Shown here: positions 1 to 64,000 of the stretch, one piece after another
Layout: every line of letters starts with the position of its first letter
Numbering within the stretch: the stretch's first letter is position 1
Sequence record: SRR20825010_6182
Strand: one strand, 5' to 3'
Length of the DNA stretch: 64,000 nt
Notes under the pieces: model-generated
What the model was told of the DNA's origin: nothing
Database searches by the model: none
The model's input: the letters and a program-made list of their open reading frames with translations, nothing else
Position numbers and translations under genes: made by a program

Positions 1-1182
1 ATAATTGGTTCTTCCAAATTCTCCTCCCCAGATTACTAGGGTGTCATCTAGCAGCCCTCTTTGTTTTAGGTCTTGGATTAGGGCCGCAGTGGCTTGATCC
101 ACGTCTTTTGATTGGTTGGTGATGTCTCCGGGGAGGTCACCGTGCTGATCCCAACCCATGTGGTAGAGCTGAATAAACCTAACATCTCTTTCGGCAAGTC
201 TTCTGGCCAATAAACAATTAGCGGCATAAGTACCTGGCCGTCTTGAATCTTCTCCGTACATTTCAAAAATATAGTCTGGTTCATCGTCAACATTCATTGT
301 TTCTGGTACTGAAGTTTGCATACGGTAAGCCATTTCATATTGTGCAACCCTACTGCCTATCTCTGGATCGCCAAATTCAGCTTCTTGTTTCATATTTAGT
401 TCGCTAATATGATCTAACATTAAACGTCTGTCCGTTTTGCTGATTCCTTCTGGGTTTTTAAGGTATAAAACAGGATCTTTACCCGATCTAAATTGTACAC
501 CTTGATGAAGTGAACTTAAAAATCCATTTCCCCAAAGTCTGGAGTACAAAGGTTGTGCTACCGGACGCCCAGTACCTCTTGATAAAAGTACCGAAAACGT
601 TGGTAGATTGTCATTTAAACTGCCCAGCCCATAACTAAACCACGAGCCCATACTCGGTCTCCCTGTTTGCTGGGAACCGGTTTGAAAAAATGTTATTGCC
701 GGGTCGTGATTGATGGCTTCTGTGTGTACCGATTTAACAAAGCATAAATCATCTACAATTTTAGCGGTATGGGGCATAAGTTCACTCACCCAAGCTCTTG
801 ATTTTCCATATTGATCAAACTTAAATTGACTGCCTACTAATGGAAATCTGTCTTGACCAGCGGTCATTCCAGTGAGTCGTTGACCTTGTCTAACAGAATC
901 AGGCAAGTCTTCTCCCCTCATTTTGCTCAGGAGGGGTTTATAATCAAAAAGCTCAAGTTGTGAGGGACCACCACTTTGAAATAGATATATAACACGTTTG
1001 GCCTTTGGTGCAAAATGAAGTGCTTTTGCAGGTAAGATGTTCTGAGCTACACTTTTATGTCCTTCAGTCAAAGATAGAGGGTCAATCATGGAGGCTACAG
1101 CGAGCCCTCCGAGGCCTACGCCCATTTTTTTTATAAATTGACGCCTATTGTTATTGAGAAAATGTTTAGTGATTTCATCCAT
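1..1182 (-). CDS. DUF1501 family protein (3' end runs off window start)
   Basis: Not in the ORF track; translated by hand from ATG at 1182: MDEITKHFLNNNRRQFIKKMGVGLGGLA...APKAKRVIYLFQSGGPSQLELFDYKP...HTEAINHDPA...GRPSMGSWFSYGLGS. These are typical DUF1501 motifs with a twin-Arg N-terminus, and the gene starts 4 bp after the DUF1553 gene. Confidence 0.9.
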   Translation of the reverse strand, partial: MDEITKHFLNNNRRQFIKKMGVGLGGLAVASMIDPLSLTEGHKSVAQNILPAKALHFAPKAKRVIYLFQSGGPSQLELFDYKPLLSKMRGEDLPDSVRQGQRLTGMTAGQDRFPLVGSQFKFDQYGKSRAWVSELMPHTAKIVDDLCFVKSVHTEAINHDPAITFFQTGSQQTGRPSMGSWFSYGLGSLNDNLPTFSVLLSRGTGRPVAQPLYSRLWGNGFLSSLHQGVQFRSGKDPVLYLKNPEGISKTDRRLMLDHISELNMKQEAEFGDPEIGSRVAQYEMAYRMQTSVPETMNVDDEPDYIFEMYGEDSRRPGTYAANCLLARRLAERDVRFIQLYHMGWDQHGDLPGDITNQSKDVDQATAALIQDLKQRGLLDDTLVIWGGEFGRTNY

Positions 1183-1186
1183 AATA

Positions 1187-3571
1187 TTACCCTTTATTTA
1201 TTGATTCATCAAGATTGAAAATTAGGCTGATCAAATTGGTATATGCCCTCAAATCTTTAGAAGTAGTGTTTTGTGCTTTTGCCTTTTCGGCAATGTCATG
1301 ATCCTGATTATCATCTGCACTGTTATTCCTTGTTTCGTTTAAATAGTTTTGGAGTCGATTGATCTCCTGTTCTTCAGGAAAACGAGAGGTTATTTTTCTG
1401 AAGATATATTTTATTCTATCAGCTTCGTTCATAGAAGTATTGTTCAGTACTTTGTTGGCAAGTTTTTTAGATGCTTCCATTAATTGTGGGTCGTTCATCA
1501 TGACCAAAGCCTGTAAAGGTGTACTTGTTTTTTGTCGTTTTACCTCGCATAAGTCCCTTGTGGGCGAATCAAATATTAACATAGCAGGAGGAGGTACCGT
1601 TCGTTTCCAAAATGTATATAGACTTCTTCTAAATCCATTTTCTCCTGTGTCCGGAATATATTTAAGAAGTAACCCTTCTACCCCAGAGGATGTTTCTTCC
1701 CACAAACCCTCTGGTTGGTATGGCTTCACACTTGGTCCCCCTATTTTTTTGACCAATAAGTTGCTTACCGCAAGCATGTTATCCCTAATCATTTCCGAGG
1801 TAAGTTTACTACGGGAGCTGCGAGCTAATAATTTATTATATGGGTCTCTACTTAATAGCTCAGAACTTACTTTAGATGTTTGGCGGTATGTACTCGACAA
1901 GACCATACGCTTATACAATTTTTTCATATCCCAACCCTCTTCTCTAAATGTGATTGCCAACCAATCCAGAAGCTCTGGATGTGAAGGCAATGCTCCTTGA
2001 TTTCCAAAATCATCGGATGTAGATACTATGCCCACACCAAAAATCTGTTGCCACATCCTATTGACTGCTACCCTGGCCGTTAATGGATTATCTTCTTTGA
2101 AAAGCCATTGTGCCAACCCCAATCTGTTCTTGGGGTATTGATCCGTAAAAGGCAAAACACTTTTTGGAGTGTGCGGTATAATCTCTTCTTCTTTATTGGG
2201 GGCGTCATAAACGCCTCTATTTAAAAGATAGGTTTTACGGTCTGCTGCGTCATCTCGCATTACCATTAATCCTAGTTTTGAAATAGAATCCGGCATATTT
2301 ATAAAGGCTAGTGTTTGATCAATTTCCTTTTGGGTAATTTCGATTTTAGGCTCAGGAATTTCTTTAAATTCAATAACTCCTTTTTCGTTTACCTTATTGA
2401 AAAAACTGTAGAAACCAAAAAACTCTTTTTGGGAAATAGGATCGTATTTATGATCATGACAACGAGCGCACTCCATGGTTAAGCCCAAAAAGGCTTTGGC
2501 AGTTGTACTAGTTCTATCCATTACGTATTCTACGCGATACTCTTCGTCTATGACTCCACCTTCTTGGGTAATCTTATGATTTCTGTTAAATCCAGTAGCT
2601 ACAATTTGCTCTAAGGTTGAATTTGGCAATAAATCTCCTGCAATTTGCCAGGTTACAAATTCGTCGTAGGGTATATTTCTATTAAAGGCACTAATTACCC
2701 AGTCTCTCCAAGGCCACATAGTCCGCTCATAATCTTCTTGGTAGCCATGTGTGTCCCCATACCTTGACAGGTCTAACCAGTTGGCCGCCATCCTTTCACC
2801 GTATGCAGTAGATTCCAATAACCTATCCACTACCTTTTCATAGGCGTTGGAGCTGGTGTCCGATAAAAAAGCATCTAAGTCTTCAATTGATGGGGGAAGA
2901 CCAGTCAGGTCAAAATATAGCTTCCTAATTAATTTTTCCTTTTTGGCTTCGTGCGATGGTTCCAATCCCTCCAATTCCAAGCGCTTTGATATAAAATAGT
3001 CAATCTCATTTGTAGCCCAATCGGGATTATGTATTTTTGGAAGGCTTATTGGTTTAGGAGGTTCAAACGCCCAATGTTCTTTCCATTGAGCCCCTTGCTC
3101 TATCCATTTGTTAAGTAACTTTTTCTCATATTTTGTAAGTGTAAGATTGGACGAGGTAGGGGGCATTATTTTTTCTGAATCAGTCTCGTTGATACGTGAT
3201 ATCAGTTGACTATTTTCCGGATCTCCCGGAACTATAGCATGTTTATCCAAATTTTTACCTATGGCAGCAAAAGCTCCTTCTTGTGTGTCCAAACGCAAAC
3301 CACCTTCTCTTGTACCTTCATCGGGCCCATGACATAAAAAGCACCTATCTGAGAGTATTGGTTTTATGTGAAAAATAAAATCGATGCTATCCGGTAGTTT
3401 GGCCGGTGTGATCATTTCTTCACTATCGGCATTGGAGCCTGATTGATTTATAGCCATATACTCGTTTTTAGAGCTCATGGATCCGTATTTAATTACTAGA
3501 AGAACAATAAACGGTATCGCGAAGTATAGTAACCAACTAATGGTGTTTTTGGAATTGAATTTAATTTTCAT
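1187..3571 (-). CDS. Planctomycete cytochrome c + DUF1549/DUF1553 (PSD1) domain protein
   Basis: N-terminal TM/signal; CxxCH motifs CFLCHG and CARCHDH; HWAF, WRDWVI, NPLTARVAVNRMW, PSHPELLDWLA, TPLQAL motifs. Confidence 0.92.
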   Translation of the reverse strand: MKIKFNSKNTISWLLYFAIPFIVLLVIKYGSMSSKNEYMAINQSGSNADSEEMITPAKLPDSIDFIFHIKPILSDRCFLCHGPDEGTREGGLRLDTQEGAFAAIGKNLDKHAIVPGDPENSQLISRINETDSEKIMPPTSSNLTLTKYEKKLLNKWIEQGAQWKEHWAFEPPKPISLPKIHNPDWATNEIDYFISKRLELEGLEPSHEAKKEKLIRKLYFDLTGLPPSIEDLDAFLSDTSSNAYEKVVDRLLESTAYGERMAANWLDLSRYGDTHGYQEDYERTMWPWRDWVISAFNRNIPYDEFVTWQIAGDLLPNSTLEQIVATGFNRNHKITQEGGVIDEEYRVEYVMDRTSTTAKAFLGLTMECARCHDHKYDPISQKEFFGFYSFFNKVNEKGVIEFKEIPEPKIEITQKEIDQTLAFINMPDSISKLGLMVMRDDAADRKTYLLNRGVYDAPNKEEEIIPHTPKSVLPFTDQYPKNRLGLAQWLFKEDNPLTARVAVNRMWQQIFGVGIVSTSDDFGNQGALPSHPELLDWLAITFREEGWDMKKLYKRMVLSSTYRQTSKVSSELLSRDPYNKLLARSSRSKLTSEMIRDNMLAVSNLLVKKIGGPSVKPYQPEGLWEETSSGVEGLLLKYIPDTGENGFRRSLYTFWKRTVPPPAMLIFDSPTRDLCEVKRQKTSTPLQALVMMNDPQLMEASKKLANKVLNNTSMNEADRIKYIFRKITSRFPEEQEINRLQNYLNETRNNSADDNQDHDIAEKAKAQNTTSKDLRAYTNLISLIFNLDESINKG

Positions 3572-4274
3572 TAATCAGGGTTTATAAATAATCTTAGTAG
3601 ATTTAAACTAAGGTGGTTGCTTTTAAAATTAATGATTCGATACATATATATTAAGGTAGGTAATACTTCTACCACTTTTTTAGGTTCAACTTCCTATGTG
3701 TTTCCAGGTTTTTGGCTATCTCTATTCATCAGTTCGGAATCAAATAATTGAATACTTATTCAACTTTTGTTTTGTTGTCGATAATAATTAGTACTAAAAC
3801 ACTTTATGTTTGGAAAGTACTTAAACCTATACCTAAAAATCATTCATAGGAATCGACGGTTTATTTGGGCAGAAACAATACGAATTTAAAGGATTATTGA
3901 GCTTGGATATTAAACATAGTTTTCAGGTTTTGAAAGTATATTATCAATTGTTGAATTGGAAGGGTTTATCGATTGTGCATAATATGGTCATTGCATGTGG
4001 TTTTTAGTTTTATTATATAAAATCTTGCCATTCTCTTGAGATTTTAATTGTTTTTTCAATGTGAAACTCTAGCATGAACATAAATTCTTTTCGCCAGTTG
4101 GTACAGTATTGAAAAATTTATCCGAGGGAGACAAAAAAAGGGATGAAAAAATAGGCTGTGCACAATAAAGACGGGGTCTGAAAATTGTATTTCATTGGAA
4201 TAAAAAAGGGATTAACTTTGTTAAAAACCAAACCCTTGATTTTTGATTCAACATGTTTTCTTAGCTTACGGACA

Positions 4275-7004
4275 TTAATTTACCGGAGGATAGTTGCGCA
4301 ATCCCCAGTTTTTATTTGGTGTATCTCCTAACCAAATTTCCAATTCTCCCCCAGCTGCAAATTGTTCGTGATAAAACCAAAAATTGTCCAACTCTTCTCC
4401 ATTTAGTTTCGCCTTTTGAATGTAGCAATTTTCTTTAGAGTTGTTATAGGTTTTAATTACAAAGTCTTTACCTTTATAATATCTGTTGTCTAGTGTTATG
4501 GTAATCTTGTCAAAAACGGGGGCTGTAATCTCATAATAAGGTTTCGTGGACTCCGTTCCAACGATATTAAATAGCCCAATGGACATTAGAGCACTCACAC
4601 CACCCATTTGGCCTTGATCTTCATCATGTCCTCCCCAGCCTAAATCAGGGGTAATGCCACCGTATGCTTTTTCATTTACCTGTCGTACCCAATATTGTGT
4701 AAGCCATGGAGCATCGGCATAGCTAAATACATGGGCATTTGAACAACCTGGCTGGTTGGCATAACTAACATAACCTTTGCCATAGCTGTATACAAAATCA
4801 CTTTTTTCTCCTTGCTTAAAGGCTTCGTTCAGTTTTTTTTGCAACTCTGTATTGCCACCCATCAATGAAGCCAATCCCGCAATATCATGTGATACTCCCC
4901 AAGTTGCTTGCCAGGCGTTGGCCTCTACATAGCCCCAGTTCTCCAAGGGGTCGGTAGTAGTAAATTCTCCTTTGTGATTTTTGGGGAATAATAGTTTTTG
5001 ATTAGGTTCATAACAATTTTTCCAAGACTTTGACCTTTCCAAGAAGTAATTGAAATCATCCGTTCTGCCAAGTTTCTTGGCCATTTGGGCAGCTCCCCAA
5101 TCTTGAAAAGCAGCTTCAATATTAATTCCTGCGTTGTTTGGCCACCAACCATTGTCAATATAAAACTCAAGGTCATGGGCAAAGAATTTACCTCCTCCCA
5201 TCATGCCTCCTGGCATATGATTCTTTTTTATCTGTACAAAAGCGTTTTTAGGGTCGGTCTTTGTCAGGATATCCTTCATAAAAGTACTTACAATTAAATT
5301 GGTGGCTGGAGATCCGGTCATAATGTAAGAGTATCCACCACCGGACGGACCACGGGGTAGCAAACCACCGTTGTTGGAATAGGCGACCATGGAAGAGGCC
5401 ATATCATCTTGAATCTCTGGCCAGGCTAATCCCCATAAGACATTTAAATTCCATTGTGTTAACCACCATGCATCTGAATTATACATGTTGTGTTTCACTT
5501 TGCCTTCTGTATCCTTTCCTGGATTCCGTACTTTAAAATTCGCTTCAGTAATAAATCCATCTGTCAGGTTTCCGGTGGATTTTGTTTCGCCAGTTGTCCT
5601 GTCAGGATAGTCTCCATTTACATCGTTTATACGGTGGCGGCCCAATAAAACATGCCATAGATCTGTATAAAACTTGATACGTTGGGCAACACTTCCCCCT
5701 TCAACTTTTATTTTTCCCAACCATTCGTTCCATATGTCTTGACTGTCATTTCTTACCCTTTCAAAATCCCAGCCACTGCACTCAGTATTAAGGTTATTAC
5801 GGGCATTCTCTATGCTAGTGTACGAAATTGCAATCTTCATCTTTACTACTTCCCCAGCTTTGGTGTTGTATAACATGGTGGTTCCAGCGTTATCGCCGCC
5901 TTCCAGCAAGGAGATGTTTTTTTGCATTTTTTCACCATCCCATCCATCTAAAGATTCCCATTTTTTATCTACTTGGACTACAAAATAGATTTTTACATCC
6001 TTGGGACCTACATTATAAGCCCTATCTACCGAACTTACCGAACCAACAAATTCGGAATCACTGGTTTTTTCAATAACGGGATTGGTCATTCTACTGTTAC
6101 CTAAAAGTCCGCCTAAGGATAGTAATAGTTGTGCTTCTGTATCTTCTGTCCAACGAAATTTGTAAAAACTTACTCGGTCGGTAGCGGTTTGCTCCACCCA
6201 GACATTGCTTTTGGGTAGATGAATACGATGATAACCCGGTTGCACAATTTCATCATCATGCTTAAAGGGTGACTTCCATTCATCCTGGCCTTTACGGGGA
6301 TCGATACTGGCCAAAGTGGGCATTAAGTTTAGTCCGGATAATGTCCAGGCATGAATCTGGGGGAAACCTAAGATTTCTTTGGATTTATGGGCGTAGCCGC
6401 CTCCGCTGTTATTCCAGTTTATAGTCATTGGTGCAGCACTTACTAAACCATAAGGACGTTGACCTGTAATAAATAGGAAAAATCGGCCTCTGTTTGTCTC
6501 TATATAAGGATCTACCCATTCTACCGGTTGCTTATATTGATTGGCCGAAGGATAAACTTCGATTTCTGAAAGCCCTATATTTTGCCCCTGGCCTTTATGT
6601 GCATTAAAGCGGACAAAACTTGTGTTTTTCTCTTCAAATTCAATGGCTTTTGCCGATCCGTCGGTTGGTAATTCCACATCTATAGTGCTACCATCACTAA
6701 ACTCTAACTTTCCATATAGAATTCTGTTGGTTTCGGAGGGTGAATTAAAAATAACTATTTTATCCACTAATTGTGGTTTGTCCCAGCTTAACATTATCCA
6801 GGCGTCATTTCCTTTAGCCATCCAGTTGCCTTTACCTTTAACTGAGATAATACCGTCATTAATATTGTCGTGAGCATATTTTTTATTCAATTGAGATGAG
6901 GATGATACTTTTGCTTGGGAGGCAATGCTAAGAGGCCTGGCAAAATTTAACTGGACATTAAGAAGTATTATTAAAAGTATGAAGTGTAATTTTATATTTC
7001 CCAT
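4275..7004 (-). CDS. GH92 alpha-mannosidase-family enzyme with N-terminal F5/8 type C (discoidin-like) domain
   Basis: Signal peptide; ...GLSEIEVY discoidin-like end; VDPYI, KFYTDLWH, EANAWQ, NQP, DEDQGQMGG motifs. Confidence 0.9.
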   Translation of the reverse strand: MGNIKLHFILLIILLNVQLNFARPLSIASQAKVSSSSQLNKKYAHDNINDGIISVKGKGNWMAKGNDAWIMLSWDKPQLVDKIVIFNSPSETNRILYGKLEFSDGSTIDVELPTDGSAKAIEFEEKNTSFVRFNAHKGQGQNIGLSEIEVYPSANQYKQPVEWVDPYIETNRGRFFLFITGQRPYGLVSAAPMTINWNNSGGGYAHKSKEILGFPQIHAWTLSGLNLMPTLASIDPRKGQDEWKSPFKHDDEIVQPGYHRIHLPKSNVWVEQTATDRVSFYKFRWTEDTEAQLLLSLGGLLGNSRMTNPVIEKTSDSEFVGSVSSVDRAYNVGPKDVKIYFVVQVDKKWESLDGWDGEKMQKNISLLEGGDNAGTTMLYNTKAGEVVKMKIAISYTSIENARNNLNTECSGWDFERVRNDSQDIWNEWLGKIKVEGGSVAQRIKFYTDLWHVLLGRHRINDVNGDYPDRTTGETKSTGNLTDGFITEANFKVRNPGKDTEGKVKHNMYNSDAWWLTQWNLNVLWGLAWPEIQDDMASSMVAYSNNGGLLPRGPSGGGYSYIMTGSPATNLIVSTFMKDILTKTDPKNAFVQIKKNHMPGGMMGGGKFFAHDLEFYIDNGWWPNNAGINIEAAFQDWGAAQMAKKLGRTDDFNYFLERSKSWKNCYEPNQKLLFPKNHKGEFTTTDPLENWGYVEANAWQATWGVSHDIAGLASLMGGNTELQKKLNEAFKQGEKSDFVYSYGKGYVSYANQPGCSNAHVFSYADAPWLTQYWVRQVNEKAYGGITPDLGWGGHDEDQGQMGGVSALMSIGLFNIVGTESTKPYYEITAPVFDKITITLDNRYYKGKDFVIKTYNNSKENCYIQKAKLNGEELDNFWFYHEQFAAGGELEIWLGDTPNKNWGLRNYPPVN

Positions 7005-7058
7005 TGTGATATTGATTGCAAGAATTATAATTTTATTTCAAAATATCATTAGAATATT

Positions 7059-7078
7059 ATGTACATATGTTTAGACAT
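7059..7078. promoter_or_regulatory. Putative GntR operator ATGT-ACAT-ATGT-TTAG-ACAT
   Basis: One of four copies of ATGT-N4-ATGT-N4-ACAT; lies between divergent genes at 7004 and 7410. Confidence 0.7.
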
Positions 7079-7409
7079 TTGTAAATATATTTAAATGTTT
7101 TTAAGTTTTTGTATTATTCATTAAATAATTTCTAATATCTTAATTATTGGTAAATAACACTGAAAAATCAATAATTGGCCTGTATAGATAGTTATTTTGT
7201 AGTTGTTCAATAAATATCATATTACTTTGAAGTTAGTGGGAGCTAATCACTTTGTTGTTTGTATATGACGCCAGTGGTGCGGAAATTATGATATAATTAT
7301 TTTAAAAGTTCCATTTGCCGGTTATATTTTGTAGAGATGGAGCCGTTTGGTTTTATTTCTTAACTTATATTCACGTTGTACCAATTTTTTACGATACTAT
7401 TAGGGAGAG

Positions 7410-8552
7410 ATGGAAAAATTTAGGAATATTATCATTATAAAGGGATTTGTATTTTTTCTTATTTTTTTTGCACTTTCTTGTGCCAATAGCAAAAAGGGGA
7501 ACCCTCTAGATAGTGGAAATCGTGTTAAATTACTTGAAGTTTCCAAGGCTCTGGATTTTGAGAACATGGTTATTGTTGATAGTCTTGGGGTTACAGGGGC
7601 TGATGGCGCAATTTCTTTTCCCTTGGACGATGACATATCAATTTTTATGATGGGGGATTCTTTTTTGACACCTGTCCGGAAAAAGAAAAGGGATGTTAAT
7701 AGTCCAATGATCAATAATACCTTTATTGCTTTAAGTAGGAGAGGAGAGACCCATACTGCATTATATCAGGGGACTATGGCTAATCCAGTCGCTTTTCTCA
7801 AACCTGTTGACGGAAGTCCACATGAATATTATTGGCCGGGTCACGGTTTTGAAAGTAATGGGAAGCTACATGTTTTCATGTCTCGTTTTTTACATGGTGA
7901 TGGAGCTTGGGGTTTTAAATTTTCTGGAACGGACTATATTACCTTGGACGCTAAGACTTTTAAGGTTATTTCACAGCATGATTTTCCATATTCAATTCAA
8001 AATCATGTGCATTACGGACATTCGGTAGTTTACATGGGTAATTATACGTATATCTATGGCGCATGGAGTAACAAGGACTCGACCGCCCTTCATTTAGCTA
8101 GGGGGAAACTTGATATGGAAACAGATTTACTTGATTCTTTTAAATTTTTTGATGGGAAGGGCTGGACTTCCGATCCGATTGCCAGCGCGCCTTTAAAAGG
8201 TATTGGGCAACCGATACCAGAACAATTTTCAGTGTTTAAATATGGGAATCTTTTTATTTTGATTCTACAAGCGAGGGAATTGGGTAATGGAAATATTTAT
8301 TCCTATACATCTTCTGCCCCGACTGGCCCTTGGCGAAATGAAAAGTTATTGTACCAAACCACGGAGCAGGAAAATACGAACGATCAAATTTTTACATATA
8401 ATGCCATGGCTCATCCTCAGTACATAAAAAATGGTAAATTATTGATTTCTTATTGTGTCAACAGTTTTGAAGTCAAAAAAATCCATGAGACCAATACTGA
8501 TTATTACAGGCCGAGATTTATTTGGGTTCCAATGGAAATGATTTTGGAATAA
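7410..8552 (+). CDS. DUF4185/DUF5005-like beta-propeller lipoprotein, putative glycoside hydrolase
   Basis: Lipobox FALSC; TGADGAIS..MGDSF, YYWPG, PTGPW, YNAMAHP, YRPRF motifs. Confidence 0.7.
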   Translation: MEKFRNIIIIKGFVFFLIFFALSCANSKKGNPLDSGNRVKLLEVSKALDFENMVIVDSLGVTGADGAISFPLDDDISIFMMGDSFLTPVRKKKRDVNSPMINNTFIALSRRGETHTALYQGTMANPVAFLKPVDGSPHEYYWPGHGFESNGKLHVFMSRFLHGDGAWGFKFSGTDYITLDAKTFKVISQHDFPYSIQNHVHYGHSVVYMGNYTYIYGAWSNKDSTALHLARGKLDMETDLLDSFKFFDGKGWTSDPIASAPLKGIGQPIPEQFSVFKYGNLFILILQARELGNGNIYSYTSSAPTGPWRNEKLLYQTTEQENTNDQIFTYNAMAHPQYIKNGKLLISYCVNSFEVKKIHETNTDYYRPRFIWVPMEMILE

Positions 8553-8597
8553 AACACTTTAGTTAGCCTATTATATTTATCATTATACGAGGACACT

Positions 8598-8640
8598 AAA
8601 AAAGAAGTCCGCCATAAATTTACTTCTAGACGGACTCTTC
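8598..8640 (-). terminator. Intrinsic terminator after the VCBS gene (possibly bidirectional)
   Basis: Minus strand AAGAGTCCGTCT...GGCGGACTTCTT followed by a U tract; lies between convergent genes. Confidence 0.65.
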
Positions 8641-8747
8641 CTAACTAACTCAAATCACTAACCGTATGAAAATTAATGATATTTTTAATTTGTTTTAGTA
8701 CTAGTGCAATTGTTGGTTGTATTTAATATGTTTGATGAAATTATCTT

Positions 8748-11700
8748 TTATAGGATTTTTAATAATTGTAAATAATCATTGTTCTTGGCGAAAAGAACTC
8801 CAATTTGTCCGTTTGCAAGTCTTATTTTTTTTATGGATTTGACTTCGCCTTTTATTAATAGTCCGGTATCATAGGGCATTTGTGAAATTAATCTTCCTTC
8901 CACATCACCAATCATAAGTCCTCCAAAACTTGCATCCCCTCGTGGCGTTTCAACCTCCGAGCCATATAAATTTCCGGCATAGATGACATCCAGATTTCCG
9001 TCTTGATCTACATCCTGTACAATCATTGAATTTATTGGAGCTATCTGCGCTAGGTTATCCAATGATCTAAGTTTAAATTGTCCGTTCCCTAAATTTTCAA
9101 CATAGGTATTGGCAAAATTTTTAACCTTATAGTGGGTCGATTTGGACAAATGTTCAGTAGAATATATGTCTTCCAAACTTGCAGTGGCAAAGGAATGATA
9201 ATCCTTGAATTTCGTTTTTATTGCGGGAATCTGTTGTGAAGAACACTCCCTTCCCCGAATTGGAACCTGTACATTTTTCTCCAACTTACTGAGTACAATA
9301 TCATTTTTCCCATTGTTATCATAATCATAAGTGTAAAGACTAAAAGGGGACTCGATCGTAGCTTGATATTTATAATTGTTTCCCAAATTTCCTAAGATAA
9401 AATCGATATCGCCATCATTGTCAAAATCACTGCTTGTCATCCCAAACCACCAACCAGTAGTATCTGACAATCCAACAGAATCACTATTGTTTACAAATTT
9501 GCCATTTTCGTTCTTAAGATATGTGATACCCATCCATTCCCCTACAATCATCAAGTCTTTGTTACTATCCCCATCAATGTCTATCCAATTGGCCTGAGTT
9601 ACCATTCCTAAATCAAGAAGCACAGGAGCTACTTCTGCAGTTACATCCACGAATTTTATGTCTCCATTATCACTATCGTTTCTTAAGATATAACTTTTAG
9701 GGGCCTTGGGATAGTTTCGCGGGGTGACTCTTCCACCAACAAATAAATCCATATCACCATCGTTATCATAATCCGAAGAAACTACTGTTGAACCACTTCC
9801 GGTCATAACAGGAAGCGCTTGATCATCCTTCACAAATACACCATTCCCTTTATTTATGTAAAATTTGTCTTGATAATAACCGTTATCCTCTGGGTACTCA
9901 TTACCCCCACATACCACATACAGGTCCAATAAGCCATCACCATTTGCATCAAAAAATGTAGAACTTACATCCTCCTGATCTTTACTTTGGCTCCATAATT
10001 CTGTTAATATTTCCGAAAATGTACCGTCCGGATTCTGGCGGAACATGGCTCCTGCAGACCAATTGGCACCCCCAATATAGAAATCATCCAATCCATCATT
10101 ATCTATATCACCTACTGATAAGGCAGGTCCATATTGTGAAATTTTATGGGGCAACAACACTTGATATCTAAAATCATCAAAATTATTTTCTTCATGTTTA
10201 TAATGCAATCCGACCTTTTTGGTGATATCTTCAAAATAATTCTTGTTACTAACGGCTAAATTATTCATGGTTGGCATGGCATTTTTATAAGCCATTGAAA
10301 TGACTTGATCAGTTTTGACATTATTTATGCTTTCCGATCTACCATCAGGCCATATAATTCTTACTGTCCCTATCTCTTCTTTTTGACCCACACCAAAATG
10401 AACCACAGGTTCCACAGACGACTGAAACCCTCTTGTCATTGTCATTTCTTGAAATTGTTGGCCCTCGTTATCTTCCAACCATACCTTACAGCCAATGCCA
10501 AAAGGATTGTTATCGGGACCAAGCAATTTTATCCTTAAATAATTGTTACTTTGATTATTACTTGTCCTGTTTTCATAAACGACACTTTTGTCGTCCAAAT
10601 TATTTACTACCAAATCCAGATCACCATCATTATCGAGATCGGCATATGCCACTCCATTTGAAAAGCCATTGAAGTTGAGCCCCCATTCTTCAGAGACATT
10701 CCTAAAGGTCAAATCGCCATTATTTTTAAAGGCATAGTTATCAATTTTTTCTGAAGGAATTTTTAAGGTAAGATCCAGTGGGTTTTCATTTTCAAAATTC
10801 TGAACTTCGTCACTTCTAAAGTAATCACTATTGTTTATATCCCTACGCACCCCATTGGTAACATAAATATCCTTAAAACCGTCATTATCAAAATCGGCAA
10901 ACAAACTTGCCCAACTCCAATCTGTTGATGAAACCCCTGCTATTTTTGCAATATCCCCAAAATGGGGAAGACCTATGCTATCATTACCCATATTTAATTG
11001 CAAGGTATTAATGGAATACTGATAGTGCATATCATGATCTATCATATTATAGAATCTTTCAGGATCCATACTGTCCATATTCTCCTTAGCCCTTCTGTGG
11101 CTTTTAGGCATCATATCTACTTGATAAAGATCCAATAAGCCGTCATTGTTAAAATCTGCAACGTCCGTTCCCATTCCAAAATAAGATGTATGATTGGTCA
11201 GATTCAAATTTTGGTCAATAAATGTCCCATCTTGATTATTTATCAGAAAATAGTCTGGAGTACTAAAATCATTTGACACATATATATCGGGCCAGCCATC
11301 TTGATTATAGTCCCCTATTGAAACACCTAAGGATAGTCCAAACTTGTTTAGGCCCGAAGATTGGGTAACATCGGTAAATTTACCATTACCTTCATTTTTG
11401 TACAATCTATCACTCTTGTCATAGGGCGCATTATCACGATAATTTAAGAATTCCGCAATACTAGTTCGGGAATTAACCAAAGGATAATTAACTACGTATA
11501 AGTCCTGATCTCCGTCTAAATCAAAATCAAAAAAAACTGCTTGGGTACTATTCCCACTATCGGCAACCCCATAGCTTTCAGCAGATTCCGTAAAAGTTGG
11601 AATCCCATCACCATTGGCATCATTGATATACAATAGATTCTTGGTAGTGGTCCATTTACCTGAAACGCTTACATAAATATCCAACCAACCATCTTGATTA

Positions 11701-12095
11701 GCATCGCCCATGGTAACACCTGTAACCCATCTATTGTCACCTCCAACCCCCGAATTCCCGGTAATATCCCTGAATTTTAAGTCTCCTTGATTCAAATAGA
11801 GCTTATTCTCCACCATATTGCCTGTAAGGTAAACATCGGCAAGACCATCGTTGTTTACATCACCAATGGCAACGCCGCCTCCCATATAAATATACATGTA
11901 GTTGAAATAATTCACGGAGTCATTCTCGGTCAGGTTATTTGCAAAACCAATACCTGTTTGTTCCGAGGACAATTCAACAAAAACTTTTTCCTTGTTCAAT
12001 TCTTTGGAACTGCAGCCAACAATAGACAACAACGTCAAGAATATCCCAATACCTACATAGGCACTTATACCTTTAAACCTCATATCCACATACAT
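8748..12095 (-). CDS. VCBS/FG-GAP repeat + ASPIC/UnbV lipoprotein (CRTAC1-like)
   Basis: Many DxDxDGxxD repeats; central RGFQSSVEPVVHFGVG..WPDG (ASPIC/UnbV); lipobox SIVGC; directly downstream of SusD. Confidence 0.92.
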   Translation of the reverse strand: MYVDMRFKGISAYVGIGIFLTLLSIVGCSSKELNKEKVFVELSSEQTGIGFANNLTENDSVNYFNYMYIYMGGGVAIGDVNNDGLADVYLTGNMVENKLYLNQGDLKFRDITGNSGVGGDNRWVTGVTMGDANQDGWLDIYVSVSGKWTTTKNLLYINDANGDGIPTFTESAESYGVADSGNSTQAVFFDFDLDGDQDLYVVNYPLVNSRTSIAEFLNYRDNAPYDKSDRLYKNEGNGKFTDVTQSSGLNKFGLSLGVSIGDYNQDGWPDIYVSNDFSTPDYFLINNQDGTFIDQNLNLTNHTSYFGMGTDVADFNNDGLLDLYQVDMMPKSHRRAKENMDSMDPERFYNMIDHDMHYQYSINTLQLNMGNDSIGLPHFGDIAKIAGVSSTDWSWASLFADFDNDGFKDIYVTNGVRRDINNSDYFRSDEVQNFENENPLDLTLKIPSEKIDNYAFKNNGDLTFRNVSEEWGLNFNGFSNGVAYADLDNDGDLDLVVNNLDDKSVVYENRTSNNQSNNYLRIKLLGPDNNPFGIGCKVWLEDNEGQQFQEMTMTRGFQSSVEPVVHFGVGQKEEIGTVRIIWPDGRSESINNVKTDQVISMAYKNAMPTMNNLAVSNKNYFEDITKKVGLHYKHEENNFDDFRYQVLLPHKISQYGPALSVGDIDNDGLDDFYIGGANWSAGAMFRQNPDGTFSEILTELWSQSKDQEDVSSTFFDANGDGLLDLYVVCGGNEYPEDNGYYQDKFYINKGNGVFVKDDQALPVMTGSGSTVVSSDYDNDGDMDLFVGGRVTPRNYPKAPKSYILRNDSDNGDIKFVDVTAEVAPVLLDLGMVTQANWIDIDGDSNKDLMIVGEWMGITYLKNENGKFVNNSDSVGLSDTTGWWFGMTSSDFDNDGDIDFILGNLGNNYKYQATIESPFSLYTYDYDNNGKNDIVLSKLEKNVQVPIRGRECSSQQIPAIKTKFKDYHSFATASLEDIYSTEHLSKSTHYKVKNFANTYVENLGNGQFKLRSLDNLAQIAPINSMIVQDVDQDGNLDVIYAGNLYGSEVETPRGDASFGGLMIGDVEGRLISQMPYDTGLLIKGEVKSIKKIRLANGQIGVLFAKNNDYLQLLKIL

Positions 12096-12148
12096 CCATT
12101 AAAACGAGCCTAATTACCTAGATCATTATTATTATTAACATTTACCTT

Positions 12149-12200
12149 AAAAGACCACAGACCCTATTACATTGTACGTGCAATCGAATCCGTGGTCCTT
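12149..12200 (-). terminator. Stem-loop between susD and the VCBS gene
   Basis: Minus strand AAGGACCACGGA...TCTGTGGTCTTTT. Confidence 0.5.
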
Positions 12201-12245
12201 GACTAAAATAACTAACTGCAACTTTATTAAACTACTAACTAAAAC

Positions 12246-14093
12246 TTAATTTCCGTATCCTGGATTCTGTTCAATTTTATTATTACTTCTTTGGATTTCC
12301 TCCCTAGGTATTGGTAAAAGATAGTAATAGTCTCCAGGCCATTCAAACCTAGGATCGGTAGCAGTAATTTCACCATATTCATAACTCAGCGTTCCCAAAA
12401 GATCCCCTTCTTGGGCTCCGGTCCAATCCATTTGAACACTGCTGAGTCCCCTAATTGGGTTTATATCAATATTTCCTGGGGCCGCTTTCCAACGCAATAA
12501 ATCCCAAAAACGACTATCCTCCAAATGTAGCTCAACCGCCCTTTCATTTCTGTAATCCCTCACAAGGTCTGCTCCTGAACTGGTTATATCAGGCATATTA
12601 ACAGAAGGTCTTTTTCTTACTAGATTAATATATTCCCTAGCCACATCTTCATTGCCTAGGGCTATTTGGGTTTCAGCATAGTTCAAATAAAACTCGGCCA
12701 ATCTCATAAATACGACCAACTGACTATAATCGTAATCAAAACTCGCCCTTGGCCCGTTAAAGTCCAACAACTTCCTGAATGTATATCCTGTTTGTACTCT
12801 CCAATGGAACGGGGTTAAACCTTTTACCCAATAAGTTTTGGAATCCCTTCCGAAATCAAATAGTTCCTGCCCATTTATAGGGTCAACCTTATTGGGGTTG
12901 GCATATGGCCCTGCATTGTCCGGATTGGGATTTGCATCCTCCCAATATTCATAGAGCCTTGAAGTACTTTTGGCACCATCATTTATGGTAACAGGTCCTG
13001 CCCCAGGATAAAGGATATAACTGTAGTACCTAGGATCCCTATTTTCATTGGGGTTTTGATCATCATATCCAGAGATAGTATTAATAGTAATGCCATCCTC
13101 TAAATAAGGGTACTCTCCATTTACCAACTGAAACATATTAACAAAATTCTGGGTCGGCATGAGTCGTTGTCTTGCATCGAATCCACTTGGCCAATAATCG
13201 TAGTTGTAGCCCCAATCAGGAATTCTTGTACCGGCCGTAAATGAACGCCCAAATATGGTTTCGTCGGTTTTGACTGGCTGAAGAAATAAGTCCTCGTGAG
13301 TGGGGTGCAATGTAAACCCTGCATCGATAACGTCTTTAGTAGCGTCCGCAGCTGCCTGCCATTTACTTAAGTCATTGGAAGGATTGTTTAAAGGGCTTGC
13401 CATATACAACAACATTCTTGCCTTAAGACCCATAGCCGCAGCCATACTTATTTTTCCGGGTTCAGCAGAGGCACCATCAAGCAACTCAATCGCTGCCTCA
13501 CATTCATCCAAAACAAATTGAGCACAATCGGCATAACTACTTCTCGTAACCTCAAAATTTTCACTGTCCAACTGAAAACTACTTGTAATTATAGGCACAC
13601 CACCAAATGTTCGAATAAGCTCAAAATACATCCAGCCTCTTAAAAAGTGCATTTCGCCCCTCATTTCATTGAGCGCCCCAATTTCAATCTCGGAATCTTC
13701 CGTTTTTTCGAAAAATACGTTCACCCTGCGTATATAGTCATATTGTTCAGCCCAAACATTGGTCAAGGATGTAACATTATCAGGTGTGATATTACCTTCA
13801 AGGTATTCCCTAATACCACCTGCTCGATTATGTGTATCCGGCGCCGCAACCGCAATATCCGTCATACCTATAAACCCCCCCGAACCGGGACTCCATGGCG
13901 GTCTAATGCCATTGTAAACATTATAAACGTAATTCTGTAGAAAAACAGGATCATTAAATACATTATCTTCCGAAATAGCATCCAAAGGCTGCTTGTCCAG
14001 CATATCCTCACTACAAGACGAAATAGTAACACCAAAAGCGAAGATTAAGAATATTCTTAGCACTAATTTTTTATATATTTTTAAATTTTTCAT
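12246..14093 (-). CDS. susD: SusD/RagB family glycan-binding lipoprotein
   Basis: Lipobox ISSC; GEMHFLRGWMY, RLAEFYLNYAE, ERAVELHLED, LPIP..QNPGY motifs. Confidence 0.95.
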   Translation of the reverse strand: MKNLKIYKKLVLRIFLIFAFGVTISSCSEDMLDKQPLDAISEDNVFNDPVFLQNYVYNVYNGIRPPWSPGSGGFIGMTDIAVAAPDTHNRAGGIREYLEGNITPDNVTSLTNVWAEQYDYIRRVNVFFEKTEDSEIEIGALNEMRGEMHFLRGWMYFELIRTFGGVPIITSSFQLDSENFEVTRSSYADCAQFVLDECEAAIELLDGASAEPGKISMAAAMGLKARMLLYMASPLNNPSNDLSKWQAAADATKDVIDAGFTLHPTHEDLFLQPVKTDETIFGRSFTAGTRIPDWGYNYDYWPSGFDARQRLMPTQNFVNMFQLVNGEYPYLEDGITINTISGYDDQNPNENRDPRYYSYILYPGAGPVTINDGAKSTSRLYEYWEDANPNPDNAGPYANPNKVDPINGQELFDFGRDSKTYWVKGLTPFHWRVQTGYTFRKLLDFNGPRASFDYDYSQLVVFMRLAEFYLNYAETQIALGNEDVAREYINLVRKRPSVNMPDITSSGADLVRDYRNERAVELHLEDSRFWDLLRWKAAPGNIDINPIRGLSSVQMDWTGAQEGDLLGTLSYEYGEITATDPRFEWPGDYYYLLPIPREEIQRSNNKIEQNPGYGN

Positions 14094-14103
14094 AAGTCTC
14101 TAA

Positions 14104-17100
14104 TTAGAAAGTAAGATTAAGTCCAAAACCTAAAGTCCTTAAATTGGGATATGATGCTCCTTTGCCCTGCAAGAATTCAGGATCACCCGCGCCGTACTTT
14201 TCCAAGCTATTATAAATCATAAAGAGATTCTCACCGGAAACATATAATCTTAATCCTGATATACCTATTTGAGTCATTACATCTTGAGGAAAGTTGTACC
14301 CCAATTCAAAAGACTTAAATCGCAACCAAGTTGAGTTCCTATACCAAAAATCATTGTTTTCTGCAGCCACTCCTGTGGGCCTAATCCTGGGCAGTATAGC
14401 ATCTACATTATCCAAACTATAACTGTTATTGGCAACATATTCCAATCCATTTCCGTTGGCACCTGTACTAAAGCCGTTGTCCAATCTCCATTTTGCGCCA
14501 TCCTGTCCTTGAACCAACATGGTCAGATCAAAACTCTTATAATCCAATCCCATGGTGAATCCAAATTGCGATGTTGGAAAACCACTGGCGGCGAACCTAT
14601 ACCTATCATTGCCATCAATTACACCATCATCGTTCAAGTCTTCGAATATTAGCCCTCCAAGACTAGCATTGGCATAACTGACATTATTATCAAGATCGGC
14701 CTGTGTCCTATATATTCCAATTGCTTTATAAACCAATTCTGAACCTATTGGATTGCCTTCTAATTTCTGATATGGTTCGGCTTGCGGTACCTCATCGAAG
14801 AAGATAATCTCATTTTCGTTATATGAATAATTACCACTTAAACGCAGGTTTAATTCTCCAAGACTCTGTTTATAACCCACTTGAAATTCGATACCTTGGC
14901 TTTCCATTTCCCCTATATTTTCATCAGGGAGGACAAGGCCTGTATATCCAGGAATGGAAGCTTGTCTTCTTCCCAAGATATCTGAAGTTTTGGTACGATA
15001 GACATCCGTTTCAAAAGTTAGTCTATTGTCCAACAGTCCTACTTCCAATCCTATATCGGTAGTCTCCGATACTTCCCAGGTAATATTAGGATTTGGGGTT
15101 GTTGTAGCCGCAATGCCCCTAGCATCATTTCCGTCAATAACCCAGCCATTACTATAGCCAAAGGCACCGACATATTGGAATGGGTCAACCCGGTCATTCC
15201 CTAACTGCCCCCAAGAGCCTCTTATTTTTAGATTACTAAAAACATTCTCCGGCATGAATGACTCATTACTAACTACCCAACCGGCAGAAACACCTGGGAA
15301 AAAACCCCAACGGGTTTCTTTTGGAAAAATAGGAGATCCATCATACCTAAAATTAAATCCTAATAAATACTTCCGATCAAAATCATAACTGGCTCTTCCA
15401 AAATAATTCTGCCTTGCGGATTCACTTGCACTACCGTTATTGTTCCAATTACTCCGATCTGTACTCCCAGCAAATAATTGGTCGATCTGAGCCGAATCAT
15501 AACCTAATCGTTGTGCCCAGAAATAATTATCCTTATACTCCATTTGCTCATAGGCTACAAAAGCATTTATTTTATGGACTTCATCAATAACTGTCTCATA
15601 CCCTAGTTTTGTGTTCAGTGTTATTCGGGTACTTTGGGAAAAATCTTCCCTAAGTCCAATATCCTCCACAGTTCGAGAAGTTTTTTGAACAATCTCCCCT
15701 TCGGAATTCCTTTCAAAATACTCCCATATATAATTAAATGCCTTATTGTAATTCACTGTTTTAACAACAGATGCAAAACCTTCCAGCGACAATCCTTTTA
15801 AAAATGGCATGTCGTATTTATACCTCAATGTACCGCTTGCTACGTCTGCAGTATATTTCCTGTAACCTGGGCTCAAAATCCTGGCTGCAGGATTTAAGTG
15901 GGACCAACCTTCACCTGGATAACGATAATCCCCTCCAATATAGGCCTCCTGAAGTGGACTGGTAAAGGCAACATATCCCAATTCTCCGCCGGCACCACTT
16001 TGAGGAGTTTGAGTATATTTCTCCCTTAATGAGAGATCTAGACCCACTTCAAAATTCTCAGTTACCGATACATCTAAATTTGATCGAACATTGTATTGTC
16101 TTAATTTTGTTTTGTCATCACCTCTCAGAAGACCACCTTGGGAAGCAGTTCCTATTGAAGCGAAATACCTAATTTTTTCTGTCCCACCACGCATTGTAAC
16201 GGAGTGACGTGATTGCTCAACTGGAGGATCCACTAAAGCATCCCACCAATCTTCGGCCCGTCTATCCCCGTTGCGAAATGAGGCGATTAAATCTGGTGGG
16301 AAATCGGCATCGGTCCCGTCCAATGCCCTACTTGCGTTAAGAACATTCATATAATCGAACACATTCGCCGATCTCACCTTTTTGGTTGGTGTTTGAAAGG
16401 ATTGGGTTGTAGTGACACTAAAGGTAGGCTTACCTGTTCTCCCACGTTTCGTAGTTACCAAAATTACACCACCAGCTGATTGAGCACCATAAATAGCTGC
16501 TGAAGCGTCCTTCAAAACTGAAATCGATTCTATATCATTAGGATCCAAACGATTTAGTCCGTCTGGGTCTGCACTTGCAACCCCATCTATGACAATTAAT
16601 GCGGAATTATTTCTAGTTGTATTAAAGCCCCTAACTAGAATTTCAGCATCATCAAAACCGGGCGCTGAACTTCTTTGGTTTACGTATAGACCAGCTAATC
16701 TTCCCGAAAGAGAGTTTGAAAGAGACACAGCTGATGATTTTTTAACTTCGTCCCCTGAGGTCTGAACTACAGCATTGGTAAGTTCAGATTTCTTCTTTGT
16801 ACCGTAGCCCACCACAACTATTTCTTCCAACTGTTCGGCATCTAAAGCCATTTGGACGTTTATGTTTGAATTGGAACCGACTATTTCCTCTTTTGTAAGA
16901 TATCCTATGTAAGAAAAAACCAGCGTACTGTTTGCCGATGTTGTGGTTAAACTGTAATTGCCATCAAAATCAGTAACAGTACCATTCGTTGTGCCTTTTT
17001 CAAGGACGCTGGCACCTGGGAGTCCAACTCCATTCTCATCGAGCACTTGCCCTGTTATACTTTTCTGTATTGGATTAGCAGAATCATTAATGACTATTAA

Positions 17101-17244
17101 TTCATTTACATCAGTGTAGTTGGTCAAATTAGAATTGTGTTTCCCATGGGCGCGAACGGCAGAACACAAAAAATAGATCAAAACAATTCCAAACATCCCA
17201 ATTCTGGCTATAAGCCAATGGCGACATAATAGTTTATATTTCAT
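14104..17244 (-). CDS. susC: SusC/RagA TonB-dependent transporter
   Basis: GTVTDFDGNY, VVVGYG, LKDASAAIYG..GVILVTTKRG, NITWE motifs; C-terminal F. Confidence 0.96.
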   Translation of the reverse strand: MKYKLLCRHWLIARIGMFGIVLIYFLCSAVRAHGKHNSNLTNYTDVNELIVINDSANPIQKSITGQVLDENGVGLPGASVLEKGTTNGTVTDFDGNYSLTTTSANSTLVFSYIGYLTKEEIVGSNSNINVQMALDAEQLEEIVVVGYGTKKKSELTNAVVQTSGDEVKKSSAVSLSNSLSGRLAGLYVNQRSSAPGFDDAEILVRGFNTTRNNSALIVIDGVASADPDGLNRLDPNDIESISVLKDASAAIYGAQSAGGVILVTTKRGRTGKPTFSVTTTQSFQTPTKKVRSANVFDYMNVLNASRALDGTDADFPPDLIASFRNGDRRAEDWWDALVDPPVEQSRHSVTMRGGTEKIRYFASIGTASQGGLLRGDDKTKLRQYNVRSNLDVSVTENFEVGLDLSLREKYTQTPQSGAGGELGYVAFTSPLQEAYIGGDYRYPGEGWSHLNPAARILSPGYRKYTADVASGTLRYKYDMPFLKGLSLEGFASVVKTVNYNKAFNYIWEYFERNSEGEIVQKTSRTVEDIGLREDFSQSTRITLNTKLGYETVIDEVHKINAFVAYEQMEYKDNYFWAQRLGYDSAQIDQLFAGSTDRSNWNNNGSASESARQNYFGRASYDFDRKYLLGFNFRYDGSPIFPKETRWGFFPGVSAGWVVSNESFMPENVFSNLKIRGSWGQLGNDRVDPFQYVGAFGYSNGWVIDGNDARGIAATTTPNPNITWEVSETTDIGLEVGLLDNRLTFETDVYRTKTSDILGRRQASIPGYTGLVLPDENIGEMESQGIEFQVGYKQSLGELNLRLSGNYSYNENEIIFFDEVPQAEPYQKLEGNPIGSELVYKAIGIYRTQADLDNNVSYANASLGGLIFEDLNDDGVIDGNDRYRFAASGFPTSQFGFTMGLDYKSFDLTMLVQGQDGAKWRLDNGFSTGANGNGLEYVANNSYSLDNVDAILPRIRPTGVAAENNDFWYRNSTWLRFKSFELGYNFPQDVMTQIGISGLRLYVSGENLFMIYNSLEKYGAGDPEFLQGKGASYPNLRTLGFGLNLTF

Positions 17245-18124
17245 AATTTTTAGTTTGATTAATCATCTATTTCAATAGTTTAGTTGTTTTAATTTCTGAT
17301 GGAAACCCCATCAATTGTTAGTTGGTTTTAGATTGATTTAATTTTCATTGATTTTGTTTTAGAATTAAGATTAATATTGGTTTTGATATGTTTAATGTTT
17401 AATAGGATTTTTTAAAAGGAATAATCATCTAATACTTTTCAAGTTGTGGCCGAACAAATTTAAATTATATGTAACCTTAATTTTTATGCGCTATTTTCTG
17501 GATTTGAATGGATATTAACAAAAAATAGGTATGTTCTTTTAAAGAATCGATTGTTTACTAGTCAATTTTTTATTCGATTGGTTTTTTTGCAAAAATTAAT
17601 AGGTTGCGGTAGAGTGAAATTTCTTTCATATTTTTCACTATGTAAAATTTGCCGGCAAACATATCTTTTTTACAACTTCGCCTAGAATTAAAGGTTACTT
17701 ATTATGTAACAAACATGGTGATGAATTTTATCCGTCATAATAGGAATTCCTCCGTAATATAATTGTAGTTCTGCTTTTGATACATAAGAGCATGTCATGT
17801 GTTGTAGTATCAAAGTGCTTTACATTGCATAGTATTTGACGTTCCTTCATGTCAATGATAAATTGATTAAATCCCTAAAAAAGATTTACTCAATAGTAGC
17901 TGTAGTACTGACATAGCACTTTGATTATTGAAATTTACGTTGCATATGATCGAATTTTATGGTTGGTGTCATTAAGGTTTATACTGTAATGCAATTATTG
18001 TTTGCAGTTAAGTGCATCGATTCAATTTTGTTAAATAGTGTTATTTGGTCTATGTCATATCAACAGGATTGGGAATTTTGTTTTTAAACAATAATCAGGG
18101 GCAATGTTTTAATATTTATTTTTA

Positions 18125-18155
18125 ATGTGCATATGTATATACATAGTCAAATATA
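18125..18155 (-). promoter_or_regulatory. Putative GntR operator (18125-18144) beside a Bacteroidota -7 element TATATTTG (18148-18155, minus strand)
   Basis: ATGTGCATATGTATATACAT followed by caaatata, the reverse complement of TAnnTTTG. Confidence 0.7.
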
Positions 18156-18241
18156 ATAAAAAAATTATGATGTTTGTCATATTTTTAAAATATTATTAAC
18201 GTAGAATATTTTGAATTGTCAAAAGTCGTTATTTGTGAGGT

Positions 18242-21007
18242 CTATTTTGGCAATTCATTAATTCCCCATTCTTTATTGGGAGTTGCGCCCATCCACAATT
18301 CCAATGTGCCACCATCACCAAAATCCTCATGGCTAAACCAAAAATTGTTATGTAATTTACCATTCAAGGTGGCCTTTTGTATATACTTATTATCCTTGGA
18401 ATTGTTATAGGCTTTAATAATAAACTCCTTCCCTTGGTAGTAATTCTGATCTAGCTTAATTGCCACTTCGTCAAAAACTGGGCTCGTAATGTCATAAACA
18501 GGATTCAATGCAGCAGTCCCCCTTAAACTAAACAGCCCCAAAGACATTAAAGCGCTTACTCCTCCCATTTGACCCTGATCTTCATCATGGCCACCATAGC
18601 CCTTGTCAGGAGTTATCGCACCATAAGCTTGTTCGTTTACCTTACGCACCCAATATTGGCTTAACCACGGTTTACCGGCATAACTAAAAACATGAGCGTT
18701 GGAGCAGCCGGGTTGATTGGCATAGCTTACATAGCCATTACCATAGGCAAACACAAAGTCTGTGGGTTCAGCTTGTTCAAAGGCAAAATTCAACTTTTTA
18801 CAAAGCTTGTCATTACCACCCATTAATGCCGATAAGCCATGGATGTCGTGCGAAACCGACCATGTGGCCTGCCAGGCGTTTGCCTCGACCCAACCTTTAC
18901 CGCTTAGGGGGGCTAGGTGAGACCATTTTCCGTTTTCGTCCTTTGGAAAAATTAAACCCTGCTCTTTGTTGTACAGCTTTTTCCAACCTTCAGAGCGTTT
19001 CAAAAAATAACGGGAATCACTTTTCTTTTTCAACCCTTCGGCCATTTGCGACAGGGACCAATCTTGAAATGCCGCTTCCAGAGTTCTCCCGGCATTTCCT
19101 GCAAAGTAGCCTTTGTTAATATAATGGTCGTCGGCTTCCAACATTCCGCCTGGCATATGGTTTCTTTTCATCACAGAATAAGCATGTTCACTATTTACTT
19201 TGGACAACAAACCTTTGGTATAAGCCGAAACAATTAGAGGGGTGGCAGGACAACCCGTCATAATATAGGAATAGCCACCAGCATTGGGACCTCTAGGTAG
19301 AAGTCCGCCATTATCGGCATATTGCACTAATGAGGCCGAAAAGTCATCCAATACTCCAGGCCATGCCAGCCCCCAAAGAATATTCAAGTTCCATTGGGTA
19401 AGCCAGAAAGCATCCGAGTTGTACATATGGAATTTAGGGGCTCCGTTGTCATTTTTGGGTATGGTCCTAACCTTTAATTTGGCATTAAGGGTATGGGATC
19501 CTTTTCTGTCACCAATGGTATAATCAGGATAATCGCCACTATAATCATCTATTTTATGACGTCCTAATAGCGCATGCCATAAATCGGTATAAAATTTAAT
19601 CTTCTGAGGTTCAGAGCCGCCTTTCACATCAATTTTTCCCAACCAATCATTCCATTCATCTTTCGCATCATTTCGTACTTGGTCAAAATTCCAATGGTCA
19701 CATTCCTGTGTTAAATTATTCTTGGCATTGGCAATACTGGTGTAGGAAATAGACATCTTCATTTGCAGTTCGCTACCCTCCCTTACATTATAAACCGCAC
19801 TGACTCCTGAAGTAGGGGCGTCATAATAGGACCATCCTTCTGGTCTTCTCGGAGTTTTTTCAGAGCTTCCCTTTAAATGTGATATGTTTTCGTACTTATC
19901 TTGGTTTACCCAACCGTTTAGTTTTTCAAAAGGTTTATCAAATTGAATAACAAAAAACAAGGTTACATTATCCGGACCACCCCATAACCTACCCATCGTA
20001 TTGACAGATCCATGAATTTCCTTATCTCCTATTTTAGTTACTTTGGCATCGGTCATAGTGCTAGTGCCTATGTATCCCCCCAGATTCACCAAGACATTCG
20101 ATACAGCGTCCTTAGTGTATTTAAATCTATAAAAACTTACGCGGTCCGTAGTGGTTTGCTCTACCCATATTTTATAATCTTGCAGGAATACTTTGTGATA
20201 TCCAGGTTGTACAACTTCATCTTCATGTGAAAAGTTCGATTTCCATTCCTGTTCTCCTAATGAAGGATTGACCTGGCCAGATGTTGGCATAAGGTCCAAC
20301 CCAGAAAGCATCCAACCATGTACTTGGGGGAATCCTAATATTTCAGTGGTATTGTAGTTATAGCCCCCACCCATTTGGTTTTTATTGCGAGTCATAGGGG
20401 CGGCGCTTATCATGCCAAAAGGACGGCTTCCCGTTACAAAATAAAAATACCTTCCCCTGGTAGTCTCAATATAGGGATCTACCCATGAGACATAATCGTC
20501 GTAATCCGTTGGAGCTGGAAACACCTCTATTTCTGATAAGCCAAGATGGTCACCATCCCCATCCGTAACTATAAACTTAATCCATTCTACTTTTTTATCA
20601 GGAAAATAAACTGTTTTCGGACTTCCATCATTAGGTATGGCGGTAACACTTATTTCTGTACCATCACTAAAATACAAGGTTCCTCCCGCTGTATGCGCCT
20701 GCAATGTGGACCTATCGAACAAAACGATCTTATTTATGGTCTGTGGCCTGTCCCAATCCAGTTGCATCCATGGATAGTTAACACCGCCCCAAAAATTCAT
20801 CTTACTGTCAGAGGCCCACTCACCAATATTTGTGTAGCGTGCCATGCCATCAATGACATTAGCAATATCGAAATCGGAATTGAGGCTTGCACTTGCCTTA
20901 ACTGTAGCCGTGCCTGCGATATTTTCCGGACCCGCTTGGGCTTTGGTCATTATAATCCCAAATAAGAAGGTGATTATCACAGTTTTTTGGTGAAATAGAA
21001 AAGACAT
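18242..21007 (-). CDS. GH92 family enzyme with N-terminal F5/8 type C-like domain (paralog of 4275-7004)
   Basis: Signal peptide; VDPYIETTRGR, EANAWQATW, YANQPGCSNAH, GHDEDQGQMGG. Confidence 0.9.
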   Translation of the reverse strand: MSFLFHQKTVIITFLFGIIMTKAQAGPENIAGTATVKASASLNSDFDIANVIDGMARYTNIGEWASDSKMNFWGGVNYPWMQLDWDRPQTINKIVLFDRSTLQAHTAGGTLYFSDGTEISVTAIPNDGSPKTVYFPDKKVEWIKFIVTDGDGDHLGLSEIEVFPAPTDYDDYVSWVDPYIETTRGRYFYFVTGSRPFGMISAAPMTRNKNQMGGGYNYNTTEILGFPQVHGWMLSGLDLMPTSGQVNPSLGEQEWKSNFSHEDEVVQPGYHKVFLQDYKIWVEQTTTDRVSFYRFKYTKDAVSNVLVNLGGYIGTSTMTDAKVTKIGDKEIHGSVNTMGRLWGGPDNVTLFFVIQFDKPFEKLNGWVNQDKYENISHLKGSSEKTPRRPEGWSYYDAPTSGVSAVYNVREGSELQMKMSISYTSIANAKNNLTQECDHWNFDQVRNDAKDEWNDWLGKIDVKGGSEPQKIKFYTDLWHALLGRHKIDDYSGDYPDYTIGDRKGSHTLNAKLKVRTIPKNDNGAPKFHMYNSDAFWLTQWNLNILWGLAWPGVLDDFSASLVQYADNGGLLPRGPNAGGYSYIMTGCPATPLIVSAYTKGLLSKVNSEHAYSVMKRNHMPGGMLEADDHYINKGYFAGNAGRTLEAAFQDWSLSQMAEGLKKKSDSRYFLKRSEGWKKLYNKEQGLIFPKDENGKWSHLAPLSGKGWVEANAWQATWSVSHDIHGLSALMGGNDKLCKKLNFAFEQAEPTDFVFAYGNGYVSYANQPGCSNAHVFSYAGKPWLSQYWVRKVNEQAYGAITPDKGYGGHDEDQGQMGGVSALMSLGLFSLRGTAALNPVYDITSPVFDEVAIKLDQNYYQGKEFIIKAYNNSKDNKYIQKATLNGKLHNNFWFSHEDFGDGGTLELWMGATPNKEWGINELPK

Positions 21008-21105
21008 AATATTAATTGTATATGATTGATTAGTTCAAGCCTAGTTTGGCGATTATTTATCCTAAGTTGTTTTGCGCTTTTGTTTTCCTTTCACAGGTCC
21101 GTTGC

Positions 21106-22479
21106 CTATTCATTGTTCCAGCTTTTTTCGATTTCTTCCAAAGTTCTTCCTTTGGTTTCTGGAACCCTTTTGTATACGAAAATTAAAAGAAAAACGGCAT
21201 TGGCCATAAAGATCCAAAAGGTATATGCCCCTCCCAGATTATCGAGCATTATTGGTGTAAACTGAGTAATGGCCACAACCCCAAGCCAAAGGGTCATGGT
21301 CGCAAAGGACATGGCCATTCCCCTTATTTTCGTAGGGAAAATTTCTGACATAATCACCCATGGTATCGGTCCCAATGAGGAGGCAAAACTTGCTATAAAG
21401 CCTAATATGAATATTAAGGTCCAAAGACTGGAACTATGGCCAAAATAGAACACCACTCCCGTTCCGAATAGACATATGACCATGCCGGACAACCCCCATA
21501 GCAATAGGGTCCTTCTTCCCATTCTGTCAATAAAGTAAATAGCCACAAAGGTGAAGATGGTGTTGACGAAACCAATAATTACTGTCTGCTGCAGGGCAGA
21601 ATCGGTACCAAAACCGATATTCTTGAATATTTCGGGCGCATAATATATGATGGCATTAATACCCGTAATCTGTGAGAATAAAGCCAAGACCAAACCAATT
21701 ATCAATGCCCTTCTTAACTTTGTAGCGAACAGCTCTTTCAAAGTTCCCTTTTCGGCTCTGATGGTTTCTTTGATTTCATTTAAAATTTGTTTCCCCTTTT
21801 CTTTCCCATTTACTTTTTCCAAAATGCTGGTCGCTTCTTCTTCCCTGCCGTTTAGTGTAAGCCAGCGCGGACTTTCAGGAACTAAAAAAAGTAGTATAAA
21901 AAAAAGAAGGGCGGGTATAACCTCCGAACCTAGCATAAATCGCCATCCCATATCAATATTCCAAGCTTCGGTTCCCACGTTGGCTATCTTGAGATTTACG
22001 AAATAGACAAAGTTTATTCCCAGTACAATGGCCAATTGGTACAATGAGACTAGCATTCCCCTAAGCTTCGCTGGAGCAATTTCGGAAATATACAAAGGAG
22101 AAAGCATGGAAGCTGCCCCAACTCCCAATCCCCCAATGAACCTAGCGGCAACAAACGGAGTAAGGGTATTAGGGAGGGCTGACCCTATGGCAGAGAGCGA
22201 AAAAAGAATGGCGGTTGCCAATAATACCTTTTTTCTTCCAAATTTGTCACTGGCATACCCCGCGAACATGGCCCCGAACAAACAACCCCATATGGCGCTG
22301 GATGCCGCCCATCCGGTCATAGCAGAGGATAGTTCAAACTTGGTTTGCAAAAAACCTATTGCACCTGCAATTACGGCAGTATCATAACCAAATAATAGCC
22401 CGCCCAAGGCGGCGACCGTGGTGATTAAATAAACATATTTCATATTGGTCTTCACTGTACTTTCGTCTTTCAAACTCAT
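21106..22479 (-). CDS. MFS sugar porter (XylE/GalP/AraE-like)
   Basis: GGLLFGYD, DKFGRK, PESPRWL, QITGIN, PETKG motifs; multiple hydrophobic segments. Confidence 0.95.
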   Translation of the reverse strand: MSLKDESTVKTNMKYVYLITTVAALGGLLFGYDTAVIAGAIGFLQTKFELSSAMTGWAASSAIWGCLFGAMFAGYASDKFGRKKVLLATAILFSLSAIGSALPNTLTPFVAARFIGGLGVGAASMLSPLYISEIAPAKLRGMLVSLYQLAIVLGINFVYFVNLKIANVGTEAWNIDMGWRFMLGSEVIPALLFFILLFLVPESPRWLTLNGREEEATSILEKVNGKEKGKQILNEIKETIRAEKGTLKELFATKLRRALIIGLVLALFSQITGINAIIYYAPEIFKNIGFGTDSALQQTVIIGFVNTIFTFVAIYFIDRMGRRTLLLWGLSGMVICLFGTGVVFYFGHSSSLWTLIFILGFIASFASSLGPIPWVIMSEIFPTKIRGMAMSFATMTLWLGVVAITQFTPIMLDNLGGAYTFWIFMANAVFLLIFVYKRVPETKGRTLEEIEKSWNNE

Positions 22480-22719
22480 ATTTTCTATTTAATTAATCAT
22501 GTTATTCTATTGTCCCAATTATTTATCTGGGATTGTACGCATCGGAATTTTGGCCTGTCTTAGGATCTCTGTCCAGTATTGGCCAATCCATCCTAAACTA
22601 TTTACAGACGATTTAACTAAGTTTCTTCAACAATTATCTGATCGTTCTTTAAAAACCACCTCCAAATTAGCGTCAATGGCAACATAATTTGTTGGTACTA
22701 GGATTTGAAATATCCATGG

Positions 22720-25700
22720 TTATTTATTGAATAATTCCTTATTGGGAACGTCCTGCATTTCCAAAATTAATTCCCCTCCCTTTATTATCTCTTTTTGTGG
22801 AATCTTCCATGTATCCCATTTTTTTCCGTTCAGTTTGGCTGCATTAATATATTTATTCTCTCGCGAGGCATTCTTTGCTGTGATAGTAAAAGTGTTGCCA
22901 TCATAATATTTATCACTCAAATGAATTGTAACCTTTTCAAATCTGGGACTTCCCAGTTCGTAATGAGGACTAGTGGCTGCCCCACCATCCATTTGAAATA
23001 GTCCAAGTGCACTCATCACATACCAGGCACTCATTTGGCCCTGGTCTTCATCACCAGGATAGGCGTCACGTGGTTCTAGTCCATAATATTTTTCCTGTAT
23101 GGCCCGGGTCCATTTTTGAGTGAGCCATGGCGCATCGGCATGGTTAAACAGATAGGAAGATTGCATATTCGATTCATTTCCATGATTGATGGGGTATCGT
23201 GAAAAATCATCCCCCAGTGCATTAAAATATACTTTCTCAGAGGCCTCCATCGCTTCGTTCAGTTTTGTGACAAAATTATTTTTCCCCATAAGACCGATCA
23301 ATCCAGGAAGATTTTGTGGCACATACCACGTATACTGCCAACTATTTGATTCACAAAACCCTGGGGAATAAAAGGGCGAAAAATCATTATACCAAGAGCC
23401 ATCTTTATTTTTTGGTCGTACGAATCCTGTCTCTTTATCAAAAATATTTCTCCAGTTTTCCGAACGTTTCATAAAGGGCTTATAAATTGAGTCCAATCCC
23501 ATAGATTTTGCCAATTGGGCTACGCACCAGTCCTGATATGCATATTCCATTGTATTGGATACATAACTTTGATTATCATTGTTCAAGGGAACGTAACCCT
23601 TTTCCAAATAATGGTTGTAGCTCTCATTTCCCACCCGACCACCTCCGGGATAAGTTTCAGGCATCGAAGTTTGTTGATGGTAAATCGCCTCCATCATTTT
23701 ATGGGTATCATAATCCCGGATACCATGTTGGTAGGCCGATACCATTAAAGGAATAGCCGCTTCTCCAGGCATCACCGTAACATATTCCATTCCTGGGTTG
23801 CCTCTTGGAAGCCACCCTCCCTTATCATACAGTTCAATAAAAGTATTGATCCAATTCGATGCGTATTCGGGCATTATGAGATTATAGAACTGTACCAGGT
23901 TCCAATGGGTCCCCCAAAAGGCATCGCTACCATATATAGGTCTATCCGGATGGGTTTGTTGTACTTTTTCGTCCATATCTACCCATTGTCCGTTTACATC
24001 ACTCCAAGTAGTTCTAGGGCTTACGGCCCTGTAAAAATTAGAATAGAACTTTACTTTTTGAAGATAATCAGTAGTCACTATTTCCACCCTTCCCAAAATA
24101 TCATCCCATGCTTTTTTTTGATTTTCCACCACAGCCTCAAAATCCCATCCAAAGGGTTGAACCATTTCCTCTTCTAGGTTCATACGTGCCTGTTCCGTGC
24201 TTACCAACGAAATACCGGTTCTGATTTTTATTTCCTTTGCGCCTTGGTTAAAATTGATAAATGCCCCTGCATCGGTGATATTGGCTTTATTGCCTCTTGT
24301 AATGAACCCACTTGATTGCTCCTCCCATCCACGTTGAAGCCCCCAAGCAGGCTCGTAGGTTCTTTTATTGATAACATCCGTATTTTCGATGATCCTATCC
24401 AAAACCCAACCGCCCATATTTTTCATGGGTTGATCTAACTGGATCACAAAGTATAAAGTATAGTCTTGTTCACCGGGATACCCAGTAGAAGAACAATGAG
24501 AAACCGCCCAACCTTCAATTTCTGTATCACTTATCTTTCTGATTTCTGCATCCCGTAGTTCCCAAACATATTCTGAGGGAAAATGAAGGTCTATAAGGAT
24601 TCTGTTTTCTTTATCTAAAGGCAAGGAATAACGCTGCATGGATGCTCTTGTAGTCGCTGTTAGTTCTACGTCAATATCATAGTCGGTTAAATTTACCTCA
24701 TATTTACCAACTGCGGCCTTCTCGGACTTTTTATCGATTCGTGACCTATATCCCAAATCAGGATTGATCTCCGGACCGGGTTGTATTTTTAAGGGACCAT
24801 TGGAAGGCATCATCAGTAGACCCGCCATTGTCCATTCATGAATGTGGCTGAACCCCATAATGTTCTCGATTTGATAGTCGTAACCTGCCTTCCATTTACT
24901 ATCTTCGTTTTCAGGCGCAATTTTCATCATTGCCATGGGCATCCAAGGTCCAGGGGCGATCATCCAACGTGACCCGCTGGTACCCATAAATTGATCCACG
25001 TAATCGGAAAGACGCACATTTTTTTCGGGAGATCTTTCTGGGTAATCGGAATATTTTAGTTTGCCATTAACAAAGATTTTGAGCCTTGACTTTTTTTTAC
25101 TTTCAAGGACAGGAAATTCGAATTCAAGTATGGAATGACCCTCTTCCATGGGCAAAACTATTTCCACTTCATCGAGTATTGCCTTGACTGAAGCCTTTTT
25201 TCCTTTATGTCGTATATCGACCAATAAAGGGTGGGTGAAAGAGTTTTCTTTTTTAGATTCAAATTCAGCAAATAATGCTGAGTGGATTAGAGTGTTACCG
25301 GGTGTCGAAATTTCCATATCGGCGGGTCCCGTGAATTCTATGGCATCAAAAGCACACCATTTACCAGTCACATTTTGAAGGATTATTTCATTGACGCCCG
25401 TTCTTAAAATTTCAACAGGTATGTCAAAGGAAATTTTTTGTAGTTCAGGTCTTAAATTTTCAGGAGTTTTGAAACTTCCATTTTTGAGCTGATGTTCAAA
25501 AGTGTTTCCGTTGATCGTGCATCTGAACAAAGGAGCTTGATCCGAACTTGCAGTCAAGAAATAAAAGGTGAGGGTACAATCACCCATCTTCGAAAGTTTT
25601 TTGGTTTCAAAATATATGGGCAGTTGGCTCAAGGCCAAGCCCGCCCAATACCCATAACCCGCGAATTCATCCTTGGGTCCTGGAAGAATATAGGGCCAAT

Positions 25701-25917
25701 CTTTCTCCGGATCTGATTTTCCCACCACATAATACCTATTGGCACCGCCGAAACCTTCTGGGGTAAAATCCGCATATCTATTAGAAGCCAAAGCAAATTC
25801 CCCATGGGATTCATCGGCCCTTCCTATGTTCCAAATCAACTTTTGCGAAGACGACTGAGCATTGACGCTTGTACAAATGGTCAGCATTAAACATACCTTA
25901 ACAATAAAATATCTCAT
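22720..25917 (-). CDS. GH92 family enzyme with about 300 aa N-terminal accessory domain
   Basis: Signal peptide; ESNSWQY, HGNE, PGDEDQGQMSAW motifs. Confidence 0.9.
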   Translation of the reverse strand: MRYFIVKVCLMLTICTSVNAQSSSQKLIWNIGRADESHGEFALASNRYADFTPEGFGGANRYYVVGKSDPEKDWPYILPGPKDEFAGYGYWAGLALSQLPIYFETKKLSKMGDCTLTFYFLTASSDQAPLFRCTINGNTFEHQLKNGSFKTPENLRPELQKISFDIPVEILRTGVNEIILQNVTGKWCAFDAIEFTGPADMEISTPGNTLIHSALFAEFESKKENSFTHPLLVDIRHKGKKASVKAILDEVEIVLPMEEGHSILEFEFPVLESKKKSRLKIFVNGKLKYSDYPERSPEKNVRLSDYVDQFMGTSGSRWMIAPGPWMPMAMMKIAPENEDSKWKAGYDYQIENIMGFSHIHEWTMAGLLMMPSNGPLKIQPGPEINPDLGYRSRIDKKSEKAAVGKYEVNLTDYDIDVELTATTRASMQRYSLPLDKENRILIDLHFPSEYVWELRDAEIRKISDTEIEGWAVSHCSSTGYPGEQDYTLYFVIQLDQPMKNMGGWVLDRIIENTDVINKRTYEPAWGLQRGWEEQSSGFITRGNKANITDAGAFINFNQGAKEIKIRTGISLVSTEQARMNLEEEMVQPFGWDFEAVVENQKKAWDDILGRVEIVTTDYLQKVKFYSNFYRAVSPRTTWSDVNGQWVDMDEKVQQTHPDRPIYGSDAFWGTHWNLVQFYNLIMPEYASNWINTFIELYDKGGWLPRGNPGMEYVTVMPGEAAIPLMVSAYQHGIRDYDTHKMMEAIYHQQTSMPETYPGGGRVGNESYNHYLEKGYVPLNNDNQSYVSNTMEYAYQDWCVAQLAKSMGLDSIYKPFMKRSENWRNIFDKETGFVRPKNKDGSWYNDFSPFYSPGFCESNSWQYTWYVPQNLPGLIGLMGKNNFVTKLNEAMEASEKVYFNALGDDFSRYPINHGNESNMQSSYLFNHADAPWLTQKWTRAIQEKYYGLEPRDAYPGDEDQGQMSAWYVMSALGLFQMDGGAATSPHYELGSPRFEKVTIHLSDKYYDGNTFTITAKNASRENKYINAAKLNGKKWDTWKIPQKEIIKGGELILEMQDVPNKELFNK

Positions 25918-25949
25918 AGTATTTTTTTATAGTTGGATACATCGCCTAC

Positions 25950-26873
25950 CTAATAAATAGTGTTTCTTACCTGTTCCCAAAAATCGGAATCATATAATTT
26001 GGCACTCCCTATAATGGCAGCTTCTTCCAATACATCGGATATTTCAAAATCCACGTATAATCCTGCATCTTTAATCTTGTTTTTCAAAGCTGGGAGAAAA
26101 AGTTTGTTAGCCTTAGAAACATTACCTCCTAGAATAATTAGATCAGGTTGGTACTTAATAAGAAAAGGCAACATAAATTCTGCCATGTTCGTACCGAATT
26201 CAATAAAAACTTTTTTGGAACTATCATTGTTTGCCTCAGCTATTTCCTTAACTCCATTAGTTGCAACTCCCGAGATTTCTTTGTATCGTTTTATACACCA
26301 ACGGGTGGAAAAGTAATCGTCCCCCAAGCCCAGCTTATAAGGTTTATCCCACATGAATCCTCCTTTTGGAACATTGTCAGCTGTAACTTGAGGAACACCA
26401 TCTTGTATGAATGCAGAACCAAATCCCGTGCCCAATGTTATGGCAACCACCTTACTAAAGTCTTTAGCTTTGCCCATTGAGGCAACCCCCACCCCAAAGG
26501 CCGTAGCGTCGTTCAAGAATCTAAAATCTACTTTGTCCGCATTAAGGTATTTTGATAGTTCCTCTGAAATGGAAAGCCCGTATAAACTTTCATATTTTTG
26601 GTTGTTTCCTATAAACAAACCCACCCCTTTTTTATAATTGAAAGGACCGGGCATGGCAAAGCCAATTCTAGTTTGATCGGGGCTAGCTGTATGCTTGGTG
26701 GTTTGGTTAATGACATTGCTCCATTCCTTAAAAATGGATACTTGGGATGCCTTATTGTCTACTTTATTGGTGAAAATACTGCCAGGTATGATTTTTCGTT
26801 CGTCCAAGTCTACGGCAGCACTGGTAATATGGCTGCCGCCTACATCCACACCTATGGCTATTTGATGTTTCAT
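25950..26873 (-). CDS. ROK family sugar kinase
   Basis: GVDVGGS, MPGPF, NDATAF, ITLGTGFGSAF, ILGGNVS motifs; no HTH. Confidence 0.92.
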   Translation of the reverse strand: MKHQIAIGVDVGGSHITSAAVDLDERKIIPGSIFTNKVDNKASQVSIFKEWSNVINQTTKHTASPDQTRIGFAMPGPFNYKKGVGLFIGNNQKYESLYGLSISEELSKYLNADKVDFRFLNDATAFGVGVASMGKAKDFSKVVAITLGTGFGSAFIQDGVPQVTADNVPKGGFMWDKPYKLGLGDDYFSTRWCIKRYKEISGVATNGVKEIAEANNDSSKKVFIEFGTNMAEFMLPFLIKYQPDLIILGGNVSKANKLFLPALKNKIKDAGLYVDFEISDVLEEAAIIGSAKLYDSDFWEQVRNTIY

Positions 26874-26909
26874 ATTATATTATTTTGGAAAACTTCATTA
26901 GATTGGCAA

Positions 26910-29288
26910 TCATAGTTTCAATAAATTTTTGTTGGGGATGTTGGACATATAGAAATTAAGTGTATCCCCTTGGATCAAATCTTTATATAGAATACTTAGC
27001 TTATCATATGGGCTGCCATTCCTTTTAATTTTTTCAACATAAAAATTGGATAATCCGTTGTTAATGGTTTGAATTATTAATGGTTTATTACTTTGGTTAT
27101 TTACCTTTATTTCGACCTTGTCAAAAATTGGACTTCCAAATTGAAAAGTAGGTGTTTGCCCTGTAAGTCCTTTTACGTCAAATATTCCTAGCGAGGACAT
27201 TACATACCAGCCCCCCAATTGTCCTTGGTCTTCATCCTGCCCGTATCCATAGCCATGGATTTCTTCAGTTCCATAAAACTTGTCTCCAATTAACCGGGTC
27301 CATTTTTGAGTTAACCATGGCATTTCTGAAAAATTAAACAACCACGACATTTGTAAACTTGGTTGATTTCCGTGGTTATATAGTGTTTCAATCCCAGCAA
27401 AGGCATCTATCCCTTCACCACCGAATTCTGTCTTTTGAGAAACAGCGAAAATTGAATCTAACTTTGTGTTAAATTTATCCTTCCCAATGGTTTCAACTAA
27501 ATCTTTTGGATTATGTGGAACATAGTAGGTATATTGCCACGCATTACCTTCCTGAAAGCCTTTCCATGGAGCCAGAGGGTTAAAATCCTCTATAAATTTA
27601 CCTTCCTTTAGCCTAGGTCTAAAAAATCCCGTGTCCTCATCGTAAAAACCTCTCCAATTGTTGGAAAGTTTCATTAAAAATTTATAATCTTCTATTTTTC
27701 CTAGTTTATAGGCCATCTGTGCCACTGCATAACTGCTAAAAGCGTATTCCAATGAATGGGAAACAGAGAAAGGGGAACCGTCGGGACTGTCCCTCCAATT
27801 GGATTCTTCAACGGGGATATAGGAAACATATCCATTTTCAATAAACCCCTTCAAATCTATTTTGCCAGCTCCTTCTTTTCGATTGGTATAATCAATTTCA
27901 TTTTTGAGAGCCGCTTCGTAAGCCAAGTCTAAATTATCTTTTATTACCCCTGTTTGATAGCCTGAGGCTATCATGAGACCTACGAAGTTTGTCCCTACAC
28001 CAGAGACATAACGCCCATTAGCCGTCCCATCTGCCAACCAGCCTGAATTTTTATAGACCTCTAGTTGGGATTGAATAAAATCATTGTAATAATCTGGCCA
28101 TACCAGTGCCCACAATTGATTTAAATTCCAAAACGTTCCCCAGACCGAATCAGTATTATAAATCCGATACTTTGGGTTTCCGTCCATATCCAATTGTACC
28201 TGGCCAACAGACCCATCGTTTTGGGGAAACTGTCCGTTGACATCACTGGATAGCCCCCTTCCAAGTAGAGCGTGAAATAAGCTCGTATAAAATTTGGTTT
28301 TATTCGAGATGGACGAATCCGTAACCTTAATTTTTTGAAATTCATTTTCCCATGCCACTCTTGCATTATCCACAACTTCATCGAACCTCAAATCTTTGAC
28401 TTCGCTCCTGAAATTTAATTTGGCGTTCTCCAAAGAAGTATATGAAAATCCAGATTTTACAACAATTTTTTCTTGGGCCTCGGTCTGAAATTTAAAATAC
28501 ATTCCCGCACCTACGCCACTTATTTTATCCTCATTATCCCATGTTTTTTCTCCTAGAAAAACACCGTGCATTGATGGTTTTTTATTGATCTCAGAATAAA
28601 AATACATTTTTATGTCTGCTCCTGGTTGATACTTTTTTACATATTCCGGATAGGTTACGACATACCCTTGAACACTGCCATTCTTGTTGTAGGTAACTTG
28701 AGCATCTTTGACTTTGCCACTCTCTCCCAATTGGTTCCCAATATCGAAAATTAGGTAAGAGCTATCAGACTTGGGATAGGTATACCGTTGCCAACCTGTT
28801 CTTTCAGTGGCGGTCAGTTCCACCGTTATATTGTAATCCTTGAGCAAGACTTTGTAGTACCCGGGTTCTGCAAATTCGTCGGCCTTGCTAAATCTAGACC
28901 TGTATCCTTCATCAGGGCGTTCTAAAGTGCCGGGGACCGTTTTGAGGTTACCGGTTATGCCCGTAAATAGAAATCCACCAATTTGAAATTCATGCAAACT
29001 GGCAAAACCTTCAATACTACTATGCCTTGAATCGTACCCGACAGCCTCCCACCCACTTTTATTCCCGTAAGAACCGTTTGTTGAAGGCGCCAATTTCACC
29101 ATCCCAAAAGGTAACGCTGCCGGGGTATAAAAAAACCATCTACTATGGGCTGTACCTATATTAGGATCAACATATTTTGAGTAGTTTTCTATGGAATCAT
29201 CATTGATTCGACTATATTCTTTGTTCCCACATGAAAGGTAAAATGTAAACATCAACGGGAATACTAATCGTAAATAAGTATAATTCAT
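26910..29288 (-). CDS. GH92 family lipoprotein (start placed at ATG 29288; ORF extends to 29312)
   Basis: Lipobox YLSC; YVDPNIGT, FQEGNAWQY, HGNQP, DEDQGQLGGW. The upstream ATG at 29312 lies inside the operator box. Confidence 0.88.
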   Translation of the reverse strand: MNYTYLRLVFPLMFTFYLSCGNKEYSRINDDSIENYSKYVDPNIGTAHSRWFFYTPAALPFGMVKLAPSTNGSYGNKSGWEAVGYDSRHSSIEGFASLHEFQIGGFLFTGITGNLKTVPGTLERPDEGYRSRFSKADEFAEPGYYKVLLKDYNITVELTATERTGWQRYTYPKSDSSYLIFDIGNQLGESGKVKDAQVTYNKNGSVQGYVVTYPEYVKKYQPGADIKMYFYSEINKKPSMHGVFLGEKTWDNEDKISGVGAGMYFKFQTEAQEKIVVKSGFSYTSLENAKLNFRSEVKDLRFDEVVDNARVAWENEFQKIKVTDSSISNKTKFYTSLFHALLGRGLSSDVNGQFPQNDGSVGQVQLDMDGNPKYRIYNTDSVWGTFWNLNQLWALVWPDYYNDFIQSQLEVYKNSGWLADGTANGRYVSGVGTNFVGLMIASGYQTGVIKDNLDLAYEAALKNEIDYTNRKEGAGKIDLKGFIENGYVSYIPVEESNWRDSPDGSPFSVSHSLEYAFSSYAVAQMAYKLGKIEDYKFLMKLSNNWRGFYDEDTGFFRPRLKEGKFIEDFNPLAPWKGFQEGNAWQYTYYVPHNPKDLVETIGKDKFNTKLDSIFAVSQKTEFGGEGIDAFAGIETLYNHGNQPSLQMSWLFNFSEMPWLTQKWTRLIGDKFYGTEEIHGYGYGQDEDQGQLGGWYVMSSLGIFDVKGLTGQTPTFQFGSPIFDKVEIKVNNQSNKPLIIQTINNGLSNFYVEKIKRNGSPYDKLSILYKDLIQGDTLNFYMSNIPNKNLLKL

Positions 29289-29292
29289 AAGA

Positions 29293-29312
29293 ATGTAAAA
29301 ATGTTTAAACAT
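29293..29312. promoter_or_regulatory. Putative GntR operator ATGT-AAAA-ATGT-TTAA-ACAT
   Basis: Third copy of the box, immediately upstream of the likely GH92 start and just downstream of gntR. Confidence 0.6.
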
Positions 29313-29355
29313 ATATTGAAACTAAAAAGATTCCAGACTATGTTTAGAGCTTTAA

Positions 29356-30111
29356 TTATAGATCTCTTTTTATATCAATATCATAGGAAAAATAATCGGT
29401 ATGATAATAAACAATGTTGTATTCCACTGGCCTATCTCCAATATCCAATACCAATCTTTCCCGTTTTAGAATTGCTATATCTTTACCAACCTCCAACATT
29501 TCAACAATTTTATTATCTGCTTTTATGGCCCTAAGCTTTTCTTTGGAGGTTGAAACTATTGTATCATGCTCCTTGGCCAAAAGTTCGTATAGTGGGGTTA
29601 CAAAGTTCTCATCACCTGTAATTCCAACTCTAGGGTGAAAATAAGACACGGAATATAAATATTTAGCTTTTTTGGAGCCCCGTATTTTTTCTAGTTTCCA
29701 TATTTTTTTTGTTTTTGCTACTCCCAAGGCTTCATATACTTGATCTTCTGCCGTTACCAGTCCAATTTTCACTAAATAGTTGACCACTTCGATGCCCTGA
29801 TTCCTCATTTCCTTGGTGAAGCTGATCCAATTGTCCAATCTGGTCGAGATTTTTTTCGTCACTACCTTTGTGCCCACCCCCTTTTTGCGTTCTATCAGTC
29901 CTTCGTGAACCAATTTGTTTATGGCTTGGCGGATTGTATTTCTGGAAACCCCCAATTTTTTGGACAAGGTCACCTCCTTTGGTAAAAACTTTTCCCCTAT
30001 TTTATATTCTTTCATAGCAATAAGCCCTCTGAGATACTCCTCGATCTGGGCATGAAGTGGCACAGCGCTATTTTGATCCAATTTAAAATCCATATGTATC
30101 TCGGTTTTCAT
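29356..30111 (-). CDS. GntR family regulator, HutC/UTRA subfamily
   Basis: PLHAQI..LPKE..LGVSRNTIRQAI..GVGT wHTH; C-terminal UTRA-like region (RERLVLD..RPVEY). Confidence 0.93.
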   Translation of the reverse strand: MKTEIHMDFKLDQNSAVPLHAQIEEYLRGLIAMKEYKIGEKFLPKEVTLSKKLGVSRNTIRQAINKLVHEGLIERKKGVGTKVVTKKISTRLDNWISFTKEMRNQGIEVVNYLVKIGLVTAEDQVYEALGVAKTKKIWKLEKIRGSKKAKYLYSVSYFHPRVGITGDENFVTPLYELLAKEHDTIVSTSKEKLRAIKADNKIVEMLEVGKDIAILKRERLVLDIGDRPVEYNIVYYHTDYFSYDIDIKRDL

Positions 30112-30181
30112 TTAGGTTAATTAATTACCTAATATACCTAATATTTAATATTTTAAATCAAAGATAATTATAAACCCTGTG

Positions 30182-31474
30182 TTACTTCTGCTTTTCTGCC
30201 CATTCTTCCAATAACTCAATTGCCTTGTACAATACCCCTGCGGACCCTCGAAAAGTTCCTGAACCCTCGGGTTTATTATCTACGGTATACCACTCATAAA
30301 ACCCATTGTTCTTTATCACCCTATCGGTCATGGGGAAAAGTTGGTCATAGGCCTCTTTTACAAATCCGTACTTTACCAACTGCTGTATCATACGCGCCCC
30401 AAACCAGGTCCAGTCACCTCCGTTTTGATAACCATACGGATACATGCCTTTGTTTTCAAAGGCCCACTCCGGATAAGGAGGATATAAGGTAAGGCCTATA
30501 GAACCTGCACCGGAGGCTTCAACGTTGGCGATCATTTTATTTAGGGACGTTTTGACTTGTTCATTGTTCAATAGACCAGCTTCGATGGCAATTGCGGTTC
30601 CTCCGTGGTAATATATTTTATTTTCATCAAAATCGTCTGGGTAGGGGGAACCATCGAGATAAATATGGGGAATGAATTTTTGATTTTTCTCGTCCCATAG
30701 GACCTTCATGCTATTCCTAGCCAAATCGTTCCGTATCTGTGTCCACTTTTTTTTGGTTTTGGGGATGAGTTCCATCATGTTGTCCAAAGCAACCAACATC
30801 ATGGCATTATCGTAGATATCTATACAAAATTTGGTTTCTTCAGTAATATAAACTCCCCAGGGATGTGCGTGTTGAACATCGCCCCAATCCGCCGTAGTAG
30901 CACCATAGATCAACCCGTATTTATCTGCCCAGCGCTTGTTCAATAGAAATTGCATGGACAATTCCATACGATCGGCCACTGTTTTATCTCCAACTTTTTT
31001 GTTTAGAAAATCTTTGTTTCCTGTTTTTTTTACATACTTGTAAACGGCCTGTACCAAAGAGCTTTCATGATCCGTTTCTACGGTGTTTTTATGCCCGGTA
31101 TAATTAGGTTCTAGGTCAGTATATATGTAGTCATAGCCCCCTTCTGCCTCAACGGCTTTCTCTTTAGGGATAAAGCCATCAATAATGCTTCCGTCTTGCC
31201 CTTGTAATTTAAAAAAGACCAATAGGTTTTCTTCTAATTCGTTTGAATCAAAAACTTCTGCCGAAAGTTCAATGAATGTATTGTAGTCACGTATCCACAC
31301 CTCTCCATATCCATCACCTGCATTAAAGCCGGTTTTTACAACCGCTAAAGCTCTTTTTTTTACTTCAGCGAATTGTTCATTGGAATGTATTTTTTGGCCT
31401 AGTTCTTTATAGTCGGTTTGGATCTTACATCCTAATAAGATTAGGCTCAAAGCAAATGCAATTGTTCTTTTCAT
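30182..31474 (-). CDS. (alpha/alpha)6-barrel glycoside hydrolase-like lipoprotein (GDE C-terminal/six-hairpin type)
   Basis: Lipobox LLGC; VWIRD, ADWGD, YQNGGDWTW, FYEWY motifs. Confidence 0.65.
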   Translation of the reverse strand: MKRTIAFALSLILLGCKIQTDYKELGQKIHSNEQFAEVKKRALAVVKTGFNAGDGYGEVWIRDYNTFIELSAEVFDSNELEENLLVFFKLQGQDGSIIDGFIPKEKAVEAEGGYDYIYTDLEPNYTGHKNTVETDHESSLVQAVYKYVKKTGNKDFLNKKVGDKTVADRMELSMQFLLNKRWADKYGLIYGATTADWGDVQHAHPWGVYITEETKFCIDIYDNAMMLVALDNMMELIPKTKKKWTQIRNDLARNSMKVLWDEKNQKFIPHIYLDGSPYPDDFDENKIYYHGGTAIAIEAGLLNNEQVKTSLNKMIANVEASGAGSIGLTLYPPYPEWAFENKGMYPYGYQNGGDWTWFGARMIQQLVKYGFVKEAYDQLFPMTDRVIKNNGFYEWYTVDNKPEGSGTFRGSAGVLYKAIELLEEWAEKQK

Positions 31475-31481
31475 ATTCTGT

Positions 31482-34400
31482 TTATTTTGAATTGGACATT
31501 GAAGGGGGTAATGCCTTTACTCCCCAACTTTTGTTGGGTTCCGGTCCCATTTCTAATTCTAGCTTACCTCCTTTTAATAATTCGCTGGCAGGAAACCAGA
31601 AATTCGATAGTTTATTTCCATTCAAAGTTGCATTCTGTACATATTTGTTTTGGAAGGAGGTGTTTTTTGCTTCGATGACAAAGGTTTTTCCCCTATTGTA
31701 TTGATTTCCCAAGTCGATCTCAATCCTCTCGTATAGTGGGCTTCCTATTTCATAGATTGGTTGGGTCCTTGTACCGCCATCTGTTTGGAATAGACCCATT
31801 GCAGACATGAGAAACCAAGCGCTCATTTGTCCTTGGTCCTCATCACCCAAATAGGCATTTGATATACCATGGCCATAGTATCTATCCATTATATCCCTGC
31901 TCCATTTTTGGGTTAGCCAAGGCTTTTTCACCCAATTGAACAAAAACGAAAAATGCATTGATTGTTGGTTTCCTTGGGTAACCGGAAAATCCCAATACAT
32001 CTCATTAGGTGCATTATATCTCCAAGGACTACTTACCTTGAAACCACCATCCAAGCGTTCCGCGAATTCTTCTTCCCCAATTATGGATGCCAATGCGGGA
32101 ACATCTTGTGGGACAAAAAAAGTTAACTGCCAGGCATTACCTTCAACAAATTGGAAGTTGCCGGCAGTTTTGATAGGGTCAAAATCGGGATACCAGGAAC
32201 CATTGGAATGCCGTAAATGGGCAAAACCATTTTCCGGATTGATGGCATTTTTCCACCAATATCCTCTCTTTATAAATTCGCTATATTCTTTATCCTTGCC
32301 CAGAGCCTTGGCCAACTGTGAAACGGCAAAGTCATCAAAGGAGTATTCAAGCGTATTTGAAAAACGCCCTTTGTTATAGGGGACGTATTTATATTTCAGG
32401 TAAGGTTCCAAATCCCTATTTCCTGCATAACCATTGCCTACCTTTTGACCTGTAGTAGTTTGCATTTTATAAACGGCCTCAAAAGCTTTTTCCGCATCGA
32501 TATTGCCAACTCCCATTTGGTAAGCCCCTACAATAAGAGGAATTTCATGTTCAGCGACCATTACTGGAATATATTCCATACCTGCTGGCCCTTTGGCCAA
32601 CCAACCATTGGCATCATACATTGCCAATTGAGAATTCACCCATTTTGAGGACCAATCCGGGGTTGCTAAATTCCAAAATTGATTAAGGTTCCAAAAGGTA
32701 TTCCAAAAGGCATCACATCCGAGGGCTACTCCATTTGGGTCGGTTATTTTTTGAATGTTCTCTTCCGCATCTACCCAACTGCCATCAACATCGCTAAATA
32801 TATTCCTGCTTACCAAAGCGCGATACATATTGGAATAAAACTTTGTTTTTTCCAATCTGTCATTAGAAGTGATAACGACCCTTTCTAATAATTTGTTCCA
32901 AGCCTTTTCTTGATTCTCCCGAACTTTATCAAAACTCCACCCAAAAGGTTTTGTTATTTCCTCCTGCAAATTGAGAGTGGCGTTATCAATACTTACATAG
33001 GAAATGGCCGTTCTTGTCTGTACAACTTGATTGTCTCTGGTGTTGAATTCAACAAATCCAACTACATCATCCGGGTTTTTTAGGGTTAGCTGGTTAACAT
33101 TATCTATGGTGGAAACATCTTTATTTCCTTCTTCCTGTCCATCTGTCCATATTCCAAATCTTTTTATCGGCTGGTCGAATTCCATGACAAAATGAACGGT
33201 GTACTCTTGTGCGATATCATCCCATTCTTTGGGCTTATCCCCATCTTCAATAAATTGTTTTCTATAATATCCTTCACCCCATACAGAAGGAGATACTTGT
33301 TTGCTATACCCTACTATTTTATGGTCGTTTACCTTTTCAAAATAAGTTTCCTCTAATTGGTAAGAGTATTCGGAAGGTATTTGTAAATCTATTAAAATAC
33401 GTGATTGGGGTTCATTTTGCGGATAGGTATAACGCTGAAAACTAGCACGGGTTGTAGCCGTTAGTTCAGCTTTAATATTATAGTCACTTAATAAAACTGA
33501 ATAGTACCCCAATGGAGCCTGTTCTGAACTTTTGTCAATACGTGAGCGATAACCGGAATCAGGATCTTCAGGATTTCCTATTTCGGTAATCAAGGGGCCA
33601 TTGGTGGGCATGGTCCCCAATCCCGCCATAGTCCATTCGTGAATATGGCTGAAAGTTCCTACACTTTCAAAGGAAGGTTGGTATCCTGCTTGCCAACCGC
33701 CATTTTGGTTGTCGGGACTTATTTTTACCATCCCAAAGGGCATCCATGGTCCGGGTGCGATCATCCATCTTGAGTGCCCTGTTCCTATCTTGGTGTCAAC
33801 ATAGTCTGAGAGCCTATGAAGTTCTTGCGGCGTTCTTGGAATGGCTCCTTTATCGATTTCTTCTCCGTTTAAATAAATTGTATAGCTGCTCTCTTTTGCC
33901 TTCCTCACGGCGGTCATCGGTACTTCGTAGATATTTCTACCGTGCTCCACCACCTCCTCGAAAATCTGCTGACCGTCTAACATTACCTTTATTTTGGGGT
34001 AGCCTTTTAGGTGTTGTACATCCAATAATAAGGGCTGGTATCGTTTTCCTTTTATATCCAATTCATATTCGGCAGGAACAATATTTCTGACAAATGCATT
34101 TTTTGGTCCTAATAGGCTTGCCTTTGTAGGTCCTTCAAGACGAACTTGGTCAAAAACCAACCAGCTTCCTTCCAAAATGGTTAATTGGATATGGTTTCCC
34201 CCTTTTTTTATTAGATCGGACGGAATTGGAATGCTTATTTTTTGTTCTTTGGTATTGGAAATCTGACCTTTAAGGGCTTCTGGATTGCGACCATTTTCCA
34301 ATTTATACTTCCACGATTTGCCATTGACCGTTACTTTTAAATACGGAGGATTCTCAGGATTGCAATCCAAGATGTCCACAATTAATTGCCAATCATTTGT

Positions 34401-34724
34401 TTTGGGTGCGGTACCAATACCAAACAGTATGTTGATTTCATGTGGTCGTATCCCGGCCAGACCGGATGTACCACCCCAGTAGTCGATTGCACCTGGCAAA
34501 ACAAAGGGAAAATCCTTTTGCTCTTCTGAATGGCCTATTAGGAAATATTTATCTTCCCAACCAAAGTCATGTTCTAAAAACTTCTGGTAATCTCCTTGGG
34601 ACAAAGCAAATTCTGCACTATTATTATCGGACTCTCCAATTTTCCATATAATTTCTTTTTGGGCGTGGCATGAAATAATGGTGGTTGCCATTACAAGAGC
34701 CGTGAGTATGGTATTCTTTTTCAT
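31482..34724 (-). CDS. GH92 family enzyme with N-terminal accessory domain (paralog of 22720-25917)
   Basis: RWMIAPGPWMP, FVEGNAWQ, GNQQ, GDEDQGQMSAW. Confidence 0.9.
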   Translation of the reverse strand: MKKNTILTALVMATTIISCHAQKEIIWKIGESDNNSAEFALSQGDYQKFLEHDFGWEDKYFLIGHSEEQKDFPFVLPGAIDYWGGTSGLAGIRPHEINILFGIGTAPKTNDWQLIVDILDCNPENPPYLKVTVNGKSWKYKLENGRNPEALKGQISNTKEQKISIPIPSDLIKKGGNHIQLTILEGSWLVFDQVRLEGPTKASLLGPKNAFVRNIVPAEYELDIKGKRYQPLLLDVQHLKGYPKIKVMLDGQQIFEEVVEHGRNIYEVPMTAVRKAKESSYTIYLNGEEIDKGAIPRTPQELHRLSDYVDTKIGTGHSRWMIAPGPWMPFGMVKISPDNQNGGWQAGYQPSFESVGTFSHIHEWTMAGLGTMPTNGPLITEIGNPEDPDSGYRSRIDKSSEQAPLGYYSVLLSDYNIKAELTATTRASFQRYTYPQNEPQSRILIDLQIPSEYSYQLEETYFEKVNDHKIVGYSKQVSPSVWGEGYYRKQFIEDGDKPKEWDDIAQEYTVHFVMEFDQPIKRFGIWTDGQEEGNKDVSTIDNVNQLTLKNPDDVVGFVEFNTRDNQVVQTRTAISYVSIDNATLNLQEEITKPFGWSFDKVRENQEKAWNKLLERVVITSNDRLEKTKFYSNMYRALVSRNIFSDVDGSWVDAEENIQKITDPNGVALGCDAFWNTFWNLNQFWNLATPDWSSKWVNSQLAMYDANGWLAKGPAGMEYIPVMVAEHEIPLIVGAYQMGVGNIDAEKAFEAVYKMQTTTGQKVGNGYAGNRDLEPYLKYKYVPYNKGRFSNTLEYSFDDFAVSQLAKALGKDKEYSEFIKRGYWWKNAINPENGFAHLRHSNGSWYPDFDPIKTAGNFQFVEGNAWQLTFFVPQDVPALASIIGEEEFAERLDGGFKVSSPWRYNAPNEMYWDFPVTQGNQQSMHFSFLFNWVKKPWLTQKWSRDIMDRYYGHGISNAYLGDEDQGQMSAWFLMSAMGLFQTDGGTRTQPIYEIGSPLYERIEIDLGNQYNRGKTFVIEAKNTSFQNKYVQNATLNGNKLSNFWFPASELLKGGKLELEMGPEPNKSWGVKALPPSMSNSK

Positions 34725-34737
34725 ATCATAGTCCTAT

Positions 34738-36507
34738 TTAACAAGCTTCATCTTTAACAAAAGAAACGATCACTTTGGCCGTACCTTCCATTTTGTTTAT
34801 TAAACGATATTTGTTGGCGGCTGCCGGTACCGCAAAAGTTTCTGCATATTGAAAAGTTTGGGCAGGATAATCATTGGGAATTAGTTCAATTGACCCACCT
34901 TCAACCAGCATTAATATATGACATTGATCATTTGTGTTTATTGTTATTTCACCTTCAAATTCGTATCGGTAAATATCATAGAAATGGTCAGGATGGGTGG
35001 GCAGGTGTATTTTTTTCCAATCAGGGCCACTGCTTTCCAAATAAGGTTTTGAAACTAATGTTTCTTGAACATTGCTTCCCTTTCTGTCAAAGTTTAGGTT
35101 TTTGAAGGCATGGTCAATGTTCATTGGGCGGGGTTTGCCATCTAAATCCATGCGTTGCCAGTCATACATCTTAAAGGTAAAAATATAGGGAGTCGCACTT
35201 ATTTCAAGTACCATGTTATTTATTCCGGAACAATGAACAGTCCCATGAGGTATTAAGAAAAGGTCATGTTTTTTGACAGGAAGCTTTTGGATATATTTTT
35301 CTACATCCAACACTTCTTTTGTTTCAAAACTATGTTCCAGAGCTTGTTTAAATTCCTGTGGATTAATGTTTTCCTGAAAACCGAGATAAACATCGGCATC
35401 TTCAGCTGCGTCCATAATATAATAAGTCTCATCTTGAGTGAAGTTTTCACCGAATTCCATTTTTATATAATCTGGTTTGGGATGACATTGGACCGATAGG
35501 TTTCCACCATCAAAAGTGTCCAGAAAATCAAAACGTATCGGGAATTCATCCTGAAAGCGTTGTGCCGCCTTTCCTAGGACATTGTCACGCTCCTGGAACA
35601 TTAGCATATCAAAAGAAACTTCCAAAAGCTTGTCATTATTTTCCAGAAGAAGTCCGTTTTCAGGTACTATCATTTCAAATGACCAAGCGTAATTGGGGAC
35701 ATCGGGATTAAGTCCTGTGAATCGTTCTTTCATCCATTGACCACCCCAAACTCCAGGCTCAAACCACGGTCGTACCCTAAAATAATGGGTAGACATCTGG
35801 GATAGGCTTCCACGAACTGCAGAGCCGGTAGTCCACGTCGGATTACCTGGTCTTTGTTGATCTACGATAATATCCATTTTAGGTAGTAATCTTTTCTTCT
35901 CCCTATTGAGAACAATCCAATCCACAAAATAAAACTGTTTGTACATTTGTTTTGGAGTATTCCAAATTGTAATGCCTAAATTGCTAATAGAGCTTGAACG
36001 CATTCTAAACTGAAGTTCATTTTTAGGCAGATCAAAATATACCAAGTGGCCCTTTATCTTGGTTTGGCTCGCTCCCGTGCCATAGATAATGGTTATATCG
36101 TAATCTTGTGAGATTTTAATACCGTCAATTTTTGCCTGGTCAAAATAGTCGCAAAGGGTAAGGGTGGTTCTGTAGCCAAATATGGAATCGGAATCCCTTA
36201 AGAAAGGAAGTACCATTTTTTGAATTTCGCTTTCTTCTTTCAAGAAATTATTGACATTAACCATTTTAATTTTAAACCCCATACTCTCTATAAGATTTTT
36301 CAAGGTGGAGCTGACCTCATCCCAATCTACGCCTATGTATCCATCAAGAATAACTACTTTTTCCTTTGAGATGACCTTGGCAAGGCTCTCATAGCCAGCC
36401 TCAATTATTCCATCTTTTAAGGGAAAAGCTGGATAAATGTCATAAGATTCTAAACTTTGGGTCTCTTTCTCTATAGGGATTAATAACTGACTGGTATTTC
36501 TTTTCAT
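34738..36507 (-). CDS. Class I mannose-6-phosphate isomerase-like cupin with about 240 aa N-terminal extension (ATG 36507; ORF track starts at TTG 36525)
   Basis: PGVWGG, LSVQCHP, QDETYY, GTVH zinc-ligand motifs. Confidence 0.82.
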   Translation of the reverse strand: MKRNTSQLLIPIEKETQSLESYDIYPAFPLKDGIIEAGYESLAKVISKEKVVILDGYIGVDWDEVSSTLKNLIESMGFKIKMVNVNNFLKEESEIQKMVLPFLRDSDSIFGYRTTLTLCDYFDQAKIDGIKISQDYDITIIYGTGASQTKIKGHLVYFDLPKNELQFRMRSSSISNLGITIWNTPKQMYKQFYFVDWIVLNREKKRLLPKMDIIVDQQRPGNPTWTTGSAVRGSLSQMSTHYFRVRPWFEPGVWGGQWMKERFTGLNPDVPNYAWSFEMIVPENGLLLENNDKLLEVSFDMLMFQERDNVLGKAAQRFQDEFPIRFDFLDTFDGGNLSVQCHPKPDYIKMEFGENFTQDETYYIMDAAEDADVYLGFQENINPQEFKQALEHSFETKEVLDVEKYIQKLPVKKHDLFLIPHGTVHCSGINNMVLEISATPYIFTFKMYDWQRMDLDGKPRPMNIDHAFKNLNFDRKGSNVQETLVSKPYLESSGPDWKKIHLPTHPDHFYDIYRYEFEGEITINTNDQCHILMLVEGGSIELIPNDYPAQTFQYAETFAVPAAANKYRLINKMEGTAKVIVSFVKDEAC

Positions 36508-36546
36508 TTTATAGTATTTGGACAATGTAATTTTTTGCTAATATAA

Positions 36547-36573
36547 CAAATATATGTATATATGTATGGACAT
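36547..36573 (-). promoter_or_regulatory. Putative GntR operator (36554-36573) abutting a -7 element TATATTTG (36547-36554, minus strand)
   Basis: ATGTATATATGTATGGACAT at the head of the leftward operon. Confidence 0.7.
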
Positions 36574-37121
36574 ATGATTGTTTTGTATTTAAAGTATGTT
36601 TTCTACAAGAAGTTTTTAACTGAACCCCACCTAAGGGGAATTGTTAACTTATAGGCATCTTCCACGCTATTTGTTTTTTAGAATAAACTCATACCATATA
36701 TCTTAAACCTACAATGGTTTTGTCGGCATCCCATTAGGAAAGTCATTCGTTCTGGTATTTTAATAGTATTTGAAAATGCAACAATGATTTAGGTTAATAT
36801 TTCCTTTTAATAGACATATAAATTTTTTGAACTGCTCACGGGTATAATAGGCTGATAACCATTTACTTCTCGATATATATTATTTGGAAATTATGTTTTG
36901 CTGAGCTTATAGGGTTTGACTTATCACGATTATTGTTCTCAAATCCTTATAAATGATATAATATTTGGCATTTAAAATCTTTCCCTTTAACCTGTAATAT
37001 AGATAATATTATAGGGCATTCATTAATAATTTTGTAGTTTGAAGCGTTAATAATGATTATATCACAAAATAAATGGCTCTAATATTTTGTTTTCTAAAAA
37101 TAAATATTTAATATTGAAATT

Positions 37122-37137
37122 CCTAAACCGCTTTAGT
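37122..37137. promoter_or_regulatory. Putative LacI operator CCTAAACCGCTTTAGT
   Basis: Variant of the five-copy palindrome. Confidence 0.7.
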
Positions 37138-37243
37138 TATTTAATGTTGGGCAGGATTAAGTTGTTGGTTTTAATTAAAAGAATAGCAAGAGTGGCTTGT
37201 AACGGTTAAATAGAGTTGGTTAAAATATATGGTTTAGTGGTAA

Positions 37244-37263
37244 TAACTAAACCGATTTAGTTA
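37244..37263. promoter_or_regulatory. Putative LacI operator TAACTAAACCGATTTAGTTA
   Basis: 20-bp near-perfect palindrome with central CG, 9 bp before the lacI ATG. Confidence 0.85.
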
Positions 37264-37272
37264 TTGTTCGAT

Positions 37273-38295
37273 ATGAAGAAGGTTTTCTTAAAGGATATTG
37301 CAAAAAAACTGAACGTTTCCAAAACGGCAGTATCATTGGTATTGAATAACAAAGGGGATGAAAACAAAATCAGTCAGGAAACTCAGAAAAAAATTATCGA
37401 TTATGCCAAGAAGCACAATTATGTTCCAAACCAACTCGCACGTGGTTTAAGTAGAGGGAAAAGTGAAACCATAGGGTTGATTATTCCCAATATTTCGGAT
37501 ACTTTCTATTCTAAGATTGCCTGGTATGTAGAATTAAAGGCTAAAATGTTAGGGTATACCGTTCTATTTAGTAGTTCCAATGAGGATCCTAAAAAGGAGG
37601 GTGAATTGATCCGGTCTATGCTCAATCGCCAAGTGGAAGGATTGATAATCGCCTCGACTCAACATAACCTAAAAGAGATTGAGTCCTTAAAAGAGGATAA
37701 GTTCCCTTTTGTTTTGATAGATAGGCATTATCCTGAAAGCGAGACCAACTATGTAATTGTAGATAATTTTAATGGGTCAAGAACGGTCACAGAACATTTA
37801 TTGAAATTGGGGAGGCGAAAAATTGGGTTTATTACCTTAAAGCCAGGTTTGGAGGCAATAAGGCAAAGGTTGTTGGGGTATGAAAATGCGTTGAAAGACT
37901 TTGAGATAGAATTTAAGCAGCAACTTATAAAAGAGTTAAGCCCTGAAAATTATGAGGATGAAATAAAATTGGCAGTAAGTGAGCTAATAAAGTTTCCCAA
38001 TTCAGTAGATTCAATTGTGTTTTCAACGCACTACCTAACCTCTGTTGGTCTTCGGGAGCTTAAAAAATTCAATGTAAAAGTTCCTCAGGAAGTTGCCATC
38101 GTGAGTTTTGATGAATTGAGTGCCTTTGATTTAGTCGATCCACCTATTACTTCGGTTATTCAACCAGTAAAGGACATTAGTAATATTGCAGTGGAGATAT
38201 TAATAAATGAAATTGAGGGAATGAAAGAGAATATAGACAATACTAGGATTCTGGATTCTAAATTGGAAATAAGAAAATCATGTGGGACATTTTAA
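37273..38295 (+). CDS. LacI family transcriptional regulator
   Basis: LKDIAKKLNVSKTAVSLVLN HTH, YVPNQLARGL hinge, VPQEVAIVSFDE; ATG 37273 preferred over TTG 37264. Confidence 0.95.
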   Translation: MKKVFLKDIAKKLNVSKTAVSLVLNNKGDENKISQETQKKIIDYAKKHNYVPNQLARGLSRGKSETIGLIIPNISDTFYSKIAWYVELKAKMLGYTVLFSSSNEDPKKEGELIRSMLNRQVEGLIIASTQHNLKEIESLKEDKFPFVLIDRHYPESETNYVIVDNFNGSRTVTEHLLKLGRRKIGFITLKPGLEAIRQRLLGYENALKDFEIEFKQQLIKELSPENYEDEIKLAVSELIKFPNSVDSIVFSTHYLTSVGLRELKKFNVKVPQEVAIVSFDELSAFDLVDPPITSVIQPVKDISNIAVEILINEIEGMKENIDNTRILDSKLEIRKSCGTF

Positions 38296-38330
38296 TACTA
38301 GAAATTAACTGATCATTTTTTAAAACCAGA

Positions 38331-38350
38331 TAACTAAACCGATTTAGTTA
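38331..38350. promoter_or_regulatory. Putative LacI operator TAACTAAACCGATTTAGTTA
   Basis: Identical to 37244-37263; upstream of the first GH38. Confidence 0.85.
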
Positions 38351-38442
38351 TGATGGACTGTAGTATTGAAAAACTGAACATCATTATCCTGAAAACTACG
38401 TAGGAATTAAGAGTAACATTTTTAATATAGTAAAGCAAAATA

Positions 38443-41400
38443 ATGAAACGTCAAATTGTACTTGTATCAAAAGTTGTTTTAAGAAGTTGTTTATTCCTTA
38501 TGTTGGCCTCTGTGCATGCATATACCTTCGCAGGCAAGAGCACCCCTGGTAATTTGGAAAGTATGCCTTTTCACAAGGGTAATGGTAATGGACATATTCA
38601 AGAACTAAATACAAATCACAATTTATACAGTATTGCCAAAAATGATATTGAAGGATATAGTGAGATGCTCTCGGGATCGGAATTCTTCCTATACCCCTCA
38701 ATTCGGGAAGATGTAAATGTATCCATGATTGCAAGGGCAACTACAGGGCAGATGGGCTTTGAGTTTCTCACCGGTCAAGTCCCTTCAAATTATAAGGAGG
38801 AAACGGTTACTTTTTTTATGTTGAGCGATATAGACCTTAACTTACATGAGTCCTTTGACATACATGTAAATGACAAGCATTTGTTGACCTTTAATACCAA
38901 TGACGATGGCAGTTTGTCCATAACGCAAAACCCAGGAAAGGGCAAGGCCCAATTTATTATGGTGAGTAGGGATGCCAATGGTGATGGTATAGGGGCCTTT
39001 CGTTTAATGATACCTACTTCTTGGGTAGAAAAAGGAGAACGTGCCAAAATTAAATTCAACGGTCATAAAAAGAATTCCAACTGTTGGGTAATGATTTTTA
39101 AGGCAGCCGACGCTGTTTCAAGAATTAAGGAATCTGTTAAGAGTGAAGCGGCCTTTAATATTAAGGAGCAAAATGGTGTGCTATATGTAGATGCACCAGG
39201 CTTTTTTGAGGGTAAAAAGGTGTATGCGATAAGTGATGGCAAAAAAAGTAAAATAAAAACCTTTAAAGCACAGGGTGAGCTTTCTAAAGTGTCATTTAAT
39301 ATTGAATCGCCCAAGAAAGATTTTTCTATAGTTTATGATGACGCTGAATTGAATATTCTATTTGAAAATGGGGATGGAAAAATTTCAACAACCGATATAG
39401 TAGGTAATTATCTGCTTCATCATCAAACGAATTTTAGTGGAGATAGCTGGTATGCATCGTTGACCAAATTATACAAGCCTGAGTTTAATGAGACGTTTGA
39501 TGATTTTTTTGAGAAGAAGTATGAAGATGGATTAGTTTCCATAATGAATTCCAGCCACCAAGATATTGCTTGGGTAGATCGTCCGGAGGTATGTATCATT
39601 TTAAGGGATACATTATTGCTGGCACCTGTTTTAAAAGATGCCTTTATTAGGGATGATTACGGGTTTGATATTGAGGACGGACTTATGCTTCGAGAATACT
39701 TAGAGCGGCATCCGGAGTCAAAAGAACAGTTGACCACCCTGTTAAAAAGAAATTTAATATCGGTAGGGGCAACCTATAATTGTCCTTATGAAGACATGTA
39801 CGATGCCGAAGATCAGGTTAGACAATTGTACCTGGGCAAAAAATGGGTAAAAAAGAATTTTGGAGGCTATGATTCCAAGGTGTACTGGAATGTAGATGTG
39901 CCAGGTAAATCATTACAAACACCTCAAATCCTTAAAAAAGCGGGAGTAGACTACATGATTATAAGTCGGCATGCCAAAGGTATGTTTCATTGGGCCAGTC
40001 CTGATGGGAGTTCTGTATTTACTTATTCTCCCGGTCATTACGGTAATGATTTATTATATCTCTCGAGGGATATGAACAATAAATTAAAATATGCAGCGGA
40101 CCAAACCTTATACTGGGAAGATAGTTTTAAGGGAGGGGAAATTCAGACACCCTTATTGTCCAGTCAAGACATGTTACCGGCAATAGATTATTCTGATTTT
40201 ATAGAAAAATGGAACAATTTTGATTCAATTGTAGATGAAGATGGATCTACCAAAGAGTTGTTCTTGCCTAAAATGGAATTGAAGACCGTTGATGAGTTTA
40301 TGCCGTTGGCAGAAAAAAATGCCATTGAAATAGACACTATTATGGGCGAGCGTCCCAATGTTTGGGTTTACATTCACGGCCCTGGTCATCATGATGCCCT
40401 TACAGCAAGTAGGGAGGCGTCAAAACTAATTCCAGCAGCCGAGAAGTTTCTTTCAATTGCCAATATTTTAGAACCTCAAAAGATGCAATATCCTTTTGCA
40501 GAGCTTGACGAGGCATGGCAGGCAAAAATCTATCCAGATCATGGATGGGGTGGTCATGACGGTGATATTACCGATAATTTATTCAAAGAGAATTTGGTAA
40601 AGTCGAGAACCATGGGACAGAATTTATTAAACGAGGGAACAGAGTTTATTTCACGTCGTATCAAGAAAAATCAAAAACTGGGAATCCCCATAGTACTTTT
40701 TAACAGTCTGTCTTGGAAGAGAACAGATCCAGTTACCACTAAGATGGACTTTGTAAAGGGTAGGTTTAAGAATGTAGGGGTAATGACTGCCGGCAAGAAA
40801 AAGGTAGATGTGCAGATGAGCAGCCCTACATATTATGATGATGGTAGTTTAAAAAGTGCCGATATCACCTTTATTGCAGAAGATATTCCTTCTATTGGTT
40901 ATGCAACTTACTATGTTTTTGACGATAAATTGGGTAAAGCTAGTGATGATTCCTTAACGGAAAATGTTGGCACATATGAAAATGAATTTTATAGGCTTAG
41001 CTTTGAGAATGGAGGGATAGCCCAGGTATATGATAAGGAGTTTAAAAGAGAACTGTTCTTAAATGACAATTTTAAGGTGGGAGATGTATTTACCATGCAA
41101 TCTGTTGGAAATGGTGCAGGGGAATTTGGAGACGTACAACAACCCAGTATGGTGGACTTTGATAAGGTGAGTCTACATAAACCGGAGTGGGAGATTTTGG
41201 AAAATGGCCCAGTGTACACCAAATACAGATTGGAGCAGCAGGTATTGCACGCAATTGTTAGGCAAGAAGTTACGCTCTACCACAATTTAAAAAGGGTTTA
41301 TTTTGATACCAGTTTACGCAACTGGTCAGGGGAATTGTATAGGGAGTTTAGAACTGCATTTCCAGTAAATATGGAGAACCCCGAAATTGCACATGAAGTG

Positions 41401-42057
41401 CCCTTTGGTAGTGTTCGCGTGGGTAAGGACGAAATTAAAACAGCAGGGGAACGTTATACCCCGCTATGCAAAGATGTGCATCCAAGAGCCATAATCGATT
41501 GGATCTCAGCTACAGATGAAGAGCTTGCCATTACCCTAAGTTCATCGGTAGCCGCTGCAGATTGGATAGACCCTACCGACCACGATTCTAATCAATCTGT
41601 TTTGCAACATTTATTGTTGGCGAGCAGGACCTCATGCCATTGGGAAGGAAATGAGTATTCCCAAGCCGGTAATCACGATTTTACCAATGTGCTTACATCC
41701 AATAAATCAGGAAGTATAGTGGGGCAAAAAATTGCAAAACAGAAAAATGAACCTTTACATGTAGTGGTCTATCCGGATACTTCCAGGGACGCTTTCTTGC
41801 CTGAAACCAATAGTTTTTATGAAATCGATTCGGACAACGTATTAATAACCACCATAAAGAAGGCTGAGGATAACAATAATGTAATTGCCCGAATGTATAA
41901 TGTGAAAGATACAGAAGAGAAGGTCAACATGTCATCATATTTTGATATTAAAACCTATAATAAGACCAATATTATAGAAGAGTATCCGGAAGAGGTTTTA
42001 CCTCAATTAAAAGTGGGCAAGTACGCTATTGAGACATTCAGTTTAGAAGTAAAGTAG
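38443..42057 (+). CDS. GH38-like alpha-mannosidase-family enzyme with about 360 aa N-terminal extension
   Basis: Signal peptide; SHQDIAW, WNVDVPG, FHWASPDGS, FNSLSWKR, EVPFG, IKKAED motifs. Confidence 0.85.
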   Translation: MKRQIVLVSKVVLRSCLFLMLASVHAYTFAGKSTPGNLESMPFHKGNGNGHIQELNTNHNLYSIAKNDIEGYSEMLSGSEFFLYPSIREDVNVSMIARATTGQMGFEFLTGQVPSNYKEETVTFFMLSDIDLNLHESFDIHVNDKHLLTFNTNDDGSLSITQNPGKGKAQFIMVSRDANGDGIGAFRLMIPTSWVEKGERAKIKFNGHKKNSNCWVMIFKAADAVSRIKESVKSEAAFNIKEQNGVLYVDAPGFFEGKKVYAISDGKKSKIKTFKAQGELSKVSFNIESPKKDFSIVYDDAELNILFENGDGKISTTDIVGNYLLHHQTNFSGDSWYASLTKLYKPEFNETFDDFFEKKYEDGLVSIMNSSHQDIAWVDRPEVCIILRDTLLLAPVLKDAFIRDDYGFDIEDGLMLREYLERHPESKEQLTTLLKRNLISVGATYNCPYEDMYDAEDQVRQLYLGKKWVKKNFGGYDSKVYWNVDVPGKSLQTPQILKKAGVDYMIISRHAKGMFHWASPDGSSVFTYSPGHYGNDLLYLSRDMNNKLKYAADQTLYWEDSFKGGEIQTPLLSSQDMLPAIDYSDFIEKWNNFDSIVDEDGSTKELFLPKMELKTVDEFMPLAEKNAIEIDTIMGERPNVWVYIHGPGHHDALTASREASKLIPAAEKFLSIANILEPQKMQYPFAELDEAWQAKIYPDHGWGGHDGDITDNLFKENLVKSRTMGQNLLNEGTEFISRRIKKNQKLGIPIVLFNSLSWKRTDPVTTKMDFVKGRFKNVGVMTAGKKKVDVQMSSPTYYDDGSLKSADITFIAEDIPSIGYATYYVFDDKLGKASDDSLTENVGTYENEFYRLSFENGGIAQVYDKEFKRELFLNDNFKVGDVFTMQSVGNGAGEFGDVQQPSMVDFDKVSLHKPEWEILENGPVYTKYRLEQQVLHAIVRQEVTLYHNLKRVYFDTSLRNWSGELYREFRTAFPVNMENPEIAHEVPFGSVRVGKDEIKTAGERYTPLCKDVHPRAIIDWISATDEELAITLSSSVAAADWIDPTDHDSNQSVLQHLLLASRTSCHWEGNEYSQAGNHDFTNVLTSNKSGSIVGQKIAKQKNEPLHVVVYPDTSRDAFLPETNSFYEIDSDNVLITTIKKAEDNNNVIARMYNVKDTEEKVNMSSYFDIKTYNKTNIIEEYPEEVLPQLKVGKYAIETFSLEVK

Positions 42058-42089
42058 AGGGAATGATCAATTTTTAATACATAATCAAA

Positions 42090-42109
42090 TGACTAAACCG
42101 ATTTAGTTT
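42090..42109. promoter_or_regulatory. Putative LacI operator TGACTAAACCGATTTAGTTT
   Basis: Same 16-bp core; upstream of susC. Confidence 0.85.
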
Positions 42110-42127
42110 AACTTAAATGTGATTAAT

Positions 42128-42166
42128 ATGAAAGCTGAAATAGCAAAGAAAGGTGCACCACCCTGA
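42128..42166 (+). CDS. Candidate leader peptide MKAEIAKKGAPP
   Basis: 12-codon uORF between the operator and susC, ending Ala-Pro-Pro-stop. Confidence 0.35.
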   Translation: MKAEIAKKGAPP

Positions 42167-42250
42167 CAAAAGGGAATCACCATATTAATATCTGAAACGC
42201 AACAGTTATTAAAGAATTGAAAAACAGTAACTAAAACCAAAATGTGAATT

Positions 42251-45200
42251 ATGAAAAAAATGTTTAAAGCCCTAAAAAAGGGAATTTGTCCGCTCTTTGC
42301 CTTGGCATTTGTATGTGTCGCCCCTAAGGTAAAAGCTGAAGAATCTATTATGTTGTTGAATTATGGACATGTAGATTTAGAATTAAAGAATGACGCATTA
42401 TTTAATGAAAAGGAGATTGTTCAGGGATTTAGTGTTACCGGAACAATAAAGGATACAAATGGCACTCCATTGGCGGGTGCCAGTATTATTGAAAAAGGTA
42501 CGGTTAACGGAACCCAGGCCGATTTTGATGGTAATTTTGCTATAACGCTATCCTCAGAAAGCGCCATATTGGTTGTCTCCTATCTTGGGTATGCCGGTCA
42601 GGAGATTAATGTAAATGGAAAAACAAGTATTGACGTAGTATTGGAGGAAAGCTCTTCAAGCTTGGATGAGGTTGTTGTAATTGGTTATGGTTCATCTAAA
42701 AAGTCTGACCTTACCGGGGCGGTTGCCACCATAGGCGCTGAAAAGATCCAGGAAAGGATTTCTATTAATCCCTTGGATAACCTACAAGGTCAAGTGGCAG
42801 GGTTGGATATCTATAATAGTTCAGGTAGACCAGGCGGAGAGATGAGAGTTACCATTCGTGGTAAAGGATCATTAAACGCTACCAATGAACCATTGTATGT
42901 TATTGATGGTATAATAGGTGTGGACATAGCATTGGTCAACACTAATGATATTGAAAATATAACTGTACTCAAAGATGCCTCTGCCACAGCTATTTACGGA
43001 TCCCGAGGAGCAAATGGTGTTATTATCGTTACTACAAAGAAAGGTAAATCTGGCAGGATGACAGTTGATATTACCTCCAACCTTCAGGTATCAAGACTTG
43101 CCAACAAACCAGAAGTACTTAATAGTACCGAATATTGGAAAGACTTAAAAGTAAGACTTGATGAAGATCAGCGCGCTTTAGGTGCAGGTGATGGGTCATT
43201 TGTAGCTGATTACCCTGGTACATACCCGAGATTATTTACTGATGATGGAACTCGTTTTGGAGCGCCAAGATATGACACCAATTGGTTGGATGAATCAACT
43301 AGAACCGGTTTTTCCAAGCAGTATTTTGCGAACGTTAGGGGAGGGGGCGAAAATTATAACGTTTCCCTTTCGGCAGGTACTCAGGATGATGAAGGTGTCT
43401 TGTTAAACACCTATTTCAAGAAAAACACCATGCGGTTCAATGGCGACTTTCAAATTAATGACTGGCTGAAAATTGGAGGAGCATTGGCATACAGCGATAC
43501 GAAAACCAACATTGTTGATAACTGGAGAATCGGTGCCGATAATATTACTATGTCTACCTTATTTTACCTACCAATTTACCCAACAAGATATGAAGATGGA
43601 ACCTTGGTAAATGCCGATGATTTAAAAAATGATTCTGGCGGTTGGGATATATGGTATGGGGCCACCCCAAAAGATAGATTGAGTTCTTTGGACCAGATAT
43701 CTTTTAGAAGGCAAGTTACACGCAATATTTTTACCGAAATCGATTTCACGGATAATCTTAAATTAAGAACTTCCTATTCTTTACAAGATTATAATTTGGA
43801 AGGTAGAAGGTCTGTAGCCAGTCGCTTGGATACCTTTGTAAATAGAACTTCGGCTGCCTTGTCCAATGAAAATTCCAGTCAATCACTTTTGGAAAACACC
43901 TTGACATTTAACCCCGAACTAGATGACAACAATGTTTTAGGCGTAGTTTTGGGTACGGCTAGACAGGAAAATGAGCAATTTGGATCAAGTTTACTTGCTC
44001 AGGATTTTGATGAATTTTTTGGTTTTTACAATGTAGCCCAAGGAACTGCCGAACCTGTTGTAAACAGTTTTTTCAATAGGTACACTACAGATTCCTATTT
44101 TGGAAGAATAAACTACAGTTATAAAGATAGATATCTGCTAACAGCTACCGGGCGCTATGATGGATCTTCACGATTTGGGGAAAACAATAAGTATTCCTTT
44201 TTTCCTTCAGCAGCTTTAGCTTGGAAAATTTCCAATGAAGCTTTTCTGGAGGATTCAGAAGCAATTAGTGACCTGAAGCTAAGAACAACCTATGGGTTTA
44301 CGGGTAATGATGGTATAGGCAATTATGCCCGGATTGCCAGCCCTGGAGTTCAGAATGTTGTGTTTAACAATGAAAGGGTAATTGGAACTTCTCAAGGGTC
44401 TATTGGAAATGAAAATCTTAAATGGGAAAAGACGGAAGAAGTAAACGTTGGATTGGATTTTGGACTTTTCAATAGAATCAATCTTACTGCCGATTATTAT
44501 TCTAGAACAACCAAGGATCTACTTTTCAATGTACCTATAGCTCAGTTTACAGGGTATTCCTCAATACTTTCAAACGCGGGATCTATAAAGAATAGCGGTA
44601 TCGAATTGCTTTTTAGCAGCACCAACATTAGAACTGATAATTTTTCTTGGAGAAGTTCAATCAACTTTACAAAAAACGTAAATGAAATCCTATCACTGGG
44701 AACTGAGGATAACGATATTTTCACAGCGCCAATATGGTGGAATCAGCAAGTTTTTCGTGTTGGAGAAGCTGCCGGTTCATTTTGGGGTTATAATCGTTTA
44801 GGTACTTGGGGTACGAATGAAGTGGCTGAAGCCGCAGCGTATGGAAGAATCCCCGGCGATATAAAGTTAGAGGACAAGAATAACGATGGTTTGTTAAATT
44901 TTGAGGATCAACAGATTATTGGCAGTGGACTTCCGGATTACACAATGAACATTGGAAATACCTTTTCTTATAAGAATTGGGATTTGAGTGTCGACATTCG
45001 CATTAGTCAAGGCAATGATATCTTGGATCACTCCATAATACTTTTTGTAGACCGTATGGGGTACGGTAACACTTATAAAAAGTTTTTTGATCAAGCCTGG
45101 ACTCCAGATAATCAAAACACCATGTATCCAAGGGTCAGGAAAAACATTACCAAATTTGATGGAGCGGACTCAGGCCAGGTTTTTGATGGTAGTTTTATTA

Positions 45201-45430
45201 GAGGACAAAATTTAAGTCTCTCCTACAATTTTGATTCTTCTGTACTGGATGTCCTTAATTTAAAGGGCGCTAGAATCTATTTTAACCTGCAAAACTTTTT
45301 CATAATCACTGATTATCATGGTTATGATCCCGAAGTAAGTTCCTTTGGCGGTCAGTTTACCGAGGGTATTGAGTTAAATGGTTACCCGAAAGCATTAACC
45401 ATGAATATGGGAATTAACATAACCTTATAA
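42251..45430 (+). CDS. susC: SusC/RagA TonB-dependent transporter
   Basis: GTQADFDGNF, VVIGYG, LKDASATAIYGSRGANGVIIVTTKKG, LKWEKT, GYDPE. Confidence 0.96.
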   Translation: MKKMFKALKKGICPLFALAFVCVAPKVKAEESIMLLNYGHVDLELKNDALFNEKEIVQGFSVTGTIKDTNGTPLAGASIIEKGTVNGTQADFDGNFAITLSSESAILVVSYLGYAGQEINVNGKTSIDVVLEESSSSLDEVVVIGYGSSKKSDLTGAVATIGAEKIQERISINPLDNLQGQVAGLDIYNSSGRPGGEMRVTIRGKGSLNATNEPLYVIDGIIGVDIALVNTNDIENITVLKDASATAIYGSRGANGVIIVTTKKGKSGRMTVDITSNLQVSRLANKPEVLNSTEYWKDLKVRLDEDQRALGAGDGSFVADYPGTYPRLFTDDGTRFGAPRYDTNWLDESTRTGFSKQYFANVRGGGENYNVSLSAGTQDDEGVLLNTYFKKNTMRFNGDFQINDWLKIGGALAYSDTKTNIVDNWRIGADNITMSTLFYLPIYPTRYEDGTLVNADDLKNDSGGWDIWYGATPKDRLSSLDQISFRRQVTRNIFTEIDFTDNLKLRTSYSLQDYNLEGRRSVASRLDTFVNRTSAALSNENSSQSLLENTLTFNPELDDNNVLGVVLGTARQENEQFGSSLLAQDFDEFFGFYNVAQGTAEPVVNSFFNRYTTDSYFGRINYSYKDRYLLTATGRYDGSSRFGENNKYSFFPSAALAWKISNEAFLEDSEAISDLKLRTTYGFTGNDGIGNYARIASPGVQNVVFNNERVIGTSQGSIGNENLKWEKTEEVNVGLDFGLFNRINLTADYYSRTTKDLLFNVPIAQFTGYSSILSNAGSIKNSGIELLFSSTNIRTDNFSWRSSINFTKNVNEILSLGTEDNDIFTAPIWWNQQVFRVGEAAGSFWGYNRLGTWGTNEVAEAAAYGRIPGDIKLEDKNNDGLLNFEDQQIIGSGLPDYTMNIGNTFSYKNWDLSVDIRISQGNDILDHSIILFVDRMGYGNTYKKFFDQAWTPDNQNTMYPRVRKNITKFDGADSGQVFDGSFIRGQNLSLSYNFDSSVLDVLNLKGARIYFNLQNFFIITDYHGYDPEVSSFGGQFTEGIELNGYPKALTMNMGINITL

Positions 45431-45444
45431 ATAATTTAAAAGTC

Positions 45445-46917
45445 ATGATAAAATATAAAATATTATTAATTGTTTGTTGCCTATTTTTCTCTTGTGAAGA
45501 TTTCTTGGACGAGGTCCCAAGATCTCAAAAAACAACTGTAGGAACATCATTAGTTGACGCTGAACAGTCCGTCAATGGAATATATGCCTTTTTACGAGCA
45601 CCCTATAATAAATCGGGATATGCAAAGATGGTATTCTCCATTTTAGAGGTTAGTACAGGGGCTATGAAACCAGCTATTGGCACCCAAGATACTGATATGG
45701 AGGACGCCTATAAATTGATATATAGTTCAAGTAATTCCAGCGCATCATCATTCTGGAGTACATACTATTCTGGAATAGAGGCTGCAAATATTGCTATTGC
45801 TTCCATTCCGGCAATCACAGATACTGAATTGACGCCAGCAATTTCCAAGGCTTTATTGGGAGAAGCCCATTTTTTAAGAGCATATTACTATTTTGAACTC
45901 GTTCAATTATTCGGAGATATCCCGCTAAATATTGTCCCTTCAACCTCATTGGAAGATGGAACCTTGCCAAAATCAAGCGTACAGGAAGTTTACGAAACCG
46001 TAATACTTCCGGATTTACTATTTGCTGAAAGCGCTGGTTTGCCCAACACTTCTACTAGTGGGAGAGTTACCAATGGTGCAGTGAAATCCTTGCTGGCCAA
46101 GGTATATTTAACCATGGCCGGAAACCCTCTAAATCAAACAGACAAATATGCACTTGCGCGGGACAAGGCCTCTGAGGTAATTACCGCGGATTGGTATAAT
46201 TTGTTCGAATCCGATGGTTCATTGACCTGGTTTGATAAATTAAACAATCCAGCTTTTGATAATACTGGTGAAAATATATTCATGGTGCAATATGAAGGAG
46301 GATCAATTGCATCTTCTATTTCTACATATTTCACCCCTTTGGGTGGCGAGGATATTACCAATCAGAGCTTACATTTTGGAGGTATGGAGCCAGAGGTTGA
46401 TTATATCAATACTTATGATGGAGCAGATTTGAGAGGACAAAACCAAGGATTCTTTTTCAATGAGTTTGACGGAGTTACTTTTAATAATTCTGTATACAAA
46501 TATTTTTATCAAGAATTTAGAAATTCAAATGGATTGTCCAGTAAAAATGTTCCATTGCTAAGATATGCGGACGTATTATTGACGTATGCGGAGGCCCAAA
46601 ACGAGACGACTTCAGCTGATGCATCAGCTTATGATGCATTAAATTCAATCCGACTCAGAGCGGGTTTGGCTGAGGTCTCTGGTCTAAGTAAAGAAGCGTT
46701 TAGGGAAGAAGTTTGGAAACAACGTTTTTGGGAATTCCCAGCAGAAGCTGGGTTAATATGGTTTGATCAAAGAAGGACGGGCAAGGTTTTTAATGGTGGC
46801 GGTTTTACGGATCTAGTGGGGAGCACTTTACCTAACGGCAGTACCTTAACCGCAGATAACCTGTATTTTCCAATACCTCAAAACGAAGTAGTTCTTAATC
46901 CAAATTTAGGGGATTAG
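45445..46917 (+). CDS. susD: SusD/RagB family lipoprotein
   Basis: Lipobox FFSC; GEAHFLRAYYYF, RYADVLLTYAEA, FPIP..NPNL. Confidence 0.95.
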   Translation: MIKYKILLIVCCLFFSCEDFLDEVPRSQKTTVGTSLVDAEQSVNGIYAFLRAPYNKSGYAKMVFSILEVSTGAMKPAIGTQDTDMEDAYKLIYSSSNSSASSFWSTYYSGIEAANIAIASIPAITDTELTPAISKALLGEAHFLRAYYYFELVQLFGDIPLNIVPSTSLEDGTLPKSSVQEVYETVILPDLLFAESAGLPNTSTSGRVTNGAVKSLLAKVYLTMAGNPLNQTDKYALARDKASEVITADWYNLFESDGSLTWFDKLNNPAFDNTGENIFMVQYEGGSIASSISTYFTPLGGEDITNQSLHFGGMEPEVDYINTYDGADLRGQNQGFFFNEFDGVTFNNSVYKYFYQEFRNSNGLSSKNVPLLRYADVLLTYAEAQNETTSADASAYDALNSIRLRAGLAEVSGLSKEAFREEVWKQRFWEFPAEAGLIWFDQRRTGKVFNGGGFTDLVGSTLPNGSTLTADNLYFPIPQNEVVLNPNLGD

Positions 46918-46970
46918 AGCCATTTTGTAGTTAACAGTTTTATTGTGAGTTAGTTGAGTTAGTTTTATAG

Positions 46971-47006
46971 AACAAGGGTGGTTATTACAACGGCCACCCT
47001 TGTTTG
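46971..47006 (+). terminator. Stem-loop/terminator after susD
   Basis: AACAAGGGTGGTT...GGCCACCCTTGTT inverted repeat. Confidence 0.7.
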
Positions 47007-47179
47007 CTTAAATTACATAAAGGAATCACAGTGAATACCTTAGTGTTGTGGATATTTGAAAATAATCAAATAAGAAACTAAAGTTTAATATATTAAGAAG
47101 AAAGTCGAAAATTATTAAGGGTGTGAACGCATGTTTTTTGTGCGCTACCTGTTAGTCTAATTAAAATCAATTATCGAAA

Positions 47180-50053
47180 ATGAAAAAATATTTGCAATTA
47201 TTTGTGTTTTGTTTGGTAGCTGGTTATTCCTTTGTGCTCTCAGCCCAGGGTCAACAGACCGTGGCCATAAAATATGTAAAGCCATATGAGTATGTGACAT
47301 CAGATAATAACCTAATGGCCAAAGCATATCTATCCGGTGACAACACCAATTTCTATAGGACTATAGCTTTTGAAAGCGGACAGACCGTGAAAGTTGAACA
47401 AAAAGATGATAAGGCTTGGGTCTGGCTACCGGTAATAGGGGAGCCCGAAATGATAGAAATCACGGCCAGTAATAGGAAAATGAACCAGGAGCAACTCTTT
47501 ACCCCATTAGTAACCTCGGACTGGGGATATTTCAGCGAGGGTACATTCCATATAATTTCATCTTCCCATCAAGATATAGCCTGGATGGATACCCCGGAAT
47601 ATTGTATGCACGAAAGGGTTAACGAGATTATTGCCCCCGCGTTGGATATAATGAAATCTGACAAGGATTACTATTTCGGAATGGAACAGGCCTTAAATTT
47701 AAAGGAATTCGTGGAAGCACATCCAGAGAGAAAGGATGAGGTTATAGAACGTTACAAGGAAGGCAGGTTTACCTGGGGAGCAACATACAACCAGCCATAT
47801 GAAGGTATGCAGATGGGCGAGCAATTGATTAGGGAAATGTATTTTGGCAAGCTCTGGATCAAAGAGAATTTTGATGGGGTTTTGGAAGAGACTGCTTTTA
47901 ATACTGATGTACCTGGGAGAACATTGCAATTTCCCCAAATTTTGGCAAAATCAGGTGTAGAAAACCTTTTTGTGTCCAGAATGAGGGAAGGTTTTTATGA
48001 TTGGCATTCACCGGATGGTTCTTCAGTACTTACCTACACCCCAGGTAATTATGGTTGGGCCGCCATGTTTTATAAGCTATTTGAGGAAGATGCTATCGAG
48101 GCCCTGCACAAAATCCAAAATAGGGTTAAAATGTGGAGCGATTATTATAAGAAACACAATTTGCCCCCGCATTTTGCAATAGTATTAAGCAACGACGCTT
48201 CTGGTCCCGTGGATTATGGACATGTAGTGAAGGAATGGAATGAAATTGTGGCCAAGACAGGGGCCAATATACCTAGTTTAAGACATTCTACGGTAACCAG
48301 CTTCCTTTCAGAAATTAAACAACCGGGAGCCAAGTTTGAGGACCTACAGGGAGATCGCCCTAATATTTGGGCATATATACACGGCCCAGGGCATCACAAG
48401 GCTATAACAGCTTCTAGAAAGGCGGGTAGGATTCTACCTTCAGCGGAAATTTTTGGCACTGTGGATGCGTTGCTAAACAAAAGTTTTGATCAATATCCAA
48501 CATCACGATTATCAAAAGCGTTCGAAGAATCAATATATCCAGACCATGGATGGGGAGGAAAAAACGGTCACATTACCGATAGCATTTTTAAGGATAAATT
48601 GGAGTTTGCGGCCGATGAGGCCGATAAACTGTTACAAGCATCTCTAAATTCCATTTCTGAAAAAATCAAAACAGAAAAATCCAATGGGATCGTGGTGTAC
48701 AACGATCTTTCTTGGAAGCGAAGTGGATTGGCTTCAGCAAAAATAGACAATGCAAATGCATATTATGTTATAGATGATAGGGGTAATGTGGTCCCTTCGC
48801 AAACAAGTACTGGGAATAGTAACGAAATACAATTCTACGCCTCGGATATTCCTTCACTTGGATATAAAACCTTTTATTTAAGAAAGGGTAAAAAAAGTTC
48901 TAAGGTAAATAAAGCGGTTGCACCTAATTCTTTGACGAACGACTATTATACCATGCACCTTGGCAATGGGGGAATTAGTTATTTGTTTGATCATAATTTG
49001 GGAGCTGAAATCATGAATACCACACGTTTTTCGGGCGGTGATATTTTATCAATGGGGTATAATGGAAATGGTGCTGGGGAATTTACCCAGATGACCGAAC
49101 CCAATATGGAAGATTATGACAAGATGAGCAACCATAATGGCAATTGGGAAATAGTGGCAGATGGTGCAGTGTACACTGAATATGAAAATAAGGCAAAATT
49201 TAAGCACATATCTACGGTAGCCCAGAGAATTCGGGTATTCCATCAGGAGAAAAAAATAGATTTCTTCATAGATTTTCATAACTGGGACGGTACACATAAC
49301 AGGGAGTTTAGGTTTGCAGTGCCCCTTAATATGGAGAATTCCAAGATTAAATATGAGGTGCCTTTAGCTATAGCTGAAGTAGGGAAAACCGAGATGAAGA
49401 ATGCCCCGGGAGGTTGGGCATGGGGCGGAACCTATGATCAAAAGCCCGTAACCATACATCCACGTGAAGTGATGAACTTTATCGCGGCCGAGAATGAAGA
49501 TTTTGCCGTAACCGTGGCTACCGATGTAGCTTTGGCCGATTGGATAGACCCTACAAGAGAAGCAGTAGATTATACCGTTCTACAAGGGATTTTGATGGCT
49601 TCACATAAAAGTTGTCATGGTGAGGGCAACTGGTATCATCAGACTGGAGACCATCATTTTAAGTTTTCTTTGGCATCTCACAAGAAAGATGAAAGTACCT
49701 CTTTCCAGTTTGGAACAGCTTCTAACCACCCCTTAAGAACGGTATTGAAGCCTAAATCCAACACCAAAGGAGATCTGGCTCAAGAAATGAGTTTTTTCAA
49801 TGTTTCGGACCCAATGGTTCGTATCAGCACTATTAAAAAGAGTGAGAAAAATAATGATGTAATCATGAGGTTGGTAGAAATGGAAGGGAAAGATAAGGAA
49901 CCTACAATAAAGTTGGCACTACCTTTCAAGGAGCTGATCAAAACCAATTTAATAGAAGAGGAACAAAGTAAATTGCCTTTATCAGGTAAAGATTTTAAGG
50001 TAAATGTAGGTCATAATGCCATAGATACATACAAACTAATTTTTTCCAAATAA
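47180..50053 (+). CDS. GH38-like enzyme
   Basis: Signal peptide; SHQDIAW, FNTDVPG, WHSPDGS, YPDHGWGG. Confidence 0.85.
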   Translation: MKKYLQLFVFCLVAGYSFVLSAQGQQTVAIKYVKPYEYVTSDNNLMAKAYLSGDNTNFYRTIAFESGQTVKVEQKDDKAWVWLPVIGEPEMIEITASNRKMNQEQLFTPLVTSDWGYFSEGTFHIISSSHQDIAWMDTPEYCMHERVNEIIAPALDIMKSDKDYYFGMEQALNLKEFVEAHPERKDEVIERYKEGRFTWGATYNQPYEGMQMGEQLIREMYFGKLWIKENFDGVLEETAFNTDVPGRTLQFPQILAKSGVENLFVSRMREGFYDWHSPDGSSVLTYTPGNYGWAAMFYKLFEEDAIEALHKIQNRVKMWSDYYKKHNLPPHFAIVLSNDASGPVDYGHVVKEWNEIVAKTGANIPSLRHSTVTSFLSEIKQPGAKFEDLQGDRPNIWAYIHGPGHHKAITASRKAGRILPSAEIFGTVDALLNKSFDQYPTSRLSKAFEESIYPDHGWGGKNGHITDSIFKDKLEFAADEADKLLQASLNSISEKIKTEKSNGIVVYNDLSWKRSGLASAKIDNANAYYVIDDRGNVVPSQTSTGNSNEIQFYASDIPSLGYKTFYLRKGKKSSKVNKAVAPNSLTNDYYTMHLGNGGISYLFDHNLGAEIMNTTRFSGGDILSMGYNGNGAGEFTQMTEPNMEDYDKMSNHNGNWEIVADGAVYTEYENKAKFKHISTVAQRIRVFHQEKKIDFFIDFHNWDGTHNREFRFAVPLNMENSKIKYEVPLAIAEVGKTEMKNAPGGWAWGGTYDQKPVTIHPREVMNFIAAENEDFAVTVATDVALADWIDPTREAVDYTVLQGILMASHKSCHGEGNWYHQTGDHHFKFSLASHKKDESTSFQFGTASNHPLRTVLKPKSNTKGDLAQEMSFFNVSDPMVRISTIKKSEKNNDVIMRLVEMEGKDKEPTIKLALPFKELIKTNLIEEEQSKLPLSGKDFKVNVGHNAIDTYKLIFSK

Positions 50054-50061
50054 TAATCATT

Positions 50062-50457
50062 ATGGGGCTTATTGAAAAGATTTCAAATGAAAAAGCAGGA
50101 TTCCATCCTGTTGTGGTAAAGGATTGTTGGCAGGTGATCAAGGTGAATTATTCCCAGCAAAATGAATTGGATAAAATAGATTCCCTTATCCGTAATGGAA
50201 ATAATGCTCTGGCCCTGTGCTTATTAAAAGGTAGGGCGGTATTGCTCATTCAGAATTCGGAAAAAAACGCAGTGTCATTAAAAGCTATAACCATGGTTAG
50301 GGGATCATCCTATGTTATCCCCGAAAATGTTGGCTATAATATAGCAATGGAAAAGGGTTGTCAACTATTTGCTGTGGAAAGTCCCTATAACCGTACTGAA
50401 AATGTGCGAAAAATACCTTTGACCAATGCGGAATTGGAGGTTATAAAAAAAATGTAA
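50062..50457 (+). CDS. Small cupin-like protein (degenerate paralog of 52739-53158)
   Basis: GFHPVVVKDCWQVIKVNY aligns with GYHPFIIKDGWQLAKLNY; IPENVGYNIAMEKG aligns with IPKGVWHNIAMEEG. Confidence 0.65.
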   Translation: MGLIEKISNEKAGFHPVVVKDCWQVIKVNYSQQNELDKIDSLIRNGNNALALCLLKGRAVLLIQNSEKNAVSLKAITMVRGSSYVIPENVGYNIAMEKGCQLFAVESPYNRTENVRKIPLTNAELEVIKKM

Positions 50458-50479
50458 ATAAAGAACTTAAAAATTAAGA

Positions 50480-51184
50480 ATGGAAACAATTGCACCCTTG
50501 TGGAAAAATGATGACGAGCTATTTAAAATAGCCAAAGAAGAACTATTCGTTGCCCTAGTAGGAGATATTTTGGATACCTTAGGTTACCAGCATCAATTTT
50601 TGCCGCCCAATATTAAACCACTAAACCCTGATTTTGTGCTAATTGGGAGGGCAATGCCCGTATTGGAAGCAGATGTATTTGAGGAATCAGCGCAAAATAC
50701 TAACAATCCGTTGATGAAAAAGCCCTTTGGAATCATGTTCGAAGCCTTGGACGACCTTAAAAAAAATGAGGTGTATATCTGTACGGGTTCATCACCAAGG
50801 TATGCCCTTTGGGGAGGCTTAATGAGTACCAGGGCAATGAAACTTATGGCTGCTGGAGCAGTAATGGATGGCTACTCTAGGGATACCAACGAAGTACTTA
50901 ATTTAAATTTTCCTACATTTTCTTTTGGTGGTTATGCTCAAGATCAGGGACCGCGAGGCAAGGTGATAGATTACCGTGTGCCCATTGAAATTAAGGGGAC
51001 AAGGATAAATCCAGGGGACATAATTTATGGTGACAGGGATGGGGTGTTGATTGTGCCAAAAGAAGTGGAAACCAAAGCATTTATGGGCGCTATTGAAAAA
51101 GCCAGAGGTGAGCAATTGGTTAAAAAGGCCTTGGAAAACGGAATGAGCACCGTTGATGCTTTTAATAAATTTGGAATTATGTAG
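50480..51184 (+). CDS. RraA-like / HMG-CHA aldolase family protein
   Basis: VGDILD, WGGLMS, DGYSRD, PGDIIYGDRDGVLIVP. Confidence 0.88.
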   Translation: METIAPLWKNDDELFKIAKEELFVALVGDILDTLGYQHQFLPPNIKPLNPDFVLIGRAMPVLEADVFEESAQNTNNPLMKKPFGIMFEALDDLKKNEVYICTGSSPRYALWGGLMSTRAMKLMAAGAVMDGYSRDTNEVLNLNFPTFSFGGYAQDQGPRGKVIDYRVPIEIKGTRINPGDIIYGDRDGVLIVPKEVETKAFMGAIEKARGEQLVKKALENGMSTVDAFNKFGIM

Positions 51185-51223
51185 CCGTGCCAAGATAGGG
51201 ATGCATTAATAGAAAAATAATTT

Positions 51224-52681
51224 ATGAAAACTAAAAAATCCAACTATTTGTTGGGAATAAGCTTCGTCTCAACCATTGGAGGTTTTCTCTTTGGTTACGA
51301 TACCGCAATTATATCGGGATGCAATACTTTTTTGGAACAGCATTTTAATTTGTCCGCTGCCGAGCTTGGTTGGTTGGTGTCGTCGGCATTGTTGGGAACC
51401 ATTTTAGGTTGTGTAGTTGCAGGGTCAATAACAGACAGATTAGGACGAAAAAAAGCTTTGATCATAGCGGCAATTTGCTTGACTATTTCGGCATTTGGCT
51501 CTATGTTGCCCCCACAGTTCATGGGTGATCTGGATCAAGCTTATTGGCTTACTGCCAACGAAAAACAAGCATATACATTTTTAATATTGGTCCGTATTGT
51601 TGGTGGGATAGGTGTGGGTGTCACCTCAGTAGTGGCTCCTATTTACATATCGGAACTTTCCTTGCCCCAAAACAGGGGTAGAATGGTGTCCTTATATCAA
51701 TTATCCATAACCTTGGGCATTCTTTTGGCTTTTTTAGTAGACTGGTTGGTCTTGACCAATGCAGGAAATGCCGCAGGAGTAATTTCCAATGAACCTTCTG
51801 GGTTTTGGCAGTGGCTTTTTGTGGATGAAATTTGGAGAGGCATGTTTGGAACGGAAATACCTATTGCCTTGTTGTTCTTGATTTTATTATTCCTAGTGCC
51901 AGAAACACCAAGATGGCTTATTTCAAAACAGCGATATAACGAGGCCGAAAAAATTATGGTAAAAATCAATGGAAAAGAGTACGCCCAAAAGCAAATGGCT
52001 GAAATAAAAGAGGTGGTTAAATTAGAAAGCGGGGGAATAAGTGAATTATTAAAGCCTTTTTTAAGAGTTCCGTTGTTAATAGGTGTATTACTTCCCATGT
52101 TTTCCCATTTGAGCGGGATAGCAGCCATTATGTATTTTGCTCCGAATATTATTAACGAATCCATACAGAGTGTGGAGAGCTCCTTTTTGGGGGCTGTATT
52201 GGTAGGTGTGGTCAATAGTGCGTTTACATTCGTCGCGATTATGAATATTGAAAAATTTGGACGAAGAAAGCTGTTACTTGTTGGAGTTGTTGGGGCGTGT
52301 ATTTCCCTAACGGGCGTGGGGATTTTGTTTGCATTAGGATCCCAATACGTAATTATTCCTTTATTGATGTATGTGGCTAGTTTCGCGTTTTCGTTCGGAC
52401 CCATCGTTTGGGTGATTATCAGTGAAATTTTCCCTACACGCATACGTGGGTTGGCAGTTTCCATAGGTAGCTTCGCTTTAATGGTTACCGGGTTTTTTAT
52501 CACCTTGACCAATCCTATATTAATAGAAGAAATTATGCCTTCGGGTACCTTCTTTGTTTATGCGGCTTTAACCTTACCGGCTATTTGGTTTATTTGGAAA
52601 TATGTACCCGAAACAAAAGGAAAGACCTTAGAGGAAATTGAAATGTATTGGCGACAGGACAAGAGCAATAATAGAATATAA
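51224..52681 (+). CDS. MFS sugar porter (XylE-like)
   Basis: GGFLFGYD, DRLGRK, PETPRWL, SEIFP, PETKGK. Confidence 0.94.
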   Translation: MKTKKSNYLLGISFVSTIGGFLFGYDTAIISGCNTFLEQHFNLSAAELGWLVSSALLGTILGCVVAGSITDRLGRKKALIIAAICLTISAFGSMLPPQFMGDLDQAYWLTANEKQAYTFLILVRIVGGIGVGVTSVVAPIYISELSLPQNRGRMVSLYQLSITLGILLAFLVDWLVLTNAGNAAGVISNEPSGFWQWLFVDEIWRGMFGTEIPIALLFLILLFLVPETPRWLISKQRYNEAEKIMVKINGKEYAQKQMAEIKEVVKLESGGISELLKPFLRVPLLIGVLLPMFSHLSGIAAIMYFAPNIINESIQSVESSFLGAVLVGVVNSAFTFVAIMNIEKFGRRKLLLVGVVGACISLTGVGILFALGSQYVIIPLLMYVASFAFSFGPIVWVIISEIFPTRIRGLAVSIGSFALMVTGFFITLTNPILIEEIMPSGTFFVYAALTLPAIWFIWKYVPETKGKTLEEIEMYWRQDKSNNRI

Positions 52682-52738
52682 ATTAAAGACCTACGATTTT
52701 CTAAAAGAGGTCGTGTTGGGTTGTAGGTATTATAACAC

Positions 52739-53158
52739 ATGATTAAAGAATACAAGACAAAAGAAAAAGGATATCATCCATTTATTATAAAGGATGGGTG
52801 GCAATTGGCAAAATTGAATTATACGGAAGAGCAGCATATAGACAAGATCATCCAATTGGATGTACACTTGGAAACAGATGAAGTTTTTGTTGCCATTGCT
52901 GGGAAGGCGGTGCTAATAGCTGCCGAAATAGTCGATAAAGTACCGAAGTTTGAATTGGAACCAATGAAAATTAACCAAATCTATAATATCCCGAAAGGAG
53001 TCTGGCACAACATAGCCATGGAGGAAGGAAGCGAAGTCTTAATCGCAGAAAAATCAAATACCCATATTTCAGATTTTGAACATTTTGCCCTTAATGATCT
53101 TCAGAAAAAGGAATTGGGAATTATGGTCAAGGGGGAATTGGAATCGCTAAAAATCTAA
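52739..53158 (+). CDS. Small cupin-fold protein
   Basis: HLETDEVF and IPKGVWHN cupin metal motifs. Confidence 0.7.
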   Translation: MIKEYKTKEKGYHPFIIKDGWQLAKLNYTEEQHIDKIIQLDVHLETDEVFVAIAGKAVLIAAEIVDKVPKFELEPMKINQIYNIPKGVWHNIAMEEGSEVLIAEKSNTHISDFEHFALNDLQKKELGIMVKGELESLKI

Positions 53159-53179
53159 TTGATTAGATAAGAATAAAAG

Positions 53180-53980
53180 ATGAAAGAAATAGATCTAAAA
53201 GGGAAAAAGGTTTTGGTAACTGGAGGAAGCAATGGGATCGGAGCAGAAATTTGTAAGCAATTTGCTAGCTGTGGTGCGGATGTTTTTATCAATTATTATA
53301 AGAACAAGGAAAATGCAGAAATTCTAGCCAGTGAAATACGTGAAGCCCATGGGGTAAAAGTAAGCTGTTATGGGGCGGATGTTTCCAATGGTGCTGAGGT
53401 AGAAAAATTATTCCAACAAATGGACGTGGACATGGGCTCTATTGATGTTTTGGTTAATAATGCAGGTTGTGAGACCGTAGAACATGTTTTAGATATGGAA
53501 GAAAGCGAATGGGATAGGGTCCTTAACGTTAATTTGAAAGGCCCTTTCCTCTGTTCACAACAAGCTGCCAGGAGAATGGAAAACATGGGTGGTGGGGTAA
53601 TTATCAACATCTCTTCCATTCATGATACCGTACCAAGAAAAGGGTTAATACATTACTGTTCTGCCAAAGCTGGACTTAAAATGTTTTCTAAATGTCTGTC
53701 TTTGGAACTAGCGGACAAAGGGGTTAGGGTAGTCTCCGTTGCACCGGGTGCAATTGAAACCAATATGAACAGGGAGGAGATAAAGAAATTTGGTAAGGAC
53801 AAGTTTGAACAGTGGATTCCGCAGGGGCGTATAGGAGAGGTATCGGACGTAGCAAATACCGTTGTTTTTATGGCCAGCGATTTGGCTAATTATATCAATG
53901 GAGCGGATATTTATATTGACGGGGCATATATGAACCATACTATACAATATGATCCCAGACCTAAAAGAGAAAACAAGTAA
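53180..53980 (+). CDS. SDR oxidoreductase, glucose 1-dehydrogenase-like
   Basis: TGGSNGIG, INYY, NNAG, SSIH, YCSAK, PGAIET, IPQGRIG. Confidence 0.88.
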   Translation: MKEIDLKGKKVLVTGGSNGIGAEICKQFASCGADVFINYYKNKENAEILASEIREAHGVKVSCYGADVSNGAEVEKLFQQMDVDMGSIDVLVNNAGCETVEHVLDMEESEWDRVLNVNLKGPFLCSQQAARRMENMGGGVIINISSIHDTVPRKGLIHYCSAKAGLKMFSKCLSLELADKGVRVVSVAPGAIETNMNREEIKKFGKDKFEQWIPQGRIGEVSDVANTVVFMASDLANYINGADIYIDGAYMNHTIQYDPRPKRENK

Positions 53981-53995
53981 CCCAATAATTATATC

Positions 53996-55141
53996 TTGAA
54001 AAAAATCACATTAAAAGGCATTGCTTGGGACCATCCCAGAGGTTATCAACCTCTTAGAGCGACCTCTGAGACATTTAAGCAATTACATCCTGAGGTAGAT
54101 ATTCTGTGGGATATCCGTTCCCTTAAAGAGTTTGGGGACATGCCAATAGAGGATCTGATTGAAGTCTATGATCTAATAACTATTGATCATCCTTATATGG
54201 GGCAAGCCAATGCCAACAATCTGCTGTTACCTTTAGACAAATTGATTCCGAGGCATAGCTTGGAGAAATTGAAGGAGGAGTCCGTAGGTCCCAGTTACCA
54301 AAGTTATTATTATAATGGCAATCTTTATGCTATAGCTGTAGATGCTGCGGCCTTGGTTGCTGCATATAGGGAAGATCTAATTTTAAAATTAGGTCTAAAT
54401 GTTCCTAAAACTAGAGCGGAACTATTGGATTTCTATAAAAAAACACCGAGTTCCCACATGGTAGCATGGCCCTTATGTGCCACCGATCTTTGGTGCACTT
54501 TCCTAACCTTATGCGCGCAGGATGGTGGTAGGGATTTTATAAAGGATAAAACAATCGAAAATCGTTTAGGTATACAAGTCCTGGATGAATTAAAAATACA
54601 CTTGGAATACCTTCATCACGAATCCATAAATTGGAATCCTATCCAGATCTTAAACCGTATGGCTGAGGAGAATGAGATACTCTATTCCCCATTTTTATTC
54701 GGTTATACCAATTATTCCAGATTGGGATATGCTAAAAACCTCGTGAAGTTTGGGAATAGCCCAACAAATCCTAATATCGAAGTTTCTACTATATTGGGTG
54801 GGGTGGGCCTTGCCATATCTGCGCATAGTGAGCATCAGGATATGGCAGCAGCCTATATAAATTATGTGGCAAAGGCAGAGACCCAAGAGGGGATTTATAC
54901 CAAAAATGGAGGTCAACCAGGGAATCTTAAAGCATGGCAAAATCAGGGGAACAATACGTTATGTAACAATTTTTTTGCCTCAACCATAGACACCATGAAT
55001 AAAGCGTATGTGCGTCCCCAACACAAGGGATGGAACAAATTCCAGGAACAAGGTGCAGATCTATTGCATAACGGTCTTGTAAAGAACATTCCTTCGGATA
55101 CCATAATGAAAAAATTAAATCAGTTATACCAATCTATTTGA
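53996..55141 (+). CDS. Solute-binding-protein-fold protein without a signal peptide (TTG start)
   Basis: LKGIAWDHPRG, YDLITIDHP, YAIAVDAAA, LGGVGLAIS resemble carbohydrate SBP family 1; no hydrophobic N-terminus. Confidence 0.72.
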   Translation: MKKITLKGIAWDHPRGYQPLRATSETFKQLHPEVDILWDIRSLKEFGDMPIEDLIEVYDLITIDHPYMGQANANNLLLPLDKLIPRHSLEKLKEESVGPSYQSYYYNGNLYAIAVDAAALVAAYREDLILKLGLNVPKTRAELLDFYKKTPSSHMVAWPLCATDLWCTFLTLCAQDGGRDFIKDKTIENRLGIQVLDELKIHLEYLHHESINWNPIQILNRMAEENEILYSPFLFGYTNYSRLGYAKNLVKFGNSPTNPNIEVSTILGGVGLAISAHSEHQDMAAAYINYVAKAETQEGIYTKNGGQPGNLKAWQNQGNNTLCNNFFASTIDTMNKAYVRPQHKGWNKFQEQGADLLHNGLVKNIPSDTIMKKLNQLYQSI

Positions 55142-55142
55142 A

Positions 55143-55910
55143 ATGGATAGTAAGTACAAAAATATAAATCTAAATATAGACAACAAGGTTGCTGTACTAA
55201 AGTTTAACAGGCCAGACCAGCTAAATGCCATGAACAGGCAAATGATGGATGAAATTATTGATGGTATTGTAACTATCAATAATAATGAGGATGTTAAAGT
55301 GGCCGTTATCACTGGGAGGGGACGTGCTTTTATGGCTGGTGCGGACATTAAGGAGTATGGAAGTCAAACCGCAGAGCAGTTTAGATCGTTTCAAGAAAGG
55401 GGCATAGCCTTGTATGAGGCCATTGAAAATGCTCCCAAGCCGTGGATAGCGGCAGTGAACGGATTTGCATTGGGAGGCGGTTTTGAAATTGCGCTTGCCT
55501 GTGATTTGATTTTGGCCAGTGAAAACGCCAAGATGGGGCTGCCAGAAGTATTTTTAAGTTTGATTCCCGGGGGAGGGGGTACCCAACGACTTATTCAAAA
55601 GATAGGCGTAAACCGTGTAAGGGAAATGTTATTTTTGGGAGGGCAATATTCATCCGAACAACTTCACGCATGGGGAATCGTAAACCAGATTGTGCCTGAC
55701 GGGGAATTTGATGAAACCATATGGCTATATGCGGAGAAACTAAGCCGTAGATCACCTAGTGCCATCAAACAACTGAAAAAATTGGTTCAATTAAGTCTTA
55801 CATCCTTGTCTTTTGATCAAAAAATACAGGAGGAAGCCAAGACCGTAACCAAACTTTTTTACAGCCCTGAGGCAAAAAAAGCTATACAAGACTTTATTGA
55901 AAAAACATGA
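55143..55910 (+). CDS. Enoyl-CoA hydratase/isomerase (crotonase)
   Basis: NRPDQLNA, FMAGADI, GGGFE, PEVFLSLIPGGGG; both catalytic Glu present. Confidence 0.93.
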   Translation: MDSKYKNINLNIDNKVAVLKFNRPDQLNAMNRQMMDEIIDGIVTINNNEDVKVAVITGRGRAFMAGADIKEYGSQTAEQFRSFQERGIALYEAIENAPKPWIAAVNGFALGGGFEIALACDLILASENAKMGLPEVFLSLIPGGGGTQRLIQKIGVNRVREMLFLGGQYSSEQLHAWGIVNQIVPDGEFDETIWLYAEKLSRRSPSAIKQLKKLVQLSLTSLSFDQKIQEEAKTVTKLFYSPEAKKAIQDFIEKT

Positions 55911-56962
55911 AAGCTGCACTTTTGATTTTATTTATAGGAAGTTATACGGAATATCCGATACCTGGTTTTGGAGGTATAGGCCATGGAATATATACCGTTC
56001 AATTGAATACCGAAACCGGTGAGTTGACAACTTTACATACCATGATGGCACGTAACCCCAGTTATTTGGTGGTTAGTGATGACAATCAGTTTTTGTACTG
56101 CGTTAACGAATTGGACGAAAGCGAAAACCCTAAAGTAGGGGCTTATAAAATCAATGCTGATTATTCGTTGCAATTTTTGAACGAACAACCCATAGCCGGG
56201 GGGTATCCATGCCATATCAAAACCTTTGGCAATAATGTATTGGTGGCCTGTTATGCAACAGGGAATATTCATCAGTTTCCAGTTGAAGCCTCAGGGAAAT
56301 TAGGCCCCGCGGTACAACAATATAGCCATGTCGGAAGTAGCGTTAATAGCGACCGTCAAGAAGCGCCTCATGCACACCAGATTGCCGTACATCCCAATGG
56401 CAGGGATGTTTATGTATGTGACCTAGGAATAGATATTATCAAAGCCTACCATTTTAAAGGAAAGAACTTGGTGCCAAATGATATAAAGGATTGTAAAATA
56501 TCAAAAGGAAGTGGCCCACGTCATATGGTTTTTGATGCCGCCGGAAATTTGGGATATGTAAACAATGAGTTGACAGGTACCGTTTCCGTTTTGAAACGTA
56601 AAGAAGGCTCTTTTGATGAAGAAGAAATCTATTCGGCCTTGCCCAATGATTTTACGGGGGTGCCAAGTGGATCGGCCATACGTATCCACCCTAATGGTCA
56701 ATTCCTATACGTCGCCAATAGGAAATTGGAGGCAATAAGCATTTTCAGAATATATAAGGACAAACTTGAACCAATAGAATATCAGTATACCAAGGGTGAG
56801 GAATTACGGGAATTTAACATTACCCCGGATGGAAATTGGTTAATTGCTTGCCATCAGAACTCCCATGACACAGTGGTATACCAAATAAAAAGTGACGGAA
56901 GATTACAGGAACGTTATCGCACTAAGGAAATATTGTCCCCGGTCTGCGTTGTTTTTAATTAA
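55907..56962 (+). CDS. Lactonase, 7-bladed propeller (Pgl/YbhE family)
   Basis: IGSYT, NPSYL, RQEAPHAH, GSGPRH, FLYVANR; ATGA overlap with the crotonase gene. Confidence 0.92.
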   Translation: MKAALLILFIGSYTEYPIPGFGGIGHGIYTVQLNTETGELTTLHTMMARNPSYLVVSDDNQFLYCVNELDESENPKVGAYKINADYSLQFLNEQPIAGGYPCHIKTFGNNVLVACYATGNIHQFPVEASGKLGPAVQQYSHVGSSVNSDRQEAPHAHQIAVHPNGRDVYVCDLGIDIIKAYHFKGKNLVPNDIKDCKISKGSGPRHMVFDAAGNLGYVNNELTGTVSVLKRKEGSFDEEEIYSALPNDFTGVPSGSAIRIHPNGQFLYVANRKLEAISIFRIYKDKLEPIEYQYTKGEELREFNITPDGNWLIACHQNSHDTVVYQIKSDGRLQERYRTKEILSPVCVVFN

Positions 56963-56968
56963 TAGGTT

Positions 56969-56988
56969 TAACTAAACCGATTTAGAAA
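56969..56988. promoter_or_regulatory. Putative LacI operator TAACTAAACCGATTTAGAAA
   Basis: Fifth copy, in the 52-bp gap before the CoA-transferase gene. Confidence 0.8.
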
Positions 56989-57014
56989 AATATAAATACT
57001 TATAAATAAGGATA

Positions 57015-58187
57015 ATGAGCAATAACAGTAATCAAAATGTAGGTCCATTGAAAGGATTGGTCGTGGCCGATTTTACACAATTGGCTCAAGGACCTTGGGC
57101 AACGCAGATGTTGGGAGATATGGGGGCGGATATCATTAAGATAGAACCGGAAAAAGGAGATTGGATGCGGCACTATGCATATGGGAACCTTTACCCCAAC
57201 GGTGAAAGCATTTCATTCGTTAGTTTCAATAGAAATAAACGCAGTATTGCTTTAAACTTAAAAGATCCAGAAGGGGTAAAAATAGCTATGTCAATTATTT
57301 CTAAGGCTGATATTCTTGTTGAGAATTTTCGCCCCGGAATTATGGACAGGTTGGGTCTTGGGTATGAGGAAATTAAAAAAACAAACCCCAAATTGGTGTA
57401 TTGTTCAAGTTCTGGTTATGGATCTTCGGGGCCATATTTACATAGGGCAGGGCAAGATTTGTTGGCACAATCCATAGGTGGCGGTTCGGCTCTAAATGGG
57501 AAAAAGGGAGATATGCCTGTGGTTACTGCCGTTGGACAGGCCGATTTATTGACCAGTTTATTTATAAATCAGGCAATAATGGCTGCCCTTTACTCTAGGT
57601 CAAAAACGGGAAAAGGCCAAAAGATCGAGGCGAACTTGCTGAACTCTGTGGTAGGCTTCCATATACAGGAAATTACGGCATACCTGCACAAAGGGGCAAA
57701 CCCGGAACGCAGTGAAAGTGGTATCCCGAATCCCTGGTTGGGAGCACCATATGGGCTCTACAATACCAGTGATGGATATATCGCCATCGGTATGAACTCC
57801 GTACAAAAATTGGCTCAGGTCATTGGCTTGGAAAAATATGATTCAGAAGTTTATGCTTCCAATAACATAATAGAAAGTAGGGATGAAATTCGATTTGACT
57901 TCGATGCTGTTTTTCAATCTAAAGCGACCGAGGAATGGTTGGCCCTGCTGCTGGAACATGATATTTGGTGCTCCCAAGTCAATAGCTTCGATGAAATGGT
58001 CAATGACCCTCAGATAAAACATAATGAAATGATCATAGAAATTGAGCACCCAACAATTGGCAAGGTTAAGACTACCGGTTTCCCCGTATGGTTCAGTGAC
58101 ACCCCACAAAAAATATACAAGTCGGCACCCTTGCTAAATGAACATGCCGATGAAATACTCAGGGAATTCTGCGATTTTAACGAATAA
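57015..58187 (+). CDS. CaiB/BaiF family III CoA-transferase
   Basis: GPWATQMLGDMGADIIKIE, NRNKRSIALNLK, ENFRPG, candidate catalytic Asp in GQADL, APLLNEH. Confidence 0.93.
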   Translation: MSNNSNQNVGPLKGLVVADFTQLAQGPWATQMLGDMGADIIKIEPEKGDWMRHYAYGNLYPNGESISFVSFNRNKRSIALNLKDPEGVKIAMSIISKADILVENFRPGIMDRLGLGYEEIKKTNPKLVYCSSSGYGSSGPYLHRAGQDLLAQSIGGGSALNGKKGDMPVVTAVGQADLLTSLFINQAIMAALYSRSKTGKGQKIEANLLNSVVGFHIQEITAYLHKGANPERSESGIPNPWLGAPYGLYNTSDGYIAIGMNSVQKLAQVIGLEKYDSEVYASNNIIESRDEIRFDFDAVFQSKATEEWLALLLEHDIWCSQVNSFDEMVNDPQIKHNEMIIEIEHPTIGKVKTTGFPVWFSDTPQKIYKSAPLLNEHADEILREFCDFNE

Positions 58188-58222
58188 GGAATAAATACAT
58201 AAACAACTAAAGTGACATAGCT

Positions 58223-59284
58223 ATGAAATTAGGATTTGGTCTGTACAGACATATGTTGAACACCGAGCACTATAATTTTGCCAAACAATGTGGCGCCACA
58301 CATCTAGTAATTCATTTGGTGGACTACTTTGGCCATAACAAGGACAATGCAGACCAGCCTATTGGGGGGAAGGAAGGTTGGGGACATGCAGGGGACCCAA
58401 ATAAAATTTGGTCCTTGGAGGAGCTTTTGGTCATAAAGAAGGAAATAAATGATCATGGATTGGAACTTGAGGCCATTGAGAATTTTGATCCGGCACATTG
58501 GCATGATATTTTGTTGGATGGCCCGAAGAAAGAAACTCAAATAGAAAATCTAAAAGAACTAATTCGCAATGTCGGTAAAGCAGGTATCCCAGTATTCGGG
58601 TATAATTTTTCTTTAGCGGGGGTATCTTCAAGAGAAATTGGTCCTTATGCTAGAGGTGGGGCTTTATCTGTGGGAATGTCAAAAGGAGATGAAACGCCAA
58701 TTCCAAATGGAATGGTGTGGAATATGGTTTATGATGAAAATGCTCCTGAAGGTGTTTTGCCTAAAATAGAGCACGACGAACTATGGCAACGGTTACAATA
58801 TTTTTTAAATGAATTGATTCCTGTTGCTGAAGAAGCCGGAGTGAAATTGGCCGCGCATCCGGATGATCCACCAATGCCATACATTAGAAATACACCAAGA
58901 TTGGTATATCAACCGGATATGTATCAAAAATTGATAGATATGAAACCGAGTCCTTCAAATAATTTAGAATTCTGTTTGGGTTCTATTGCCGAAATGACCG
59001 AAGGAGATGTATATGAGGCCACCGATACCTATAGTAAACAGGGAAAAATCAGCTATATCCATTTTAGAAATGTGGTTGGAAAAGTTCCAACATATAAAGA
59101 AGTCTTTGTAGACGAAGGGGATATAGATATGTTCAAAATTCTTAGAATTCTTAAGAAGAACAATTTTGATGGGGTGCTGATTCCCGACCATACCCCCCAG
59201 ATGAGTTGTGACGGTTCATGGTATGCCGGAATGGCTTATGCTATGGGATATATGAAAGCAGGATTAAAAGCAATAAATGAATAA
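58223..59284 (+). CDS. uxuA: Mannonate dehydratase family (UxuA-like)
   Basis: YNF, LWQRLQYFL, HPDDPP, FCLGS, IHFRNV, PDHTP. Confidence 0.88.
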   Translation: MKLGFGLYRHMLNTEHYNFAKQCGATHLVIHLVDYFGHNKDNADQPIGGKEGWGHAGDPNKIWSLEELLVIKKEINDHGLELEAIENFDPAHWHDILLDGPKKETQIENLKELIRNVGKAGIPVFGYNFSLAGVSSREIGPYARGGALSVGMSKGDETPIPNGMVWNMVYDENAPEGVLPKIEHDELWQRLQYFLNELIPVAEEAGVKLAAHPDDPPMPYIRNTPRLVYQPDMYQKLIDMKPSPSNNLEFCLGSIAEMTEGDVYEATDTYSKQGKISYIHFRNVVGKVPTYKEVFVDEGDIDMFKILRILKKNNFDGVLIPDHTPQMSCDGSWYAGMAYAMGYMKAGLKAINE

Positions 59285-59349
59285 GTAAAGCATTGCCAAT
59301 ATGGGTCAATGGATAATGATAGTTAGTTCAGTTAGATTTTTTTTTAGAT

Positions 59350-59385
59350 GAAGGGTGCACCATGAATTACGGGTGCACTCTTTTC
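59350..59385 (+). terminator. Intrinsic terminator-like hairpin after uxuA
   Basis: AAGGGTGCACC...GGTGCACTCTTTT. Confidence 0.7.
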
Positions 59386-59440
59386 AAGAAAAGGATTTTC
59401 CATTACCGGATTTGACCACTTTTATATAATAAAGACAATT

Positions 59441-62143
59441 ATGACAAGGAAAATTTATCAGATTGTAATAATAATTTCAATTCTTCTTATTAACCAATTA
59501 AGAGGGCAAAAAAAATTTAATAGTGATCGGGAAACCTATGATTTGCTGAAATCATTGTCCAATTCCAAGCTGGGAAGTGGAAATGTGCTTTTATTTACAA
59601 CCACACACGAAGATATTGCATGGTTGAACGAGCCCGAAATTTGTAAGATTGATAGGGACAAATTATGGTTAACACCATATATGGATCGATTGAAGTCAGA
59701 ATCCGACTTTAAAATGGACATAGAGCAGTCTTCTATAGTCATGGAGTATTTACACAGACACCCAGAGGAGAAGGAAAACTTCATCAAGTTTGTTAAAGAA
59801 GGACGGATCTGTATAGGGGGTGCATATGTACAAACTTATGAAGGCATGTATTCCGGAGAATCCTTGGCTAGGCAATTTTATTTCGGTAAAAAATGGTTGC
59901 AAGATAATCTAGATGGGTATCAGACCAACGTGTACTTCAATAACGATGTGCCGTCCAGGACTATGCAAATGCCACAATTGGCCAGTAAGGCAGGAGTCAA
60001 TAATTTTGTTTTTGCCAGACACATAAAAGGATTGTTCTATTGGGAATCTCCAGACGGATCTAAGGTGCGATGTTACAGTCCAGGAAACCACTATATGGAA
60101 TTCTACAATCTATTGGGGCAAAAGGATTCGGTTGCAATAAAAACCATGGCGAAAGAAGCGGTAGACTGGTATACTATTTATAATAATACATCCTTAAGTA
60201 ATACGGTAATGCCCGCTATGTTGAATTATGAGTTTATTTGGCCCCAAGAACCAGTGAAGAATTCCGTTCCCTTTATGAATAAATGGAATTCTATAACACA
60301 AATCGAGTTAGATGGCAAAAATCGTATTAATGTAAATCTACCTAAGTTCAGGTATGCTACAGCAGACGAGTTTTTTGAAAGCGTAGTGGCAACTACATCA
60401 ATAGGAAAAACTATAAAGGGTGAACGTCCAAATACTTGGGTCTATATACATGGAGCTGGACACCAAAAGGCGCTAAGAGCAAGTCGGGAAGGCGATATTT
60501 TAATGACCAAGGCAGAAAAGTTTGCTACGGCCAATGCACTTATTGATGGTTCGTTCAACAAATATCCGGGACGGGAACTTTACGATGCTTGGGAGTCTAA
60601 GATTTATCCAGACCATGGCTGGGGAGGTAAGGGAGGCGATGTTACCGACAACCTGTTTCTACAAAAGTTTCTATTCGCCAAATCCGTGGCTGAAAAGATA
60701 TTGGATGAATCTCTAGAAGCCATTGCGGGAAAGATTTCGTTCAAAAAAGAAAATGGCTCACCAATTGTTGTTTTTAATAGTTTAAGTTGGGAGCGTTCAG
60801 ATCCAGTTAATTTTAAAATTAATTTTCAATCCAAGGATGCAAAGAACTTTCAGTTGTTAACTGAAGAAGGCGGAAATGTACCAGTACAATTATCGGAATT
60901 GACTTATTATCCTAATGGATTCATACAATCCGCCAAGGTGAATTTTGTGGCTAATAATCTTCCTTCTATTGGGTATAGAACATTCTACTTAAAATCATCC
61001 GATGAGGTAGAAAAGAACATGGTAGCTAATAATACTGGCACCTTTGAAAATGCCTATTACAAAGTAAAGTTTGGTGACGGAGGTTTAGAGAGTATTTATG
61101 ATAAAGATTTGCAAAAGGAACTGATTGACGCCAAAAGCTTTAAGGCCGGTGAAATCTTTGCGATGAATTCAGAAGGTAATGGTGCTGGAGAATTTGCTGA
61201 AGTTCAGCAACCAGATGTCAGCTTTTTTGACAGACTTGCCAGTAGTACAACCAAATGGCAGTTGGAGGATGATGGCCCGATATATACTAGTTATAAAATG
61301 AGGCAGAAGATGAAGGAAGCTGTTGTTGAATTGAAAATTACGTTTTATAATTCAACAAAGAAAATAGATTTCGATGTTGATCTATTGAACTGGGACGGTA
61401 TTATTTACAGGGAATTTCGAATGGCCTTGCCATTGAATATGCAGAATGGGGAAGTTACTTATGAAGTTCCATTTGGGGCAGTCACTGTTGGTAAGGATGA
61501 ATTAAGAGGTACTGGAGGGGATTTTTATAATACACCGGTACGTGAAATTCATCCAAGAGAAATTGAAAACTGGATATCTGCAAGTAATTCAGAATTTGGG
61601 GTAACATTGAGTTCTAGTGTTGTAACCGCTGATTGGATAAATCCAATAGATTCTTTAAGTACACGGACTATTTTACAACCCATACTTTTGGCTTCGCGTA
61701 AAAGCTGTCATTGGGAGGGTAATAATTATCATCAAACTGGCGATCATCATTTCAATTTTAGCATAACCTCACATTCTAGTGGATGGAAAAATGGGCAAAG
61801 ATTTGGAAAACAATCAAATGAAAAACCAAATGTTGTGGTTCATCCGCACTCTTATAGTCAAACTTCATTACCTGATAAATTGAGTTTTTTCAGTGTAGAT
61901 AAGGAGAATGTGGTTATTTCTACTGTGAAGAAGGCAGAAGATGATCAAGATGTAATTATAAGGGCGTACGAAACAGATGGGGATGATGTTGATGCAGCTA
62001 TTTCCATGTTCAAACCTATCACAAAGGCGTATTTGACCACCTTGATAGAACAGCCTATTTGGGAAATTAATAATGATAAACAAAAAATTGAACTGAACCT
62101 AGGTCACAATTCCATTGAAACGATAAAAATTGAGCAATATTAA
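59441..62143 (+). CDS. GH38-like enzyme
   Basis: Signal peptide; THEDIAW, FNNDVPS, WESPDGS, YPDHGWGG, VKKAED. Confidence 0.85.
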   Translation: MTRKIYQIVIIISILLINQLRGQKKFNSDRETYDLLKSLSNSKLGSGNVLLFTTTHEDIAWLNEPEICKIDRDKLWLTPYMDRLKSESDFKMDIEQSSIVMEYLHRHPEEKENFIKFVKEGRICIGGAYVQTYEGMYSGESLARQFYFGKKWLQDNLDGYQTNVYFNNDVPSRTMQMPQLASKAGVNNFVFARHIKGLFYWESPDGSKVRCYSPGNHYMEFYNLLGQKDSVAIKTMAKEAVDWYTIYNNTSLSNTVMPAMLNYEFIWPQEPVKNSVPFMNKWNSITQIELDGKNRINVNLPKFRYATADEFFESVVATTSIGKTIKGERPNTWVYIHGAGHQKALRASREGDILMTKAEKFATANALIDGSFNKYPGRELYDAWESKIYPDHGWGGKGGDVTDNLFLQKFLFAKSVAEKILDESLEAIAGKISFKKENGSPIVVFNSLSWERSDPVNFKINFQSKDAKNFQLLTEEGGNVPVQLSELTYYPNGFIQSAKVNFVANNLPSIGYRTFYLKSSDEVEKNMVANNTGTFENAYYKVKFGDGGLESIYDKDLQKELIDAKSFKAGEIFAMNSEGNGAGEFAEVQQPDVSFFDRLASSTTKWQLEDDGPIYTSYKMRQKMKEAVVELKITFYNSTKKIDFDVDLLNWDGIIYREFRMALPLNMQNGEVTYEVPFGAVTVGKDELRGTGGDFYNTPVREIHPREIENWISASNSEFGVTLSSSVVTADWINPIDSLSTRTILQPILLASRKSCHWEGNNYHQTGDHHFNFSITSHSSGWKNGQRFGKQSNEKPNVVVHPHSYSQTSLPDKLSFFSVDKENVVISTVKKAEDDQDVIIRAYETDGDDVDAAISMFKPITKAYLTTLIEQPIWEINNDKQKIELNLGHNSIETIKIEQY

Positions 62144-62152
62144 GTCTATAAA

Positions 62153-63544
62153 ATGAAAAGAAGAAAATTCATCACAGTTACAAGTACTTCTGCTATTGCA
62201 GTTACTGGAGTTTCACCTTTATTAACGTGGGCTTGTAGTGAACCTAAATCAAGTGCTACTTTGCTGAAAGAACAGGCTTTGTTAGCTTTTAAAAGATTTG
62301 AAGAAGTTTGGGATTTTCAAGATTTTTGGAAGAGGGGAAATACCTTCGACGCCTGTTTGGTTTTTGTAGAAGCCCTGCAACAACGTTGGCCGAAGGATAA
62401 GGAAGTTGAAGCAATACAAGAAAAAGTGGGGGAAATGTTGAAGGAAAACCTAACTTTTTTTAAAAGCTACGACCCTGGAACACTTTGGGCAGATGATTTT
62501 GGTTGGTGGGGTCTACTGGCACTCAATGCGCGCAAGCACCTTCTGCGAATAGGGGACATGGAACTAGCCGATAAATACCTAAAATTGTCAACCGATCTAT
62601 GTTGGGAATACAAAAGGAAAACTGCCTATGACCATACGGATGCTGCCAGACCTGTTTTACATGGTTGTAGAAATGGAGATGCAAATGGGGATAGTTTGGG
62701 CGTTAAGAACACTGTTACCAATGTTTTGTTGTTCTTGCTTTCCTCACGAATTTATCGCCTGTCATTGACCGAAAATATAAATGACAACGACAAATATTTA
62801 GATATGGCCTACCGCCAGTGGGTATGGTTCAATGAGTGGTTCAAATTAACTGAATACCGATATTTAAAAGAACTATCTACTTCGGGCGCTTTAGTTCAAG
62901 AACGACCCATGGCATTTTTTGAAGGGTCTACGTATCAAGAAAAAACACACCCCACTTGGGCCGAGGGTTGGGTGTGGACAGGCGACCAAGGAATGTTGGT
63001 TGCCGCTTTGACCGATATGTTAGCGATTAAAAATGAGTTGTCTACCTATCTTACAACAAATAATATAGATTCCAATTTTGACTTAAAAGCCTATGAATCT
63101 AGATTAAAGGATATCATAAAGTCAATAGGCAAAGGTGTTAAAAATGCCATGGTCGCTAATGTGGACGGCATTATCCGTGAGGCACCATGCCTTCCTAGCT
63201 TTGGACCCGAACATGGAAGGGATTACCTCGCCGGCCGTGGTATTATGATGCGATATTTAGGCAGCGATGAAGCAAGAGCTCTAATAAATGTTGACCTGAC
63301 TGGAAATATTGAAAAAACTTTAGCTGCCATTTGGAGTACACGTGATTTAGCAACCAATCAGTTTCAACCCGAATTTACGAGCCTACAAAATGATAAGCTT
63401 TATGTGGAGCAGTTCCGAAAACTTTGGGGCTTTGCCGATGATGTGTATCAATGGGATATAGAATCGATGAAAGAGAAAAATAAAAATGGAGTGTGCCAGT
63501 CCATAGGGCTCGACCTCATTGGTGCTGCTATTAAAGGAATGTGA
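62153..63544 (+). CDS. GH76-like glycoside hydrolase, putative Tat-exported lipoprotein
   Basis: KRRKFI twin-Arg plus TWAC; ADDFGWW (GH76 DD dyad), KNTVTN, WTGDQG. Confidence 0.72.
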
Positions 63545-63565
63545 AATTAAAGGAAATAGGTAAGA

Positions 63566-64000
63566 ATGAAAATTAATTATAACCTCTTTTTGGCAGCGAT
63601 GGTTTTATCGCTAATAGTCTCCTCAGCCACAGTATATGCACAAAAAAAAGAAACGAATTTCGAAGGACGTTGGGATATGACAATCGATCACAATGGCAAT
63701 TATGCTTCATCATGGTTGGAGATAAAGCCTTGGGGGTATACAAAAGTGGGGACATTTTTACATACAGGAGGATATCCTAGACCACTTTCAGAAATAAATA
63801 TAAAGGACGATTACTTTTATTTCTCGGTCCCATGGGAATCAGAGAAAAGAAAACTTAAATTGGAAGGTAGGATCAATGGCGATAGTTTACAAGGTGAAAT
63901 TCACTACCCCGATGGTAAAAAGTACCATTGGTCCGCGGTTAGGGCCCCAGAGCTTCCATATGTTAAAAACCCCGCTTGGGGTACGCCTATAGTACTATTC
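63566..64000 (+). CDS. Secreted protein, probably DUF1080 (3-keto-glycoside processing) family; runs off window end
   Basis: Hand translation MKINYNLFLAAMVL...EGRWDMTI...SWLEI...WSAVRAPEL..WGTPIVLF matches my recollection of the N-terminal part of Bacteroidota DUF1080 proteins. The domain itself is outside the window. Confidence 0.6.
   Translation, partial: MKINYNLFLAAMVLSLIVSSATVYAQKKETNFEGRWDMTIDHNGNYASSWLEIKPWGYTKVGTFLHTGGYPRPLSEINIKDDYFYFSVPWESEKRKLKLEGRINGDSLQGEIHYPDGKKYHWSAVRAPELPYVKNPAWGTPIVLF

Follow-up and report, generated by a model that had tools for sequence, protein, structure and literature searches.

A conserved, putative sugar-oxidation cassette with a proposed coenzyme A-dependent step in the alpha-mannan locus of a marine flavobacterium

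We interrogated a 64,000-nt stretch of DNA (SRR20825010_6182, hereafter the window) from an Arenibacter-like flavobacterium in order to understand a run of ten genes embedded in its alpha-mannan utilization locus. The locus opens with a LacI-family regulator (37264-38295, +; Pfam LacI and Peripla_BP_1), followed by a 1204-aa GH38 alpha-mannosidase, GH38a (38443-42057, +; Pfam GH38 N, C and C2 domains), with a signal peptide and a 366-aa N-terminal extension. Next come a SusC-like TonB-dependent transporter (42251-45430, +) and a SusD-like protein (45445-46917, +), supported by Pfam TonB_dep_Rec, Plug, SusD-like_3 and SusD_RagB, and a second GH38 with a signal peptide, GH38b (47180-50053, +). 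Downstream of the ten genes lie a third GH38 with a signal peptide, GH38c (59441-62143, +), and a GH76-like protein (62153-63544, +; PF03663, 2e-8) with a signal and lipoprotein-like N-terminus. The adjacent SusC-like and SusD-like genes, the CAZymes and the regulator satisfy the definition of a polysaccharide utilization locus (PUL).

The ten genes occupy 50062-50457, 50480-51184, 51224-52681, 52739-53158, 53180-53980, 53996-55141, 55143-55910, 55907-56962, 57015-58187 and 58223-59284, all on the + strand. Starting from GH38b, successive gaps are 8, 22, 39, 57, 21, 15, 1, -4, 52 and 35 nt, and a further 156 nt separate the last gene from GH38c. Thus, the earlier note's observation of ten co-directional, mostly tightly spaced genes between GH38 genes is confirmed. 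One part of it is not: the note stated that no sugar kinase, KdgK or Eda lies in the window, and while tblastn with the KdgK and Eda of relatives found no PfkB or Eda there, a 307-aa ROK-family gene lies at 25950-26873 on the minus strand.

We assigned the ten products using Pfam and NCBIfam profiles, structure predictions and comparison with solved structures. The two small proteins, cupA (50062-50457) and cupB (52739-53158), have no Pfam hit but are paralogues (27% identity, E 1e-18). CupB is predicted to fold as a cupin (AlphaFold2 pLDDT 89); its top Foldseek hit is the uncharacterised 3d0j, followed by the sugar 3,4-ketoisomerases QdtA and FdtA at TM about 0.5, whereas in cupA the His positions are replaced. 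The RraA-like protein (50480-51184; PF03737, 3e-30) is a candidate divalent-metal pyruvate aldolase or oxaloacetate decarboxylase. Its R134-D135 align with R123-D124 of the HMG/CHA aldolase 3noj, the Arg-Asp catalytic and metal pair, while the position of 3noj D102 is Gly, as in yeast YER010c (2c5q). It scores far below the HMG/CHA aldolase cut-offs (TIGR02798, 48 against 304.5 bits; NF006731, 54.5 against 179); there is therefore no basis for a tertiary-alcohol or branched substrate.

The third gene (51224-52681) encodes an MFS importer of the sugar porter family (Sugar_tr, 6e-105; TIGR00879, 335 bits against a cut-off of 237.8). The SDR (53180-53980; adh_short, 2e-58) is a candidate aldose 1-dehydrogenase that passes the cut-off of the NCBIfam glucose 1-dehydrogenase subfamily PRK07231 (227 against 215 bits), and its PDB neighbours include Bacillus glucose 1-dehydrogenases and FabG; however, it scores almost as well against FabG-type reductases. 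The lactonase (55907-56962; PF10282, 2e-89) is a predicted seven-bladed beta-propeller whose PDB neighbours include the periplasmic gluconolactonase PpgL (6igb). The UxuA-like dehydratase (58223-59284, 353 aa; UxuA PF03786, 1e-55, matched in two stretches; 3ban, 3e-40) falls below both NCBIfam cut-offs (NF003027, 156 against 191 bits; TIGR00695, 126.3 against 199.55). Arenibacter troitsensis has two canonical and three divergent UxuA copies, the canonical ones scoring 448 and 374 bits against 138 for the cassette copy. Thus, the cassette protein is a divergent paralogue, and its D-mannonate specificity is an assumption.

The remaining three genes form a trio of an SBP-fold protein, a crotonase and a CoA-transferase. 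The product of 53996-55141 has a solute-binding protein fold (SBP_bac_1, 4e-13) of the MalE/SmoF type, predicted with a pLDDT of 94.6. Its ORF starts 15 nt after the SDR stop and begins with the first beta-strand, leaving no room for a signal peptide, and it shows enzyme-like conservation (70% mean column identity over 34 sequences). The crotonase-fold protein (55143-55910; ECH_1, 6e-63) is a predicted enoyl-CoA hydratase/dehydratase; its nearest solved structures are 2pbp and the 3-hydroxypropionyl-CoA dehydratase 5zai, and the two catalytic Glu positions of the fold, E115 in GGGFE and E135 in GLPE, are invariant in 26 orthologues. The family III CoA-transferase (57015-58187; CoA_transf_3, PF02515, 2e-109) has SUGCT 9br7 as its best PDB hit (6e-74) and carries D148, the conserved active-site Asp of the family, within a PGQDLLxQS motif; this residue is invariant in 18 sequences, including both distant paralogues described below. 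It is a family III member rather than CaiB proper, since the carnitine CoA-transferase model NF002914 gives 132.8 bits against a cut-off of 413 and the best model, succinate-glutarate CoA-transferase, 245.5 against 750. It is the only PF02515 gene in the A. troitsensis genome, so it is dedicated to this locus.

To test whether these genes are conserved together, we compared 46 related loci with at least 6 kb on both sides. Of these, 28 carry all nine core genes plus GH38, in Flavobacteriaceae, Prolixibacteraceae, Marinilabiliaceae, Cytophagales, Saprospiraceae and Chitinophagaceae, which is far beyond chance. At the thresholds used, the RraA-like gene is present in 38 of 46 loci, cupB in 39, the lactonase in 41 and cupA in 5, and a LacI homologue lies upstream of the cassette in 24. 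GH38a lies next to the SBP-fold, crotonase and CoA-transferase genes in L025, L027 and L033 (L numbers denote individual related loci). Kinase-free, as the earlier note described the cassette, is only a local property: KdgK-like PfkB plus Eda adjoin the cassette in 7 of the 46 loci, directly after UxuA in L026 and L030, and elsewhere A. troitsensis has a canonical KdgK-Eda-UxuA cluster, two further Eda genes and two glycerate kinases.

A distant clade of the SBP-fold protein (36-40% identity) was found in 15 further genomes of 401 Bacteroidota sampled, again without a signal peptide. In 15 of 15 cases it is followed directly by two family III CoA-transferase genes. Twelve of the 15 loci have MaoC and 3 have a crotonase (one has both, one has neither), 13 have a GFO/IDH/MocA dehydrogenase, 14 a transporter, 9 an Amidohydro_2 lactonase-type gene and 5 a rhamnonate-type FAH hydrolase. 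Thus, the dehydrogenase, lactonase, transporter and hydratase are replaced non-orthologously, while the SBP-fold protein and the CoA-transferase stay. In 5 of 5 of these loci checked with Pfam models, no enolase-superfamily, IlvD/EDD or UxuA dehydratase lies in the 15-20 kb stretch, although the genomes do have enolase-superfamily genes elsewhere, so the missing dehydratase could act in trans. In the main clade, L033 has SDR, lactonase, SBP, crotonase and CoA-transferase but no UxuA within 10 kb.

Taken together, the analysis establishes that three periplasmic or surface GH38s and a GH76, all with signal peptides, flank an operon-like set of ten genes, none with a signal peptide, that is conserved across Bacteroidota; the pathway below, including every enzymatic activity, the catalytic roles of the conserved residues and any shuttling of CoA by the transferase, is inferred from sequence and gene context alone. 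The region would be the cytoplasmic half of an alpha-mannoside utilization locus. Since the glycoside hydrolases carry signal peptides, a mannose-type monosaccharide would be released outside the cytoplasm and imported by the sugar porter. The SDR would oxidise C1 to the lactone, and the lactonase would open it to the aldonate, which is the most economical reading. The aldonate would then be dehydrated to a 2-keto-3-deoxy acid by the UxuA-like enzyme, by a CoA cycle, or by both. In the CoA cycle, the transferase would make the aldonyl-CoA, the crotonase would remove the beta (C3) hydroxyl through the thioester enolate, and the transferase would pass CoA to the next acid molecule, so that no CoA is consumed overall. 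The keto-deoxy acid would be cleaved by the RraA-like pyruvate aldolase, or by KdgK plus Eda encoded beside the cassette in some relatives and elsewhere in Arenibacter. The SBP-fold protein is an obligate companion of the transferase, probably a sugar-acid-recognising partner or an enzyme in its own right, and the acid might be plain mannonate, an O-substituted or epimeric aldonate, or a downstream hydroxy acid.

This reading is the best available but remains tentative. Thirty-two of the 46 loci by the counting thresholds, plus L056 by eye, carry the UxuA-like dehydratase together with the crotonase and CoA-transferase, and a second, CoA-dependent dehydratase for the same acid would be redundant. 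L017 keeps RraA, MFS, SDR, SBP, lactonase and UxuA but has lost crotonase, CoA-transferase and cupB, and L053, L055, L046 and L021 carry an SBP paralogue with no CoA genes; the CoA pair is therefore not essential to every version. The product of the proposed step, a 2-oxoacyl-CoA, is not known to have a precedent, and no CoA donor or priming ligase is encoded. The earlier note's interpretation is thus partly supported: the gene set is a conserved functional unit, an aldose-lactone-aldonate route is the most economical reading, and the note's suggestion of CoA activation and dehydration of a sugar acid gains comparative support from the distant clade, whereas a kinase-free pathway is not supported and nothing supports the branched sugar or acidic aglycone that it also considered. 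We found no description of such a step in the literature.

The coexistence of UxuA and the CoA pair in most loci could instead be explained if the pair is a beta-eliminase for a substituted sugar acid. In this view, the released sugar is an O-modified mannose, for example 3-O- or 6-O-methyl as reported for algal N-glycans, which the kinase route cannot use; after oxidation, CoA activation would let the crotonase expel the beta-alkoxy group by the same enolate elimination, and the RraA-like aldolase would handle keto-deoxy acids that KdgK cannot phosphorylate. This would also explain why the cassette sits beside a second, classical mannoside locus in the window, with five GH92 genes, the ROK gene and a 41%-identical sugar porter, and GH85 ENGase genes in 7 loci point to N-glycans. 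However, no gene in the locus identifies a modification, no methyl-handling or sulfatase gene lies in the window, and the distant clade sits in pectin or rhamnose-type loci, where this logic is less obvious. This alternative rests entirely on inference and is unlikely.

The absence of a kinase from the locus itself and the short-chain (C3-C4) acyl-CoA substrates of the nearest solved crotonase neighbours (5zai, 5jbw) raise the possibility that the pair acts on the three-carbon acid left after cleavage. D-glycerate would go to glyceryl-CoA, a proposed intermediate of deoxyribonate catabolism (bioRxiv 10.1101/205583; PMC9007349), and be dehydrated to give pyruvate, making with the RraA-like aldolase a fully non-phosphorylative route to two pyruvates. 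We consider this improbable, as no aldehyde dehydrogenase to make glycerate from glyceraldehyde is present in the window or in the 46 main-clade loci. The two glycerate kinases of A. troitsensis and the KdgK-Eda pairs beside 7 of 46 cassettes also speak against it, and in the distant clade the C3 product would be lactate, which we infer a crotonase or MaoC enzyme cannot dehydrate.

The adjacency of UxuA, KdgK and Eda in L026 and L030, the ambiguous SDR assignment and the occurrence of glucuronomannans in diatoms (PMC9213526, PMC6298971) are compatible with a uronate (Ashwell-type) route, in which the SDR would be a fructuronate or keto-deoxy reductase and UxuA a true mannonate dehydratase, followed by KdgK and Eda, with the CoA genes handling an unrelated acid. 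This is the least likely alternative, because no uronate isomerase and no uronate-specific CAZyme (GH88, GH105, PL, GH2) lies in the window's locus, the transporter is of a neutral-sugar porter type, and the lactonase conserved in 41 of 46 loci has no role in that route. It is also doubtful that the trio acts on a non-sugar acid, such as acrylate/3-hydroxypropionate or a dicarboxylate, that merely travels with the locus. The best solved relative of the transferase is a dicarboxylate enzyme (SUGCT), L016 and L020 have the trio with no sugar genes nearby, and L017 lacks the CoA pair; yet two deeply diverged clades keep the trio inside sugar transporter, dehydrogenase and lactonase operons in glycan loci, and the SBP fold is of the carbohydrate (MalE/SmoF/TMBP) type.

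We also compared the region with known systems. With SusC/D, GH38, GH76 and GH92, it resembles the yeast/fungal alpha-mannan PULs of B. thetaiotaomicron and Salegentibacter and matches the type B, non-sulfated alpha-mannan PULs of North Sea Flavobacteriia (PMC6298971, PMC9213526). No cytoplasmic oxidation or CoA cassette was found in the descriptions of those loci that we consulted, and a control search found no PF02515 gene in B. thetaiotaomicron. At the family level, the cassette shares an aldose dehydrogenase, a lactonase, an aldonate dehydratase and a pyruvate-releasing cleavage with non-phosphorylative or semi-phosphorylative Entner-Doudoroff-type aldose oxidation, including the L-rhamnose/L-fucose diketo-hydrolase route, and a paralogous Arenibacter locus has two SDRs, a lactonase, two UxuA-like genes and an FAH hydrolase. 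Here, however, the candidate aldolase is RraA-type rather than DHDPS or HpaI type, the dehydratase is a divergent UxuA paralogue, and the CoA module and SBP-fold protein are additions with no described counterpart. The oxidative deoxyribose/deoxyribonate pathway (Price et al., bioRxiv 10.1101/205583) is likewise a sugar-acid route ending in CoA thioesters (acetyl-CoA plus glyceryl-CoA), but it reportedly uses a beta-keto-acid cleavage enzyme, and its gene families differ, with no family III transferase, hydratase and SBP trio.

For the CoA pair, the closest parallels are CaiB/CaiD of E. coli, which act on carnitine, and the AcuN/AcuK route of Halomonas, in which acrylate goes to 3-hydroxypropionyl-CoA through AcuN and an enoyl-CoA hydratase (PMC5651017). 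In both, a family III CoA-transferase and a crotonase-fold hydratase or dehydratase achieve net (de)hydration of a free acid at the alpha,beta position through a CoA cycle. Here the pair sits in a sugar oxidation operon inside a PUL, has an invariant cytoplasmic SBP-fold companion and no priming ligase, and presumably acts on a polyhydroxy acid. That companion shares the fold of CUT1-type carbohydrate solute-binding proteins (SmoF 7ofy, MalE3 6dtq and TMBP 1eu8; TM 0.80-0.84, Foldseek E about 1e-20) at only 14-19% identity, but it has no signal peptide or lipobox, no ABC permease or ATPase among its annotated neighbours, and enzyme-like conservation, and it is genetically tied to CoA-transferases.

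We first examined whether the ten genes of the cassette (50062-59284) are present as the earlier note had described them. An ORF listing together with Pfam and NCBIfam scans confirms all ten, so the observation itself holds. They lie on the + strand with spacings from -4 to 57 nt and encode, in order, a small protein without a Pfam hit (cupA), an RraA-like protein, a sugar-porter MFS, a second small protein (cupB), an SDR that passes the NCBIfam glucose 1-dehydrogenase subfamily cut-off, an SBP_bac_1 protein, a crotonase, a PF10282 lactonase, a family III CoA-transferase, and a UxuA-like protein. cupA and cupB are paralogues. cupB is predicted to fold as a cupin (pLDDT 89), with the uncharacterised 3d0j as its nearest structure, followed by sugar 3,4-ketoisomerases at TM about 0.5. 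In contrast, cupA (50062-50457) has lost the His positions that are nearly invariant in cupB orthologues (H43, H90) and is present in only 5 of 46 related loci at the thresholds used, suggesting that it is probably a degenerating or regulatory duplicate. The cassette lies between GH38b and GH38c in a locus made of LacI, GH38a, SusC, SusD, GH38b, the cassette, GH38c and GH76. All four glycoside hydrolases have signal-type N-termini whereas the cassette proteins do not, indicating that a monosaccharide is released outside the cytoplasm and imported. After GH76, an ORF on the same strand as the locus runs off the window's end (63566-64000, 145 aa so far); it has no Pfam hit and no similarity to the gene that follows GH76 in Arenibacter troitsensis. 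Scans for sigma-70 promoters and terminators found no more sites than in shuffled sequences, although they do not cover Bacteroidota promoters, and no RNA record is listed for the 9.2-kb stretch.

Upstream, on the minus strand (18242-36525), is a second, classical mannoside locus. It contains five GH92 genes (two with PL4-type CBM-like N-termini, one with DUF7402), a GntR/UTRA regulator, a sugar porter 41% identical to that of the cassette, and a 307-aa ROK-family gene, and two of its large ORFs (30182-31474, 430 aa; 34738-36525, 595 aa) have no Pfam hit. The claim in the earlier note that the window holds no sugar kinase is therefore doubtful, while the absence of PfkB and Eda from the window holds by tblastn with relatives' genes.

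To assess conservation, we scanned one genome per species with the SBP-fold protein, which returned 63 loci. The closest is 90% identical, in Arenibacter palladensis, so the window is Arenibacter-like. Forty-six loci have at least 6 kb on both sides, and in these a gene was counted as present using orthologue-level identity thresholds, at least 60% coverage, and a position within 10.5 kb. Of the 46, 28 carry RraA, MFS, cupB, SDR, SBP, ECH, lactonase, CaiB, UxuA and a GH38, and single-gene counts are 36 to 44 of 46. The loci come from Flavobacteriaceae, Prolixibacteraceae, Marinilabiliaceae, Cytophagales, Saprospiraceae and a Chitinophagaceae member.

Several of the 63 loci (numbered with the prefix L) depart from this arrangement in informative ways. 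L017 lacks ECH, CaiB and cupB, whereas L019, L029 and L047 lack the lactonase. L016, L020, L025 and L027 have only SBP-ECH-CaiB, with GH38a adjacent in L025 and L027, and L033 has cupB, SDR, lactonase, GH38a, SBP, ECH and CaiB but no UxuA. In L059 and L060 (Jejuia, Flaviramulus), only the first 75 or so residues of the SBP-fold protein match and SASA-type carbohydrate esterase genes lie within the cassette; L060 keeps a shortened CaiB ORF followed by PfkB and Eda. L021, L046, L053 and L055 carry an SBP paralogue without CoA genes. GH38-like genes were seen in all four of these, and L046, L053 and L055 also have two SDRs, a lactonase, two UxuA-like genes, an FAH hydrolase and AraC regulators. 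In A. troitsensis (L053) and A. palladensis (L055), this paralogous locus lies about 43 kb and about 68 kb, respectively, from the main cassette; its SBP-fold paralogue is 58% identical, it has two AraC regulators and an APH-type phosphotransferase, and a GH63/MGH1-like gene was annotated in L055 only. It looks like a diketo-hydrolase-type oxidative hexose route. We also considered whether a second transporter-SDR pair (41% and 34% identity) partners with either a CoA-transferase or a UxuA paralogue as alternatives. In the six loci where that pair is followed by a CoA-transferase paralogue, the cassette's own UxuA also lies directly upstream in five, so there is no alternation and this idea was rejected.

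We next asked whether the pathway is free of kinases, as the earlier note proposed. Clustering the unlabelled ORFs of the 63 loci showed a PfkB gene and an Eda gene beside the cassette in 7 loci (L023, L024, L026, L028, L030, L042, L060), and in L026 and L030 they lie directly after UxuA. NCBIfam reads the PfkB gene as KDG/KDGal-kinase-like, and the Eda gene scores above the cut-off for KHG/KDPG aldolase. The A. troitsensis genome, which we used as a stand-in for whole-genome searches, has three Eda genes, two glycerate kinases, nine PfkB matches and a canonical KdgK-Eda-UxuA cluster on another contig. Thus, "kinase-free" describes this stretch of DNA and is not supported as a property of the pathway. 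The same genome holds two full-length UxuA genes (448 and 374 bits) and three divergent copies (116-138 bits), one of them the cassette's. The window's copy is below both NCBIfam cut-offs, so that D-mannonate specificity is an assumption.

GH85, CutC and M81 genes after GH76 in seven loci, and GH92 and GH130 in others, point to mannose-rich N-glycans or alpha-mannans as the substrate, which fits published work on type B alpha-mannan PULs and on Arenibacter palladensis (PMC6298971, PMC9213526). In A. troitsensis, an AraC regulator, a cytochrome P450, a ferredoxin-reductase-type flavoprotein, a Zn-ADH and an esterase-D-type esterase lie directly after the locus, just beyond GH76 (positions 10888-16682 of L065, a stretch of that genome). 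The set resembles the P450 systems that demethylate O-methyl sugars in marine flavobacteria.

The best solved relative of the CoA-transferase is human SUGCT (6e-74), but the protein reaches no NCBIfam equivalog cut-off. An Asp in PGQDLLxQS is invariant in 18 aligned sequences, and the gene is the only PF02515 gene in A. troitsensis. The crotonase keeps GGGFE115 and GLPE135, both invariant in 26 orthologues; true hydratases use two catalytic glutamates at these motifs. The known logic for such a transferase-hydratase pair is a CoA cycle that achieves net hydration or dehydration of a free acid, as in CaiB/CaiD. A second precedent is AcuN-AcuK (PMC5651017). For the RraA-like protein (50480-51184), R134-D135 align with R123-D124 of 3noj, and its closest solved relative is PDB 5ir2 (E 6e-21), deposited as "Cellulase", an odd name for this fold. 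A branched-sugar or HMG reading of this gene was rejected because its equivalog scores are far below cut-off.

The SBP-fold protein has no room for a signal peptide. Its model has a pLDDT of 94.6 and superposes on the carbohydrate SBPs SmoF, MalE3 and TMBP at TM 0.80-0.84 with 14-19% identity, while the ESM Atlas returned only generic SBP clusters. Across 34 homologues the mean column identity is 70%, with invariant motifs that include WDHPRGY, DHPYMGQ, FGYTNYSR, GGVGLA, GGQP and YVRPQ. This degree of conservation is unusual for a binding protein. A search for fused forms of 668-2000 aa found none at E<=1e-10, which is weak evidence, and a complex prediction with the crotonase gave no verdict and does not count either way.

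In an even sample of 401 Bacteroidota genomes, the SBP-fold protein was found in 16, counting A. troitsensis; the other 15 hits are 36-40% identical and form a distant clade. We retrieved all 15 loci (L067-L081) and labelled their ORFs by BLAST against representatives annotated with Pfam or NCBIfam. In 15 of 15, the SBP-fold gene is followed directly by two family III CoA-transferase genes. A MaoC (R)-hydratase is present in 12 of 15 and a crotonase in 3 of 15, with L079 having both and L077 neither. Thirteen have a GFO/IDH/MocA dehydrogenase, 14 an MFS_1 or RhaT transporter, 9 an Amidohydro_2 gene read as L-fucono-lactonase-like, 9 a second SBP-fold gene, and 5 an FAH hydrolase read as 2,4-didehydro-3-deoxy-L-rhamnonate hydrolase-like. 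The surroundings are pectin or rhamnose-type glycan loci with GH28, GH88, GH106, GH2, a pectate lyase and CE8. These homologues also lack a signal peptide and share the core motifs. In five of these loci checked with Pfam models for the three main aldonate dehydratase families, none lies within the retrieved 15-20 kb, although the genomes have such genes elsewhere. The constant parts are therefore the SBP-fold protein, the CoA-transferase and a hydratase, whereas the sugar dehydrogenase, lactonase, transporter and even the hydratase fold are swapped. This is what one expects of a pathway in which a sugar is oxidised to an acid that is then handled as a CoA thioester.

Based on these results, we favour a route from aldose to lactone, aldonate and aldonyl-CoA, followed by dehydration to a 2-keto-3-deoxy acid and cleavage by the RraA-like aldolase or by KdgK plus Eda. 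The interpretation in the earlier note is supported in part: its oxidative route from aldose to aldonate is the most economical reading and its idea of CoA activation and dehydration of a sugar acid gains comparative support, but its kinase-free and branched-sugar readings are not supported. While gene content, order and conservation were read directly from the sequences, the enzyme activities, their substrates and the pathway itself are inferred from family membership and gene context. The main weakness is that most mannan-type loci also carry the UxuA-like dehydratase, and that L017 does without the CoA pair. The CoA branch may therefore serve a different acid, either an O-substituted or epimeric aldonate, on which the pair would act as a beta-eliminase, or the C3 acid. 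A uronate reading and a non-sugar-acid reading are less likely.

A more far-reaching possibility, which we put forward only tentatively, is that the signal-less MalE-type protein is not a leftover transporter part but a new kind of cytoplasmic component, either an enzyme built on the SBP fold or a sugar-acid-recognising specificity subunit of family III CoA-transferases. Together with a hydratase, it would define a widespread, undescribed CoA-thioester branch of oxidative sugar catabolism, which different glycan loci (mannan here, pectin/rhamnose type in the distant clade) would plug in with interchangeable dehydrogenases, lactonases and transporters. Oxidative sugar pathways are thought to need only a dehydrogenase, a lactonase, a dehydratase and an aldolase. 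A conserved CoA-thioester step, with a binding-protein-fold partner that never leaves the cytoplasm, would add a new reaction type to carbohydrate catabolism and would assign functions to three widely mis-annotated gene families, currently named "ABC substrate-binding protein", "CaiB/BaiF" and "enoyl-CoA hydratase". Since the cassette sits in alpha-mannan and N-glycan loci of marine and algae-associated Bacteroidota, it bears on how mannose-rich algal and fungal glycans are mineralised, and it gives a clear set of proteins to assay.

Literature searches found no paper describing this gene set or a CoA-dependent aldonate step, although they did not cover the supplementary PUL tables of PMC6298971, which may list the Arenibacter locus. 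The nearest described system is the deoxyribonate route, which ends in glyceryl-CoA. Compared with what has been described, every family in the cassette is known, and what is new is their combination, the inferred CoA step in hexose oxidation and the cytoplasmic SBP-fold partner, with a substantial chance of something more.
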